DNA from: Eledone cirrhosa | Lineage: Eukaryota | Assembly (NCBI GenBank): GCA_964016885.1 | Contig: OZ024742.1 | Span: 197,470,001 to 197,534,000, forward strand | Direction of reading: 5' to 3' | Length of the DNA stretch: 64,000 nt | Shown: positions 1 through 64,000 of the stretch, one piece after another | Layout: the number at the start of each line of letters is the position of its first letter | Numbering within the stretch: position 1 is the stretch's first letter | The notes under the pieces: generated by a model | What the model saw: the letters and a program-made list of their open reading frames with translations, nothing else | Told to the model about the DNA's origin: nothing | Databases searched by the model: none | Program-made: the position numbers and the translations under genes

Positions 1-68
1 TAAAGGACCGTAACTTGTGCTGCGAAGCATGTTGTCCGACGGTCTACCGTTCTGCCAATCCACCGCCC
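1..68 (-). mobile_element. tRNA-derived SINE, 5' fragment
   Basis: Reverse complement GGCGGTGGATTGGCAGAACGGTAGACCGTCGGAC matches the head of the SINE copies at 37777 and 37977. Confidence 0.7.
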
Positions 69-354
69 TTTCTGCCAATAATAATAATAATAATAATAAT
101 AATGATTTCTTTATTAACCACAAGGGTCTACATAAAGTAGACATTAAGGACAGTGCAGGACAATACAGTACGGTACAAATGGGCATTTCTGCGTGTAAAA
201 AACAAAAACAGAGGATGTAACAAAAAAATAACAATGAAAAATTCCCCAATAGGGGGGAGACTTCGGAGGGACATTTGTGGAGAAAGCCCAGTAAAAGGCC
301 ACAGTGACCCTGACCACCAAGGCAAGTGCCCTCTCCCAGTTTTCCACCTTTAAT

Positions 355-2823
355 TTACAGATATATACTCAGAGTAGGCCCATTCACTCGGGCCATTCTT
401 GCTTCTCTCACCCATCTTTCAACAAAATGCTGGGAAGAGAGCACTTCCCTCTCTACTCTGATTTTCCTTTTCAAATGAAATTTGAAAAAGTCAATCAGAG
501 CATCACCGAAGAGGTAAGTGCTCGTCTTCAGCCCTTTCAAACGTGTCCACCATACTATCTCTTTCGCCATGGCCACCAGACAGATAAAAACTGCCTGCCC
601 TTCCCGGCTAAAGGAGGAGGGCGGGGCAATCCTCACGATGGACTCAGCTGATAGCCGGATCCGACCTAAACGCGACAGCAGGTGTTCGACATAAACCCAC
701 AAGTCAGCAATTTTCGGACACTGGACGAGTGCATGCAGGACGGTTTCGTCGCCCTGCGCGCATCTCGGACATGCCCGACTGACGGCACCTCCATGCCTGT
801 AGAGTTTATCCCGAACTGGCAAGGCTCCTCGGTAGCACTGCCAGGCCAGAGATTTCTGGAAGTTGTCCATAGGCCCTGGCCCGAAAGTTCTTCCGAAGAG
901 ATTGGCTAGTTGATTTTCGTCGACGCCTAGAGTTTCCCCAAGTACGTCGTCGCTCTTCCCCTCCACTAATCCTCTATAGAACGCCGAGGTGGAGTTTCCA
1001 CCGATCACATTGCCCGATTGGTCGAGGGCTGTGAGCGCCTGAAGACATTCCAGTCTCCAGGCGCTCCCTCTCGGTCTTCGCTTGACCCAGGACTGCATCT
1101 CCGTCAAGGAAACGAGCTGGGGAAATACGCGTCTAGCAAACGGCGACCACACCTGATCACCGTCGAGGAAGAGGTGGAGATGTCGTAGCCTGAGCGCGTG
1201 CCTGCGCATCATCAGCCACGGCATGCCCAGCCCTCCACGTAGCGGGTGTTGACAACAGATGGACCGCCTGACCATCGGAGCGCGTCCCTTCCACAAAAAG
1301 CGAAAGAGCAAACGCTCCAGCGCAGTCAGGCGAGGCTTAGGACAAGGTACGACGGTCAGGCGGTAGCAGATGACAGACGCGATGTACGCGTTAGCCACCT
1401 CCGCTCGACCTTTCAGGGATAGCTTCCTCTCCGCCCATTTCTGGGTGAGAGAAGCCACCCTGCTCGTCACCTCGTCCCAGTTTTTGTCCGTCTGGAGATC
1501 CGTACCGAACCAGACCCCTAGCAATTTAACCGGTCCGTCCGTCCAGCGTCCGACGACGCTGTTGGACGGCATGGAGCTGCCTCTCCAGGTGCCGAGCTGC
1601 AGGCCCACTGACTTTTCCTGGTTGATCATTGTTCCTGTCACCGCTTCGTATTCTCTTAGTGTAGTGCCGATCGCCTCGATATGTTTGGCGTTCGACACCA
1701 CTACGGTGACATCGTCCGCATATGCTGACACGGATCTTCCGCATCCTAGTTCGCGCGGGACGCCCCTCAACGTCTCCAGTTTGTGCAGTAATGGCTCGAG
1801 AGTCAATACGTACAAGAGGGACGAGAGGGGACATCCTTGGCGGACCGAGCGCATGATGTTGAACGGTTCCGAAAGGTGACCGTTCACTCTCACCACAGAG
1901 CAGATGTCGCTGTGCATGGCAGCGATCCAGCCTCTGAAGACGGGCCCAAAGCCAGCCGCCCTCAGGACTGCCGCTAGGTAACGATGGTCGACCCTATCGA
2001 AAGCTTTCGTCAACGCCCGCTTAACTAGTTCGCTAATCCGGTCTCTGTAGGCCTTACGCGCTGGTAAGGACGCCTTTAGCTTCCAGTAGCCGGGTCCTCG
2101 TCTATGAAGCCTATCTAAGTCAAGCACACAGATCACGAATTTGTGGTCCGTGTAGCTGACTATCTTGAATTGTGGACAGCCTATGCTAGACCTATCTATT
2201 TCCCTACAAAATACTCTATCAAGATATGATCTGGATGACCATATGCGATTTGTCCAAGTCCACATTGGCACATTCGGGAAATCCAATCGGTACCTGTCAG
2301 ACAGTTCAAAACGCATGAGCAGGTTGGTGAGGCTCTTGCACCCTCCACCCCTATCCGCTAATCCCACACAGTCCCAGCGTGCATCTAAGATCCCGTTCCA
2401 GTTGCCCACTAACACTAAAGAGCGGGACGTTCCAAGAAAGGTCTCCAGACGCCGGAAGAAATCAGGCCGCCCTGCTCCTGTCGGGGCATAGACCGCCACT
2501 AGCCTGAAAGCTTGCCCGTCTCCGCTGGTCACGTCCAGCACCACCAACTTACCCTCTGGGTCCAGGAAGATGGCCCGTATGGCGAAATCCAAACCTCTCC
2601 GAAAAAGCACAGCAACTCCTCCCCCCGATCCAGGACGGCTGGGAGATGCGTACACATCGTAGCCGCCGAAGATCGGTGCGAAGGCCCGTGCTTCGGAGAT
2701 TCTGGTCTCGCTGATGGCCACTACATCTATGTTTAGTGACCTGAGGTCGTTGTGCAGGTGACCCTGCTTCCATGACGACTCCAAGCCACGCGCATTTATG
2801 CTGCCTATTCTGAGTGAGGTCAT
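355..2823 (-). CDS. LINE ORF2: APE endonuclease plus internally deleted reverse transcriptase and C-terminal CCHC
   Basis: SINARGL, ISETR, VYAP, YLDR and YTDH endonuclease motifs; KAFDRVDH, VRQGCPLS, YADD and LLGV RT motifs; CPRC...HALVQC zinc knuckle. Confidence 0.9.
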   Translation of the reverse strand: MTSLRIGSINARGLESSWKQGHLHNDLRSLNIDVVAISETRISEARAFAPIFGGYDVYASPSRPGSGGGVAVLFRRGLDFAIRAIFLDPEGKLVVLDVTSGDGQAFRLVAVYAPTGAGRPDFFRRLETFLGTSRSLVLVGNWNGILDARWDCVGLADRGGGCKSLTNLLMRFELSDRYRLDFPNVPMWTWTNRIWSSRSYLDRVFCREIDRSSIGCPQFKIVSYTDHKFVICVLDLDRLHRRGPGYWKLKASLPARKAYRDRISELVKRALTKAFDRVDHRYLAAVLRAAGFGPVFRGWIAAMHSDICSVVRVNGHLSEPFNIMRSVRQGCPLSSLLYVLTLEPLLHKLETLRGVPRELGCGRSVSAYADDVTVVVSNAKHIEAIGTTLREYEAVTGTMINQEKSVGLQLGTWRGSSMPSNSVVGRWTDGPVKLLGVWFGTDLQTDKNWDEVTSRVASLTQKWAERKLSLKGRAEVANAYIASVICYRLTVVPCPKPRLTALERLLFRFLWKGRAPMVRRSICCQHPLRGGLGMPWLMMRRHALRLRHLHLFLDGDQVWSPFARRVFPQLVSLTEMQSWVKRRPRGSAWRLECLQALTALDQSGNVIGGNSTSAFYRGLVEGKSDDVLGETLGVDENQLANLFGRTFGPGPMDNFQKSLAWQCYRGALPVRDKLYRHGGAVSRACPRCAQGDETVLHALVQCPKIADLWVYVEHLLSRLGRIRLSAESIVRIAPPSSFSREGQAVFICLVAMAKEIVWWTRLKGLKTSTYLFGDALIDFFKFHLKRKIRVEREVLSSQHFVERWVREARMARVNGPTLSIYL

Positions 2824-3187
2824 GTTTAAAATAGAGTGGAAAAGATGGGAAAGACCACTTACCGTACTTTTCGTAGAGGAGGGATGGTTTTTCCATCCCT
2901 TTTCACTTGATCGTCTGGTGAAGGGACCGCTGAATCGTCCCTTCGGCTGGTCGTCGGCTCTTCTATGAGTATGTCCGAATATACTCTTCGATTGAGAGTC
3001 CCTCCTAGGTCTCTGAAATCACCAACTGCGTTGGTGAATTTCGTTTTAATGTTTGTGTATTGTCTCTGTGCTATTTTTAGCAGTCTTATGTTAGTTGGCG
3101 TTTTGATTGGTGCTGGTATTATGTAGTCGTGTTGTGAAATGTCTGTGTGTTCAATTATGTAAGTCATTAGTTTCTTGTTGTGTGTAT

Positions 3188-5007
3188 TTATTGCCGTGCA
3201 TTTGTTTTTCTGGGGGTGGGTGTGGTTCTGCTATTTTCTTGTCGTTGTTGCTGGGTGTGTGTGTTTTGTTGTTGTGTTTGCGATGTTGGTGCTTGTGGTG
3301 GTGGTGTTGAAGGTGTTGTTGTTGTTGGCGGTGGGGTTGTCGCCGGTGGTGATGGTGGTGCTAGTGTGGGTGGTGATGGTGTTGGTGGTGTTGCTGCTGT
3401 GAGTCTCTTTGCAGTAGCCTTTACCCTTTTTTCATTTCTTTCCTCCCTTTTCGAAGGCGACGATGCGCTGCTTCTGCGTTTGTGCCTTCTTACGACCTTT
3501 TGCCATCCCTCTCCCACCTCACACTCCATGTCAGATTCTGTGAGGTTGGGGAGGGGTACCAGCTCCACTCTTTCACTTGTTGTTGTTGGTGATGTTTGCA
3601 CTGGAGTCTCTGTTGCAGCTGCATTTGGTATTGCTGTTGTTGTTGTTAATACTTCCACTGCTGCTGCTGTTTTTGATTTCCGTGGCGTGGGTATGGGTCC
3701 CACGGACCTATCGTTCCTGGTTGCCGCTTGTCCTGTTGCTGGTAGCCGTGGAGCCGGTTTCAGGAGGAGGGGGATTTTCTCCTTTCTCAGGGTCTTCTCG
3801 TTGCAGAATGCCCTGAGGTGAGTCTTCGATCCACAGCGAAAGCATTTCGGGCGTTTGCCCTCAACACTTATGGTCAGTTGAGTGCCGTTACCGAAGTCTA
3901 TCACATCCGGGATAGCTTCGATGCACTCCTGGTTGGTTTGGATTAACATCTCAATGGAGGTGCCGACCCAATCTTCTCTTACTTTTTTCTGTACTTGCGG
4001 TACAGTTGTTTTGTCCTCGATTCCGACGAGGACAGACGCGGCCAGCCAAGAAGGGGCCATCCCGGGGGGGGGGCGTGGGTCAGTTTGACCCTCACAATTT
4101 TTTGCCCGCAGTAGGAGGGCACCAACACCATTTCCTCGCTCCTTAAGGTCACTAAGGATTGAGCCTTTGCCTCCTGGGGTGTGACAAAAAGTACGTCTAC
4201 GGTGGCATATTTCTTGCCTCGGATGATGTGCCTTTTCCGCTGCCACACAGACCCCAAGGCTTTTTGTATTTGAGCCTCTGTGGATCTTTCCACCCTACGG
4301 GATTTTGTACTTACTGTGCGGTACGTGACCGTACAGTGCTGTTGGGTTTCGAAAAATTTCTCGGCTGCCTTGCAGATTGCTCGGTGTCCAGTTTTTGTCA
4401 CCATCTTCTTCGCTTCCTCTAATTCCTCATTTGTTATGAGGATGGTTTCCAGGTTCTTTGCGATACCTGCAAACGAGATTGGTTTTTCTTTGCTGCTGTT
4501 GTTGTTGTTGTTGTCGTCAGAGCTGCTGTTACTTTTGTTGTTGCTGCAGGTACTACGACTACTGCTGCCGCCGCTGTTGCTGTGGTTGTTGTTCTTGTTG
4601 CTGCTGCTAATGCTGTTGTTGTTTATGCTGCTGCTGATGCTGTTGCGGCTGCTACTGTTGTTTTCATTGTCACTGTTGCTGTTGTTATTACGGCTGCTAC
4701 TGCTATTATTCCTGACGTCAGACGAATGAAATGGGTTTTCGTATTTCCCGCACACCTTTTTCGTCGTTGTCGTCGTCGTCGTGGAGAAATCTTGCACGCT
4801 TTGCACGAGACTCCTCCCCTCTGTCGTCGCTTGCGAAAGAGAAGGGAGGGAGAGAGACACATTTAGAGAAGGGAGGGAGAGAGACAATCTTCTCTCTGCT
4901 GTAGTGACGATTGAGGAAGAAGAAGACGGAATGAGTGGGAGTGACCTATGAAAATTCTTTTTCGTAGCCATGTTGTTTTTTTTGGTTAAAATAAATATTG
5001 GGCACAA
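3188..5007 (-). pseudogene. LINE ORF1 (gag-like), split by a frameshift near the G/C homopolymer at ~4063-4073
   Basis: Overlapping ORFs 3979-5007 and 3188-4246; CFRCGSKTHLRAFC knuckle; WQKVVRR motif; low-complexity N/S and P/T tracts. Confidence 0.75.
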
Positions 5008-5187
5008 AACCCCAATAAGCGGTTATTTAACCCCGAAGGGCCAAATAACGGGCAGAAAGACCCCTCTCACGAGGGGGAGGGTGTTTTTGTCTACTAGTTG
5101 GTTAAAGATTTAAACAATTTACAATTGTTATAGCGGTCAAAATTTACAATACCTTGCAGAGCCAAGCCTCCGTCAACCATAGCATTC

Positions 5188-5259
<72 letters not shown>
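5188..5259 (+). repeat. (AAT)n microsatellite between the Tx1 element and the first R4/Dong-like copy
   Basis: Direct reading. Confidence 0.98.
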
Positions 5260-5261
<2 letters not shown>

Positions 5262-8205
5262 ATGCTAATTGGCTAGGACAAGATTCGGTTGATATCCTAA
5301 ACTTAGTGGTAGATGAATTGAACAATGATAGTGGGAGACCTATGAACCTAAGATTTGTAGACAGGAAAAAGTTAAAAGAAACAACAGCTAAGGTAAACAA
5401 AGTCATCCCATACCTTGAGGCGAGGAGCCTTCACCAGTGCAACAATATCCTCAAAACAACAGCAAATACGGTGAGGAAACTACTTGGTATAAAAGCGAGC
5501 GGAAACAAGAGACAAGAAAGAGCAGAGCCTTGGTGGAAGAAACGACTGAGTGGTCAAATCAGGGAAATAAGAAATGACATTGGAAAGCTTGAGTCCCTAC
5601 TGAATGGGACACTAAAAACATAGACACTAAAAATAGACTGGAAATAAAGTACAAAACTAGGAGGAAAAAGCTAAATATTATCATAGAGGAACAGAAGCAA
5701 TGCATTGTAGTAAAAAGTGCAAAAATCAGGCGATACGAGAACAGAGTCAGCCAGTATAGACAGAACCGCATGTTCGACAACAACCGGAAAATGCTGTTTG
5801 GACAGCTTGAAGGGAAAGAAAGATGCAACGACTTGATCCCTGAGGCGGAACAAACTAAAACATTCTGGAGAGGAATATGGGATCAGGATGTTAAACATAA
5901 TGACCAGGCAGTGTGGATTGAGACAGTACAGAAGGAGATTAGTGAACAGGCACACCAACAAACTGATTTGAGTATCACAGTTGAAACTCTTAAGGGGCAG
6001 GCCAAAAAACTAACCAACTGGAAATCACCAGGCCCAGATGGTGTGCCGGGGTATTGGATTAAAAATATAACATCCCTCCACCCGAAACTGACAACCATGT
6101 ACAATGACTGCTTGATGTCAGATGAGGTACCAGAGTGGTTGACAAAAGGTACCACAGTTCTGATAATGAAAGACCGAATCAACGGTAATGATGTTACCAA
6201 CTATAGACCTATCACATGTCTGTCCGTAATGTGGAAACTGTTGACAAGCATTATGTCTGAGGAAATCTACCATCGCCTCCACACAAACAACTTGTTACCG
6301 GACGAACAGAAAGGATGCCGAAAGAAGTCACGTGGTACAAAGGACCAGTTACTTATTGATAAGATGGTAATGAGGAATTGCAAGAGGAGACACACTGGTC
6401 TTGCCATGGGATGGATGGACTACAAAAATGCATTTGACATGGTGCCTCATTCTTGGATCACCAAAAGCCTGAAGATCTTCAGGGTGGCAGATAACATCAG
6501 ACAGTTGTTGGGCAAAAGTATGAAGTCCTGGGAAACAGAGTTAACATCAACTGGAGAATCCTTGGGAAGCGTGAAGATCAAGAGAGGTATCTTCCAGGGA
6601 GATAGTCTGTCCCCTCTGTTGTTTGTCCTTGCCCTGATACCCCTGACCAGGATACAGGTTGGGAAAGGGAGGGCTTACCATCAATCCCCTCCTCTTCATG
6701 CACGATCTTAAGCTCTTCGGGAAGAGTGAGAAGGAGTTGGATGTGCTTGTTGACACTGTCCGTATTTTCTCCAATGATATATGTATGCAATTTGGTATTA
6801 GTAAGTGTGGAGTCATTGTGATGAAGAGGGGGTAAGTTGAGCAGAAGTAACGGAATCCAGGTACCAACGGGTGAGATGATAAAGGAAATTGACTCTGGAG
6901 AAGGATACAAGTATTTGGGCGTTCTGGAGGCTGATGACATCAAGAAAAAAAAAATGAAGGAATTGATAAGAACTGAATACATTCGGAGAATAAGGAGCGT
7001 ATTAAAGTCACATCTGAACAGTAGGAATGCCACAAGTGCAGTAAATTCCCGAGCTGTGTCTATTATTAGGTACAGTGCGGGAATTCTGAGATGGAATGTT
7101 GGTGAACAGAAAGAAATGGATAGGAAGACTAGGAAGCTATTGACTATCTACAACATGCTCCACAAGAGGAGTGATGTCGATAGACTCTACTTAAGGAGAT
7201 CTGAGGGTGGAAGAGGTCTTATCAGCATAGAGGACTGTGTTCAGATGGAGAAAAACAACCTACACAAATACGTGACTGATATTAGGGAGCCAATGCTCAG
7301 AGCTGTACTGAAAGAGGGGACAATAGGCCAGGGGATGTCCAAGGAGGAAATAACATCAAGGAGAAAGAGCAGCCTTCTTGAAAAATCCCTTCATAGTACC
7401 TTCTTTGAGAAAACTGAATTTAGAGATCCACAGACATGGAACTGGTTGAAAAGAGGAGACCTTAAAAAGGCTACAGAAGGAATGTTAATGGCTGCGCAGG
7501 AGCAGGCCCTCAAAACGAAGTGGTTGAAACACCACATTTACAAGGAAGAGGCTAGCCCACTGTGCAGGATCTGTGGAGAGAGAGAGGAGACTGTGGCTCA
7601 CATTGTATCCGAGTGTAAACACCTAGCCCAGACTCACTATAAGGGATGGAGACATGATGTGATGGGCAGGGTGATCCACTGGCACCTATGCAAAGTAAAT
7701 AATTTACCACATTCTGAGAAGTGGTATGAGCATAAGCCAGAGGCGGTGATAGAAAACGATCAGGTGAAGGTGCTGTGGGATTTTAGGATACAGACGGACA
7801 AGAAACTGGAACACAATAGACCTGACCTGGTGGTTGTGGACAAAGAAAAAAGATCCTGTCTGATTGTGGATGTGGCCTGCCCATTCGACACGAGAGTGCA
7901 AGAGAAAGAGAGGGAGAAAATTAATCGATACCAGGACTTAAAGTGGGAGGTAAAAAGGATTTGGAACTGCCATGAAGTCAAAGTGATCCCGATTGTCATA
8001 GGCGCACTAGGGACTATCTCAAAAAGTTTCCAGGGATGGTTAAAGAAAATTGGCCCTTCACGCTTTTTGGAACGTTCCAAAAGGCATGCTTGCTGGGAAC
8101 AGCAAGAACCCTCCGATACGTCCTGAATATCTGAGGCTGCAGGCAGTGGCTTGATATTCATTTCAACAAACTTTTCAGTTAACTAACATCAATGACTGAG
8201 ACTCA

Positions 8206-8258
<53 letters not shown>
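5258..8258 (+). mobile_element. R4/Dong-like RLE non-LTR retrotransposon, copy 1, 5'-truncated and frameshifted
   Basis: RT motifs NYRPITCL, KNAFD and IFQGDSLSP, with FMHD in place of FMDD; CRIC...HIVSEC, RHD and RPDLV...DVACP restriction-like endonuclease; (AAT)n tail 8206-8258. Confidence 0.9.
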
Positions 8259-8259
<1 letters not shown>

Positions 8260-9337
8260 GCACGAGGTGGTAGAAGGTCATGAAATCGCTCCCGTAAATT
8301 TTGAATTTTTAACATATTTAAATCATTTGTGAAATAACAACTCTTAGTACAAATGCTACGTAAAGCATCCGGCTTGAGCCCAAAAAAAATTCGGACCCAA
8401 AATATATTGTTATAAGGCTCAAATATTCAAATATTCAACTTTGTATTGTACATTGTATATTCAAAAAAGAAAATGGCTATAAATGGAAGAAGAACCCCCC
8501 CCCCCCCCTCCTCTGTCTACACTATATAGAACAGCCAAACAACACCAATCTCACCAACACCAGAAACTAGATACACCACCTACCCCATCACCTCTCTGTG
8601 TACACTAAACACAACAGCCAGATAACGGAAATTTCACCACCACCACAACCAATCTCAACATAATAAGGATAATAATAAATACTATTATTATTGTCCCAAG
8701 TCTTAACAAAATGTTTAATCCCAACATTAAGGGAATTTAGGTCAACACATATACGCGACTAACCCCATAGATTCACCGAACGGATATCAGTCCTTCATTG
8801 CTACCACCGCTACAACACCATCACTACTGCCATCATTACTACCACTATCCCATCACCGCCGCCACCACTCCTTCATTGCTACCACCGCTACAACACCATC
8901 ACTACAGTAATACGATCACATCACCACCACCACTGCCTCGGTATCGACATCACCACCACCACTGTCTCAGTATCGCTACCGCCGCTATTCTCTCCCATTG
9001 CTTCCTGCTAGTTGCTGCCACCACATTATAGAATTCCTACTAAAAAAGAGGAAGGCATCACAATATATAGATAGACTCAAAAGAAAAAAGAAAAAAGAAA
9101 CATCAAAACCAAAGCAGCACAGCAACAACAGCAAAAAACGAGAAAAACAAACAGAGAAAAACAAAAAAAAAACAAAAAAAAAACGTAAAGAAAATAAGAA
9201 TGAAGAGAGAAACGAGCGGACGGACAGAGAAGAGAAGGGAAAAACTAAGTCAGACATTCGAACACTACATTACAATGAAACTTATGCTTATTCATTTTTG
9301 GTTTTTTTTCTGCCTGTGTGTTTGTTTGTTTATTTGT

Positions 9338-12300
9338 GTTCGTCTACAGCGTGGTGATGATTCCACACAAGAGCTAAGTGGAGCGGCGCAACCACCGGAG
9401 ACGGTGAATCCACAGATGGCTATGTAACCATACATTCGCCAATCCTCGATAAGAGTGTTTAAATATCGAACCTAAACAGTTCGAATAACAGTGAAATGGA
9501 GACTAGAACGTCATGTGACAGACTCTCACCCAACAGGTGCTCCCTGGCTCAGCAGCAGGAACCTGACTGTCAACCAAATACTGCTGGTGTTGGAGGAAGA
9601 AGAAGAAGGAAAGGGGCCAGAACCAACTGGACGAAAGAATTGAATAGAACTGTTATGCAATGTTACCTGAAATGTAACCCCAAGGAGAGGGGCTATAGGA
9701 GACGGATGCATAACATCTGGAACGAGATTGGTCTATTTAAATTAGATGAACAAAAACTGGCCGAGCAGGCTTGGGTAATAAGAACTAATGGGTGGATAAG
9801 CGAGCTGGAACTGGAGGAACTGAGCAGAGAGAATAGCTTGGAGATGGAGGGTGTAGTGTAGTATGCCAGACAAACGAGCCAGTGGGAAATGAAGGTGAAG
9901 AGGTCGAGAGAACAGAGGAACCACCCGAAGCAGACGATGATCTGAATACTGAGATAAATAATACCTGGAACAGAGATACGGCCACTGAGGAGATGAATGC
10001 TGACGGGCTAGGACAAGATTCGGTTGACATCCTAAATTTAGTGGTAGATGAATTGAACAATGATAGTGGGAGACCTATGAACCTAAGATTTGTAGACAGG
10101 AAAAAGTTAAAAGAAACAACAGCTAAGGTAAACAAAGTCATCCCATACCTTGAGGCGAGGAGCCTTCACCAGTGCAACAATATCCTCAAAGCAACAGCAA
10201 ATGCGGTGAGGAAACTACTTGGTATAAAAGCGAGAGGAAACAACAGACAAGAATGAGCAGAGCCTTGGTGGAAGAAACGACTGAGTGGTCAAATCAGGGA
10301 AATGAGAAATGACATTGGAAAGCTTGAGTCCCTACTGAATGGGACACTAAAAAACATAGACACTAAAAATAGACTGGAAATAAAGTACAAAACTAGGAGG
10401 AAAAAGCTAAATATTATCATAGAGGAACTGAAGCAACGCATTGTAGTAAAAAGTGCAAGAATCAGGCGATAAGAGAACAGAGTCAGCCAGTATAGACAGA
10501 ACCGCATGTTCGACAACAACCAGAAGATGCTGTTTGGACAGCTTGAAGGGAAAGAAAGAGGCAACGACTTAATCCCTGAGGCGGAACAAACTAAAACATT
10601 CTGGAGAGGATTATGGGAGCAGGATGTTAAACATAATGACCAGGCAGTGTGGATTGAGACAATACAGAAGGAGATCAGTGAACAGGCACGCCAACAAACT
10701 GATTTGAGTATCACAGTTGAAACTCTTAAGGGGCAGGCCAAAAAACTAACCAACTGGAAATCACCTGGCCCAGATGGTGTGCAGGGGTATTGGATTAAAA
10801 ACATAACATCCCTCCACCCGAAACTGACAACCATGTTCAATGACTGCTTGATGTCAGGTGAGGTACCAGAGTGGTTGACAAAAGGTACCACAGTTCTGAT
10901 AATGAAAGACCGAATCAAGGGTAATGATGTTACCAACTATAGACCTATCACATGTCTGTCCGTAATGTGGAAACTGTTGACAAGCATTATGTCTGAGGAA
11001 ATCTACCATCACCTCCACACAAACAACTTGTTACCGGACGAACAGAAAGGATGCCGAAAGAAGCCACGTGGTACAAAGGACCAGTTACTTATTGATAAGA
11101 TGGTAATGAGGAATTGCAAGAGGAGACACACTGGTCTTGCCATGGGATGGATAGACTACAAAAAGGCATTTGACATGGTGTCTCATTCTTGGATCACCAA
11201 AAGCCTGGAGATCTTCAGGGTGGCAGATAACATCAGACAGTTGTTGGGCAAAAGTATGAAGTCCTGGGAAACACAGTTAACATCAACTTGGAGAATCCTT
11301 GGGAAGCGTGAAGATCAAGAGAGGTATCTTCAGGAAGATAGTCTGTCCCCTCTGTTGTTTGTCCTTGCCCTGATGCCCCTGACCAGTGTACTGCGAAAAG
11401 TGAGAGCAGGATACAGGTTGGGAAAGGGAGGGCTTACCATCAATCTCCTCCTCTTCATGGACGATCTTAAGCTCTTCGGGAAGAGTGAGAAGGAGTTGGA
11501 TGTGCTTGTTGACACTGTCCGTATTTTCAGCAATGATATATGTATGCAATTTGGTATTAGTAAGTGTGGAGTCATTGTGATGAAGAGGGGTAAGTTGAGC
11601 AGAAGTAACGGAATCCAGGTACCAACGGGTGAGATGATAAAGGAAATTGACTCTGAAGAAGGATACAAGTATTTGGGCGTTCTGGAGGCTGATGACATCA
11701 AGAACAAAAAAATGAAGGAATTGATAAGAACTGAATACATTCGGAGAGTAAGGGGCGTATTAAAGTCACATCTGAACAGTAGGAATGTCACAAGTGCAGT
11801 AAATTCCCGAGCTGTGTCTATTATTAGGTACAGTGCGGGAATTCTGAGATGGAATGTTGGTGAACAGAAAGAAATGGATAGGAAGACTAGGAAGCTATTG
11901 ACTATCTACAACATGTTCCACAAGAGGAGTGATGTCGATAGACTCTACTTAAGGAGATCTGAGGGTGGAAGAGGTCTTATCAGCATAGAGGACTGTGTTC
12001 AGATGGAGAAAAACAACCTACACAAATACGTGACTGATAGTAAGGAGCCAATGCTCAGAGCTGTACTGAAAGAGTGGATAATAGGCCAGGGGATGTCCAA
12101 GGAGGAAATAACATCAAGGAGAAAGAGCAGCCTTCTTGAAAAATCCCTTCATAGTACCTTCTTTGAGAAAACTGAATTTAGAGATCCACAGACATGGAAC
12201 TGGTTGAAAAGAGGAGACCTTAAAAAGGCTACAGAAGGAATATTAATGGCTGCGCAAGAGCAGGCTCTCAAAACGAAGTGGTTGAAACACCACATTTACA

Positions 12301-12972
12301 AGGAGGAGGCTAGCCCACTGTGCAGGATCTGTGGAGAGAGGAGACTGTGGCTCACATTGTATCCGAGTGTAAACACCTAGCCCAGACTCACTATAAGGGC
12401 TGGAGACATGATGTGATGGGCAGGGTGATCCACTGGCACCTATGCAACGTAAACAATTTACCACATTCTGAGAAGTGGTATGAGCATAAGCCAGAGGCGG
12501 TGATAGAAAACGATCAGGTGAAGGTGCTGTGGGATTTTAGGATACAGACGGACAAGAAACTGGAACACAATAGACCTGACCTGGTGGTTTTGGACAAAGA
12601 AAAAAGGTCGTGCCTGATTGTGGATGTGGCCTGCCCATTCGACACGAGGGTGCAAGAGAAGGAGAGGGAGAAAATTAACCGATACCAGGACTTAAAGTGG
12701 GACGTAAAAAGGATTTGGAACTGCCATGAAGTCAAAGTGATCCCGATTGTCATAGGCGCACTAGGTACTATTTCAAAAAGTTTCCAGGGATGGTTAAAGA
12801 AAATTGGCCCCTTCACGCTTTTTGGAACGCTTCAAAAGGCATGCTTGCTGGGAACAGCAAGAACCCTCCGATACGTCCTGAATATCTGAGGCTGCAGGTA
12901 GTGGCTTGATATTCATCTCAACAAACTTTCCAGTTAACTAACATCAATGACTGAGACTCAAAGAGTAATAAC

Positions 12973-13031
<59 letters not shown>
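9338..13031 (+). mobile_element. R4/Dong-like RLE element, copy 2, near full length with stops and frameshifts
   Basis: ORF pieces 9496-9861, 9882-10256, 10506-12380 (FMDD intact) and 12320-12889 (RLE); same 3' UTR as copy 1; (AAT)n tail; 5' boundary approximate. Confidence 0.9.
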
Positions 13032-14085
<1,054 letters not shown>

Positions 14086-14094
14086 ATACATGTA

Positions 14095-14294
14095 NNNNNN
14101 NNNNNNNNNNNNNNNNNNNNNNNNNNNNNNNNNNNNNNNNNNNNNNNNNNNNNNNNNNNNNNNNNNNNNNNNNNNNNNNNNNNNNNNNNNNNNNNNNNNN
14201 NNNNNNNNNNNNNNNNNNNNNNNNNNNNNNNNNNNNNNNNNNNNNNNNNNNNNNNNNNNNNNNNNNNNNNNNNNNNNNNNNNNNNNNNNNNNNN
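14095..14294. other. Assembly gap (200 N)
   Basis: Run of N. Confidence 1.
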
Positions 14295-14340
<46 letters not shown>

Positions 14341-14370
14341 GAGAGGTGTAACACACGAGTTATGATATAT

Positions 14371-14852
14371 TGGTAAAAGGAAAAGAAAATGCTGACAAAT
14401 TGTTCCAAGTGAAAAATAGTTTAATTAGGAATAAGTACAAATTAGTAATAGTATTGGTTAGTATTCAGTCCTGGTTTTAAGTTTTACCGGTTGCGCATTT
14501 CTAATGCTTTTCAAAAATAATTTTGAGAAAGAGCGCCCGTGATGTTTGCTCTAATCTGATTAGTTTTGGAAATTCTACCTGTTTTATGCAAAAAAAAGTG
14601 GCTCCAGATGTATGAAAAAATTCTCGTGGTCAAAACAATTTTGATTGGTCATGTGAATGTTAAAAATTGATTTTGCGCCAAATGTAGGTTTGTCTCGGCT
14701 GATTGAGAAGTCACTGAAAAATAAGTCTTTCAAGACAAATATGTGTGTGTGTGTGTAGTAGTAGTAGTAGTAAAGAGGTTCGTTGTTGTGATAATGGTCA
14801 GCAGGGATGTGTGTGCCAACCGCAGCCTGCTGACAGTTCAAATGCCTATTAA

Positions 14853-14916
<64 letters not shown>

Positions 14917-15080
14917 TAGAGTAATTCGTGGTAGAGGGATCGGTCAGTAGGAATGTGTCTGTACGTTTGTGGGGGATATTTAAGATGTTAGAAGATATTT
15001 TTCAGCTCTTGTCTTATATGGAAAAGTGTGTATGTCTCTTTGTATGTTAATGTACGCGTCTGTATATGTGTGTGTATATA

Positions 15081-15113
<33 letters not shown>

Positions 15114-15618
15114 ATGTGTGTGTGGGGGGGGACCAGTATTTTTGTGATACTGGTAAAAATGGTGTACATTATTCGATATTTTCAGTAAAAACGATTCTCT
15201 CATTAGAACATCAAAAACCTTAATAATAAAAGGTGTGAAATGATATATAGTATTGGCATAAGACCAAGGATGTGTGAGTGTCCAGATTGTACGTACTGCA
15301 AGGGGAATCCATTAGGCCTTGCCGTATTGGAATACTTGTGTTCAAATATGTATGCCCCATCAGTGTGCAATGCATGCGCACATACATATTTGAACACAAG
15401 TATTCCAATACGCAAGGCCTAATGGATTCCCCTTGTAGTACGTACAATCTGGACACTCACACATACCTTGGTCTTATGCCAATACTATATATCATTTCAC
15501 ACCTTTTATTATTAAGGTTTTTGATGTTCTATTGAGAGAATCGTTTTTACTGAAAATATCGAATAATGTACACCATTTTTACCAGTATCACAAAAATACT
15601 AGTCCACCCACACATATT

Positions 15619-15678
<60 letters not shown>

Positions 15679-16357
15679 CACACACACATACACACGCGTA
15701 CATTAACATACAAAGAGACATATACACACACACACTTCTCCGTATAAGACAAGAGCTGAAAAATTTCTTTTAACATGTTAAAATATCCCCACACACGTAC
15801 AGACACATTCCTACTGACCGATCCCTCTACACGAATTACTCTGCTACACACACACACACACACACACACACTTGTCTTAATAGGCATTTGAACTGTCAGT
15901 AGGCTGCGGTTCGCACACACATCCCTGCTGACCATTATCACAACAACGAACCTCTTTACTACTACTACACACACACATATTTGTCTTGAAAGACTTATTT
16001 TTCAGTGACTTCTCAATCACCCGAGACAAACCTACATTTGGCGCAAAATCAATTTTTAACATTCACATGACCTCTACCGACCAATCAAAATTGTTTTGAC
16101 CACAAGAATTTTTTCATACATCTGGAGCCACTTTTTTTACATAAAACAGGTAGAATTTCCAAAACTAATCAGATTAGAGCAAACATCACGGGCGCTCTAT
16201 CTCAAAATTATTTTTGAAAAGCATTAGAAATGCGCAACCGGTAAAACTTAAAACCAGGACTGAATACTAACCAATACTATTACTAATTTTTACTTATTCC
16301 TAATTAAACTATTTTTCACTTGGAACAATTTGTCAGCATTTTCTTTTCCTTGTACCA
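14371..16357. repeat. ~2 kb fold-back inverted repeat (arms ~1 kb, ~25 nt spacer at 15356-15380)
   Basis: TGGTAAAAGGAAAAGAAAATGCTGACAAATTG... at 14371 is the reverse complement of ...CAATTTGTCAGCATTTTCTTTTCCTTGTACCA at 16357; arms are colinear to the centre with scattered substitutions. Confidence 0.95.
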
Positions 16358-16419
16358 CTATGAATGTCGGTGAGCATGTCCAGCTAACCTCAGTCTCCTC
16401 TGTGTTACTTTCAAGCTGA

Positions 16420-16945
16420 CGTTTGGAATCGGCCTTTACTGTAGCATTGGGTCAGAGCAGGAGAGTTAAAGCTAAAAAGATATCAGCTGCTGAATTTGCT
16501 GACAACATAGTTCTAGTGCCAAACACAGTGAAGAGTAATGAAGTTAATGCAAGAGGTGGAGACTGTGTCGATGAATGTGGGGTTGAGAATAAATGAGATT
16601 AAGACGAAGTATCTGATAAGAAGCCTCAGAAGATTATGAATGTAGATGGAAAGCCACTAGAGTTGGTTGAGGACTTCCTGTATCTGGAGGATGTGGCGGA
16701 GAGGAAGAGCAAACGTAGGCAGCGTGTCACAGTTTGAGGTCGGTATGGAAGTCGGACTTAGACCTGAAGAGACGGCTCTTCGTCGCTACAGTGGAGGCTG
16801 TGCTGCTGTACGGGTCTGAGACTTGGACGCTGACCAAGAGATGGTGGATGGGTGGTACACGAGAATGCTGAGGTTGACTCTGAGCATTAATCAGTATACA
16901 CTGAGGATGAAGAACTCAGAGCTGTACGGGAGCCTCCTAAACGTC
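16420..16945 (+). mobile_element. Degenerate RTE-like RT fragment
   Basis: Translates in pieces to EFADNI, FLYLE and VEAVLLYGSETWTLT. Confidence 0.7.
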
Positions 16946-17223
16946 AGCTGGAATATATATATATATGTAAAATGCATACATATACTACAAGCTGTAAGCG
17001 TTGAGACTGGCAAATGTATATGGATAAACATTTAAACCTGGCCATACTAACAGCTGTAAAATTCAGGCAAAATGTAGCTTCTGCTATAACAATACCATTG
17101 TTATCAGAAGACAAAAAGATGTCATGTTCAACGAACAAATGTTTGGAAAAGACAAAAATGAAGCTAAGCTTACGATATGTATAGATGACAAAATATGACA
17201 CATTATACCATTAAGGCAACATA

Positions 17224-17734
17224 TACGAGAGGGCTTCAGAAAGTTTGTGGAAGAAGTACATAGCTAAAGATCATATGCAGGGATTGATCTCAGTGCACCT
17301 GTACGTTCTCGTACTAACGTTTCATGACATGTGCTAACATGTCATGAGCAACATGAGCAACATGACCTCCATCAAAAACATCAGATTCATGGGGAAGTTA
17401 GGGGGGAAAAGCAGCCAAATCATTGACGCTCTGGAACAAGTTTATGGGGACAATGCCCCAAAGAAATCAACAACCTACAAATGGATAAGTCGTTTTAGAA
17501 GTGGAAGAGATGAAGTTAAAAATGATCCCCAGTTGATGATGTAAAATTAGCTGTTTTGACATGGTTTAAATCGCATGGCCCCCAGTTTTACACAGATGGA
17601 CTTAAAGGCTGGTATCAATGCTTGCAGAAGTGTATTGACTTAGATAGAACATATGTTGAAAAATAAACATCACAACTTAAACCGTTTTTTCCAACTGTCT
17701 TTTTTCCAAGAACGTTTTTGGGGGACACCCTGTA
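17224..17734 (+). mobile_element. Internally deleted mariner DNA transposon
   Basis: TA-flanked degenerate TIRs (TACGAG...CCCTGTA); ORF 17344-17544 has the mariner N-terminal HTH (IIDALEQVYGDNAP..TTYKWISRFRSGR); C-terminal FYTDG...QKCIDLD.TYVEK. Confidence 0.8.
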
Positions 17735-18837
17735 TATAAAGAATAATAGGCCATCTTCAGGCATTTTCAAGGAGGAGAAACTCAGAAGAATTCAGAAGAA
17801 GCAAAGATTGCTTCGAAAAATTCAAATAATGTATAACCTACAGAACATTTTGTCTAATGAAGCGGCACGTGCCGACATCCGCGTATCCAAGAGCTTTCGA
17901 TTATGTCTTTGATTTCCTTGTTAAAACGTAACACCCGAACTCGTGTCGTGACAAGCAGAATAATAACAGTATAGATGATCCATAGTAAGGTACGTTCGTA
18001 TTGCGCGGCAAAACCATTAATATGCAATAGAATTTAATTTAAAGTGTTTAATATGATGAGATATATCTGAACCGTTTCATGGATTAGTGACTAAAATCAT
18101 GTAAATATATCATGTGGTGATGTTGTCCCCTAAATAGAAACAGACCTAAACGTTAAAAATTCCAAATATATATTCAAAAGAAAGTGGGGAGTTGAAAACT
18201 ATTTGCAACACTTTTAAGAGTTGAAAGATAGAAAGACTAAGCGGAAATAACAGTCAGGTTGCCACGCTCACATATCTGATAAGAAGTTGCTAATACAACA
18301 GTTCTTCCTTTAAAGTGAGTGTGAAGTAAAAGTGAGAAAAAAGATCTACATATGGTTTTCATTGGGTTAACGAATTTTTTCCTGTTATTTTTAGTTTGCA
18401 AATTGTTTTTCGGATTATTCTGCTATTTTCTTTTCCTTTGTTGGTAGAATTTATCATTTCTAATGACAGTAGTTAGATCTGACGGCACACAAAAGATACA
18501 CTCCCTTTGATACCAATATATTTGTCTATTCTGGGAGTATTTCCGGCAGGAGGCCCAAAAAACATATTTTAAAACTCCTTTTTTTTTTCACTGACTTCAG
18601 TTATCAATTAGGTATTCTTGTAAAAGAAAAAGCAGTGACAAGCTCTTTTAAAATTTTACCATTCAATCATCCTATTAAAGATTAAAGTATAAATTGACAG
18701 CATGTTTGTTTTCAAGTAACACAAAACATCTTTAAAGAAATGCCATTTGTAAATATTTATAGAACGTATTTTTTTAAATATTTTGCTGTGACTCGGTTAT
18801 TTATTGAGGGCTGCACGAGTTATATAATTATATATAA

Positions 18838-18870
<33 letters not shown>

Positions 18871-19628
18871 AGAGAGAGAGTGTGTGTGTGCGTGTGTGTG
18901 TGTGTGCGTGTGTGTGCGTGTGCGTGTGTGTATTTGTATATATATATGTATATGTATATATATACATTCATGTATGTATGTATGCATGTATGTATGTATT
19001 ATATTATAGTGCTTATATGTATATTTTGTAATAAAACTCTTCCAGAATCCAATGCTTATAAATTTGTTGGATTTCCACAATATGTTAAGAAACATTACTC
19101 TTCCCACTCAGACACGAACAGATGAAAATATTTTCACCTAAAGAATTACAGCAGCAAAAGAAAAGGAGGTGGAAGCGATAGAGATAGGGAAACAAAAAGA
19201 TATAGATATAAAGGCAGAGAGAAAGATATATGTAGAGAGAGAGGGGGGAGAAGGAGAGACAGAGATAGAAAGAGAGGGAAGGAAAATACATATATATATA
19301 TATATATACTGAGAGAAAACAAATACATACAGATAGAGAGAAAGATGGAGAGAGAGAGAGAAAGAGGCCAGAAGTCTTTCAGTCTGGAGATATGGTCAAT
19401 ATTGGATCTCGAAACCCTAGATAGCGGCTTTTGCTCGGCATATGAACATAAATAGATAATATAATATGGTATTATATAATATATAGTATTATATATATAT
19501 ATATATAATATATAGTATTATATATATATATATAATATATAGTATTATATATATATAATTGATGTTGGATGCTTAAAGCGTCCGTATGCGGTAGGCTGTA
19601 TGTCACAACACTGATTCTCTTTTTTTCT

Positions 19629-19698
<70 letters not shown>

Positions 19699-19773
19699 TA
19701 ATAATAAATTTGAAGATCCCGTTAAGAGTGAAAGCAGCGATTCTTTGCTTAAACTGTAATCTGTTATTTTTAT

Positions 19774-19810
<37 letters not shown>

Positions 19811-19905
19811 GTAGAATACTGGAAGGTAATATCCGTAGTGGTAGAGCACTCAGTCCAAGGGACCAGTTAGGTAGAAGTGGTTACACAACAGTTAGTTCAC
19901 CATAC

Positions 19906-19943
19906 CGAGAACAATTGTTTCACCTTATCGGATCCTCAACTCG
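19906..19943 (-). ncRNA. Minimal type-I hammerhead ribozyme remnant (C3->U)
   Basis: - strand reads CGAG TTGAGGA TCCGATAAGGT GAAA CAATTG TT CTCG: stem I CGAG/CTCG, near-canonical core, palindromic stem III loop. Confidence 0.6.
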
Positions 19944-20369
19944 TAATGGACATGGTTATACGGAACAGGAAGGACAACCGTACGAACGCGCATGCGCAGA
20001 AACCGGTCACTTCACACAGGCAATACTAAAATGCGTGCGAGAGGTGTAAGGGAGATAACTGCAAAAGTCCGAAAAGTTTCTAATTAATAAGAAAATTATG
20101 ATGTTGTAATTCAATCCAGAGCTGTGTAGTTATGCAAGAGGTGTTTCGATACGTGTGGACAACGTGTGAAGAATTCATTTTTCGTGTTTAGGCAATCACT
20201 ATATATATATAGTTTAGGGATTGTAACGTCCAGTTACTGTAGGTTCACCAGAGTAAGCACTCTATGAGTAGTTTCGACTAGGTATATTGATGGCGTACTA
20301 AGCAGAGAGCAATAATAGTTATAATAATAAAAAGGACGAAATGCTACATCTTCATTACATTTATTGTGG

Positions 20370-20528
20370 TGTGACGCGCGTTTCGCAATCAGCTCAAGGC
20401 TTGATCTGTATCGAACTGGTCTGACTCTGGAATCAAAAGCTCGTCGGACTTCTGTTATGGTATACCATAACAGAAGTCCGACTAGCAGATCGTGCCTTGA
20501 GCTGATCAATCGCGAAACGTGCGTCACA
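20370..20528. repeat. Fold-back palindrome ending in hammerhead-like GAAACGCGCGTC halves
   Basis: Perfect 40 bp core at 20443-20482; outer arms GTGACGCGCGTTTCGC and GCGAAACGTGCGTCAC. Confidence 0.85.
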
Positions 20529-20821
20529 TATCATTAAATTTTATTATTATTACAAAAACTTTACAAAAATTGTATGTGGTAAACACCAATCAACATATTA
20601 GAGTGGACACAATACGTGAGATAGTGCATAAACGGATTTGTGTGGGAACACAAAGTCTATTCCTGACTGTACAGATCCATCGCTACGTCCTGTGAGCAGT
20701 TAATGCATTGGCAAAACATCTCGCACAAGAAAGTCTACGTAGTCAGGACCAATGGAGTTCAGTCCTAAATTCTAGCGAAGGACTCTGAGGTACCAGCAAA
20801 GACCAAACGTTATAGCGATGA

Positions 20822-20990
20822 ATTGACAGTATCGGTAGAGCGTCGGACATCCTGCTTCGCGACATAGAGTTTCGGCCCTTTGCGTTCTGAGTTCAAATCC
20901 CGTCGAGGCTAAATTTGCCTTTTATCCATACGAAGTACCAGTCACACACTGTGGTCGATTTAATCGACTTTCCTCTCCCCCAAAATTCAT
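20822..20990 (+). mobile_element. tRNA-derived SINE
   Basis: A/B-box-like head, GAGTTCAAATCCCG...TTTGCCTTT.ATCC core shared with 37777 and 45870. Confidence 0.75.
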
Positions 20991-21077
20991 GGCCGTGTGT
21001 CTAAATCTGAAACTATTATAGCGGTGGTAGTAGTTTTATATATACATTCAGAGGGAGAGACGGGATATATATATATC

Positions 21078-21140
<63 letters not shown>

Positions 21141-21320
21141 ACAAAAGAGAGAAGAAAAAGAAAATATAGAGAGAGAATCGTAGACACAAAAAGAGAGAAA
21201 ATATATTACCAAGAGGCAATAGGTGAAAAGTAGAATCAAAATCTTTATATGGTATAAAGTTAAAGAAATATATAACTTGGATGGGAAGTGGTTTAAGTCA
21301 ATTCAAAAACAGACAAATAT

Positions 21321-21785
21321 TTCTTCTTCTTCTTCTTCTTCTTCTTCTTCTTCTTCTTCTTCTTCTACTGCTTCTTCTTCGCCCACTTATTCATAAGGTT
21401 CGTGAGGGCAGAGTCCTCAATCACTTCTTCCAGCGGGTCCTGTCAGAAGCAACCGTCTCCAACTCATCTGGCTCGATCTCCAAGCGAAACCAACCAAGCT
21501 CATGGATGTTATCCAACCATTTTTCTCGGTGTCTACCCCCTGGGTCTCCTGCCAATTGGTCTTACCCCTAAAATTTGTCCAGCGATTATTTGCTGAGACA
21601 TTCTGACCGCATGTTCGCAGTATCAGAACTGTGATCTCTCTATTCAAAGTAGTGGCTCTACCTGGAGTGACTCTCTGATCTCTGAGCTACGCAGTCTATC
21701 GAGTAACGTTACTCCGAGACTCTTCGGATAAATCCTATTTCGTATCCTTTCGCTCCTTACTCAAGATTCATGACCACAGGTAAAC
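21321..21785 (-). mobile_element. RTE 3' fragment with (GAA)n tail
   Basis: - strand codes for GHV.R...GRRP.G...KWLDNI-like RT C-terminus; (TTC)n at 21321-21380. Confidence 0.7.
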
Positions 21786-21971
21786 AAACTGGCAATTTTA
21801 ATTAAAGTTAAATTAATATTATAATAGTGAAAGAAATTGCCAAAATACTATAGATGCATTGCAAAACTCAAAGCAGGATTTGTCTTGAAGAATAGATTTT
21901 AGTTTTTAAATGACCTATCCTGAAATATCAGACGAATTTTTAACCATCCCTTCAATTACAATTTTGATAAT

Positions 21972-21974
<3 letters not shown>

Positions 21975-22010
<36 letters not shown>

Positions 22011-22288
22011 TCTCTATCTCTCCCTCTCTCTCTCCTTCTCTCTCTCTTTCTCTCTCTTGTCTTTCCCTCTGTTTTTCTTCTCTCTCTCTTGTCTTTCCCT
22101 CTGTTTTTCTTTTCTCTCTCTTGTCTTTCCCTCTGTTTGTCTTCTCTCTCTCTATCTCTATCTCTATCTCTCTTCCCCGGCTCTCTTCCCCCTTTCTCTC
22201 TCTCTCTCTCTCTCCCTCTCTCCCTCTCCCCCCTCTCTCTCTCTCTCTCTCTCTTTCTTCTCTTTTTCTCTCTGTCTCTTCTCTCTCT
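21975..22288 (+). repeat. (CT)n-rich polypyrimidine tract
   Basis: Direct reading. Confidence 0.95.
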
Positions 22289-22545
22289 GCCAAGAAATTT
22301 GAGAGATCTTCATGGTGTGAACGTGGATGTTTTCAAGAAACATCTTGACACCCTGTTATTCAGGATCACGGATGAGCCCACAGCACGGTACGAAGGTAAC
22401 CTAAGGGCAGCAGCAACGAACTCCCTCTTACACCAATAGCCAACCAACACAGGCTGGAGATAGAATGCGTAGCAATAAGGGCGGTTCCCCAGCATTGCCT
22501 CAACCGGATGGCTGGAACAGGTAAAAGAGTAAAAGAATATCTGGT
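22285..22545 (+). mobile_element. CR1/L2-group LINE 3' remnant
   Basis: LPRNLRDLHGVNVDVFKKHLDTLL..I.DEP...RAAATNSL resembles a CR1-type ORF2 C-terminus. Confidence 0.55.
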
Positions 22546-23530
22546 ATATGTGTGTGATATATCACGTATAAGTGTAGTCATATCGCTTAATTTGTTTCGT
22601 TGACATAAAAAATATAACGCAACAAGCTAGATAACAATCCGGAAATGCCTGTTAAAAACTTAATGTTCAATTTAAACGAAACCCAAGTTATCTAATTTAA
22701 CCAACTAATTCACTGGCTTAGACTTCTAATTTCGAGCTGACATTAAAAATAGGGAACCATTAGTAAATTTAAGTCTTTCAACTGTCTTATGACTGGAAAT
22801 GAATTTTTAAAGCTCACATGGTACTGGATATATGCCAAATTGCAAATAAAATAATTTTAATGCTTCCCTTATGCACATTCACATATAGACGAACATAGCC
22901 TAAGAAAATTAATATGCACACGTCCCAACATATTTCCGTATCACTTAAAATAACTTTATATAATGCTTTATATGTGTCTGTGACTGTTGACATAAATATC
23001 TATGTGATTGTGTATGCGATATTGAAAACAAAACTATAAATAAATTCTGAAATATATTAAGCATGAAATGCGGGAACAATGTTGAAACGAATTTTTAAAG
23101 GCGCTTTTATCAGTTGACAGCTGACGGATAAGAGATGACAATTGAGGGTGTGTAGGAGCAATATCTTCACATATCTTATTGGTTCAACTCGCAGAAGTTG
23201 ACGGTAGATTTACCGGTGTAGCGATGTCAAGCATTTGGATTTTCTTTACTAGCTTTTGAAAAACCGGATAGAAATACTTTCCAAATTCATAGTCATGCTG
23301 TATATGCACATAAGTGAGCAAACACGCACACACACATATACACACACACATACGCGCACGCGCGCGCGTGTGTGTGTGTGTGTGTGCGTGTGTGCGTGTG
23401 TGTGTGTGTGTGTTTCCTCTACTCCTGATAAAGAACTAACGTTCGATGCGGTGAACTTTCCTTTTCTTCTCTTTAAAAAGTGAAATTAATAAGACTATAT
23501 CTGTGTTTGTCCTTTTACTAGCTATATCTC

Positions 23531-23569
<39 letters not shown>

Positions 23570-23570
<1 letters not shown>

Positions 23571-24037
23571 TCTGCTAAGAGTATTGCAATCGCTTGTAAC
23601 AGATCCTGAACAAGCAATGCCTGTGCTTTGGGGGGTTTTTTAAGTGAGGAAAGGCCTTGCACTTGACCAATCACACTCTCTGAGCATCGAAAACACTACC
23701 TGAAAAGGAGAACTGGTCAACATCATCGGATGCTTCCGAAGCCGCAGGGATTTTTGTTTTTTTTTCAATGTTTCCCTCTCCTATAAAGGTGTTGTGACAA
23801 CAACTGGGGGCCTTTCACTCCCAGGTGAAAAAAAAAAGGACTATTTGGATGGCCGGTGACTCTGTTGAGTTCCTCCGCCCTTTGCCGGGTCTTGTATTTC
23901 ATCCCACAGGGTGTCCAAATATCACACTTCTCACTAAACAAACTTGGTGGGGTTGCCGATTTAGTCGCCGACGACCTGACGATGAGACAGGTTGTACTGG
24001 GTTACATGTTACCAGTAGCACTCGAGAGTGACCTGAC
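23570..24037 (-). mobile_element. Bipartite non-autonomous RTE derivative (family 3)
   Basis: Joins the 3' end CTCTGCxAAGAGTATTGCAATCG (as at ~54780) to the 5' UTR seen at 56717-57055. Confidence 0.8.
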
Positions 24038-24060
24038 ATGCATACATATGACATACATAC

Positions 24061-24597
24061 ATGATGGCTGCCGCCTCGTTATCGAGTATGACCATTGCAC
24101 GATATATCATTATTAATAATTATTAATTAATTCTATCGTGCAATGCCTGTGTGTGAAGATATTTTTCAAAGTGAGGAAAGACTGTGCACTGAGCCAATCC
24201 CACTCTCTGAGCGACAACAGCTATAACCCGAAAAGAAGAAAAGATCAACATCATCGGTAACGACTGAGCCGCAGGTTTTATGTCGGAGTTATCCCAGTTT
24301 CCTGAGTTGCCTTCTCCTAGAAGAATGCCCTGACAAAGGCTAGGGGTCCTTCACTCCCAGTGGTTTAACCGCGCGGTACACGTGTATATACATATTTACA
24401 CACTTTCGGATGGCCTTTGACTCTTATGAGTTCTTCCGCCCTTTGTCAGATTTTGTTTTTTGTCCTGCAGGGTGTCCAAAATCACCCTCCTCACCAAGTA
24501 AACTTGGTGGGGTTGCCTGTTTAGTCGCCGACTCCTCGTCCATGCGACAGGTTGTATTGGGTTACATGACACCAGTAGCACTCAAGAGTGACCCGAC
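24061..24597 (-). mobile_element. Bipartite non-autonomous RTE derivative (family 1)
   Basis: 3' end matches 24677-24716 and body matches the 28585-28830 UTR of the adjacent RTE; flanked by (CATA)n. Confidence 0.85.
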
Positions 24598-24676
24598 ATA
24601 ACATACATACATACATACATACATACATACATACATACATACACACACACACATACATACATACATACATACATAC

Positions 24677-24750
24677 ATGATGGCTGCCCCCTCGTTATCG
24701 AGTATGGCCATTGCACAATAAAAAAAAAAAAATAAATAAAAAAAAAAAAA

Positions 24751-24823
<73 letters not shown>

Positions 24824-27800
24824 GCAATAATAATAATAACGACAACAACAATAATAATATACATATTCATATATATATACACACACACGCACGCACATAA
24901 GCATATCTACACACACACACACACACAAACACACGATAGCAACTAACAGTGCTGCGATCGAATGTGGCTTTTTAGCCCAGCCAATGATCCAAAATGTCTT
25001 GCACAGAGTCGGCAACCAAAACATTTACTGGGAATAGTCGGCTGTGGTTGGAGTTCGTGTACTTTTGCATGTCGCTTGAGTCCTCCTGCTGATTTACATT
25101 CTCTACCACATGTTTGGCAAGCATGATGAGTAGCATCTCCAACAGCAGCCTGGTAGTCAACCACTGGTCTTACTTTATGACTGCGAAGATGACTTTCGAG
25201 TCCAGCTTTGCTTAGGCAGAGTCTCGCACAGACGCTGCATGTCAGAAACATAGGAGGACCCTCGCCGTCTGGAAGTGCAACAGCAATACCCTTCCTCACG
25301 TCCCGCTTTACTTTCTCGTGTGCGATTCGAGATGCCTCAAAGGCAACTTTTCCCTCATATACAGTCTTTCTCCATTTATTACGATCAGCAGCAATATTTT
25401 CCCATGTATCAGCAGAGATGTTAGCGTCTTTCAGAGAGGCCTTCAAGGAATCCTTATACCTCTTTTTTGGTTTATGTGGCGGTCGTTTTCCTTTAACCAA
25501 CTCTCCATAGAAGAGTTGTTTTGGTATTCTAGAATCCTTCATCCTGGCAAGGTGACCACTCCAACGGAGTCGCTGCTTAAGCACAAGAGCTTCTATACTG
25601 TCACACATAGAGCTTTCCAAAATCTCGACATCACTGATGTGGTCCCTCCAGCGAACGCCATGTATCCGTCTGAGACACATCTGATGGAAACGCTCCAATT
25701 GCTTAAGGTGGCGTCGATATGTGACCCAGGTCTCGCAGGCATAAAGAAGACAAGAGAGTACACATGCCCTGTACACCCTTACCTTTGTCCTCCTGCATAT
25801 GTCTCGCCGACCCCAGAGTCGCCTTTCTAGCCTTCCGAAAGCATCACTTGCTTTCCTAATCCTAAGTGAGATTTCACTGTCAAGGTTGCCGTATCGATTG
25901 ACAGTGCTTCCCAGGTAGACAAACTGATCAACCACTCCAAGTCGTTTGCCATACACATAGATGTTTGGTTCAGTGTACTGCCTACCAGGTGCAGGTTGGT
26001 ACATGACGACGGTTTTCTTGAGACTGACAGTCAAACCCAGGGCAGTGCAAGCGTCAGAAAATACATTCAAAATGTGCTGCATATCACTCTCTGTGTGCGC
26101 TACAAGATCGCAATCATCTGCATACAAGAGGTCTCTTATGACTGATGTAAATACTTTTGTCTTCGCAGCAAAGCGCCTGATGTTAAATATGCTGCCTGAG
26201 GTTCGATATCGGATGTAAACACCATGCTCGCAATCCCTGAATGCAACACAGAAAACCATTGCAAAGTATATGGCAAACAGGGTCGGTGCTGGAATATCCC
26301 CCTGTTTCACTCCATTTTTTACTGAGATAGGCTCCGACATGTTACCTCCGACATTAACCCAAGCCTTCATGTCGTCATGGAAAGACCTAACTAAAGCAAG
26401 GAACTTATCAGGGCAACCAAGTTTCTGGAGAACCCTCCATAATGCATCTCTGTTGACAGTATCGAAAGCCTTTGTCAGATCGACAAAAACCTGATACAGA
26501 TCCAAGCCCTGTTCAATGCACTTCTCCTGGAGCTGTCTAGCTGAGAAGATCATATCAGTAGTGCCGCGTCCAACACGAAAACCAGATTGACTTTCAGGAA
26601 GGACACAATCTGCAATGTGTGTCAGCAGACGGTCCAGAAGCACCCTACATAAAACTTTCCCCACGACAGAAAGCAATGATATACCTCTGTAGTTCCCACA
26701 ATCATTCCTGTTACCCTTTCCCTTGTACAAGACCACCATTACTGCATCTCTCCAGTCCTCAGGCACGGATTCATTAGCCCATATCCCTCCAAACAGAGAG
26801 TGAAGATGTTGCAGGAGTCTCTCACCACCATATTGTAGGAGCTCAGCATGTATGCCATCCATACCTGGAGATCTTCCACTGTTCAGCTTCGAAATAGCCA
26901 CTGCAACCTCCACAAGTGTCGGAGGCTCTGCGAGAGCTACTTTCACAGGACTTTCCGGAATGAGATTGAGGAAATCTTCACTGACGACAGACGGCTGATT
27001 CAAAAGATCATCAAAGTGCTCCCGCCACCTTCGTAGAATTCCCTGTGAGTCACGAAGAAGTTCTTTGCCATCCCTGCTGCGAATCGGTGTCACCAGAGAA
27101 GAAGACGGTCCATAAACCTCACGCAAGAGACTGTACAACAGCTTTGTGTTATTGCAATCAGACGCAGTTTGTATCTCACCAGCCTTCTCACTCCACCACT
27201 GATCCTTCATCTGAGAAAGACTCCGCCTAACACGTGATTTTACATCCCTGAGCTCCTCATGCAACGTATTCCTCTCCTGTGGTCTTGCCGTCAAGTAGCG
27301 TGACAGAGCGCGCCTCTTATCAGCCAACAAGTCATCTATATGCACATCTTTCTCATTAAACCAGTCCTGATGTTTTCTCTGCACCAATCCCAGAACACGT
27401 CTGCCTACATCATAAACCGACTTTTTAAGGGTCGGCCAATCCTCACCAAGATCTGCAGCCTGCATCTCTTCTTCCAATGTCCTCTTCACATTTTTATCCT
27501 TAAGACGAGCAGCATTCAATCTTTTGGGCAGGGTAACACCAGGAGCCCGGATTTTACGTTTGGTGATTAGATTCACTTTTGCGCGTACCAGGCGGTGGTC
27601 CGTCCAGCACTCAGCTCCACGAAGAACACGAACACACCGCACATCCTGTCTGTCACGCATCCTGACTAGGACGTAGTCCAAAAGATGCCATTCCTTAGAT
27701 GCAGGATGCATCCATGTGGTCTTGAATTTGTTCTTTTGTTGGAACATGGTGTTGGTAACACACAGATCCAAGCTCCTCACACATCTGCAGCAAGAGCATA

Positions 27801-28498
27801 CCATTGCTGTTACACTTTCCCACCCCATGCCTTCCGATTACATTCCATGTGTTAAAATCCCTACCCACTCTAGCATTAAAGTCACCAAGCACGATGACTT
27901 TGTCTGCCTGAGGGATATTTCTTAAAACACCTTTCAAGGCATGGTAAAAGGACAGTTTTTCTTCATCGACAGAATTCATAGTTGGAGCATACACACTCAC
28001 CAGGGTAGCATATCTTCCCTTGTCCAGCGGAACTCTCATGGACATAAGACGCTCACTAATCCCCACTGGGAATTCTTCCAATTTATTCACCAGTACAGTC
28101 TTAACAGCAAATCCTACCCCAGCCTCTCTTCTGGTTCCTTCATCTCTTCCTTTCCAGAAGAATGTATATTCTCCACAAAATTCCGTAAGATGACCATCTC
28201 CAGCTAACCTCGTCTCAGACAAAGCCACGATGTCAAGATCGTAACGTCGAAGCTCCTTCGCAACAAGAGCGGTCCTTCGTTCAGGACGCTCCAAAGAATC
28301 CCTGTCAAGCAGCGTCCGTACGTTCCAGCAGCCAAGACTAAATGCCCTGTTTGGCTCTATTACAATGGCACGATGACGGGCGGGCCCAGGTTGTGATAAC
28401 TTGGGGCCCCTGCCCTTATTGCCAATGATCTTTTTTGTTCCAGAACCCAAATTGGCAATTATCTCGTTTACATTGTTCTGGAACATCATTGAATTGGG

Positions 28499-28529
<31 letters not shown>

Positions 28530-28534
28530 TAATA

Positions 28535-28569
<35 letters not shown>

Positions 28570-28870
28570 ACACTATTAATAATTATTAATGCACTCGTGC
28601 AATGCCTGTGCGTGACGAATATTTTTAAAGTGAGGAAAGACTGTGCACTGAACCAATCCCACTCTCTGAGCGACAGTAGCTATAACCCGAAAAGAAGAAA
28701 AGATCAACATCATCGGTAACTACTGAGCCGCAGGTTTTATATCGGAGTTAACCCAGTTTCCTGAGATGCCTTCTCCTAGAAGAATACCCTGACATGGGCT
28801 AGGGGTTCTTCACTCCCAGTGGTTTAACTGCGCGATCGGGCATCCAGCCCGATTATTTCTATGTCCCCGC

Positions 28871-28872
<2 letters not shown>
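24677..28872 (-). mobile_element. RTE-clade LINE, near full length, with (TATG)n tail
   Basis: EN and RT ORFs, 3' end ...GAGGGGGCAGCCATCAT(GTAT)n, 5' UTR containing CTAGGAGAAGGCA. Confidence 0.92.
24943..28489 (-). pseudogene. RTE ORF: APE endonuclease, RT and three C-terminal C2H2 fingers; single frameshift near 27770
   Basis: WNVRTL, LSETR, VYAPT, GDFNA, LLDY and TDH; NYRGISLL, DLTKAFD, KQGD, LYADD and YLGS; three CxxC...HxxxH fingers. Confidence 0.92.
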
Positions 28873-28905
<33 letters not shown>

Positions 28906-29248
28906 ACTTATTGACACTTATACGTACGACATACACACACACGCATACATATGCGTGCACACAGCAACACTCACACACACAACAAACACACACACACGCT
29001 ACTCTACTCACTTACACGCACACACACACATATATATATATATTACCGTCATCACTGATACAAGATTACCAGATTATGTCAACTGTTGACTTTCAAGAGT
29101 TTGTATAGTTGAAGCCGATCGTATTACAGTCCAGTATTACTATAATTGCTTTACAGCATAGAGTTATGGCTCTCCACGGAGTCAACAAAAGAGAGTACCA
29201 GTGATGCGCTGGCCAGTCGCTGGATCCGTGCCAAAAGCAGAAAAATTA

Positions 29249-29279
<31 letters not shown>

Positions 29280-30499
29280 CATACATACAGATAAAGCGAT
29301 GTTTAATAACTGAAGCAATAAGAATATGTGTGCGTGTGTAAATATGTATGTATGCATGTATGTATGTCTTTTGCCAATTCTGAATATAAACAGCGCCAAG
29401 AAAACCGAGAAACAGATGCTGTACGACTGAAGTCCCATAAGATATTTGTTCTACCTCGAGTTAGAGACTCTGTTGACACTCCCGTTACCAGACATGCAGT
29501 GGTCTAATGTTGAAAACCAATGATATTGTTGTTCTAATATCGTTTTATAAAATAAAAACAATAAAATAAAGAGCCCCGTAAACTAATATGGTGCATACAG
29601 GCTTCCAGCAGTGAAAGACTTATATTTTATTATGTCTGAAATTACGCAGATCTTTCCATGACGGATGGAAACATCTGAGGTTTTCTGTTAGTATAATACA
29701 CGGTAGACCTAAACTCGCGCTTCCATTTAAAAAATGAATAATTGTTGTGTGTATTCACTAAATGAAATAAACTATAATATGATAAGGGGAGGAGTGCGGG
29801 ATAGCGTCCGTTTTATACTTTTTTATGCCGTTAGTAAAATAAGTTGGATTACTTTGAATAAATAATTGTTGCTACTTTTGTCACAAGGCCAGCAATTACG
29901 CAGTGCGTGACTGGTACTTTATTTTATCGACCCCGTAAGGATGAAAGGCAAAGCTAAAATGAATGAATATTATGTAATTTATCTACTAAATTTCGTAACT
30001 CTTCATTAAACATAAATATTCTTATATATAAAGTATTGCTTATTTTAACATTCACTTCTTTAAAATTTTCAAATGTCAACACTTCCGGTTAGCGTCCATT
30101 ATATCATAATACTCATCACATCGCTTATATAAACGTTCATATATTTGCATCGTTATATAAGGTTTATATTTCCGTCGCTAATTTTCTCCTTTTTCGTTTT
30201 CATAACATTTTAGTTTATCATGTATGCAGTTTACATATAATATCGTCTCTTTTTAAAGTATCATGGATTACTTTACTGATTACAGAAGAGAGTGTAATAC
30301 AGACTTCGTTCAATTTCTGTGCATATTGTCAATTACGACTTTATTTGATGTATCATATCTATATGCATATATATTTGCGTATAATATCAATATGCACACT
30401 ACATATGCTATCAGAGAACCACCTGGAGGGTGGTTTTTCTGCTAGTGTATGATAATTAAATAACAGTTTTTTACTACTAGCGCAACGTTTGGCTCACCC

Positions 30500-30726
30500 T
30501 ACGTAAATCTGTTACGACATTCTTTTTAAATACGTGAATCAAAATAACGTGAGATTTTCTCTTGGCATAAAATAAATCTGCAATGATATCTATTATGAAT
30601 ATGTGGCTAAAAATAAAATGAAGTTTTCTGTTAGTATAAGATAAATTTATAATAATATCTATTCTAAATACGTGGATCAAAATATAGTGAGGTTTTCTGT
30701 TGGTATAAGATAAATCTATCATGATA
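30500..30726 (+). repeat. Degenerate ~69 bp tandem repeat, continuing at 34366-34400
   Basis: TAAATCT-like motif recurs at ~30504, 30573, 30641 and 30710. Confidence 0.7.
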
Positions 30727-31077
30727 TCTATATATCTAAAACAGAGAAAGCCTGTCTGTCTGTTCTCTCACTAAAACTCGAGAACCACCCAACCTATTGT
30801 TTTCAAACTTTACACATGTACTACTTGTGGTCCTGTGAGTGTTTTGAGCAAAGTGTATTTCGATATTTTCAATGTCCTAGGGACCGCATTAGGCGATTTA
30901 GAGATCTCTCTCTATAATTCTTAGTCTTTCTCTTTTTAGATAGATACATAGATATAACGTTGCGCCCTTATAATATGTCTGTATGTCTGGCTGTCTGCTT
31001 TACAACATTATGACGCAGTGTGTGTGTGCGTATATATATATATATAAATATATATATGTATATATATATAGTGTATA

Positions 31078-31170
<93 letters not shown>

Positions 31171-31174
<4 letters not shown>

Positions 31175-31905
31175 GAATGAAACGAAATTTCATTTCTCAC
31201 TCTTAGTACGGCACTTACTTAAATGTAAGTATGTATGTATGTATACGTACATACATATATGTATACAGACGTACAGTAGCATGTATATATATATACATAT
31301 ATGCACACATATATATATATGCACGTATCGGTTTACCGAACATTTATTATAATGCTCGGTTTGTTTGTTTGTAAACAAACAAACAGCCCGAATTACGCCG
31401 TACAGTGTTTAGGCAACCACGTCACCTTTTCTGTTCAACACTGACACAGGAACGATGTACTAGTTTCAAGCTTATTAGCTATCGTCAGCATCGTATACCT
31501 TCCTGCCAGATGGTTGAACGTCTGAAAGTATATACTTTCCTTATGCATATTAACGGCTGAGCAGCCTAATTTGCATATCAAGTGAGTTCAGTCGGCCGGG
31601 CACACCAAAAACGATAAATGGAATAGAATGAAAAGAAATTTCATTTCTCACTCTTAGTACGGCACTTACTTAAATGTAAGTAAGTATGTATACTTTAAGT
31701 ATGTGCCGTACTAAGAGTGAGAAATGAAATTTCGTTTCATTCTATTCCATTTATCGTTTTCTGCCGACTGAACTCACTCGATATGCAAATTAGGCTGCTC
31801 AGCCGTTAATATGCATAAGGAAAGTATATACTTTCAGACGTTCAACCATCTGTTCGGTAAACCGATACGCGCATATATATATATATATGTGTGCATGTAT
31901 GTATA
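31171..31905 (-). mobile_element. Hammerhead-bearing non-coding element (~450 nt unit, terminal redundancy, inverted tail)
   Basis: Direct repeat at 31171 and 31622; inverted copy at 31694-31900; second copy at 42071-42500. Confidence 0.7.
31452..31494 (-). ncRNA. Minimal type-I hammerhead ribozyme
   Basis: - strand reads ACGATG CTGACGA TAGCTAATAAGCTT GAAA CTAG TA CATCGT: stem I, CUGANGA, stem II, GAAA, palindromic CUAG, GUA cleavage triplet. Confidence 0.8.
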
Positions 31906-32117
31906 TAGGGGTTCTCCTACATGGATATAAAGTAGTGGCCATACTCGAAAACGAGTTGGCAGCCACCATGTATATATATATATATATATAGTGTGTGTGT
32001 GTAACGCTTTTCGAAATATTTACTTCTGCGTTCACAGATTGATTTTATTAGTTTCAGAAGATCCCATTAAGGGTGAAAGCAGCGATTCTTTGCTTAAACG
32101 TTAATCTTTTTTTTTTT

Positions 32118-32552
32118 AAATATCTGTACACGAATATATAATTATATATTCGTGTACAGATATTTTTGCATAAACAATAACAAACTATAAACAAATGTAT
32201 TTATTTAGCGATGAAGTATTGATTTTCTTCGCACGGGAAAAAACCCTGGTAATCTACGACGAATTTTTTTATAAGCACAAAATGTAGACACCATTCCGAG
32301 GCCGAGGTATTCCGTACTTCTCTGTACTGCTATATATATATTTATATATATATAATTATATATTCCTGTACAGATATTTTTTGCATACACCATAACAAAA
32401 TATAAACAAAAGTATTTATTTCGCGATAAAGTATTGATTTTCTTCGAACGGAAAAAAAAGCCCTGCTAATCTACGACGAATTTTTTTTTATGACCACAAA
32501 ATGTAGACACCATCTCGAGGCTGAGGTATTCCGTACTTCTTTGTACTGTTAT
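32118..32552 (+). repeat. Short palindrome (32118-32165) followed by a ~210 bp direct duplication
   Basis: AAATATCTGTACACGAATATATA ATTATATATTCGTGTACAGATATTT; units at ~32140-32330 and ~32350-32550; partial third copy near 34240. Confidence 0.8.
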
Positions 32553-32933
32553 ATATATATATATATATATATATAAATGTGAGAAAAACCACCGACCCTC
32601 CATCTCAACTCTACTTTTGAAAAGCAGAAGAACTGCGAAACCGGTAAAGGAACCAAATAAATATATATATTTAAAAAAAAAAAATAAGACTCCAGTTGCA
32701 TTTTCGATTTCATCTCTTTTTCTTTATACTTTCACTCGTGTAGGACACCTCGATTATTTTTCATTTTGTAAAAAAAACCTCACTTTCTAAGATATATATA
32801 TATATATATAGAGAGAGGTTATCACATACATAAAATTAAATTAAATTAAATCAAGGATACATATATGTGTTGCAACTGTTCACTTTTAAGCTCAATGAAG
32901 AATTAATAAGTTAAAATCAAAAAATCAGAGCAT

Positions 32934-33769
<836 letters not shown>

Positions 33770-33923
33770 GTAAATATACACGGGTGTGTATGATTGTGTA
33801 TAGAAGATTATATTAATAAGAGGAATTCCAACTTTGTCTGATTTACTCGTTTTATTTACAATCCTTTAAAATATATAATGGTATTATAATGAAATAGTAT
33901 GATAGAATATTAAATTCTAAGTG

Positions 33924-34229
<306 letters not shown>

Positions 34230-34694
34230 ATATATATATATATATATTCGTGTACAGATATTTTTGCATACATATAACAAAATATAAACAAACCTATTTA
34301 TTTCACGAGGTAAATATATAAGAACCCTAGAGCAAATCCCGAGCAACGCCGGGCCATTCTGCTAGTATATTCTAAATATGTATACCAAAATAAAGTGAGA
34401 ACTATCTAGAAACTATCGTTGGGTTGTTGGAATCAGATTGAATTACAGGCACAAGTCCATCCTACCGGCATCGAAACAGTTTCCGTCTATCTAATTTCAC
34501 TCACAAGGCATGTGTCAAGCTGAGGCTATGATAAATTAAACTTGCTTAGATTGATCGTGAAAGCAATGACACAAACTAGAAACTGTGATCAACATTAAGC
34601 TCGGTAGTGTTACTGAGGATATACAAGATATAGACATCAGCAGAATCACACTCACTAAATATATATTTTTATATTTGGTTATATAAATAAAATA

Positions 34695-34880
34695 ATTGTT
34701 TCTACTTTTGGCACAAGGCCAGCAAATACCCAGTACATTACTGGTACTTTATTTTATCGACCCCGTATGGGTGAAAGGCAAAGTTAACTTCGGCAGGACT
34801 TGAACTCAGATCGTAAAAGGACGTAACTCTATGTGTCAAAGCATGGGGTCCGACCCTCTACCAATACTGCCAATTAACCC
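34695..34880 (-). mobile_element. tRNA-derived SINE
   Basis: Reverse complement of the 37777 family. Confidence 0.8.
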
Positions 34881-35224
34881 TCCCTAAAAAAATAAAATAA
34901 TATTCATGAATGTATAGCCAAAGGGTTAAGAGATTCGCTTCGCAATCATTAGATCCCAGGTACATTCCCACTGCGTATAAAGTTGGGGAAGTGTCAATTA
35001 TCATAGCCTCGGGTTGATCCATACCTTTGGAGTGAAACTGTTTAGAATTTCGTCGAATCGAGTTATACTTGTAATTCAAAGGGTCAGACTTGTAAAACAT
35101 TGCGTTACACTGAGAATGTTTACAGAATGTGTGTGTGTGTGTGTGTGTGTGTGTGACAGATCACACCTATGCAGGTTTAGCTGGCCTCCTCCAAGGTATA
35201 TCTCGTTGGAGGTGTCTTGGGTGA

Positions 35225-35396
35225 CTTAATGATAGGGACCCCAGTCCTATCATCTCATTTCTACAGCTGAGTAAACTGGAGCAACGTGAAATAAAGTGTC
35301 TTGCTCAAAGAAACAACACATCACCCGGTCCGAGAATTGAACTCACAACCTTTCGATTGCAAGCCCAATGCTCTAACCACTAAGCCACGCGCCTTC
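35225..35396 (-). mobile_element. tRNA-derived SINE of CORE-like type
   Basis: - strand AAGGCGCGTGGCTTAGTGGTTAGAGCATTGG...GAGTTCAATTCTCGG...TTGAGCAAGACACTTTATTTCAC. Confidence 0.7.
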
Positions 35397-35611
35397 ACTT
35401 ATAGAATGCTCAGCCACTTAAACGTTAATTTATTGAGTAGGCTGTTCCGTTGATCGAACATTTGGAAAACTCATAATCGAAACAGATGAAGATCCATTCC
35501 AGTATCTAAAATAGAGCACAGCAAACCAATGAATCAAGCATTGATAAGTTCTTCTTGTGAAGAAATTGAAAATTTATTTGCATGAAAACATAAATATGTT
35601 GTGATAATTGG

Positions 35612-35790
35612 GAGGGTCATGCTACCAATAAAAACACACGCACCAGTTAAGTTTCACTTGAAATTTATTAGTGGTTAAGTAATTAATCCATTCCTCGGTC
35701 GAGTGATGAAACAGCTTTGAAAATTAAATAACCATCCGGTTGCTATGAAGTGAAACTGATGCGCGTGTTTTTATTGGCAATATGACCCTC
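35612..35790. mobile_element. MITE-like element with ~45 bp TIRs
   Basis: GAGGGTCATGCTACCAATAAAAACACACGCACCAG ... CTGATGCGCGTGTTTTTATTGGCAATATGACCCTC. Confidence 0.65.
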
Positions 35791-36479
35791 AAATTGTATA
35801 ACAATATCTGTCTCAACATACAATTTCACTTCAAGAATTTTAGAAAAGAAATCCCAAAACGAAACAAAATAAAATAACATAATAACATTCAATTACCGAC
35901 TCTGAAATGTTTTATTCTACATTATATTTACGGGTGTTTCAAAATTACTGGCTAAAATGAAATTCCAACAGCGAAATGAGATAGAACAGTTTACGCCTAC
36001 ATTCAAAGGTACATATGAGAGAACGTCGAAAAATAACATCCTCGCCTTTTTGTTGATAGAGAAAAGATGAGCCACGTGTTTGACATATGTAGCGACTAGA
36101 TATGATCAAATAGGCAAAGAAAACAAAGTTCGAATACTGCTATCAGCATTTTCTTCATCACTTGGAAGCAATGTCGTTATTTTTTAACATGCTAAGATTT
36201 AAAACAAACACTTTTGAAGAGGCAGTACAAGATTAACGAGGCTAAATTTACATGGAATTTGGAGTTTATCAAGATATTTCTTTGAGAAGGAAATAAAACA
36301 TAAATAAATTTTTTTTTTTAGGAAAAAATGTAATGTAGGAAAAATTTCGAATTATCTCGTTAATTCTCCAAAGTAAGAGCAAGCCAATAAATGTCATGTG
36401 AAAATCATTAAAGGATTGTTGTAACATCTACATAACTGTTATTAACATTATGGTAACATGGAATGAAATATATTGTAGC

Positions 36480-36527
<48 letters not shown>

Positions 36528-37254
36528 TCTATCTATCTCTCACCTCCCCTCTCTCTTTCTACCTCTCAGTGTATCTCTCACCTCACCGCGCTCTCTTTCT
36601 CTCACCCCCGCCTCTCTCGTTCACCTTTACCCTCTGCCACGCAACCCTCTCCACCTCTCTTTCTTCCACCTTTTCCCGCCCACTTTCTATTTCTCTCTCT
36701 CTCTCTCCCTTCCAGCTTTACCCTCTCTCACACCCCTACCAATTTTTATCTCTCTCATATATAAATGTGTGTGTGTGTGTGTGCTAGCATGGAAAAATGG
36801 ATGTTAAACGGTGATGGTGATGATTGATATATATATGAGGAGTGGGGGGGGTGGCATGAGTATGTGTGTGTGTATTTATATATGTATGTATGCTTATATG
36901 TATGTGTGTATGTTTTTATGTGTGTGTATTAAAACATACATACATACATATATACATACATACATGCATACATACATACGTGCGTCTGTATACATATGAG
37001 TGGGTGTTAAATCGTTCTCACCATCTATATACCCACTAACGTGTTCCTCCACGTACTCACCCCCTCACAATTCAACCACCTCTGAAGCCCCTGTAATGAT
37101 TTCTAAAAGAATTCGATGATTGATCACTGAGATATCGATCTATTATTGCAGATGTCGCAGCTACTGTTACTGCTATTCCTACTACTACTACTACTGATGA
37201 TGATAATCTTCGAATCATTTGGAAATTTATTCCCTTTCAAACTCATTTTAGGGA

Positions 37255-37480
37255 TGAGGCACGACCTTGTGGTTAGAGTGTTGCATTTACAATCATAATG
37301 TCGTGAGTTCGATTCCTCCAGCTGAAAACTAGTACCAGCAGCAACTGTGGATTAAACCTGCGATGAACTGGCGTCCTGTCCACGGGGGAAATTTCGTACT
37401 CTCATTTGCTCAGCTCTAATGAAACCGGGTTAAGCTCCAGCCTGATGATTCCCAGGGCTTGAGACAGACTTTAACTTAAC
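37255..37480 (+). mobile_element. tRNA-derived SINE with V-domain-like body
   Basis: tRNA-like head GTGGTTAGAGTG...GAGTTCGATTCC; CCTGCGATGAACTGGCGTCCTGTCCA. Confidence 0.6.
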
Positions 37481-37776
37481 TAAACTCATTTTAGGGTTTG
37501 GTAACGGAGAGTAGTGAAATCTGTGAAATCTGTGAAATCAGTTGAATAAAGTAGAATTGTCTATGATTGTAGGTGTTCCAAACATCCACTGTATTGATAT
37601 CTTTCTTAACAGGTGAATTGTCTTGCTAAGAAAGGGAACACCCTTCCGCAGCTTTCTTCACTATTTTGTCTTAGCTCCTTCGTCAACCCTTCGTGACTGC
37701 ATTTCTAATGAGATACGCTCTATTTCAATGGATGAAGAATTTTAAGGGATTTATCAACATTATCAATTATTTAATT

Positions 37777-38167
37777 GGCGGTGGATTGGCAGTATCGGTA
37801 GAGAGTCGGGCGCCATGCTTTGCATCATAGAGTTACGTCCCTTTTCGGTCTGAGTTCAAATCCCACCGAGGTTAACTTTGCCTTTCATCCTTACGGGGTC
37901 GATAAAATAAAGTACCAGTAATGCACTGGAATAATTGCTGGCCTTGTGCCAAAAGTAAAAACAATTATTAATTATTGGTGGATTGGCAGTATCGGTAGAG
38001 GGTCGGACGCCATGCTTTGTAGTATAGAGTGACGGCCCTTTACGGTCTGAGTTCACATCCCGCTGAGGTTAACTTTGCCTTTCATCCTTACGGGGTCGAT
38101 AAAATAATGTACCAGTAATCCACTGGGATAATTGCTGGCCTTGTACCAAAAGTAGAAACAATTATTA
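37777..38167 (+). mobile_element. Tandem dimer of tRNA-derived SINE (Meta/MESC-like core)
   Basis: Two ~195 bp copies with core GAGGTTAACTTTGCCTTTCATCCTTACGGGGTCGATAAAA; AATTATTTAATTG on both flanks. Confidence 0.85.
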
Positions 38168-38185
38168 ATTATTTAATTGCCAAGA

Positions 38186-38399
38186 TACGAGGATCGGTTG
38201 AAAAGTTTATAGGCTATGAAGGATTGGTGCTAGAGGTGTGAAATCTTGCAAGCATTGATTTCAACTCTTCTTATTAAGAACTGCATTGTTTCTTTCCAGG
38301 GACTATGTTGAAAAATGAACCTCATTTGGTCATTCTATGAGAGTATCTTGGTCAGCTTATGAACCTTTCAGCCTATGGAATTTTCAGCAGACCCTCGTA
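38186..38399. mobile_element. Mariner-type MITE
   Basis: TACGAGGATCGGTTGAAAA ... TTTTCAGCAGACCCTCGTA. Confidence 0.7.
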
Positions 38400-39171
38400 G
38401 TATCGTAACATAGAAAATTAAAATATGACTCCTTTAAAATAGGTCATTTTATGTGTGCTTGTGTATGTGTGTGTGTATACGTGTGAATGTGTGTGTGTGA
38501 GTGTAGTTGTACATGTGTGTGTGTGCATTTCGTTCGTATATACATGCATGCTTATACGAGTATATACATATATGTATATGGCTGTAATGAACCCGCCAAT
38601 GTGTAATATATCTTTATTAAAAATTCTGAAGTAAATATTTCCATTACGAGAAAAACAATTACAGGAATATGGCAATTGATATCATATTTTATGTTTTCCT
38701 TTGAAAACGGATGACCGAAATATATTGCTGTCTGTTCGTAAGTATTATATTATATGACAGCTATCCAATTTATTGTTCCGAAAGAGAGTAGTCCCGGCCC
38801 ATATGACCAATTAGAAACAGATTAAGACTTAGGTTTATGACAGAAAACCAATGTATCACCATGATGTATGATAATATATGATTTCTTAATTAATGGCAAT
38901 AAGAATTTATTTCACAGTAAATATACACTAAATACAATATCTAAAAATATAAAATGAATATCACACCTCTTAAATTTCGTCCACTGAATCATGTTCATTC
39001 ATTTTAATTAAATTAATTAAGCGAAGATAATATAATTGAGTTCTGAATAAATTTTGGATAATCACCTTTAGTTGTTTCAAAGGTTATTGCAATCGCTTGT
39101 ATTAGTAAATGTATACAGTTATATAGGATAATGATAATCTCGGGTCCCAAATAATAGGGGGTGGAATAAGC

Positions 39172-40157
39172 GGTATGGTCTGCCCCAGAAAGGCATTTCG
39201 GCAATCAAACAGATTTACGCAAACTCCAAGAGCTGCATACGGACAGAGGATGGTTACAGTGACTGGTTTGAGGTGGTTACTGGCGTGCGTCAAGTTTGCT
39301 CGCTCTCTCCAATTCTCTTTGCCATAGCCATTGACTGGGTACTAAGAAGAGCATCTAAAGATCAGGGTATATCTTGGGTGCGAGAGCAAAAGTTGTCTGA
39401 CCTGGACTTTGCGGACGATATTGCTGCACTTGCAGAGAGCACAGTTGACCTGCAAATCATTGTGAACAATATCAATGTCGAAGCAGGAAGCTTAGGTCTC
39501 AATATCAGTGCCAAGAAGACCAAAAGCATGTTATCTGGGACACACCCACCACCAACCAGTGTCTTCATTGAACAGGGGGAGGTAGAGATAGTGGACAACT
39601 TCATCTGTCTAGGAAGCTCCATTAACAATGGACAGTGAACTGCAATGTAGAATGGGAAAGGCTTCAGCAGCATTTAACCAGCTTGACAAGATCTGGAAGA
39701 GCAGGAAGTTCACCCTCAAAACAAAGATGAGATTCTACAACAGCAACATGCTGTCCACACTCTTGTGAAACATGGCACCTTAAGACCAGCCAAGAGAAGA
39801 AGTTGGACGCATTCGATTCCAGATGTCTGCGAAAGATCCTGGGGATTAAATGGAGTGACCATGTAACAAACCAGGAAGTCAGGAACCGCACCAACCATCA
39901 GCTAGTCTCTTCTACGCCTGGGCTGGTTTGGACACGCGTTGAGACTTCCTCCGGAGAGACTGGCGAACCAAGTACTTAAATGGAGCCCGCAGGAAAGCAG
40001 ACGGAGAGGGAACTGGGGCCAGACAGTTGAGAGGGATCTGCGAGCGATAAACAGACAATGGCGGGACGTTGTGCAACTGGCTGCTGACCGAACGCGATGG
40101 AACACTATGATTGCCTCATGTGTCGCAAGACGCGGGAGTTTCTGAGTCTGAGTCTGA
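39172..40157 (+). mobile_element. 5'-truncated RTE fragment with (GTCTGA)n tail
   Basis: GVRQ...LSPILF, LDFADDI, CLGS and WFGH motifs; GAATAAGC duplicated on both sides. Confidence 0.85.
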
Positions 40158-40169
40158 ATAAGCAGGAGA

Positions 40170-41290
40170 GTTGGAATAAACAGTGTTGGAATAAGCGAGT
40201 GGGGTGAAATAAACAGTGTTGGGATAAGTGAGGGAGGTGGAATAAACAGTGTTGGGATAAGCGAGTGGGGTGAAATAAACAGTGTTGGGATAAGCGAGGG
40301 AGGTGGAATAAACAGTGTTGGAATAAGCGAGTGGGGTGAAATAAACAGTGTTGGGATAAGTGAGGGAGGTGGAATAAACAGTGTTGGGATAAGCGAGTGA
40401 GGTGAAATAAACAGTGTTGGGATAAGTGAGGGAGGTGGAATAAACAGTGTTGGGATAAGCGAGTGAGGTGGAATAAACAGTGTTGGAATAAGCGAGGGAG
40501 GTGGAATAAACAGTGTTGGAATAAGCGAGTGGTGTGGAATAAACAGTGTTGGGATAAGCGAGTGGGGTGAAATAAACAGTGTTGGAATAAGCGAGTGGGG
40601 TGAAATAAACAGTGTTGGGATAAGCGAGTGGGGTGAAATAAACAGTGTTGGGATAAGCGAGGGAGGTGGAATAAACAGTGTTGGGATAAGCGAGTGGGGT
40701 GAAATAAACAGTGTTGGGATAAGCGAGTGGGGTGAAATAAACAGTGTTGGGATAAGCGAGTGGGGTGAAATAAACAGTGTTGGGATAATGAGTGGGGTGA
40801 AATAAACAGTGTTGGAATAAGCGAGGGAGGTGGAATAAACAGTGTTGGGATAAGCGAGGGAGGTGGAATAAACAGTGTTGGAATAAGCGAGGGAGGTGGA
40901 ATAAACAGTGTTGGGATAAGCGAGTGGTGTGGAATAAACAGTGTTGGGATAAGCGAGTGGGGTGAAATAAACAGTGTTGGAATAAGCGAGTGAGGTGAAA
41001 TAAACAGTGTTGGGATAATGAGTGGGGTGAAATAAACAGTGTTGGAATAAGCGAGGGAGGTGGAATAAACAGTGTTGGGATAAGCGAGGGAGGTGGAATA
41101 AACAGTGTTGGAATAAGCGAGGGAGGTGAAATAAACAGTGTTGAGATAATGAGTGGGGTGAAATAAACAGTGTTGGAATAAGCGAGGGAGGTGGAATAAA
41201 CAGTGTTGGAATAAGCGAGGGAGGTGGAATAAACAGTGTTGGAATAAGCGAGGGAGGTGGAATAAACAGTGTTGGATAAGCGAGGGAGGT
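40170..41290 (+). repeat. 33 bp minisatellite, ~34 copies
   Basis: Unit GRAATAAACAGTGTTGGRATAAGCGAGKGRGGT; CAGTG recurs at 40181, 40214, 40247 and onward. Confidence 0.97.
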
Positions 41291-41905
41291 AGAATATCTG
41301 TAATTTTTCTAGATTGTCTCTGCTGAATTTTAGAAAACCAGAATTAGTCGTTTAGTTTACATATAGAGACCCCCAACCCATCCTATTTATTTTACAACGT
41401 ATGGGATTTCTTGTAATGTATTTTTTTTGTCATGAATAATGTTTTTTCTTTAATATCTGAAGAAAATTAAAATAAAATTTCGCCGGAGGTAGATTAGCAA
41501 AATCTAATAAGCGAGGGGCAGGGTGGAATATGAGCCAGGGTGTCTGAAAAATTAACAAGTGGTGGGGGGGGGGTCGATTATTCGAGACTCGAGAGTGAAT
41601 GTTTGTTATATAAAATTATTTTTGTAATATGTTTGTTTACATATACACACACACACATATATATATATGTGTGTGTAAACAAACATGGATTTCGAATACC
41701 TGATGATATCACCGGATTCATACGGAACTCGGTCATTGAAATGATCATAATATAATAAACCTTTCAAGGATTTATACAAGTGCAGCCTCCTGTCATTTTA
41801 TTAGATATATATATATATATGTATATATATATATTAGAAAGTGAGGTTTTTTTTACAAAATGAAAAATAACCGAGGTGTCCTACACGAGTGAAAGTTTAA
41901 AGAAA

Positions 41906-42001
41906 AAAAGATGAAATCGAAAATGCAACTGGAGTCTTATTTTTAAAAAAATATATATATTTATTTTTAAATAAGACTCCAGTTGCATTTTCGATTTCAT
42001 C

Positions 42002-42006
<5 letters not shown>
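41906..42006. repeat. Fold-back palindrome in an element also present at 32680-32790
   Basis: AAAAAGATGAAATCGAAAATGCAACTGGAGTCTTATT ... AATAAGACTCCAGTTGCATTTTCGATTTCATCTTTTT. Confidence 0.9.
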
Positions 42007-42075
<69 letters not shown>

Positions 42076-42125
42076 AGTATGTATGTATACGTACATACCT
42101 ATATGTATACAGACGTACAGTAGCA

Positions 42126-42173
<48 letters not shown>

Positions 42174-42342
42174 TATACATACATGCACACAGGTACACAT
42201 ACATATATGCACGCATCAGTTTAGCCGACGTTTATTATAACGCAGCTTTGTTCGTTTGTTTGTCAACAAACCGAACAGCCTGAATTTATGCCATACGGTG
42301 TTAAGGCAACCACGTCACCTTTTTGTTCAACACTGACACAGG

Positions 42343-42387
42343 AACGATGTACTAGTTTCAAGCTTGTTAGCTATCATCAGCACCGTT
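42343..42387 (-). ncRNA. Minimal type-I hammerhead ribozyme, second copy
   Basis: - strand AACGGTG CTGATGA TAGCTAACAAGCTT GAAA CTAG TA CATCGTT. Confidence 0.8.
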
Positions 42388-42896
42388 TACCCATCTGCCA
42401 GATAGTTGAACGTTCGAAAGTATATACTTTCCTTATGAAAATTAACGGCTGAGCAGCCTAATTTGCATATTGAGTGAGTTAAATCGGTCAGGCATACCGA
42501 TATATATATATATATATATATATACACAATACTGTAAGGAGAGATTAACACAGTTATATAGATATATGCGTTCACATCACAAGGGATAGAGGTCGCCAGG
42601 GTAAAGAAAACGCTGACTAAAATAGTATGGTTCACAGAACTCAATCAAAAGGATAAATTGAGATATACGAGCCTACAATGATAACTATCATGTACCCGGC
42701 CAGTTTATGGGTAGAACTGTTTCGCAACATTCAGTGAGGAGAATTATTGGGGTAGTGATTTGAACATATATCATGTGTTCGTCTTTCCTTACAGTATTAT
42801 AAGGCTCGGAAAAGTTTTCTCCTTGAGCTATTTTATGGGGACTTTTGTGAGTTTTTAACTCAATATACACTTTTGATATATATATATATATATATA

Positions 42897-43088
42897 TAGG
42901 AGTAAGTAAGACCCCGACGGCTGAGCTCAAGCCGTTTCGACGGCTAATTCTGTACAGAATTAGCCGTCGAAATGGCTTGAGCTCAGCCGTCGGGGTCTTA
43001 CTTACTCCTATTACCCACTCTACTACCCTAAGTATTGAGTACTTTGGTGCGTTATGGTCCACCTGGTTCCTTACCACTTTTCCCTCGC

Positions 43089-43089
<1 letters not shown>
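42897..43089 (+). mobile_element. Palindrome-headed element with hammerhead 3' half, copy 2
   Basis: Palindrome centred at 42953/42954; body homologous to 34150-34229. Confidence 0.8.
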
Positions 43090-43123
<34 letters not shown>

Positions 43124-44020
43124 ATGTGTGTGTGTGTGTGCGTGTGTGTGTGTATGTGTGTGTGCGTGTTTTGTATGTGTGAGTGTGTATACATACGTGT
43201 ATATGTATATATATATATATATGCTTTCTTCCTATCATGTATTATATATAAATATATATATGTGTGTGTGCGTCTGTGTTATCCTGTATTTTATGTGTGT
43301 GTGTGCATACAGTTTTAGTACACTGCTGTGCGTTACTTTTAAGGTATTTAGTCTATATTTTGTTTGTTTGTTGTGTAGCATCAGCTATCATTTTGTCTGT
43401 GTACTTGAAGGATGTGTATTACTAGACTTCCATATGTCACTTTCCTGCTTTCTTTTCATATAAGAGTTTGGAATAATATATCACTAGTGTATAGGTTTCT
43501 GTGTTTGTACATAGGTATGCTTGTGTAGTGTATTATTTGTACATTTGCATATATCACTGACTTGACTTCAACGTCTGTGTATTTGTATACATCCACGCAA
43601 CAAATGTTAGCGATCATTTTCCCGTTCTTTGAACATTGGCTAGGCCAAAATATCGTCTGGTGTTGAGGAAATGTCTGATTAATCAAGTATATTGAAGAAA
43701 AGGGACGTTGCCAACGCTGAAAGACAAGAAGAAGCCATATTGTTTGATGTAGAGTAATGAAACTATTTTTGAAGACAAGTGTACTAAGGAGCCAGCAAAG
43801 ACGACTGGAGATATTGACTGAATGCATTGAACCTTGCTTGTGATATTGAAGAACGAATGAAAGACGGAAAGGAAACAAAGAGAAAATTTGGAAGATATAT
43901 GTTATAAGATTAACTTTGAAACGATAAAAGCGTTGTTGAAGATGAAAGGAGATATAAAGATGATTGTTATCAGAAGACTGTAGAAACTCTGTCTCACGAA
44001 CCTCTCAGAAATAAGTGGTA

Positions 44021-44155
44021 GAAGAAGAAGAAGAAGAAGAAGAAGAAGAAGAAGAAGAAGAAGAAGAAGAAGAAGAAGAAGAAGAAGAAGAAGAAGAAGA
44101 AGAAGAAGAAGAAGAAGAAGAAGAAGAAGAAGAAGAAGAAGAAGAACAAGAAGAA
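44021..44155 (+). repeat. (GAA)n microsatellite, possibly the tail of a decayed LINE at 43600-44015
   Basis: Direct reading; the LINE link is tentative. Confidence 0.9.
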
Positions 44156-44439
44156 CGTACTAGATATATCGTGTCCGAAAATATGACGGGATGGTCACAG
44201 TTGAAACGCTGATAATCACAGCTGAGATGAGGCTAACCAATAATAAATTAGCGAGCTCCTACACAGTCACTTGACTTACTAAAAATAGCAGGAAAATCTC
44301 CTTCATTCCATACCCTATCTTTTAAAATGAACATATTGGCTACTTTAGTCCAATACATACTATGTCTGAAAATAAGTTGAGATTGTCGCAGTTGAAACAC
44401 AGTTGATCATAGATCTACTCGATCAGATCTGACCTGGGT

Positions 44440-44720
44440 CTCACTCACTCACGAGTCGAGTCGAGTTTCCTCGATCCAGTGAACAGTACTCTTTTCATTT
44501 GTCTCGATCTAGCACTATCATTCCAAGACCCGTTAAATTTACTCCCGTGTCAGCATATCCAGATACATTGTTGCAGGACGACCTCTACTTCTATGACTGT
44601 GCGCAGGCTTCCAAAAAAGAACATGGCTGACGCACTCGTCTTTTGCCCTGCAACTATATCCCGCAAAATGCATCCTTCTTTGATGAACGATATCCGACAC
44701 GGGAGAACTATCCAGGTAAA
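44440..44720 (-). mobile_element. RTE-like 3' fragment with (GTGA)n tail
   Basis: - strand VSDIVHQRRMHFAGYSCRAKDECVSHVLFWKP..HRSRGRPATMYLD. Confidence 0.75.
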
Positions 44721-45867
44721 GTTCTTAGTCTTTTTTTTTTAGGGTTTTATTAAGCGCCCATGTTTCCGACCCGTAGAGTAACATATTTTCAACTACGGCT
44801 AATCCTCAAGAGAGATTATTGCCATATTTTGTTAATTTTGATAAGGCTTTTCTGGTGTTGGTTTCTTTTTTCTATTGACGAGATCCATGCTCTGAGATAT
44901 TTGAAATCAGAAACATCTTCAATAGGATTAACTGCAAACACTTTACAAACCTGCAACTGAATAAGGAGATTAATAAGAGAGGTCTGAGAAAATTTCCAAG
45001 AATATTTAATCAGAAAATCAAAACATCCGTATTTGATTCTAGGCTTGCTGTTGAATTATTACATTATTTTGTCAGAATCATTCCATCACAAAATATTTCG
45101 TGTACTTAAATGTTTCAGCGTCTGATTATTTGATAAAATAATTTTAATACATTTTAATTATTTTCAGATGATGTTCTATTGCAGTAAAATCACATTTGTT
45201 TAAAAACTTTTGCTAATACACATTAAAATAAATATAAATAGATTTGTCAAAATGAAAGTCATCTGCTTAAAATTATTTCATAGTACAACGGCAGACTATG
45301 AGAAAGAAAAACACCTCATTTTGCCTTTTTGGCAAACATTTGATTTAGATAGAGGGCCTATGAATATGTTTCGTTTTTGCTTGTTAGCTGTTGCTGTTTT
45401 TTGTGTTGTTTATTTAATTATTTATTAGTTGTTTTTAGAAGGGGTGGGGGGGGGGGGGTCTAAGGATTACATGCTTCTATTTCAGTGCCACTTTGAGAAG
45501 GCCTGAACTGATCTGTTTCAAATTTTACAGATACGTACTGATAGCGAGGAATCTGCAGGGTAAAAGTTGTCGCCTGTTCCATTTACCAGAGCTCTTGTTG
45601 TTATGTAAGTCGTTGTTGTTGTTGTTGTTGTTGTAGGAGTTGTTGTTGAATATGATGTTGTTTAGTCGTAGGTCAATCTTGATCAATGTAGGTCAGTACT
45701 ACATGATCCAATATGTACTTTTAACATTGTAGGATGTGCTTTGAAGGAAGTTTGATATTTTTAGCAGCTTGACCTACCGTGCAGAGGTCCTTCAGTTGAC
45801 TGGTTTCAGGATGTACATATAGGGGACAATAATAACATTCCAATTGTCCTCTTGTATCTTAAATCTC

Positions 45868-46022
45868 AGGCAGCGAATTAGCAGAGTTTTTAGAACAACG
45901 GATAGAGTGCTTAGCGGTATTTGTTCCGACTCTCTGCTCTTTGAGTTCAAATCCCGCTGAGGTCAACTTTGCAATTCATCCATTCGATGTCGATAAAGAA
46001 AACTACCATAGTATTAGGATCG
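45868..46022 (+). mobile_element. tRNA-derived SINE, degenerate
   Basis: GAGTTCAAATCCCGCTGAGGTCAACTTTGC..TTCATCC. Confidence 0.7.
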
Positions 46023-47522
46023 ATACTTCCTTCTATGTGTCTTTCTCACTTCCATTCTTTCGCTCTCTATCCTTTTCTGGAAGAAATCTGCTGTATTCAG
46101 ACCTAGAAAGGAGATGATCTCCATCGAGTTTAAAGGTGCCCATATATTAATATGGTGTCTTTACCAATCCCTCAGGAATTACGAGACCATGCATCTTAAA
46201 TGTCGAAAAGGTAGTCATGACAAATAACATTTTCTATACTCTGGTTAACCTAGGGTTAAATAGCAACATGCTAAGCCATGAGGAGGATTAGACTAGAAGT
46301 TATATTTCTCATCTATTGCAACCTCTCACAAAAGCTCTTGTTTTATTCCAAAGCCCGAGCAGAATGACTTGTAAAATAGTAAACATAGTAATGACATTAT
46401 TGTAAAGGTTACATTCTGTGGATATCGATGTAAAGGAGAGGAGGCAGTAGTATGTTTATACAATAGAAAACTCGGCTATATTTCTGTCGAAATAAACGAC
46501 ATTGTTTATCTGTGCGTGTACAGATGTGTTAGAGAGACGCGCCTCTGTGTTTAATAACAAATATGTGTGAGAGCACGTGCATATGTACATGTATAACTTC
46601 GTATGTTTTACAATAATCTATCTTTAGGAATGGATGTATAAACATCCAACTGTTTATACCAGAAGAATACTCTCGCTCACATGGTTTACTTGCTTGTACT
46701 TGTGATGGCGTTCATCCGATTCCATCAAAGGAATTCACTGTGTAAGTACATTTCAATCGAGTTACTTCGGGCGATTGGTTTTAGAAGCGGTGCCCAGCCG
46801 CAAGTATATGTATTTTATGATAGTGCATTCCAAGCATTGCATCAGTTATAGTGCCGACTTCTCGCTTTCATATGCAACACAATTTGGCGGAGCCTGTACC
46901 GTGACTGGGACGTATGGGAAGGAGTTTGGTCGGCATAGGTGATAAACACAACATATTTGAGCCATTTTGTAGCCCAGCTGGACCTCACCACACTGCCCAA
47001 CTTAGGCATACCGACCCTCAGCACCTGGACATCCATCATCCTAAACATGACTGGACATCTATCATCATGAACATTCTAGATATCCATTACCTAACGCCTG
47101 TTTGTTTTAGGTTAGAAGCTGTTAATAATGGTGGCAAAAAAAAAAACGTCTTCAGGCTGTTAACCTCAACTTTACTGTTATCTGAATATTTTTGCTGTTA
47201 TTTGGCTTTTTTGTAAAACAATGTTCCAATGGCGTTGTCTCATAAAACTATAACTACGTTATAACCTTGAATGTAAATAGAAGTTCAACTCCGATGTATG
47301 TATATGTATGTATGCATGTATGTATGTATATATGTATGTATGTATGTATGTTTATATGTTTGTATGTATGTGTATTCAACTCCGACTCGAATACACATAC
47401 ATACAAACATATAAACATACATACATACATACGTACATACATACATACATACATACATACATACATACATACATACATACATACATACATACATACATAC
47501 ATACATGTGTATATACATATTT

Positions 47523-47656
47523 ACACACTTTTGGATGGCCGTTGACTCTTATGAGTTCTTCCGCCTTTGTCATGTTTTGTTTTTTGTCCTGCAGGGTGTC
47601 CAAATTCAACCTCCTCACGAAGTAAACTTGGTGAGGTTGCCGGTTTAGTCGCCGAC
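47523..47656 (-). mobile_element. RTE family-1 5' leader fragment
   Basis: Matches 24397-24531 and 61672-61804. Confidence 0.8.
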
Positions 47657-47667
47657 ATACATACATA

Positions 47668-50118
47668 TCGGAGGTATCTTACTGACCTCCACCAAGAAGT
47701 TCTTAAGGGAGATACACTTATACCAGAATAGTTGACATTAGCACAAACATTACTGCTCCCCAAGAAAAAAGACACCCACTTGGCAAAAAACTACCGACCC
47801 ATTGCATGCCAGAACCTGATGTATAAGATGTATACAGCCAGCCTGAACCTATTCCTCCAAGATTACTGTGAAAATAATAACATCATCACAGATGAACAAG
47901 CAGCTGGAAAGAAAGGAGTTTGGGGATGTGCTGAACAACTCCTAATCAACAAAACTGCGATGTCGGAGGTGCGAGAACTTAGGAGGAATATGGCTACAGT
48001 CTGGCTGGACTACAAGAAAGCTTTCGATTCTGTTCCCCACTCTTGGATGATAGAGGCCCTCCAGCTTGTTAAAGTCCCAGGACATTATTATCAGAGCCAT
48101 AGAGAAGCTGTCTCCTAAGGTTAAAGACAGAGAGGGAGGACTCTATTTTCACTGATAAAATAAAATATCGCAGGGGTATATTTCAGGGAGACTGTCTCTC
48201 TGTGATATTATTCATCCTGTCATTAAACCCCTTGTCAAAATCCTGCTCAAGAAATGTGAAGGATACATCATTGACTCACATGAGGACAGAAATACGAACC
48301 TAACCCATAATTTCTTTGTGGATGATCTGAAACTCTATGCCAAGAACATGGATGGGATAAAGAAAAATCTTGACCTGGTTACAACGTTCTCAAAGGATAT
48401 AGGAATGGAGTTTGGCCAAGATAAATGCTCATATATGACTGTAAAGCGGGGGAAAACAACAACCCAATCTAGCAACATTGTCATCAATGGCCTAACTGTT
48501 TCAGCGATATCTGATGAGAACTGCTACAGATACCTGGGGATAGATGGGAACTTATCCTATAATGGTATCTGTAATAAGGAACGCGTAACCAGGGAATACT
48601 ACACCCAATTAAGAAAGATTTGGTCATCGGAACTGTCTGCGCAAAACAAAACAGTGGCTCACGATGTGTTTGCTGTGCCTGTCCTAACACCAACGTTTGG
48701 AATACTCAATTGGACGATAGACGAAATCCGAGCGATTGATGTTGGAACTCGAAAAATACTAAACAACACCGGAAACTTCCACATCAACAGTGACATCGAC
48801 CACCTTTACATGAAACGTAAGCAGAGAGGCAGAGGCCTAACATCAGACCAGACATCATTTGAATGTCGCATCATATCTCTCCGACATCATTGATGAACCT
48901 CGAAGCGTAGGAGCCCGTCTCTCGAGCATGTCTATCTGCATGAAACAGATAAGATCATGAGAATTGGGAAGGAACTCCTCGAGAGATATTCCCTGTGTGA
49001 TAATCATAAGCTCACACCCAGGGAAGTCGCTCAGCAGTATCGCAGTGAATCCATGGATGAAAAACTGCATGCTTTTCAGCAAAAAATCATGCATGGATAT
49101 GTTGCCAGGAAGCTCCAGAGTGAGAGTAATATAGATAAGGAAAGTAGTCTATCTTGGACCAACAACCGCTATATTGGCTCCCACTTTGAAGGATACGCTT
49201 TTGCAATCCAAGAACAGGAAATTAACACGAAATACCTGATTCACAAGAGAGATAGGGATGCAGGCAAAACACCTAAATGTGATAACAAGTGCAAACTCTG
49301 CAGAATTAACATCGAAGATATCACCCATGTCATCAGCAGCTGTCCAAAGATGTCATCGCGGTACTATCTACCTATTAGGCATGATATAGTGGCCAAAACA
49401 CTGTACAATGCAATCCGTAAAAAAGATAGCCCCGATAATAAACACATTAAAAGCTACAGCAATGCGGAAGACATCCATGTTCATAATATGTAAGAGTACT
49501 GGTGGAATGTTCCTGTAAATACCCCCAATAAAATACAGGCATAACAGACCAGATATTATGATATGGGACAGGGTAAAGAAAGCATGCACAGTAGTGGAAA
49601 TTAGCTGCCCAGCAGATGCCAATGTAATATCAAAGATTAGCGAAAAGGAGAATATTTATGCAGAACTGATGAGAAATCTGCAGATACTCCACCCCGATTA
49701 CACCTTCAGATTTATGCCTGTGATTGTTGGGGCACTAGAGTATGTTAGTAAATGCCTCAATACAAATCACGAGAAGCTAGGCTTCACAGGAACAGAAATA
49801 ACACAACTAGTTAGGAAATTACAAGTCCAATCCATTAATGGAACAGTAAAAATATGTAAAACATTCCAGACATTTTGCATCTAATAACTGCATTTACACA
49901 TGTACAGATGAAAAGCATATACACATGAACACATACACCTCAGAACATACACATCCACAGATACAATAACATCCATAACTACACATGCATGCATGCAGAC
50001 ATACATATCTACCTAGTTGATGTTGTGTAAATTCCAATGAGATAGTCTTGTGTCTATGTTAGAAACCGACTGTCTCTCTATTGGGAAAAAATTTGTGAAA
50101 TTATAAAACCAGAAGAAC
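47668..50118 (+). mobile_element. RLE non-LTR retrotransposon family A, copy 1, 5'-truncated, in (CATA)n
   Basis: NYRPIAC, DYKKAFD, IFQGD, FVDDLK and YLG; CKLC...HVISSC, RHD and PDI...EISCP; ends AAAACCAGAAGAA(CATA)n. Confidence 0.9.
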
Positions 50119-50130
50119 ATACATACATAC

Positions 50131-50161
<31 letters not shown>

Positions 50162-50215
50162 CATACATACATACATACATACATACATACATACATACAT
50201 ACATACATACATACA

Positions 50216-52234
50216 TGCACTCTTGGATGATAGAGGCCCTCCAACTTGCTAAAGTCCCAGACATTATTGTCAGAGCCATAGAGAAGCTGTCTTCTTCTTG
50301 GGCTACTATCCTAAGGTTAAAGACAGAGAGGGAGGACTCTATTTTCACTGATAAAATAAAATATCGCAGGGGTATATTTCAGGGAGACAGTCTCTCTGTG
50401 ATATTATTCATCTTGTCATTAAACCCCTTGTCCTTTCTGCTCAAGAAATGTGAGGGATAAATCATTGGCTCACGGGAGGACAGAAATACGAACCTAACCC
50501 ATTTCTTTGTGGACGATCTGAAACTCTATGCCAAGAACATGGATGGGATGAAGAAAAATCTTGACCTGGTTACAACGTTCTCAAAGGATATAGGAATGGA
50601 GTTTGGCCAAGATAAATGCTCATATATGACTGTAAAGCGGGGAAAAACAAAAACCCAATCTAGCAACATTGTCATCAATGGCCTAACTGTTTCACCGATA
50701 TCTGATGAGAACTGCTACAGATACCAGGGGATAGATGGGAACTTATCCTATAATGGTATCTGTAATAAGGAACGCGTAACCAGGGAATACTACACCCGAT
50801 TAAGAAAGATTTGGTCATCGGAACTGTCTGCGCAAAACAAAACAGTGGCTCACAATGTGTTTGCTGTGCCTGTCCTAACACCAACGTTTGGAATACTCAA
50901 TTGGACGATAGATGAAATCCGAGCAGTTGATGTTGGAATTCGAAAAATACTAAACAACACCGGAAACTTCCACATCAACAGTGACATCGACCGCCTTTAC
51001 ATGAAACGTAAGCAGAGAGGCAGAGGCCTAACATCAGACCAGACATCATTTGAATGTCGCATCATATCTCTCCGACATCATTGACGAACCTCGAAGCGTA
51101 GGAGCCCGTCTCTCGAGCATGTCTATCTGCATGAAACAGATAAAATCATGAGAATTGGGAAGGAACTCCTCGAGAGATATTCCCTGTGTGATAATCAAAA
51201 ACTCACACCCAGGGAAGTCGCTCAGCAGTATCGCAGTGAATCCATGGATGAAAAACTGCATGCTTTTCAGCAAAAAATCATGCATGGATATGTTGCCAGG
51301 AAGCTCCAAAGTGAGAGTAATATAGATAAGGAAAGTAGTCTATCTTGGACCAACAACCGCTATATTGGCTCCCACTTTGAAGGATACGCTTTTGCAATCC
51401 AAGAACAGGAAATTAACACGAAATACCTGATGTGATAACAAGTGCAGACTCTGCAGAACGAACATCGAAGATATCACCCATGTCATCAGCAGCTGGTACT
51501 ATCTACCTATGAGGCTATCTACCTATGAGGCATGATGTAGTAGCCAAAACACTGTACAATGCAATCCGTAAAAAAGATAATAAACACATTAAAATCTACA
51601 GCAATGTGGAAAACATCCACGTACATAATATGAAAGAATACTGGTGGAATGTTCCAGTAAAAACCCCAATAAAATGAAGGCATAACAGACCAGATATTAT
51701 GATATGGGACAGGGTAAAGAAAGCATGCACAGTAGTGGAAATTAGCTGCCCAGCAGATGCCAATGTAATATCAAAGATTAGGGAAAAGGAGAATATTTAT
51801 GCAGAACTGATGAGAAATCTGCAGATACTCCACCCTGATTACACCTTCAGATTTATGCCTGTGATTGTTGGGGCACTGGGCTATGTTAGTAACTGCCTCA
51901 AAACAAATCTTGAGAAGCTAGGCTTCACAGGAACAGAGAGAACACAACTAGTTAGGAAATTACAAGTACAATCCATTAATGGAACAGTAAAAATATATAA
52001 AACATTCCAAAAATGTTGCATCTAATAACTGCATTTACACATGTACAGATACAAAGCATATACACATGCACACATACAACTCAAAACATCCATATCCACA
52101 CATACAATAACATCCATATCTACATGCATGCATGCATACATAATCTACCTAGTTGATGTTGTGTAAATTCCAATGTTAGAAACCGACTCTCTCCCTATTG
52201 GGAAACCATTTGTGAAATTATAAAACCAGAAGAA
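50216..52234 (+). mobile_element. RLE family A, copy 2, head-to-tail with copy 1
   Basis: Near-identical ORF pieces 50215-50460, 50509-51084, 51148-51435 and 51699-52025; same 3' end. Confidence 0.9.
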
Positions 52235-52294
52235 CATACATATATACATACATGCAGTCATTCATATTTACATATATACATGCATGAATGTACA

Positions 52295-53922
52295 TGTTAA
52301 TTGCTACTTCTTGTCTGAAGAGTGCAATCCATTCATTGAACATTGCATGGTCAGGTTCATGCAGGTGACTTTTCAAACCCACTTTTGTTTTGCAGGCACA
52401 TTCACAGATGTGACACTTGAACTGTCTGTCTCCTGGTAAAACCATGTCTGGTCAGTCCACCATCTGATTTGCAAGTTAGGCACTCACTGCAAATGTATCG
52501 TCGAGTTTGTGGTTGTAGAACCATCTCACAAGGGCTAGATTTCTCCCCGGCTCGTGTGATTTCAGAAGGTTGACAAATCCAGCTCTTGTTAGGAGAAATC
52601 GGCCACATACATTGCACCTCAATTCCTGCTGGATATTTGCATGTATTGCACTTGAACCCTGCTTACGAAATGAACGTTTCAAAACAGCATGCTCCACTCA
52701 TATTTGATAATCTTTCTCCGTGATGTACGGCCTTCGGCCAGTCTCTCCCAGTTCTCTATATCAATCTTCAGAGCTTTAAAATTGTCTTTTATGACATCCT
52801 TAAACCGCTTCTTTGGTTTATGCTGTGGCCTTTGCCCACAGGTCAGCTCCCCATAAAATAACTATTTAGGCAGCTCCTCATACAATAATTGTTTAGGCAG
52901 CCCTCCATCTTCCATCCTTTAATATCTCGTTGATAGTTGACCTTATCTCATCAAGGGTTGGATCATTCCTCACCTCTGTAACAGTCTCCCTTTGCAGCAG
53001 TCCATAAATAATTTCCTCCTCAACTACAGATGGATTGTCAAACAGATCTTTAGAGTGTTCAGTCCACCAACTCATGTTACTTGATGGATCTTTGATGAGA
53101 ACATTCCCATCTTTTGACTTTCGTGGTGCCATTTTTTATGATTGTGGACCCAAAACCTACCTTATTGTGCTGTAGAGTACCTTCAGATCTGTAGTTATAA
53201 GCCCTCTGCATCTCTGCTGAAACTTCAGACCACCAGTTCTTTATCTTTCATGTTTTACTTTGCAGTTTTAATTTGCTTCTTTGAAGGTTTTCTCAAAAGT
53301 TGTCTTCACTAGACCCTCTGCAACAAGACACTTCTCATACAGCTTGTTCTTTTCTTCAATGAGCATGGTGATTGCAGCATCATTGTCATCGAACCAGTCT
53401 CTGTGTTTTGTTCTCTTAAGACCAAGTACATCAGCCCCAACACTATAAACTTGTGTTCTAAACTATTCCCAAGTTCCATCAAAGACGATGTTGTCCAGTG
53501 CATTTTGAAGAGCATCTCGCATTTCTACACTCTGCAGTTTTGACACATCAAAACGTTTTGGCGTTTGTCCTCAATTTTCTTCAGATTTCCCACGTACAAG
53601 TTTGTGGTCTGTACCACATTCTGCACCGTGCATAACACTTAGACAGCAGATATCATATATTGCATATGACCAGCTCAAACTCAGTGCAAAGGAAGAGCAT
53701 TGCCCATGTCGTGACGTCCTAAAACGCTCCATATGTGCTCGTTTCCAATACATGCATCAACATCTCCAAAAGCAAGATCTTATCCAAATGTGGAATTGAT
53801 GCGTCCCCTTGCAAAAGGGACTCTTAGGTGCATGATTCGATCACTTATGCCTTGTGGTTGTTCCAGTCATTTTGTGATCTTTGTCTGGACAGAAAAACCT
53901 ACTCCTCCATTCCTTTTCTCCC
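52295..53922 (-). mobile_element. Highly degenerate RTE with C2H2 remnants
   Basis: GAECGTDHKLV, RKSKDG, CNVCGR and CHICEC..K.GLKSH fragments. Confidence 0.75.
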
Positions 53923-53987
53923 CATACATACGTACATACATACATACATACATACATACATACATACATACATACATACATACATAC

Positions 53988-54600
53988 ATGGTGGTGGCTG
54001 CCAACTCATTTTCGAGTACGGCCACTACTTTATATCCATGTAGGAGAACCCCTACCGATGCGCTGAACGAGTGTGACTTTTTTATCCAGCCAGCGACTTG
54101 AAAGCTCTGGTACAAACACTACACTTGTGACAACTATTGACACATAGTGCTGGGCCCATGGTACCCGGTGACGACAAGTGCAGAGAGATCTCCAGATATA
54201 AAGCAATGCCTGTGCCGTGAAGCTTTTATAGTGAGCAAAGGCACTGCACAAAGCCAGTCCCACTCTCTTAACCAAGATGATATTTACCAAAAAGAAGAAC
54301 AAGTCAACATCATTGGATACCATCAGAGTTGCAGGTGTTATATCAGAGTTTTCCTTCTCCTAGAATTCTGCCTTGACAAAGGCTAAGGGGTCATCTCTCC
54401 CGGTAATTTTGGATTGCCATTGACTCTTAAGAGCTCCTTTGCCCTTTGACAGGTTTTGTTTTTAGTCCTGCAGGATGTCCAAAATCACCCTCCTCATCAA
54501 GAAACCTTGGTGGGGTTGCCAGTTTAGTCGCCAACGACCCGACCATGAGACAGGTTGTACTGGGATACATGTTACCAGTAGCACCAACTGGTGACCTGAC
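53988..54600 (-). mobile_element. Bipartite non-autonomous RTE derivative (family 2)
   Basis: Shares the 5' leader with families 1 and 3; 3' end CTCGAAAATGAGTTGGCAGCCACC(ATGT)n; further copies at 60252-60657 and 62728-63193, 3' fragment at 31905-31970. Confidence 0.8.
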
Positions 54601-54764
54601 ATACATACATACATAATGGCATACATACATACATACATACATACATACATACATACATGCATACATGCATACATGCATACATACATACATACATACATAC
54701 ATACATACATACATACATACATACATACATACATACATACATACATACATACATACATACATAC

Positions 54765-57700
54765 ATGATGGCTGCAAACTCTGCCAAGAGTATTGCAATC
54801 GTTTGTCAGATTCAGAAGTGTGACGCTCGGATATGGCTTTTCAAGCCTGCTAGAGACTTGCACTCCTTCACACACTGACAACAACTATGATCTCCTTGGC
54901 TTGAGGTCCTGCATCAGGTTTCTCGTGAACCCTCACAATACCGTGGAGATCATAGTTCACTGGTTCTCTTTTAACATGGCTGCGACTGTGGCTCCTGAGA
55001 CCAGATTTGCTCAAGCAAATGTTTCCACACTCGGCATTTCAATTCAATGGATACAGCGATCGTTTCGAGAGATACACCAGGGCATTGCTTACGCACATCG
55101 CGTTTGATCTTCTTGTGATCTACGCGTCTGTCCTAAAAATTATGGCCCCCATCATTCACCATTCCACGCCAAGTTTCTCTTTCAAGAGCTTCTATCTCCC
55201 AGTCAGCCATCATCAAACCATTTTTTTTCAATGAGTCCTTTACACAATCCTTGAATCGGAGCCTTGGCTTGTGAGGTGGTCTGTTACCCTCACAAAGCTC
55301 GCCATAAAGAGTTGTTTGGGGATTCGATCATCCTCCATTCTGTAGAGGTGTCCGGTCCATCGCAAACCCCGTTGGTCGATGAAACTCTCAATGCTCCGAC
55401 ACTCACTTTTCTCAAGGACCTCAACATCACTCACATGCATCTGCCACTTGATACCGAGCATCTTTCTGAGACACTGCTGGTGAAACCGTTCCAGTCTGTG
55501 GATATGCCGCCTGTAGGCAACCCATGTCTCACATGCATACAGCAAAGCTTACAGTACACATGCAGCATACACTCTAACCTTGGTCCTCATTGTGATTCCT
55601 TGCCTGCACCAAAGACGGTCGTTGAGCCTTCCAAATGACTCACTTGCCTTACTAACACGTAGACCAACTTCTGCATCCAGAGAGCAGGCCACACTCAGAG
55701 TACTCCCCAAATACACAAATGTGTCAGCAGCCTTCAGCTTTTGACCGTATACGTATATGGAGGGTTCATTGAAAACTTTATCCGGAGCAGCTTGGTACAT
55801 GACGACAATCTTCTTCAGACTGATTGTCAGTCTCAAAGCACTGCACGCATTGCAAAAACAATCCATAAGGTGTTGCATGTCACTCTGGGAGTGTGAAAAG
55901 AGATCACAATCATCTGCATATAAATATTCTCTGACCAAGGTATTCAGTACCTTAGTATTGGCAGTGAGATGCCTAAGGTTAAACAGCTTGCCGGAAGTGC
56001 GATATCTGAGATAGATACCGTGTTGACAATCGTTGAAGGCCATGAAGAAGATCATTGCGAAATACAAGGCAAACAAAGTCGGTGCAGGTATATCACCCTG
56101 CTTGACACCATTTTCAACCGAGATTGGCTCAGACAGTTTACCTCCAACATTCACTCATGCCTGCATGTCGTCGTAGAAGAGTTTCAGAATGTTCACAAAC
56201 TTTTCAGGACAGCCCAATCTCTCCAAAATAACCCACAAAGCCTTCCGATTAACGGTATCAAATGCCTTGGTCAGATCGACAAAAACCAGGTATAAGTCCA
56301 TGCGCTGCTCAATGCATTTCTCTTGAAGTTGTTTGGCCGAGAAGATCATGTCAACAGTGCCTCTGCCATTCATAAAGCCACATTGGGACTCAGGAAATAC
56401 CTCAACAGCAATGTGCTGTATCAATCTGTCCAACAAAATCCTGCATAAGATCTTCACAGCCACAGATAGCAGCGAGATACCTCTGTAGTTACCACACTCA
56501 TCTTTGGCTCCCTTTCCTTTGTAAAGTACCACCATCAATGCATCTTTCCAGTCCTATGGCACATCTTCTTCATTCCAAACATTCACAAAGAGATCAGTGA
56601 GGCGGTTTAAGAAGTTATCACCAGCACACTTGAAAATCTCGGCACTCAATCCATCCATTCCAGGTGACTTGCCGCTGTTTAATTTGGCAATGGCCTTCGC
56701 CACCTCATCAAATGAAGTAACTCAGTACTACCTGTCTCATGGTCGGGTCGTCGGCGACTAAATCGGAAACCCCACCAAGCTTGCCTTGTGAGGAGGGTGA
56801 TATTTGGACACCCTGCGGGATGAAATACAAGACCCGGCAAAGGGCGGGGGAATTCAGCAGAGTCAACGGCCATCCAAATAGTACCTTTTTTTTTTTACCT
56901 GGGAGTGAAGGTCCCCCATCTGATGATGTTGACCAGTTCTCCTTTTCGGGTAGTGTTTTCGATGCTCAGAGTGTGTGATTGGTCGCGGACATGGCATTTC
57001 CCCACTTAAGAAGCCTTCAAATCACAGACATCGCTTGTTCAGGATCTGTTACAGGTTCGTGTGGCTGGCCGTAGCCTAAAAGTGCACCAAACTCTATGAT
57101 GACAGATGATAACCGTGAAGTCAATGGCAGTAAGGGATCTGGAACTTATTGTGAAGGGGTATGGCCCGGCAGGTGTCCTATGGCACCGCAGCGTGGGCTC
57201 GGTCATCATCCTACAACTGCAAAGAGGTTCAAACCTCTGAATATTGGATGCTGGAATGTAAGAACTTTACTTGATTCCCAGTCCAGTGAAACTCGCCCTG
57301 GAAGAAGATCTGCTTTGGTGTCGAGGGAACTCAATCGCTATAGCATGGACATCGTTGCTCTTTCAGAAACGAGATTGGCAGGTGAGGGTCAATTCACAGC
57401 ACAGAAGGGAGGATATACCTTCTATTTGAGTAGTGGAACAGAGGGTCGCATTTGCTATCAGGAATGGAATCGTCTCAAAGCTGGAAAATCTTCCTTGTGG
57501 ATTCAATAATCGGATAATGTCCATGAGAGTCCCTCCGATTCAAAACCGCTTTGTGACTCTGGTCAGTATGTACGCTCCTATTATGTGTGCCAGTGATGAG
57601 ATGATAAAAAACTAAGTTTCTACATGTCTTTGAGAGAGGTCATCCATGGTGTACTTTATGCAGACAAGATTGTCATCCTTGCTGATTTTAATGCAGGTGT

Positions 57701-58641
57701 TGGTAATGACTGGGAAGCTTGGAGTGTGATGGGCAAGCATGGAGTAGGTAAGTGCAATAACAATGGCCTACTTCTGTTGCAGATGTGCACTGAGATGGAT
57801 CCTGTTGTTGGGAACACGCTCTTTCAGAAGAAAGACAAATATAAGACAACTTGGATGCATCCAGGTTCCAAGAAGTGACACCTTATTGATTTTGTTTTAG
57901 CGAGGAAATGTGATATCAGGGATATTACATTGGTTCGTGTATTGCGAAGCACGGAATGCTGGACTGATCATCGTCTGGTGCGCGCCAAGTTTCAATTTGT
58001 TGTGAAGCCTAAAGTAAGGGGGAAGAAGGTTGCACTTCCAAAACAACTAAACGTGGCTCGTTTGAAAACAGAGAAAGTCAGAGCTGAGCCGTCGAAGTCC
58101 TTTGAGTCCATGGAATGTGAAAACACTTGGGAATCATTGAATAACACCGTCTATGATGTTAATGCTGGAGTTTTGGGTCATACCAATAGAAAGCATAAAG
58201 ACTGGTTAGATGAAAATGATGCAGTGATCCAGACCTTGCTTGAAGAGAAACAAAAAGTGCTGACATCATTGTTGTGTGAGACACGTTCTGACAGGAGTGA
58301 CCGGACCTTTAGGCAGATCAAGGCACGTGTGCAACATCGATTGAGAGTCATGCAGGATACCTGGTGGAGCCAAAAGGCTGATGAAATCCAGAAGGCCTCA
58401 GATAGACATGATACAAAGCTCCTATATAGTCTGCTCAGGGAGGTGTATGGTCCGACCGGTTCACAAATATCACCACTTCACTCCAGAAATGGCAAGGAGT
58501 TGTTCAGAGATCCGAAGGAAATCCTGAACAGGTGGGATGATTACTTTGATGAGCTTCTCAACAGAACATCAGAAATTGATGATGAGTTCATCCGGTCGAT
58601 TCCATCCCAACCTACAAAGCTGGCAATGGCTGATCCTCCTT
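54765..58641 (-). mobile_element. RTE LINE (family 3) with inverted 5' half
   Basis: RT half on - (54765-56717); 5' UTR plus EN half on + (56717-58641); protein continuity AMADPP|SFDEVAKAIAKLNSG. Confidence 0.88.
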
Positions 58642-58990
58642 GACTGTTTTGTTTTGGTGAGTCTTTAACTGACGTTGGTGTCTACTGGCCGAGAGGTTAT
58701 TGTTCTCCACACTTCCGATAGAAAGTAATACCAAAGAGACCGCAATCGGCAATATTTTGTACATGGCTTCTATGACTTCAAGGACTACCTTTACTGAGGC
58801 AAATTAGGCCACACACATTACACATAGTCATTTTGAGCATCTGAAAATCCAGGTAAAGAAATATCGTGTAGTCCCTTACTTTGACCCCTCTTTAATTGTT
58901 CATGCTCCACACGAGATGTTTTATACACATGCATACATACATACATACATACATACATACATACATACATACATACATACATACATACAT

Positions 58991-59041
58991 AATGGCTGCC
59001 CCTTGTTATCGAGTATGGCCATTGCACGAGAAGAAAAAAAA

Positions 59042-59073
<32 letters not shown>

Positions 59074-59087
59074 TTAAAAAAAAAGAG

Positions 59088-59150
<63 letters not shown>

Positions 59151-59206
59151 CATACATATATACATACACACATACATACACATACACACACACATACATT
59201 AATAAC

Positions 59207-59264
<58 letters not shown>

Positions 59265-59300
59265 GCAATAATAATAGCAATAATAATAATAACGACAACA
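58991..59300 (-). mobile_element. RTE family-1 3' UTR fragment with expanded microsatellites
   Basis: ATGGCTGCCCCTTGTTATCGAGTATGGCCATTGCACG matches 24680-24716. Confidence 0.7.
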
Positions 59301-59360
59301 CCATACATACCTACATACATACATACATACATACATACATACATACATACATACATACTT

Positions 59361-59838
59361 GATGTCTGCAAACTCGTATTCGAACATTGCCATCGCCGAT
59401 AAAATGCCCAAAAATGTGACGCACAAATGTGGCTCTTTAAACCAGCCATACTTGCACCCTCTCGCACATAAATGGCAAATGTAGGCTCTTCGGGGACTTT
59501 GCATTGCTTTGCTCTGCATGTGTGTTCTCATAAGCCCTTCCATGTTAGCACATTCCTTGCCACATTTTTTACACCTTTTCAGATCATAATCTACATGAGG
59601 TCTACTGATATGACTTTGTTCGTGTCTAGTCAAACCAGCTTTATTCAGGCAGACTCGACCACAGTGCTGCCAAACCAGATGATGTTCAACAGCAGACAGT
59701 TCAGAACAGTCTCTTTTCACTTATTTTCTTTTTCAATGTTAGGTGTTCTCCCGAACGAGTTTCAAAGTGTTCACTACCTGACTTGATCAAACGTCTCCAC
59801 TTCACACGCTCCTCGGCCATTTTCTCACATTCATCAGA
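59361..59838 (-). mobile_element. RTE 3' fragment with C2H2 fingers
   Basis: CGRVCLNKAGLTRHEQSH, CKKCGKEC and CHLCAR..MAGLKSH. Confidence 0.7.
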
Positions 59839-59866
59839 TACATATATACATACATTCATACATACA

Positions 59867-60247
59867 TGATGGCTTCCCCCTCGTTATCTAGTATGGCCAT
59901 TACACGATATAACATTATTGATAATTATTATTATGAGTTCAAATCCCGCCGAGGTTAACTTTGCCTTTCATCCTTATGGGGTTGATAAAATAAAGTACCA
60001 GTAATGTACTGGGTAATTGCTGGTCTTGTGCCAAAAAGTAGACAGAATTATTGATAATTATTAATTAATACTATCGTGCAATGCCTGTGCGTGAAGATTT
60101 TTTTTAAAGTGAGGAAAGACTGTGCACTGAGCCAATCCCACTTTCTGAGCGACAGTAGCTATAACCCGAAAAGAAGAAAAGATCAATATCATCGGTAACT
60201 ACTGATCCGCAGGTTTTATGTCGGGGTTATCCTAGTTTCCTGAGTTA
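59867..60247 (-). mobile_element. Family-1 derivative carrying a 5'-truncated SINE insertion (59934-60047, +)
   Basis: SINE core flanked by duplicated ATTATTGATAATTATTA. Confidence 0.8.
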
Positions 60248-60251
60248 ACAC

Positions 60252-60657
60252 ATGTGGTGGCTGCCAACTCGTTTTCGAGTACGGCCACTACTTTATATCC
60301 ATCTAGGAGAACCCCTACCAATGCGCTGAACCAGTGACTTTTAGTCCAGCCAGCGACTTGAAAACTCTGGTACAAACACTACACTTGTGACAATTATTGA
60401 CACATAGTGCTGGGCCCATGGTACCATGTGACGACAAGTGCTGAGAGATCTCCAGATATAAAGCAATGCCTGTGCCGTGAAGCTTTTATAGTGAGCAAAG
60501 GCACTGCACAAAGCCAGTCCCACTCTCTTAACCAAGATGATATTTACCAAAAAGAAGAACAAGTCAACATTATTGGATACCATCAGGGTTGCAGGTGTTA
60601 CACCAGAGTTTTCCTTCTCCTAGAATTCTGCCTTGACAAAGGCTAAGGGGTCATCTC
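60252..60657 (-). mobile_element. Family-2 derivative, 5'-truncated
   Basis: Near-identical to 53990-54397. Confidence 0.85.
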
Positions 60658-60726
60658 ATACATACATACATACATACATACATACATACATACATACATA
60701 CATACATACATACATACATACATACA

Positions 60727-61232
60727 AACAATGAGAAGGAATATTTTGAGATAGATAACACTAAAGAATACTGATGGAACCTGAAAATAGAAACTGCCAC
60801 CAAATTAAAGTACAACCAGCCTGATATTGCTTTTGGGGACCACACATTGAAAATGTGCTCTGTTGTAGAAATCAGCTGCCCACTTGATATCAACGTTGTA
60901 AGAAAAATACAAGAGAAGGAAGACATCTACGGGCCATTGATGAGGAGTTTGCAGATCCAGTATCCAAGATACACCTTCAGCTTTATACCCATCATTATTG
61001 ACGCTACAGGTTATACACCAGCCCGCTTGAACCAAAGTATAACTGAACTTGGATTTTTGGACAAAGAACGTAGCTTCCCAATTCATAGACTACAAATGGC
61101 TGCGATAGGTGGCACCTTCAAAATTTGCAAAACACTCTTGAGATTCAAGGCTTGACAATTTCTTTTCTTTTACAACCATGCCACCAGGAAGGTGGCCGGT
61201 CAAAAAGGTACTCAAAATTAGAGAAAGAGAGA
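60727..61232 (+). mobile_element. RLE family B 3' fragment
   Basis: QPDI..CSVVEISCP...KEDIY...KICKT; ends GAGAAAGAGAGA(CATA)n. Confidence 0.85.
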
Positions 61233-61246
61233 CATACATACATACA

Positions 61247-61869
61247 TGATGGCTGCCCCCTCCTTATCGAGTATGGCCATTGCGCGATATACCATTATTA
61301 ATAATTATTAATTAATTACATCGTGCAATGCCTGTGCGTCAAGATATTTTTAAAGTGAGGAAAGACTGTGCACTGAGCCAATCCCACTCTCTGAGCGACA
61401 ACAGCTATAACCCGAAAAGAAGAAAAGATCAACATCATCGGTAACGACTGAGCCGCAGGTTTTATATCGGAGTTATCCCAGTTTCCTGAGTTGCCTTCTC
61501 CTAGAAGAATGCCCTGACAAAGGCTAGGGGTCCTTCACTCCCAATGGTTTAACCGCGCGATCGGGTGTCCAGCCCGACTATTTCTATGTCCCCGCGCATA
61601 TACATACACATGCACCCATGCATATACACATATACATATACACACATGTATATGTGTATATACATATATACACACTTTTGGATGGCCGTTGACGCTTATG
61701 AGTTCTTCCGCCCTTTGTCAGGTTTTGTTTTTTGTCCTGCATGGTGTCCCAAATCTCCCTCCTCACCAAGTAAACTTGGTGGGGTTGCCGGTTTAGTCGC
61801 CGACGACCCGACCATGTGACAGGTTGTACTGGGTTACATGTTACCAATAGCACTCAAGAGAGTCCCGAC
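61247..61869 (-). mobile_element. Family-1 bipartite RTE derivative, full length
   Basis: Complete 5' leader, UTR and 3' end, between (CATA)n tracts. Confidence 0.88.
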
Positions 61870-61925
61870 ATACATACATACATACATACATACATACATA
61901 CATACATACATACATACATACATAC

Positions 61926-62410
61926 AGATGGCACTAAGGAATACTGGTGGAACCTGAAAATAAAAACTGCCACCAAATTAAAGCACAACCGGCCTGATAT
62001 TGTAGTTTGGGACCACACATTGAAAACGTGTTCTGTTGTGGAGATCAGCTGCCCACTTGATGTAAACGTTGTCAGAAAAATACAGGAGAAGGAGGACATC
62101 TACGGACCATTGATGAGGAGTTTACAAATCCAGTATCCAAGATACACCTTTAGCTTCATACCCATCATTATTGGTGCTACGGGTTATATACCAACCCGCT
62201 TGGACCAAAGTATGACTGAACTTGGATTTGCGGACAAAAAGCGCAGCTCCCTAATTTATAGTCTACAAATAGCTGCGATAGCTGGCACCTTCAAAATTTG
62301 CAAAACATTCTTGCGATTCAAGGGATGACAATTTCTTTTCTTTTACAACCTTGCCACCAGGAAGGTGGCCGGTCAAAAAAATATACTCGAAATTAAGAGA
62401 AAGAGAAAAC
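61926..62410 (+). mobile_element. RLE family B 3' fragment
   Basis: EYWWN...HNRPDIVVWD...EISCP. Confidence 0.88.
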
Positions 62411-62422
62411 ATACATACGTAC

Positions 62423-62697
62423 ATGATGATGGCTTCCCCCTCGTTATCGAGTATGGCCATTGCACGAGAAAAAAATAATAATAATAACAATAATAATAAC
62501 AATAACAACAATAACAATAACGTCAACAACAACAATAATAAATATACATATATATATATACACACACGCACACACAAATATTTCGATACACACACACACA
62601 CACGATACCAATTAACAGCGCTGCGATAGAATGTGGATTTTTAGCCCAGCCAATGATCTAAAATGTCTCGCACAAAGTCGGCAACCAAAACATTCAC
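62423..62697 (-). mobile_element. RTE family-1 3' end including the last zinc finger
   Basis: CFGCRLCARHFRSLAGLKIH matches the C-terminus of ORF 24943-27828. Confidence 0.85.
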
Positions 62698-62727
62698 TGT
62701 ACATACGTACATATATACATACGTATA

Positions 62728-63193
62728 TGGTGGCTGCCAACTCGTTTTCGAGTACGCCCACTACTTTATATCCATGTAGGAGAACCCCTACCGATGTGCT
62801 GAACGAGTGTGACTTTTTAGTCCAGCCAGCGACTTGAAAACTCTGGTACAAATACTACACTTGTGGCAATTATTGTCACATAGTGCTGGGCCCATGGTGC
62901 CATGTGACGACAAGTGCAGAGAGATCTCCAGATATAAAGCAATGCCTGTGCCGTGAAACTTTTATAGTGAGCAAAGGCACTACACAAAGCCAGTCCCACT
63001 ATCTTGACCAAGATGATATTTACCAAAAAGAAGAACAAGTCAACATCATTGGATACCATCAGGGTTGCAGATGTTATATCAGAGTTTTCCTTCTCCTAGA
63101 ATTCTGCCTTGACAAAAGCTAAGGGGTCATCTCTCCCGGTGATTTTGGATGGTCATTGACTCTTAAGAGGTCCTTTGCCCTTTGACAGGTTTT
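62728..63193 (-). mobile_element. Family-2 derivative
   Basis: Near-identical to 53990-54455. Confidence 0.85.
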
Positions 63194-63227
63194 ACATACG
63201 TACATACGTACATACGTACATACATAC

Positions 63228-63497
63228 TGGAACAGTAAAAATATGTAAAACATTCCAAAAATTTTGCTTCTAATAACTGCATATACACATGTACAGATAC
63301 AAAGCATATACACATGCACACATACAACTCAAAACATACACATACAATAACATCCATATCTACACATGCATGCATGCATACATAATCTACCTAGTTGATG
63401 TTGTGTAAATTCTAATGAGAGAGTCTTGTGTCTATGTTAGAAAACGACTCTCTCTCTATTGGTGAAAAATTTGTGAAATTATAAAACCAGAAGAATA
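63228..63497 (+). mobile_element. RLE family A 3' end
   Basis: Matches 49840-50118. Confidence 0.85.
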
Positions 63498-63555
63498 TAC
63501 ATCCATACATACATACATACATACATACATACATACATACATACATACATACATA

Positions 63556-63860
63556 CGGGCCATTGATGAGGAGTTTACAAATCCAGTATCCAAGATACAC
63601 CTTTAGCTTCATACCCATCATTATTGGAGCTACGGGTTATATACCAACCCGCTTAGACCAAAGTATGACTGAACTTGGATTTGCGGACAAAAAACGCAGC
63701 TCCCTAATTCATAGTCTACAAATGGCTGCGATAGCTGGCACCTTCAAAATTTGCAAAACATTCTTGCGATTCAAGGGATGACAATTTCTTTTCTTTTACA
63801 ACCTTGCCACCAGGAAGGTGGCCGGTCAAAATAATATACTCGAAATTAAGAGAAAGAGAC
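63556..63860 (+). mobile_element. RLE family B 3' fragment
   Basis: Matches 62103-62410; (CATA)n on both sides. Confidence 0.88.
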
Positions 63861-64000
63861 ACATACATACATACATACATACATACATACATACATACAT
63901 ACATACATGTACATGGCGTCTGAGGATGAACAAACGTCCATCTATAATGTTCAAAACGTTGAGCTCTACAAAGGAATACAAATCTATCATATTTTATGTG

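What the first reader, a model, noticed from the sequence alone, without database searches (positions are those of the whole stretch)
47400..64000. Self-amplifying microsatellite niche shared by unrelated retrotransposon clades
Seen: about 16 kb of nearly twenty insertions separated mostly by (CATA)n. RLE elements are + with a CATA tail. RTE elements and derivatives are - with a TATG tail. The same two-clade, opposite-strand arrangement occurs on (AAT)n at 0-14 kb (Dong-like +, Tx1 -), and hammerhead elements occupy (TA)n. Inference: each insertion regenerates target repeat for itself and the other clade, creating safe-harbour arrays and expanding microsatellites.
Basis: partly seen in the sequence, partly recalled or inferred. 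Interest (0 to 1): 0.7.

Follow-up and report, generated by a model that had tools for sequence, protein, structure and literature searches.

The report
Retrotransposon clades stacking in shared microsatellites
Nineteen jumping-gene copies from two unrelated groups are stacked back to back in short CATA repeats, each group facing its own way here and across this likely octopod genome, likely because their enzymes cut opposite strands of the repeat and each insertion leaves two usable pieces; the repeat is a landing site rather than a tail, and net growth of the repeat is only partly shown.

Summary
Observation confirmed. Window 47.4-63.9 kb holds 19 insertions: 6 Dong/R4-like RLE LINEs (all +), 12 RTE LINEs or RTE-derived SINEs (all -, one 5'-inverted) and one tRNA-like SINE, joined by 838 nt of (CATA)n. 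Polarity holds in 100 random 10-kb loci: RLE 18/18 ends on the CATA strand, RTE 27/28 on TATG, Dong 22/22 on AAT, Tx1 17/17 on ATT. The mechanism needs correcting. TATG is the RTE target, not its tail: RTE copies end in (ATC)n or (ACC)n, and 78 of 153 flanks are TA-type rather than TATG. Each RTE or Tx1 insertion splits a run and duplicates about 9-17 nt; no duplication could be read for RLE. Clustering far exceeds chance, but feedback cannot be separated from long pre-existing fields. New lead: RLE-B has a longer pure CATA run at its 5' end than at its 3' end (median 14 vs 3 units, p=0.005). The piRNA, safe-harbour and read-support claims are untested. This scan found the same guilds elsewhere in this genome. 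New variant of known microsatellite targeting (Dong, Waldo, Kibi/Koshi).

The parts
47395..63908 (.). Whole polarised array: 19 insertions joined by (CATA)n linkers (838 nt)
47507..47655 (-). Fragment of SINE-C-type head (RTE 5' UTR-derived), truncated at both ends
47668..50116 (+). RLE-A copy 1, 5'-truncated, degenerate (RT, CCHC knuckle, RLE region)
50217..52233 (+). RLE-A copy 2, 5'-truncated, 91% identical to copy 1
52254..53922 (-). RTE-Z, old internally deleted RTE LINE (29-44% aa identity to RTE-Y)
53990..54598 (-). SINE-B copy 1, full-length bipartite RTE-derived SINE (RTE head, body, RTE 3' end)
54767..56718 (-). RTE-X 3' part (RT and C-terminal zinc-finger region)
56722..58640 (+). 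RTE-X 5' part (UTR and APE endonuclease), inverted; its end is contiguous with the 3' part in intact copies: a twin-priming-type 5' inversion
58641..58926 (-). Fragment of another old RTE family, cut on its 3' side by RTE-X
58992..59301 (-). RTE-Y-type 3' UTR fragment carrying internal A, AAT, TA and CA runs
59359..59826 (-). 3' fragment of a further RTE family
59868..60246 (-). SINE-C fragment with a nested tRNA-like SINE (59934-60059, +)
60250..60657 (-). SINE-B copy 2, 5'-truncated
60727..61231 (+). RLE-B copy 1, 3' fragment
61245..61867 (-). SINE-C copy, full length
61927..62408 (+). RLE-B copy 2, young (99-100% identical to copies on other contigs)
62424..62698 (-). RTE-Y-type 3' fragment
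62728..63192 (-). SINE-B copy 3, truncated in the head
63225..63496 (+). RLE-A copy 3, 3' fragment
63557..63860 (+). RLE-B copy 3, 3' fragment
24679..29249 (-). RTE-Y, very young RTE LINE (40 of 40 listed hits 100% identical over 501 nt), flanked by CATA on both sides, with two SINEs stacked at its 3' side (23580-24595); both UTRs carry (ATT)n
105..5186 (-). Tx1-like LINE (APE and RT) in (AAT)n
5258..13911 (+). Three Dong-like RLE LINEs in (AAT)n; 8259-12965 is full length
31452..31494 (-). Minimal type-I hammerhead-like motif in a TA-flanked repeat
42343..42387 (-). Second hammerhead-like motif, same repeat family

Best explanation
The array is a nested stack of independent non-LTR insertions in one microsatellite: two Dong/R4-like RLE families sit specifically in (CATA)n with CATA as sense strand, and RTE LINEs and their SINEs sit in alternating TA/TATG tracts with TATG as sense strand, likely because the two endonucleases nick and prime on opposite strands. 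Shown: polarity, repeat on both flanks, split runs, short duplications for RTE-type and Tx1 elements, and clustering. Inferred: target-primed reverse transcription with a fixed nicked strand sets the polarity (RLE would nick the TATG strand; the RTE APE would nick the CATA strand, priming with an AT microhomology to its (ATC)n end). Each insertion turns one run into two and adds about 3 units, and slippage likely keeps the halves usable, so occupied sites gain further insertions (mild positive feedback). The longest arrays likely also need a long starting field or a tolerant region. The same logic fits Dong(+)/Tx1(-) on (AAT)n, where RTE-Y also ferries (ATT)n targets in its UTRs.
For: Random 1 Mb: RLE 18/18, RTE 27/28, Dong 22/22 and Tx1 17/17 repeat-adjacent ends in clade polarity. 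By locus: 9/9, 8 plus 1 mixed, 9/9 and 9/9 informative loci. Family searches: 84 of 117 RLE flanks are CATA and none TATG; of 153 RTE-type flanks 59 are TATG, 78 TA/alternating, 16 other and none CATA; background 0.23% CATA, 0.15% TATG, 8.3% TA/alternating. 5'-truncated RLE and SINE copies abut the repeat at varied truncation points. The 5' and 3' flank classes agree in 25/29 SINE-B and 15/21 SINE-C copies. RTE-Y ends GCAGCC(ATC)1-2 and then AT in 19/19. Non-periodic duplications of 9-13 nt occur in 6/21 SINE-C copies vs 0.7 in shuffled pairs. Tx1 nested in RTE-Y UTR runs left 8+6 units vs 8-11 in intact copies, and a 17-nt duplication read by eye in L143. A guild neighbour lies within 250 nt at 32/83 element sides vs 1.2% for uniform placement; dispersion 2.7. 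21 of 30 CATA fields of 5 or more units touch a guild element; equal-target Poisson gives P(n>=18) below 1e-13. RLE motifs and APE domains are confirmed.
Against: No nicking or insertion assay exists; strand choice is inferred from orientation. No duplication could be read for RLE (0 of 33, pure repeats hide it), and SINE-B marked duplications (6/29) did not exceed shuffles (mean 3.0, max 6). The 39% neighbour rate alone also fits Poisson filling of fixed long targets. A geometric chain at p=0.39 predicts only about 0.01 arrays of 18 genome-wide, so feedback at the mean rate is not enough. A 1,080-nt CATA field (L102) is empty, so more target does not by itself bring insertions. RTE-type elements are not CATA-specific, so the 'shared niche' is only the overlap of two preferences. 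33 of 117 RLE flanks missed the 3-unit CATA cut-off. Family loci were top-similarity hits (young copies); random loci came from 8 contigs covering 1.96 of 3.0 Gb.
Confidence: 0.65

Rival explanations
1. Targeting is real but there is no feedback: the array is a long pre-existing CATA field, or a tolerant low-recombination region, that filled up with insertions.
For: Empty fields of 500-1,100 nt exist (L102, L127). Linkers total 838 nt, of which 18 duplications of about 12 nt would give only about 220 nt. The geometric model under-predicts the array. Three separate stacks lie within about 80 kb here.
Against: The longest random field is empty. Array linkers are purer than such fields. Duplications are shown for SINE-C and Tx1.
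Confidence: 0.22
2. RLE-B itself writes new pure (CATA)n while joining its 5' end (slippage or repeated template jumps on the upstream target), so it is the true amplifier.
For: Paired RLE-B copies: pure run median 14 units 5' vs 3 units 3', longer at 5' in 13 of 17 (Wilcoxon p=0.005); unpaired 12.5 vs 3 (p=0.0003). Runs with an RLE 5' end on one side only have median 8 units vs 4 for an RLE 3' end (60 vs 57 runs, p=0.002). RTE-flanking runs have median 4 on either side.
Against: Not significant for RLE-A (p=0.30), nor when impure repeat is counted (p=0.12). 13 of 24 RLE-RLE linkers are 6 units or fewer. Truncated SINEs are not enriched upstream of RLE 5' ends (16/29 vs 47/69, p=0.25). A cut near the 3' edge of long runs, set by an upstream DNA-binding footprint, explains the asymmetry equally well.
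Confidence: 0.2
3. RTE elements make (TATG)n tails that seed the target for RLE elements.
For: RTE 3' UTRs generate microsatellite families in Lepidoptera (PMC2887409, abstract). In the array nearly every RTE 3' end is followed by TATG.
Against: Only 28 of 69 RTE-type 3' flanks are TATG. The 3' flank copies the class of the 5' flank. The intrinsic end is (ATC)n or (ACC)n.
Confidence: 0.05
4. The array is a mis-assembly or tandem duplication joined at CATA runs.
Against: Copies of one family differ (85-98% identity) and have different truncation points. There is no N gap inside. The same junction types occur on many contigs. The left flank is single-copy apart from a 300-nt repeat.
Confidence: 0.03

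Closest known systems
Dong (R4 clade; Bombyx Dong, DongAg, DongBg, ostracod Dong1/2), (TAA)n-specific (PMC7998251, PMC3812793; passages read)
   Same: RT plus C-terminal CCHC and restriction-like endonuclease, no APE, microsatellite target. The 0-14 kb Dong-like element uses (AAT)n as described. RLE-A, RLE-B and the Dong-like element share a short N-terminal motif.
   Different: RLE-A/B are only 33-37% identical to the Dong-like element, lie in a separate supported clade and use (CATA)n, a target not found for this group in searches.
Waldo (R1 clade, APE), ACAY microsatellites (PMC3812793, passages read)
   Same: Non-LTR elements inserting in the same ACAT/CATA repeat.
   Different: A different clade; here the users are an RLE group and RTE elements, on opposite strands of one run.
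Kibi (TC)n and Koshi (TTC)n, Tx1 clade (PMC4494074, PMC3812793; passages read)
   Same: A Tx1-like APE LINE with a microsatellite target and fixed polarity.
   Different: The target here is (ATT)n, shared with Dong on the other strand.
RTE LINEs and RTE-related SINEs (PMC6007223, passages; PMC2887409, abstract; octopus RTE-2_OV in PMC9115989, passages)
   Same: Short tandem-repeat 3' ends, duplications near 10-13 nt, first duplicated base matching the tail. RTE-Y has the RTE-2_OV layout (single ORF, C2H2 fingers, microsatellite 3' UTR).
   Different: A strong preference for alternating TA/TATG tracts on both flanks (137 of 153), rather than a T-stretch signature in unique DNA. RTE-Y was not aligned to RTE-2_OV; its first ATG-to-stop span is about 3.55 kb against the 3,327 nt reported.
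Penelope-like elements and hammerhead-bearing partners with (TA)n bias (PMC8557442, passages; bioRxiv 10.64898/2026.07.22.740005, search listing only)
   Same: Hammerhead-like motifs in inverted-repeat elements beside (TA)n: 52 of 54 random-locus motifs lie within 500 nt of (TA)5+, vs 41% of random positions.
   Different: No two-clade polarity can be defined on the self-complementary (TA)n; cleavage was not tested.

Membership tests
R4/Dong clade (RLE-A, RLE-B) | Single ORF with RT, C-terminal CCHC knuckle and PD-(D/E)xK-type endonuclease, no APE | tested here: met
   Open 1,032-aa stretch in L055 with RT, CxxC...HxxxxC, RHD, RPD and E-I-S-C-P motifs; no APE family hit
R4/Dong clade (RLE-A, RLE-B) | RT groups with named R4/Dong elements | tested here: inconclusive
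   Far closer to this genome's Dong-like element (E 1e-124) than to solved R2 proteins (E 1e-27), but no named R4/Dong reference was among the hits; RLE-A/B form their own 100/100 clade
R4/Dong clade (RLE-A, RLE-B) | N-terminal SANT/Myb-like domain without zinc fingers | tested here: inconclusive
   A 34-aa motif is shared with the Dong-like element (E 3e-7 pairwise); Pfam gives no SANT/Myb hit
Dong proper (RLE-A, RLE-B) | (TAA)n target | tested here: not met
   Flanks are (CATA)n; the 0-14 kb element does meet it
RTE clade (RTE-X, RTE-Y) | Single ORF with APE and RT, short tandem-repeat 3' end | tested here: met
   PF03372 and PF00078; open 5' frame in young copy L196; (ATC)n end
RTE clade (RTE-X, RTE-Y) | RT phylogeny with named RTE elements | not tested
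   No named RTE reference was fetched; the assignment rests on architecture and on the match to the RTE-2_OV description
RTE-mobilised SINEs (SINE-B, SINE-C) | Share the LINE 3' end and its insertion signature | tested here: met
   Shared 3' end and RTE-X-like head; same flank classes and AT start; 9-13 nt duplications for SINE-C
Tx1 clade (105-5186) | Two ORFs, APE and RT, target preference | tested here: met
   clade placement with named Tx1 elements was not tested
piRNA cluster | Produces piRNAs from a long precursor | not testable with these tools
   No small-RNA data available
Hammerhead ribozyme elements | CUGANGA and GAAA cores, three stems, UH site | tested here: met
   Two motifs by my own scan, none in 300 kb of shuffled sequence; Rfam missed them; self-cleavage untested

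The most novel reading that the evidence does not exclude
The CATA-targeting RLE retrotransposon is a microsatellite polymerase: at each insertion it writes 10-20 new pure CATA units at its 5' junction, creating targets for itself and for RTE elements on the other strand, so that most long CATA runs of this genome, and its polarised retrotransposon stacks, are products of the element.
Probability: 0.2. Interest if true: 0.8.

Novelty: new variant of a known kind. Interest (0 to 1): 0.5.

Why it matters
Microsatellite targeting is known family by family. Here several unrelated and recently active families share repeats in fixed opposite polarity, which gives a natural panel for asking how RLE and APE endonucleases choose strand and repeat (CATA vs AAT within Dong-like elements). 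It bears on why such genomes are rich in both microsatellites and LINEs. It also predicts that any read-through transcript of an array is antisense to one clade, a possible route to mutual silencing (inference). RTE-Y resembles the brain-expressed octopus RTE, so its likely insertions should be sought in TA/TATG tracts, which short-read callers tend to mask.

Tried and rejected
Rfam found no hammerhead or HDV-like ribozyme at E<=1 in the window, and a strict hammerhead scan found none; a relaxed scan found two. The palindromes at 34026-34151 and 42896-43011 hold only the GAAA-stem III-GUC half, read by eye. The idea that RLE insertion deletes upstream DNA and writes a new run was tested through SINE truncation and not supported. 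A haplotig or empty paralogue of the array's left flank was sought and not found. Sequencing runs: no RNA holder listed. Homologue searches gave almost no names, so clades were not anchored to named references; the nearest named hit for RLE-B was an Argonauta protein at 64%. ARAGORN found no tRNA. No host gene was found among 24 long ORFs, which is not a gene annotation. The AAT-guild dispersion value (3.0) is inflated by internal repeats of one Dong copy (L094) and is not relied on. PMC3124438 (passages) was not informative.
Full report
Setting. The window is G000:C3:197470001-197534000 in a 3.0-Gb assembly. The nearest named homologue of RLE-B is an Argonauta protein (64%) and RTE-Y matches the layout described for octopus RTE-2_OV (PMC9115989, passages), so the genome is likely octopod (inference).

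Observation. Tandem-repeat mapping, self-BLAST and a window-derived library resolve 47395-63908 into 19 insertions: three RLE-A and three RLE-B copies on +, twelve RTE LINE pieces or RTE-derived SINEs on -, and one nested tRNA-like SINE. CATA linkers make up 838 of 16,514 nt. The 200 kb of neighbouring DNA shows that the array stops at about 63.9 kb. It is followed by a small stack of reversed overall polarity (64.1-64.9 kb), and a second AAT stack lies at 73.9-77.6 kb with three Dong on - and one Tx1 on +. The one apparent exception, an RTE on + at 56722-58640, is the inverted 5' half of RTE-X: its end and the start of the - half are contiguous in intact copies. Copies of one family in the array are 85-98% identical with different truncation points, which argues for separate insertions.

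What the elements are. RLE-A and RLE-B are 50% identical, carry RT, CCHC and restriction-like endonuclease motifs, and are 33-37% identical to the Dong-like element of the AAT stack; they fall in a separate supported clade among unnamed homologues (48 rows, every third hit plus named ones). RTE-X and RTE-Y carry APE and RT. SINE-B and SINE-C join an RTE 5' head to an RTE 3' end. RTE-Y and RLE-B are very young: 40 of 40 listed RTE-Y hits are 100% identical, and RLE-B hits 97-100%.

Polarity genome-wide. In 100 random 10-kb loci, drawn from 8 contigs of known length, repeat-adjacent ends were in clade polarity for RLE 18/18, RTE 27/28, Dong 22/22 and Tx1 17/17. By locus the counts are 9/9 (12 loci held the family), 8 plus 1 mixed (19), 9/9 (10) and 9/9 (14). 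All 8 adjacent cross-clade pairs of the CATA guild were opposite.

Target, not tail. After dropping 13 loci that were window copies or duplicates, 84 of 117 RLE flanks were (CATA)3+ and none TATG. Of 153 RTE-type flanks, 59 were TATG, 78 TA or other alternating repeat, 16 other and none CATA. Background is 0.23%, 0.15% and 8.3%. Even TA-type flanks lean to G on the sense strand (49 vs 11). RTE-Y ends in GCAGCC(ATC)1-2 followed by AT in 19 of 19 (one of 20 was interrupted by a Dong copy). The two flanks of a SINE are mostly of one class (25/29, 15/21). So RLE elements are CATA specialists, RTE elements are broad users of alternating TA/TATG tracts, and CATA is where the two overlap. One RLE-B copy ends directly in (TA)39 (L009), so an RLE tail is at most short.

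Does each insertion add target? Partly. SINE-C shows non-periodic duplications of 9-13 nt in 6 of 21 copies against 0.7 in shuffled pairs; SINE-B (6 of 29 vs 3.0) is not significant, and RLE (0 of 33) is unreadable. Two Tx1 copies nested in RTE-Y UTR runs, whose intact length is known, gained about 15-17 nt. RTE-Y also carries (ATT)n in both UTRs; Dong, Tx1 and the tRNA-like SINE were each found inserted there (L334, L181, L143, L238), a real cross-guild supply of target, though not the one proposed. Duplications could account for roughly a quarter of the array's CATA.

Clustering. There are 49 guild elements per Mb with dispersion 2.7; 32 of 83 element sides have a neighbour within 250 nt against 1.2% for uniform placement. 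21 of 30 CATA fields of 5 or more units touch an element. Equal-target Poisson filling cannot give 18 elements (P below 1e-13), but a geometric chain at the observed rate also under-predicts it (about 0.01 expected among an extrapolated 96,000 clusters), and a 1,080-nt field is empty. Feedback, field length and regional tolerance are therefore not separated.

An unexplained asymmetry. RLE-B has a long pure run at its 5' junction and a short one at its 3' junction (median 14 vs 3 units, 17 pairs, p=0.005). RLE-A (p=0.30) and the SINEs do not show it significantly, and it weakens when impure repeat is counted (p=0.12). Across all loci, runs with only an RLE 5' end have median 8 units against 4 for an RLE 3' end (p=0.002). 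Either the enzyme cuts near the 3' edge of long runs, or it writes new repeat during 5' joining. R2 5' junctions show microhomology, duplications and non-templated bases (PMC2718515, passages), but I saw no report of repeat synthesis there. Empty alleles would decide.

Hammerheads. Two minimal type-I motifs lie in TA-flanked inverted-repeat elements in the window, and 52 of 54 motifs in the random loci lie within 500 nt of (TA)5+ against 41% of random positions. A (TA)n bias is known for Penelope-like elements (PMC8557442, passages).

Comparison with print. Dong on (TAA)n, Waldo on ACAY, Kibi and Koshi on (TC)n and (TTC)n are known (PMC3812793, PMC7998251, PMC4494074, PMC4640811; passages). 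RTE tails and their link to target choice are known (PMC6007223 passages; PMC2887409 abstract). RTE, Dong-R4 and Tx1 are listed as recently active in Octopus vulgaris, and the word 'target' does not occur in that paper's main text (PMC13282606). Searches returned no description of a CATA-specific RLE element, an (ATT)n Tx1, or opposite-strand co-tenancy. Kojima and Fujiwara 2003 and 2004 were seen only as cited, and Repbase and supplements were not seen; they may hold such targets. Earlier notes of this scan describe the same guilds elsewhere in this genome; my reading was recorded before I saw them.

Verdict. Real, genome-wide and mechanistically coherent; a new variant of known microsatellite targeting. 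The tail-based self-amplification is wrong for RTE, modest duplication-based gain is shown, and the piRNA and safe-harbour roles are untested. Interest 0.5.

Noticed in passing
window 54767-58640; L152, L074, L113, L237, L275, L288: Twin-priming-type 5' inversions in RTE-X (window and 1 of 29 other loci) and in about 5 of 87 non-query SINE copies; papers read describe these mainly for human L1 (PMC4245944, PMC2912911, passages).
   Followed up: partly
window 24679-29249; L181-L210, L331-L350: RTE-Y is likely active now (40 of 40 listed hits identical) and carries (ATT)n and poly(T) in both UTRs; two 3' UTR types coexist, with and without a TG/TA block.
   Followed up: partly
window 14367-16361, 31507-31852, 32934-33656, 34024-34151, 41905-42006, 42896-43011: Many long palindromes flanked by (TA)n; two hold only half a hammerhead (read by eye).
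   Followed up: partly
window 47280-47394: A (TATG)n run of opposite polarity at the array's left edge, bracketed by a repeated 10-nt word and a short inverted repeat.
   Followed up: no
window 40156-41296: 33-bp minisatellite, 34 copies, strongly G-skewed.
   Followed up: no
window 37780-38173 and random loci: A tRNA-like SINE is very abundant (153 hits per Mb) and often sits by (ATT)n; possibly a partner of the Tx1-like LINE.
   Followed up: no
L327-L329 and L246-L249: Tandem units of about 4 kb (RLE-B plus SINE) and about 32 kb, showing that some stacks also grow by tandem duplication or assembly repetition.
   Followed up: no
L320, L186: L320: a CATA run follows a single internal CATAC of an RLE-B 5' fragment, directly before a full RLE-B. 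L186: (CAT)n, the RTE tail motif, sits at an RTE-Y 5' junction. Both hint at template jumping.
   Followed up: no
window 105-5186: The window's Tx1-like copy lacks about 950 nt that other copies hold at the ORF1/ORF2 border.
   Followed up: no

Follow-up and report, generated by a model that had tools for sequence, protein, structure and literature searches.

Two R4/Dong-type retrotransposon families in (CATA)n repeats of the Eledone cirrhosa genome

In a stretch of 64,000 nucleotides from Eledone cirrhosa (GCA_964016885.1, contig OZ024742.1, positions 197,470,001 to 197,534,000; hereafter the window) several R4/Dong-type LINEs lie between (CATA)n repeats, all facing the same way. This raises the question of whether such elements home to the repeat, by which means they would do so and to which lineage they belong.

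Copies of families A and B in the window

Six insertions of two families, termed A and B, are present on the plus strand, all of them 5′-truncated and broken. Their number, strand and positions are those of the original prediction, with borders agreeing within 2-3 nt of microhomology. The two long family A copies, both with stops and frameshifts, span 47666..50117 (starting in the RT region, with a broken ORF covering RT, CCHC and RLE, and a 3′ UTR) and 50218..52234; a 3′ fragment of the same family lies at 63225..63495. Family B is represented by 3′ fragments at 60724..61230 (RLE and 3′ UTR of a more diverged variant, 88% identical to a full-length copy), 61924..62410 (98.8% identical to an intact full-length copy) and 63554..63859 (97.7% identical to such a copy). 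As had also been predicted, the start point within the element differs in all six copies and a CATA run is found on either side. The plus-strand (CATA)n run at 50118..50213 serves as the 3′ flank of one family A copy and as the 5′ flank of the next, and other CATA junction runs are located at 47656-47667, 60657-60724, 61233-61244, 61869-61924, 63504-63555 and 63862-63905. The runs are partly impure, with just three units at 47656 and a CATACGTA-type run preceding 63225, and they are short or degenerate 3′ of 52234, 62410 and 63495. Since the nested array sits on CATA runs with a near-uniform direction, the six plus-strand copies are not independent of each other; the real test of a CATA preference is the dispersed genome sample and not the array of the window.

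RTE-like elements occupy the same repeats from the opposite strand. An APE LINE at 54767..56714 (minus strand, 5′-truncated), which we take to be RTE-like from its ORF anatomy, adjoins a (TATG)n run with its 3′ end, and the 5′ part of such a LINE (UTR and APE) is found at 56717..58643 on the plus strand. The short non-autonomous element S1 has a full-length copy at 53991..54600 (minus strand); its copies at 60254-60657 and 62728-63193 are truncated. Over its 5′ part S1 resembles the 5′ UTR of the LINE at 56717 (81%), and its 3′ end resembles the 3′ end of that LINE family. It is located in (TATG)n or (TA)n and is accompanied by target duplications. In the window, a second short element, S2 (61248..61867, minus strand; pieces at 59868-60246 and 47502-47656), exhibits 5′ and 3′ ends of the same kind. 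Across pure repeat, an RTE-type 3′ end was seen beyond the 3′ run in about 16 of 60 A/B copies, a count made on A/B copies alone. The reading that the CATA runs are mere 3′ tails of minus-strand RTE-like elements was rejected, as S1 has repeat on both sides together with long duplications and as RTE-like 3′ ends enter TA, TATG or CA depending on the site.

Repeat junctions of dispersed copies

For each family 30 copies were scored, one of them from the window, the loci being the best query matches and not random copies. The 20 nt upstream of an insertion were assigned to a repeat if at least 15 of 20 positions matched and the repeat was the best of seven units. Family A showed CATA at 23 of 30 5′ junctions, TA at two and none of the units at five; for family B the corresponding numbers were 26, one and three. 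The background, taken from 44,360 positions spread over 20 arbitrarily chosen 10-kb stretches, was 0.25% for CATA and 0.25% for TATG. Full-length copies had a CATA 5′ junction in 27/30 (A) and 66/75 (B) cases. Neither TATG-sense nor TAA 5′ junctions occurred among the 60 sampled A and B copies, versus 12 TAA junctions (and one TTA) out of 13 in a TAA-flanked Dong family, C, which was scored in the same way and has three plus-strand copies in the window (5258-8206, 8867-12964 and 13031-13912). As family C scored mostly TAA, the classifier separates the families.

Exact genome counts point in the same direction. The in-phase continuation CAYAYAYA follows 4,887 of 6,171 family A 3′ ends, and 59 of 71 full-length family B 5′ ends are preceded by AYAYAYAT. 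CATAC stands in phase directly 3′ of the family A end in 37/50 copies; family B 3′ ends vary among themselves, with AAA, TAA or TAATAA ahead of the repeat. Junction samples and counts together bear out the earlier claim that two RLE families carry (CATA)n at both junctions genome-wide, in strict orientation to the repeat.

The flanks of both families contain CACA and TATA variants besides CATA, which fits an ACAY target, and family B tolerates TA-rich runs. Over 84 copies, the TATA content of the 5′ flank correlates with that of the 3′ flank (rho 0.31, p 0.004), as does the CACA content (rho 0.30, p 0.006), as would follow if the two flanks are the halves of a single pre-existing repeat; for CATG content the correlation was not significant (p 0.32). 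Young family B copies lie within imperfect repeat runs of hundreds of bases. Exceptions exist: three of 30 family A copies are without a 5′ repeat, and one family B copy is joined straight to another element. No long target duplication was detected for either family with a test that is blind to duplications below about 7 nt inside the repeat and that was likewise negative for the RTE-like LINE (n = 12, p 0.28). Contigs from public runs yielded no empty pre-insertion site, and target and duplication are thus deduced from filled sites.

Insertion mechanism and alternative explanations

It appears quite probable that families A and B sit in (CATA)n in a fixed orientation genome-wide, likely by means of their own protein recognising the repeat, nicking the TATG strand and priming reverse transcription there. 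The occurrence of CATA at 5′ junctions irrespective of the truncation point, together with the in-phase 3′ junctions, supports such repeat targeting. By analogy to the biochemistry of R2 and R4, the first nick would fall on the TATG strand and serve target-primed reverse transcription, and the top strand would be cut near enough to this nick for little or no duplication to arise. Each insertion would keep repeat on both sides. Together with RTE-like elements, which enter these repeats on the opposite strand, this would likely build up nested arrays such as the one at 47-64 kb.

For family B, the RNA may start a few nucleotides into the apparent upstream repeat, in which case the cDNA end could anneal to the target and junction variants would be inherited. 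The repeat unit at position −1 is TATA in 21 copies, whereas each of the five units beyond it is TATA in four; by permutation (1 of 300), the TATA at −1 is linked to subfamily. Two copies that are 99.6% identical and located on different chromosomes share the same 11-nt upstream variant. Moreover, eight of nine 5′ ends contain a DPE-like motif, recognised post hoc. At the level of sequence, the inherited unit and this motif suggest an RNA start inside the repeat. In an informal comparison, truncated family B junctions showed slightly more microhomology than expected, and those of family A gave no clear picture. None of nine 5′ ends of the lineage matched a descriptor of HDV-like ribozymes, a weak one which recovered one of three rDNA-element controls, and an Rfam search on five loci returned no ribozyme but microsatellite look-alikes only.

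Targeting could also rest mainly on pairing between RNA and DNA, with CAUA repeats at the 3′ end of the RNA, some also at its 5′ end, and with a relaxed nuclease that succeeds only at pairing sites, the protein itself not reading the repeat. Such pairing would agree with the in-phase CATAC after family A ends, the repeat-like nucleotides that family B inherits upstream and its tolerance of TA-rich runs. However, the 3′ flanks adopt the character of the local repeat instead of a fixed tail, and the variation among family B 3′ ends is unexpected for a paired tail. RLE elements known so far are protein-targeted, which is established for R2. We regard this explanation as unlikely.

That the reverse transcriptase, by slipping or by jumping between templates, creates the repeats at insertion and that landing sites are taken without preference seems highly improbable. 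Although a (CAGT)n run has grown from a family A 5′ end at one locus (L144) and three others (L035, L043 and L174) have element ends duplicated over a short length, young copies have long imperfect flanks, whereas a pure new repeat would lack such divergence, and flank character is correlated between the two sides. Random insertion followed by survival in microsatellite-rich safe zones is hardly credible. The genome does offer about 500,000 overlapping (CATA)7 words, but the exact strand and phase at the junctions already refute this idea, and neither the 77-90% CATA against a background of 0.25% nor the use of different repeats by different families in one genome would fit with it. Recognition of the repeat by the element's own protein is the reading we prefer.

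Lineage and relation to known systems

Both families encode a single ORF of about 1170 aa, composed of an N-terminal three-helix segment, RT, a CCHC knuckle and a PD-x-E-x-K nuclease. Intact copies of 1174 aa exist for family B; among the full-length family A loci inspected none was intact, the longest frame being 833 aa. Pfam matches were obtained to RVT_1 (E 1e-24 for the RT match) and zf-RVT, the motifs align with those of Dong-like proteins, and R2 proteins are the best structural matches. With RT followed by a CCHC knuckle and a restriction-like endonuclease, and without APE, the architecture is that of R4/Dong elements. Residues 27-79 are predicted with high confidence to form three helices, which align with family C and a Bombyx protein. 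In line with the R4/Dong clade, the aligned N-termini lack a C2H2 zinc finger motif. Pfam and fold searches gave no match of the helical segment to Myb/SANT, of which R4/Dong elements have a diverged N-terminal form.

Families A and B share 47% identity with each other but only about 30% with the TAA Dong of the window, and hence are not an offshoot of the latter. An RT tree, built without named Dong, R4, Rex6, HERO or NeSL reference sequences, places them in a deep clade that comprises 71 proteins, has a support of 0.954 and a long stem, and is separate from the TAA elements. The close tie that had been proposed with the (TAA)n-specific Dong copies at 5-14 kb is not supported, family C belonging to another deep branch. 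The tree was rooted on three retrieved rDNA-inserted elements with a 13-nt duplication (24-27% identical to B), which we presume to be R4 from their site and duplication; with this root, TAA-flanked and insect R4-type proteins form the sister group of the A/B branch. Among metagenome members of the clade, 11 of 14 have CATA or CTTA at a junction, and RLE proteins of the lineage with these targets, one base apart, are 45-53% identical. Since relatives in other samples use CATA or CTTA, A and B likely form a branch homing to four-letter repeats. More tentatively, and as a possibility we would not yet favour, this branch of R4/Dong would be old and spread across species, would be specialised on C(A/T)TA repeats and would have switched between CATA and CTTA. 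In it, a downstream promoter element, and not a ribozyme as in silkworm Dong, would start the RNA on an A inside the target repeat, so that the target would contribute the start site as well as the homology used in joining the 5′ end.

CATA- and CTTA-using relatives, together with a TAA family in the same genome, offer a natural series for locating the target-reading domain of R4/Dong. Family B has intact copies in the genome and many full-length insertions that are nearly identical, which makes it accessible to assays without reconstruction, and its inherited junction unit extends the heteroduplex model of R2 to a microsatellite target. RLE retrotransposons are reported to be under development for gene insertion, where a repeat-targeting member would widen the choice of sites.

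The suggestion of a new tetranucleotide target holds in part. WaldoAg1, WaldoAg2 and WaldoFs1 of the R1 clade target ACAY repeats (PMC3812793), and (CATA)n is one of these. Waldo is an APE-type element, whereas A and B carry a C-terminal RLE and no APE, and a common target would be convergent. Within the R4/Dong clade, the CATA target looks new, as does an entire cross-sample branch on CATA or CTTA: the literature searched, with Repbase and Dfam outside its scope, contained no CATA- or CTTA-specific R4/Dong element nor any R4-clade lineage on a tetranucleotide. Repbase Reports, the Zenodo library of PMC13282606 or subscription papers could already name A and B. For octopus, 51 Dong-R4 families, five of them recently active (PMC13282606), and one Dong consensus (PMC9115989) are described; they are of the same class as A and B, and the accessible portions of both sources give no target sequence. 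The unnamed octopus families may already include A and B.

Repeat-targeting members of the R4/Dong group are described as TAA users, and (TAA)n is given as the Dong target in most insects, molluscs and cnidarians (PMC7998251). Dong of Bombyx mori, DongAg, DongBg and Dong1/2 of Darwinula (R4 clade) have, like A and B, a single ORF with RT, CCHC and RLE, and Dong-like proteins share with them an alignable N-terminal helical segment and insertion into a microsatellite in a fixed sense. However, Dong targets (TAA)n and A/B (CATA)n, and A and B, whose identity is about 30% both with family C and with an R4-type protein of Bombyx, belong to another deep branch. B. mori Dong also carries a 5′ HDV-like ribozyme (PMC3774820); none was found in A or B with our weak descriptor. 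The rDNA-specific R4 of Ascaris shares the clade-level anatomy; R4 differs in its rDNA target and 13-nt duplication from A and B, which insert into (CATA)n with no long duplication detected. R2 includes upstream target sequence in its RNA (PMC3774820) and resembles family B with its RNA-inherited junction variants and uniform 5′ junctions. The 5′ end of R2 is generated there by ribozyme cleavage of an rRNA co-transcript, whereas the candidate for A and B is a downstream promoter element.

Repeats flanking families A and B

All six insertions that the original prediction had assigned to the RLE LINE families A (starting at 47668, 50216 and 63228 of the window) and B (60727, 61926 and 63556) were found at these positions, on the plus strand and with a CATA run on each side. 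Each of the six is truncated at its 5′ end, and both long copies of A are in addition broken. RTE-like elements on the minus strand form a nested array with them. A degenerate stretch rich in CATA and CACA lies inside the 3′ UTR of family A itself (49920-50010 in the window). Other repeats in the window are a 33-bp minisatellite of about 35 copies (40158-41296) and two minus-strand LINEs, one with an 887-aa APE-RT frame (355-5022) and one with a 964-aa frame (24943-28567), which we take from their ORF anatomy to be Tx1/L1-like and RTE-like, respectively.

For dispersed copies, the 20 nt upstream of the junction were scored against seven repeat units in the best 30 of 40 listed loci per query, a sample of top hits rather than of randomly drawn copies. 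CATA was found at 23 of 30 A junctions (TA at two, none at five) and at 26 of 30 B junctions (TA at one, none at three), against a background of 0.25% (44,360 positions in 20 arbitrary 10-kb stretches), and the TATG sense at none of these 60 copies. The CATA-flanked feature is real and genome-wide. Among eight exceptions, four lacked a repeat, one was an interruption within an A copy, one had a CATA run and then a short B fragment at the junction, and two were B copies with a CATA run followed by short end duplications. Full-length copies exhibited CATA at 27 of 30 junctions for A and at 66 of 75 for B (TA four, ties two, none three). Exact genome counts placed CAYAYAYA directly after 4,887 of 6,171 A 3′ ends and AYAYAYAT directly before 59 of 71 B 5′ ends. 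The same scoring of the TAA-flanked Dong family C (window 5258..13912) yielded TAA at 12 and TTA at one of 13 junctions, 17 of 30 loci having been removed with their junction outside the locus or the reference. One TAA-family copy (L118) has a TAA run and then a TTA-sense run abutting its 5′ junction.

Several junctions carry additional nucleotides. AAA, TAA or TAATAA precedes the CATA run at B 3′ ends (L031-L060), and this variation possibly stems from slippage at priming or is a relic of a TAA-type end. A (CAGT)n expansion from the A 5′ end (L144) and short duplications of element ends (L035/L062, L043, L174) suggest template jumps.

The TATA character of the 5′ and 3′ flanks was correlated across 84 copies (rho 0.31, p 0.004), as was their CACA character (rho 0.30, p 0.006), while the correlation for CATG was not significant. 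Together with the long imperfect repeat runs around young B copies, this is consistent with a repeat older than the insertion and fits its presence at the time of insertion. Real flank pairs gave no signal of a target duplication over shuffled pairings in either family (A, n = 23, p 0.35; B, n = 15, p 0.85), duplications shorter than about 7 nt being invisible to this test, and no empty A or B site was recovered in a search for such sites. The RTE-like LINE (54767..56714, minus; 56717..58643, plus) likewise gave no signal (n = 12), in contrast to a clear one for the short non-autonomous element S1 (53991..54600, minus; n = 25, 0/200 shuffles), whose duplications reach about 29 nt. S1 has its 5′ part in common with the RTE-like UTR and its 3′ end in common with the RTE-like LINE. 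Its 5′ flanks (n = 30) were TATG in 14 cases, TA in eight, TG in one, tied in one and none in six, with no CATA; S1 uses the same repeats as A and B in the opposite sense and more loosely. One 3′ end is common to the RTE-like LINE and two short derivatives (53991-54600, 61248-61867, 54767-56714; L191-L220, L241-L270), all lying in (TATG)n or (TA)n of the sense opposite to A and B.

Formation of the B 5′ end

The unit adjacent to the element was TATA in 21 of 75 full-length B copies, compared to four for every one of the five units that lie beyond it. With haplotypes grouped by eye, one group had TATA in 19 of its 33 copies, versus one of 39 others, a link matched in 1/300 permutations over 18 sites in 72 copies. 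In addition, two copies on different chromosomes (L369 and L383) are 99.6% identical and have an 11-nt upstream variant in common, beyond which they diverge. Both observations indicate that a few repeat-like nucleotides are carried along with the B RNA. Measured to the start codon, the 5′ UTR of B has one of two lengths, about 430 nt or about 625 nt (L354-L402, L161-L190), which follow the haplotype groups and originate from an internal duplication.

RGWYV is the consensus of the downstream promoter element (DPE). This motif, read with the +28 rule, implied a pyrimidine-A start at most 12 nt upstream for eight of nine lineage 5′ ends and none of four controls, with a shuffle expectation of 5-17% each, for a short motif and a window picked after the data had been seen. 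The implied B start is −11, in agreement with the 11-nt variant of L369 and L383. A DPE-like motif that would set the start inside the repeat is a lead, not a result. The position of the DPE and its use by insect LINEs are described in PMC4748587. Ribozymes were found at none of the nine lineage 5′ ends, by a descriptor that caught only one of three controls.

Protein, phylogeny and relatives in other samples

An intact 1174-aa B protein (L066:3424-6948; a second intact copy lies in L237) carries RT, CCHC and a nuclease of the PD-x-E-x-K type besides three helices at its N terminus, and the top matches of its predicted fold are R2 proteins. A and B are 47% identical over 796 aa, whereas identity to the intact protein of family C is about 30% for each. 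The closest named match to B, and its sister in the tree, is an Argonauta hians protein (55%), which makes an octopod the likely host. The FastTree tree (103 proteins, 749 columns) was built from listed hits with distant homologues thinned and without named reference elements, and was rooted on three rDNA-inserted elements. In it, A and B belong to a clade of 71 members (support 0.954, stem 0.48). Insect R4-type proteins lie outside this clade, as do family C and a metagenome element with TAA flanks.

One metagenome scan yielded 33 loci, of which 14 fell within the A/B clade of the tree. Both flanks are (CATA)n in three of these (L292, L297, L303). In eight others the repeat is (CTTA)n, namely L296 on both sides, L291, L293 and L300 at the 5′ end, and L295, L299, L301 and L302 at the 3′ end, L295 and L301 being near-identical; neither run was found in the remaining three. 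An (ATA)17 run that opens L299 could encode an Asn-rich linker or mark a TAA junction. All of the CATA set falls under a single record prefix and the CTTA set under two, so these repeat-flanked elements may represent no more than two other hosts. At weak to moderate support, family A clusters with the CTTA elements, a placement that suggests one or more switches between CATA and CTTA. Family A DNA was covered in runs of two other organisms, mostly at 90-95% identity. Three further metagenome RLE elements (L311-L313) have 28S rDNA as their insertion site and are accompanied by a 13-nt duplication, and one of them exhibits a clear HDV-like fold from the junction onward.

Comparison with known systems

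No tetranucleotide-specific R4/Dong element was found in the literature searched, with Repbase, Dfam and most subscription papers lying beyond it. In the portions consulted, octopus Dong-R4 families are counted with no targets given (PMC13282606, PMC9115989, PMC10294476), and microsatellites are the target of some HERO families and (TG)n that of Togen (PMC4640811). The chief interest lies in a CATA/CTTA branch that spans samples and in a testable 5′-end mechanism. The inheritance of the B junction bears the same signature as that described for R2 elements with upstream target in their RNA (PMC3774820). Dong targets (TAA)n and Waldo ACAY (PMC3812793). For the majority of insects, molluscs and cnidarians, PMC7998251 gives (TAA)n as the Dong target, and it ascribes a diverged Myb/SANT domain to R4/Dong. 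The target of A and B converges on the ACAY of Waldo. The proposed relation to the (TAA)n-specific Dong group is not supported as a close one, with about 30% identity to family C and C outside the clade: A and B work like Dong, yet do not lie within its TAA lineage.
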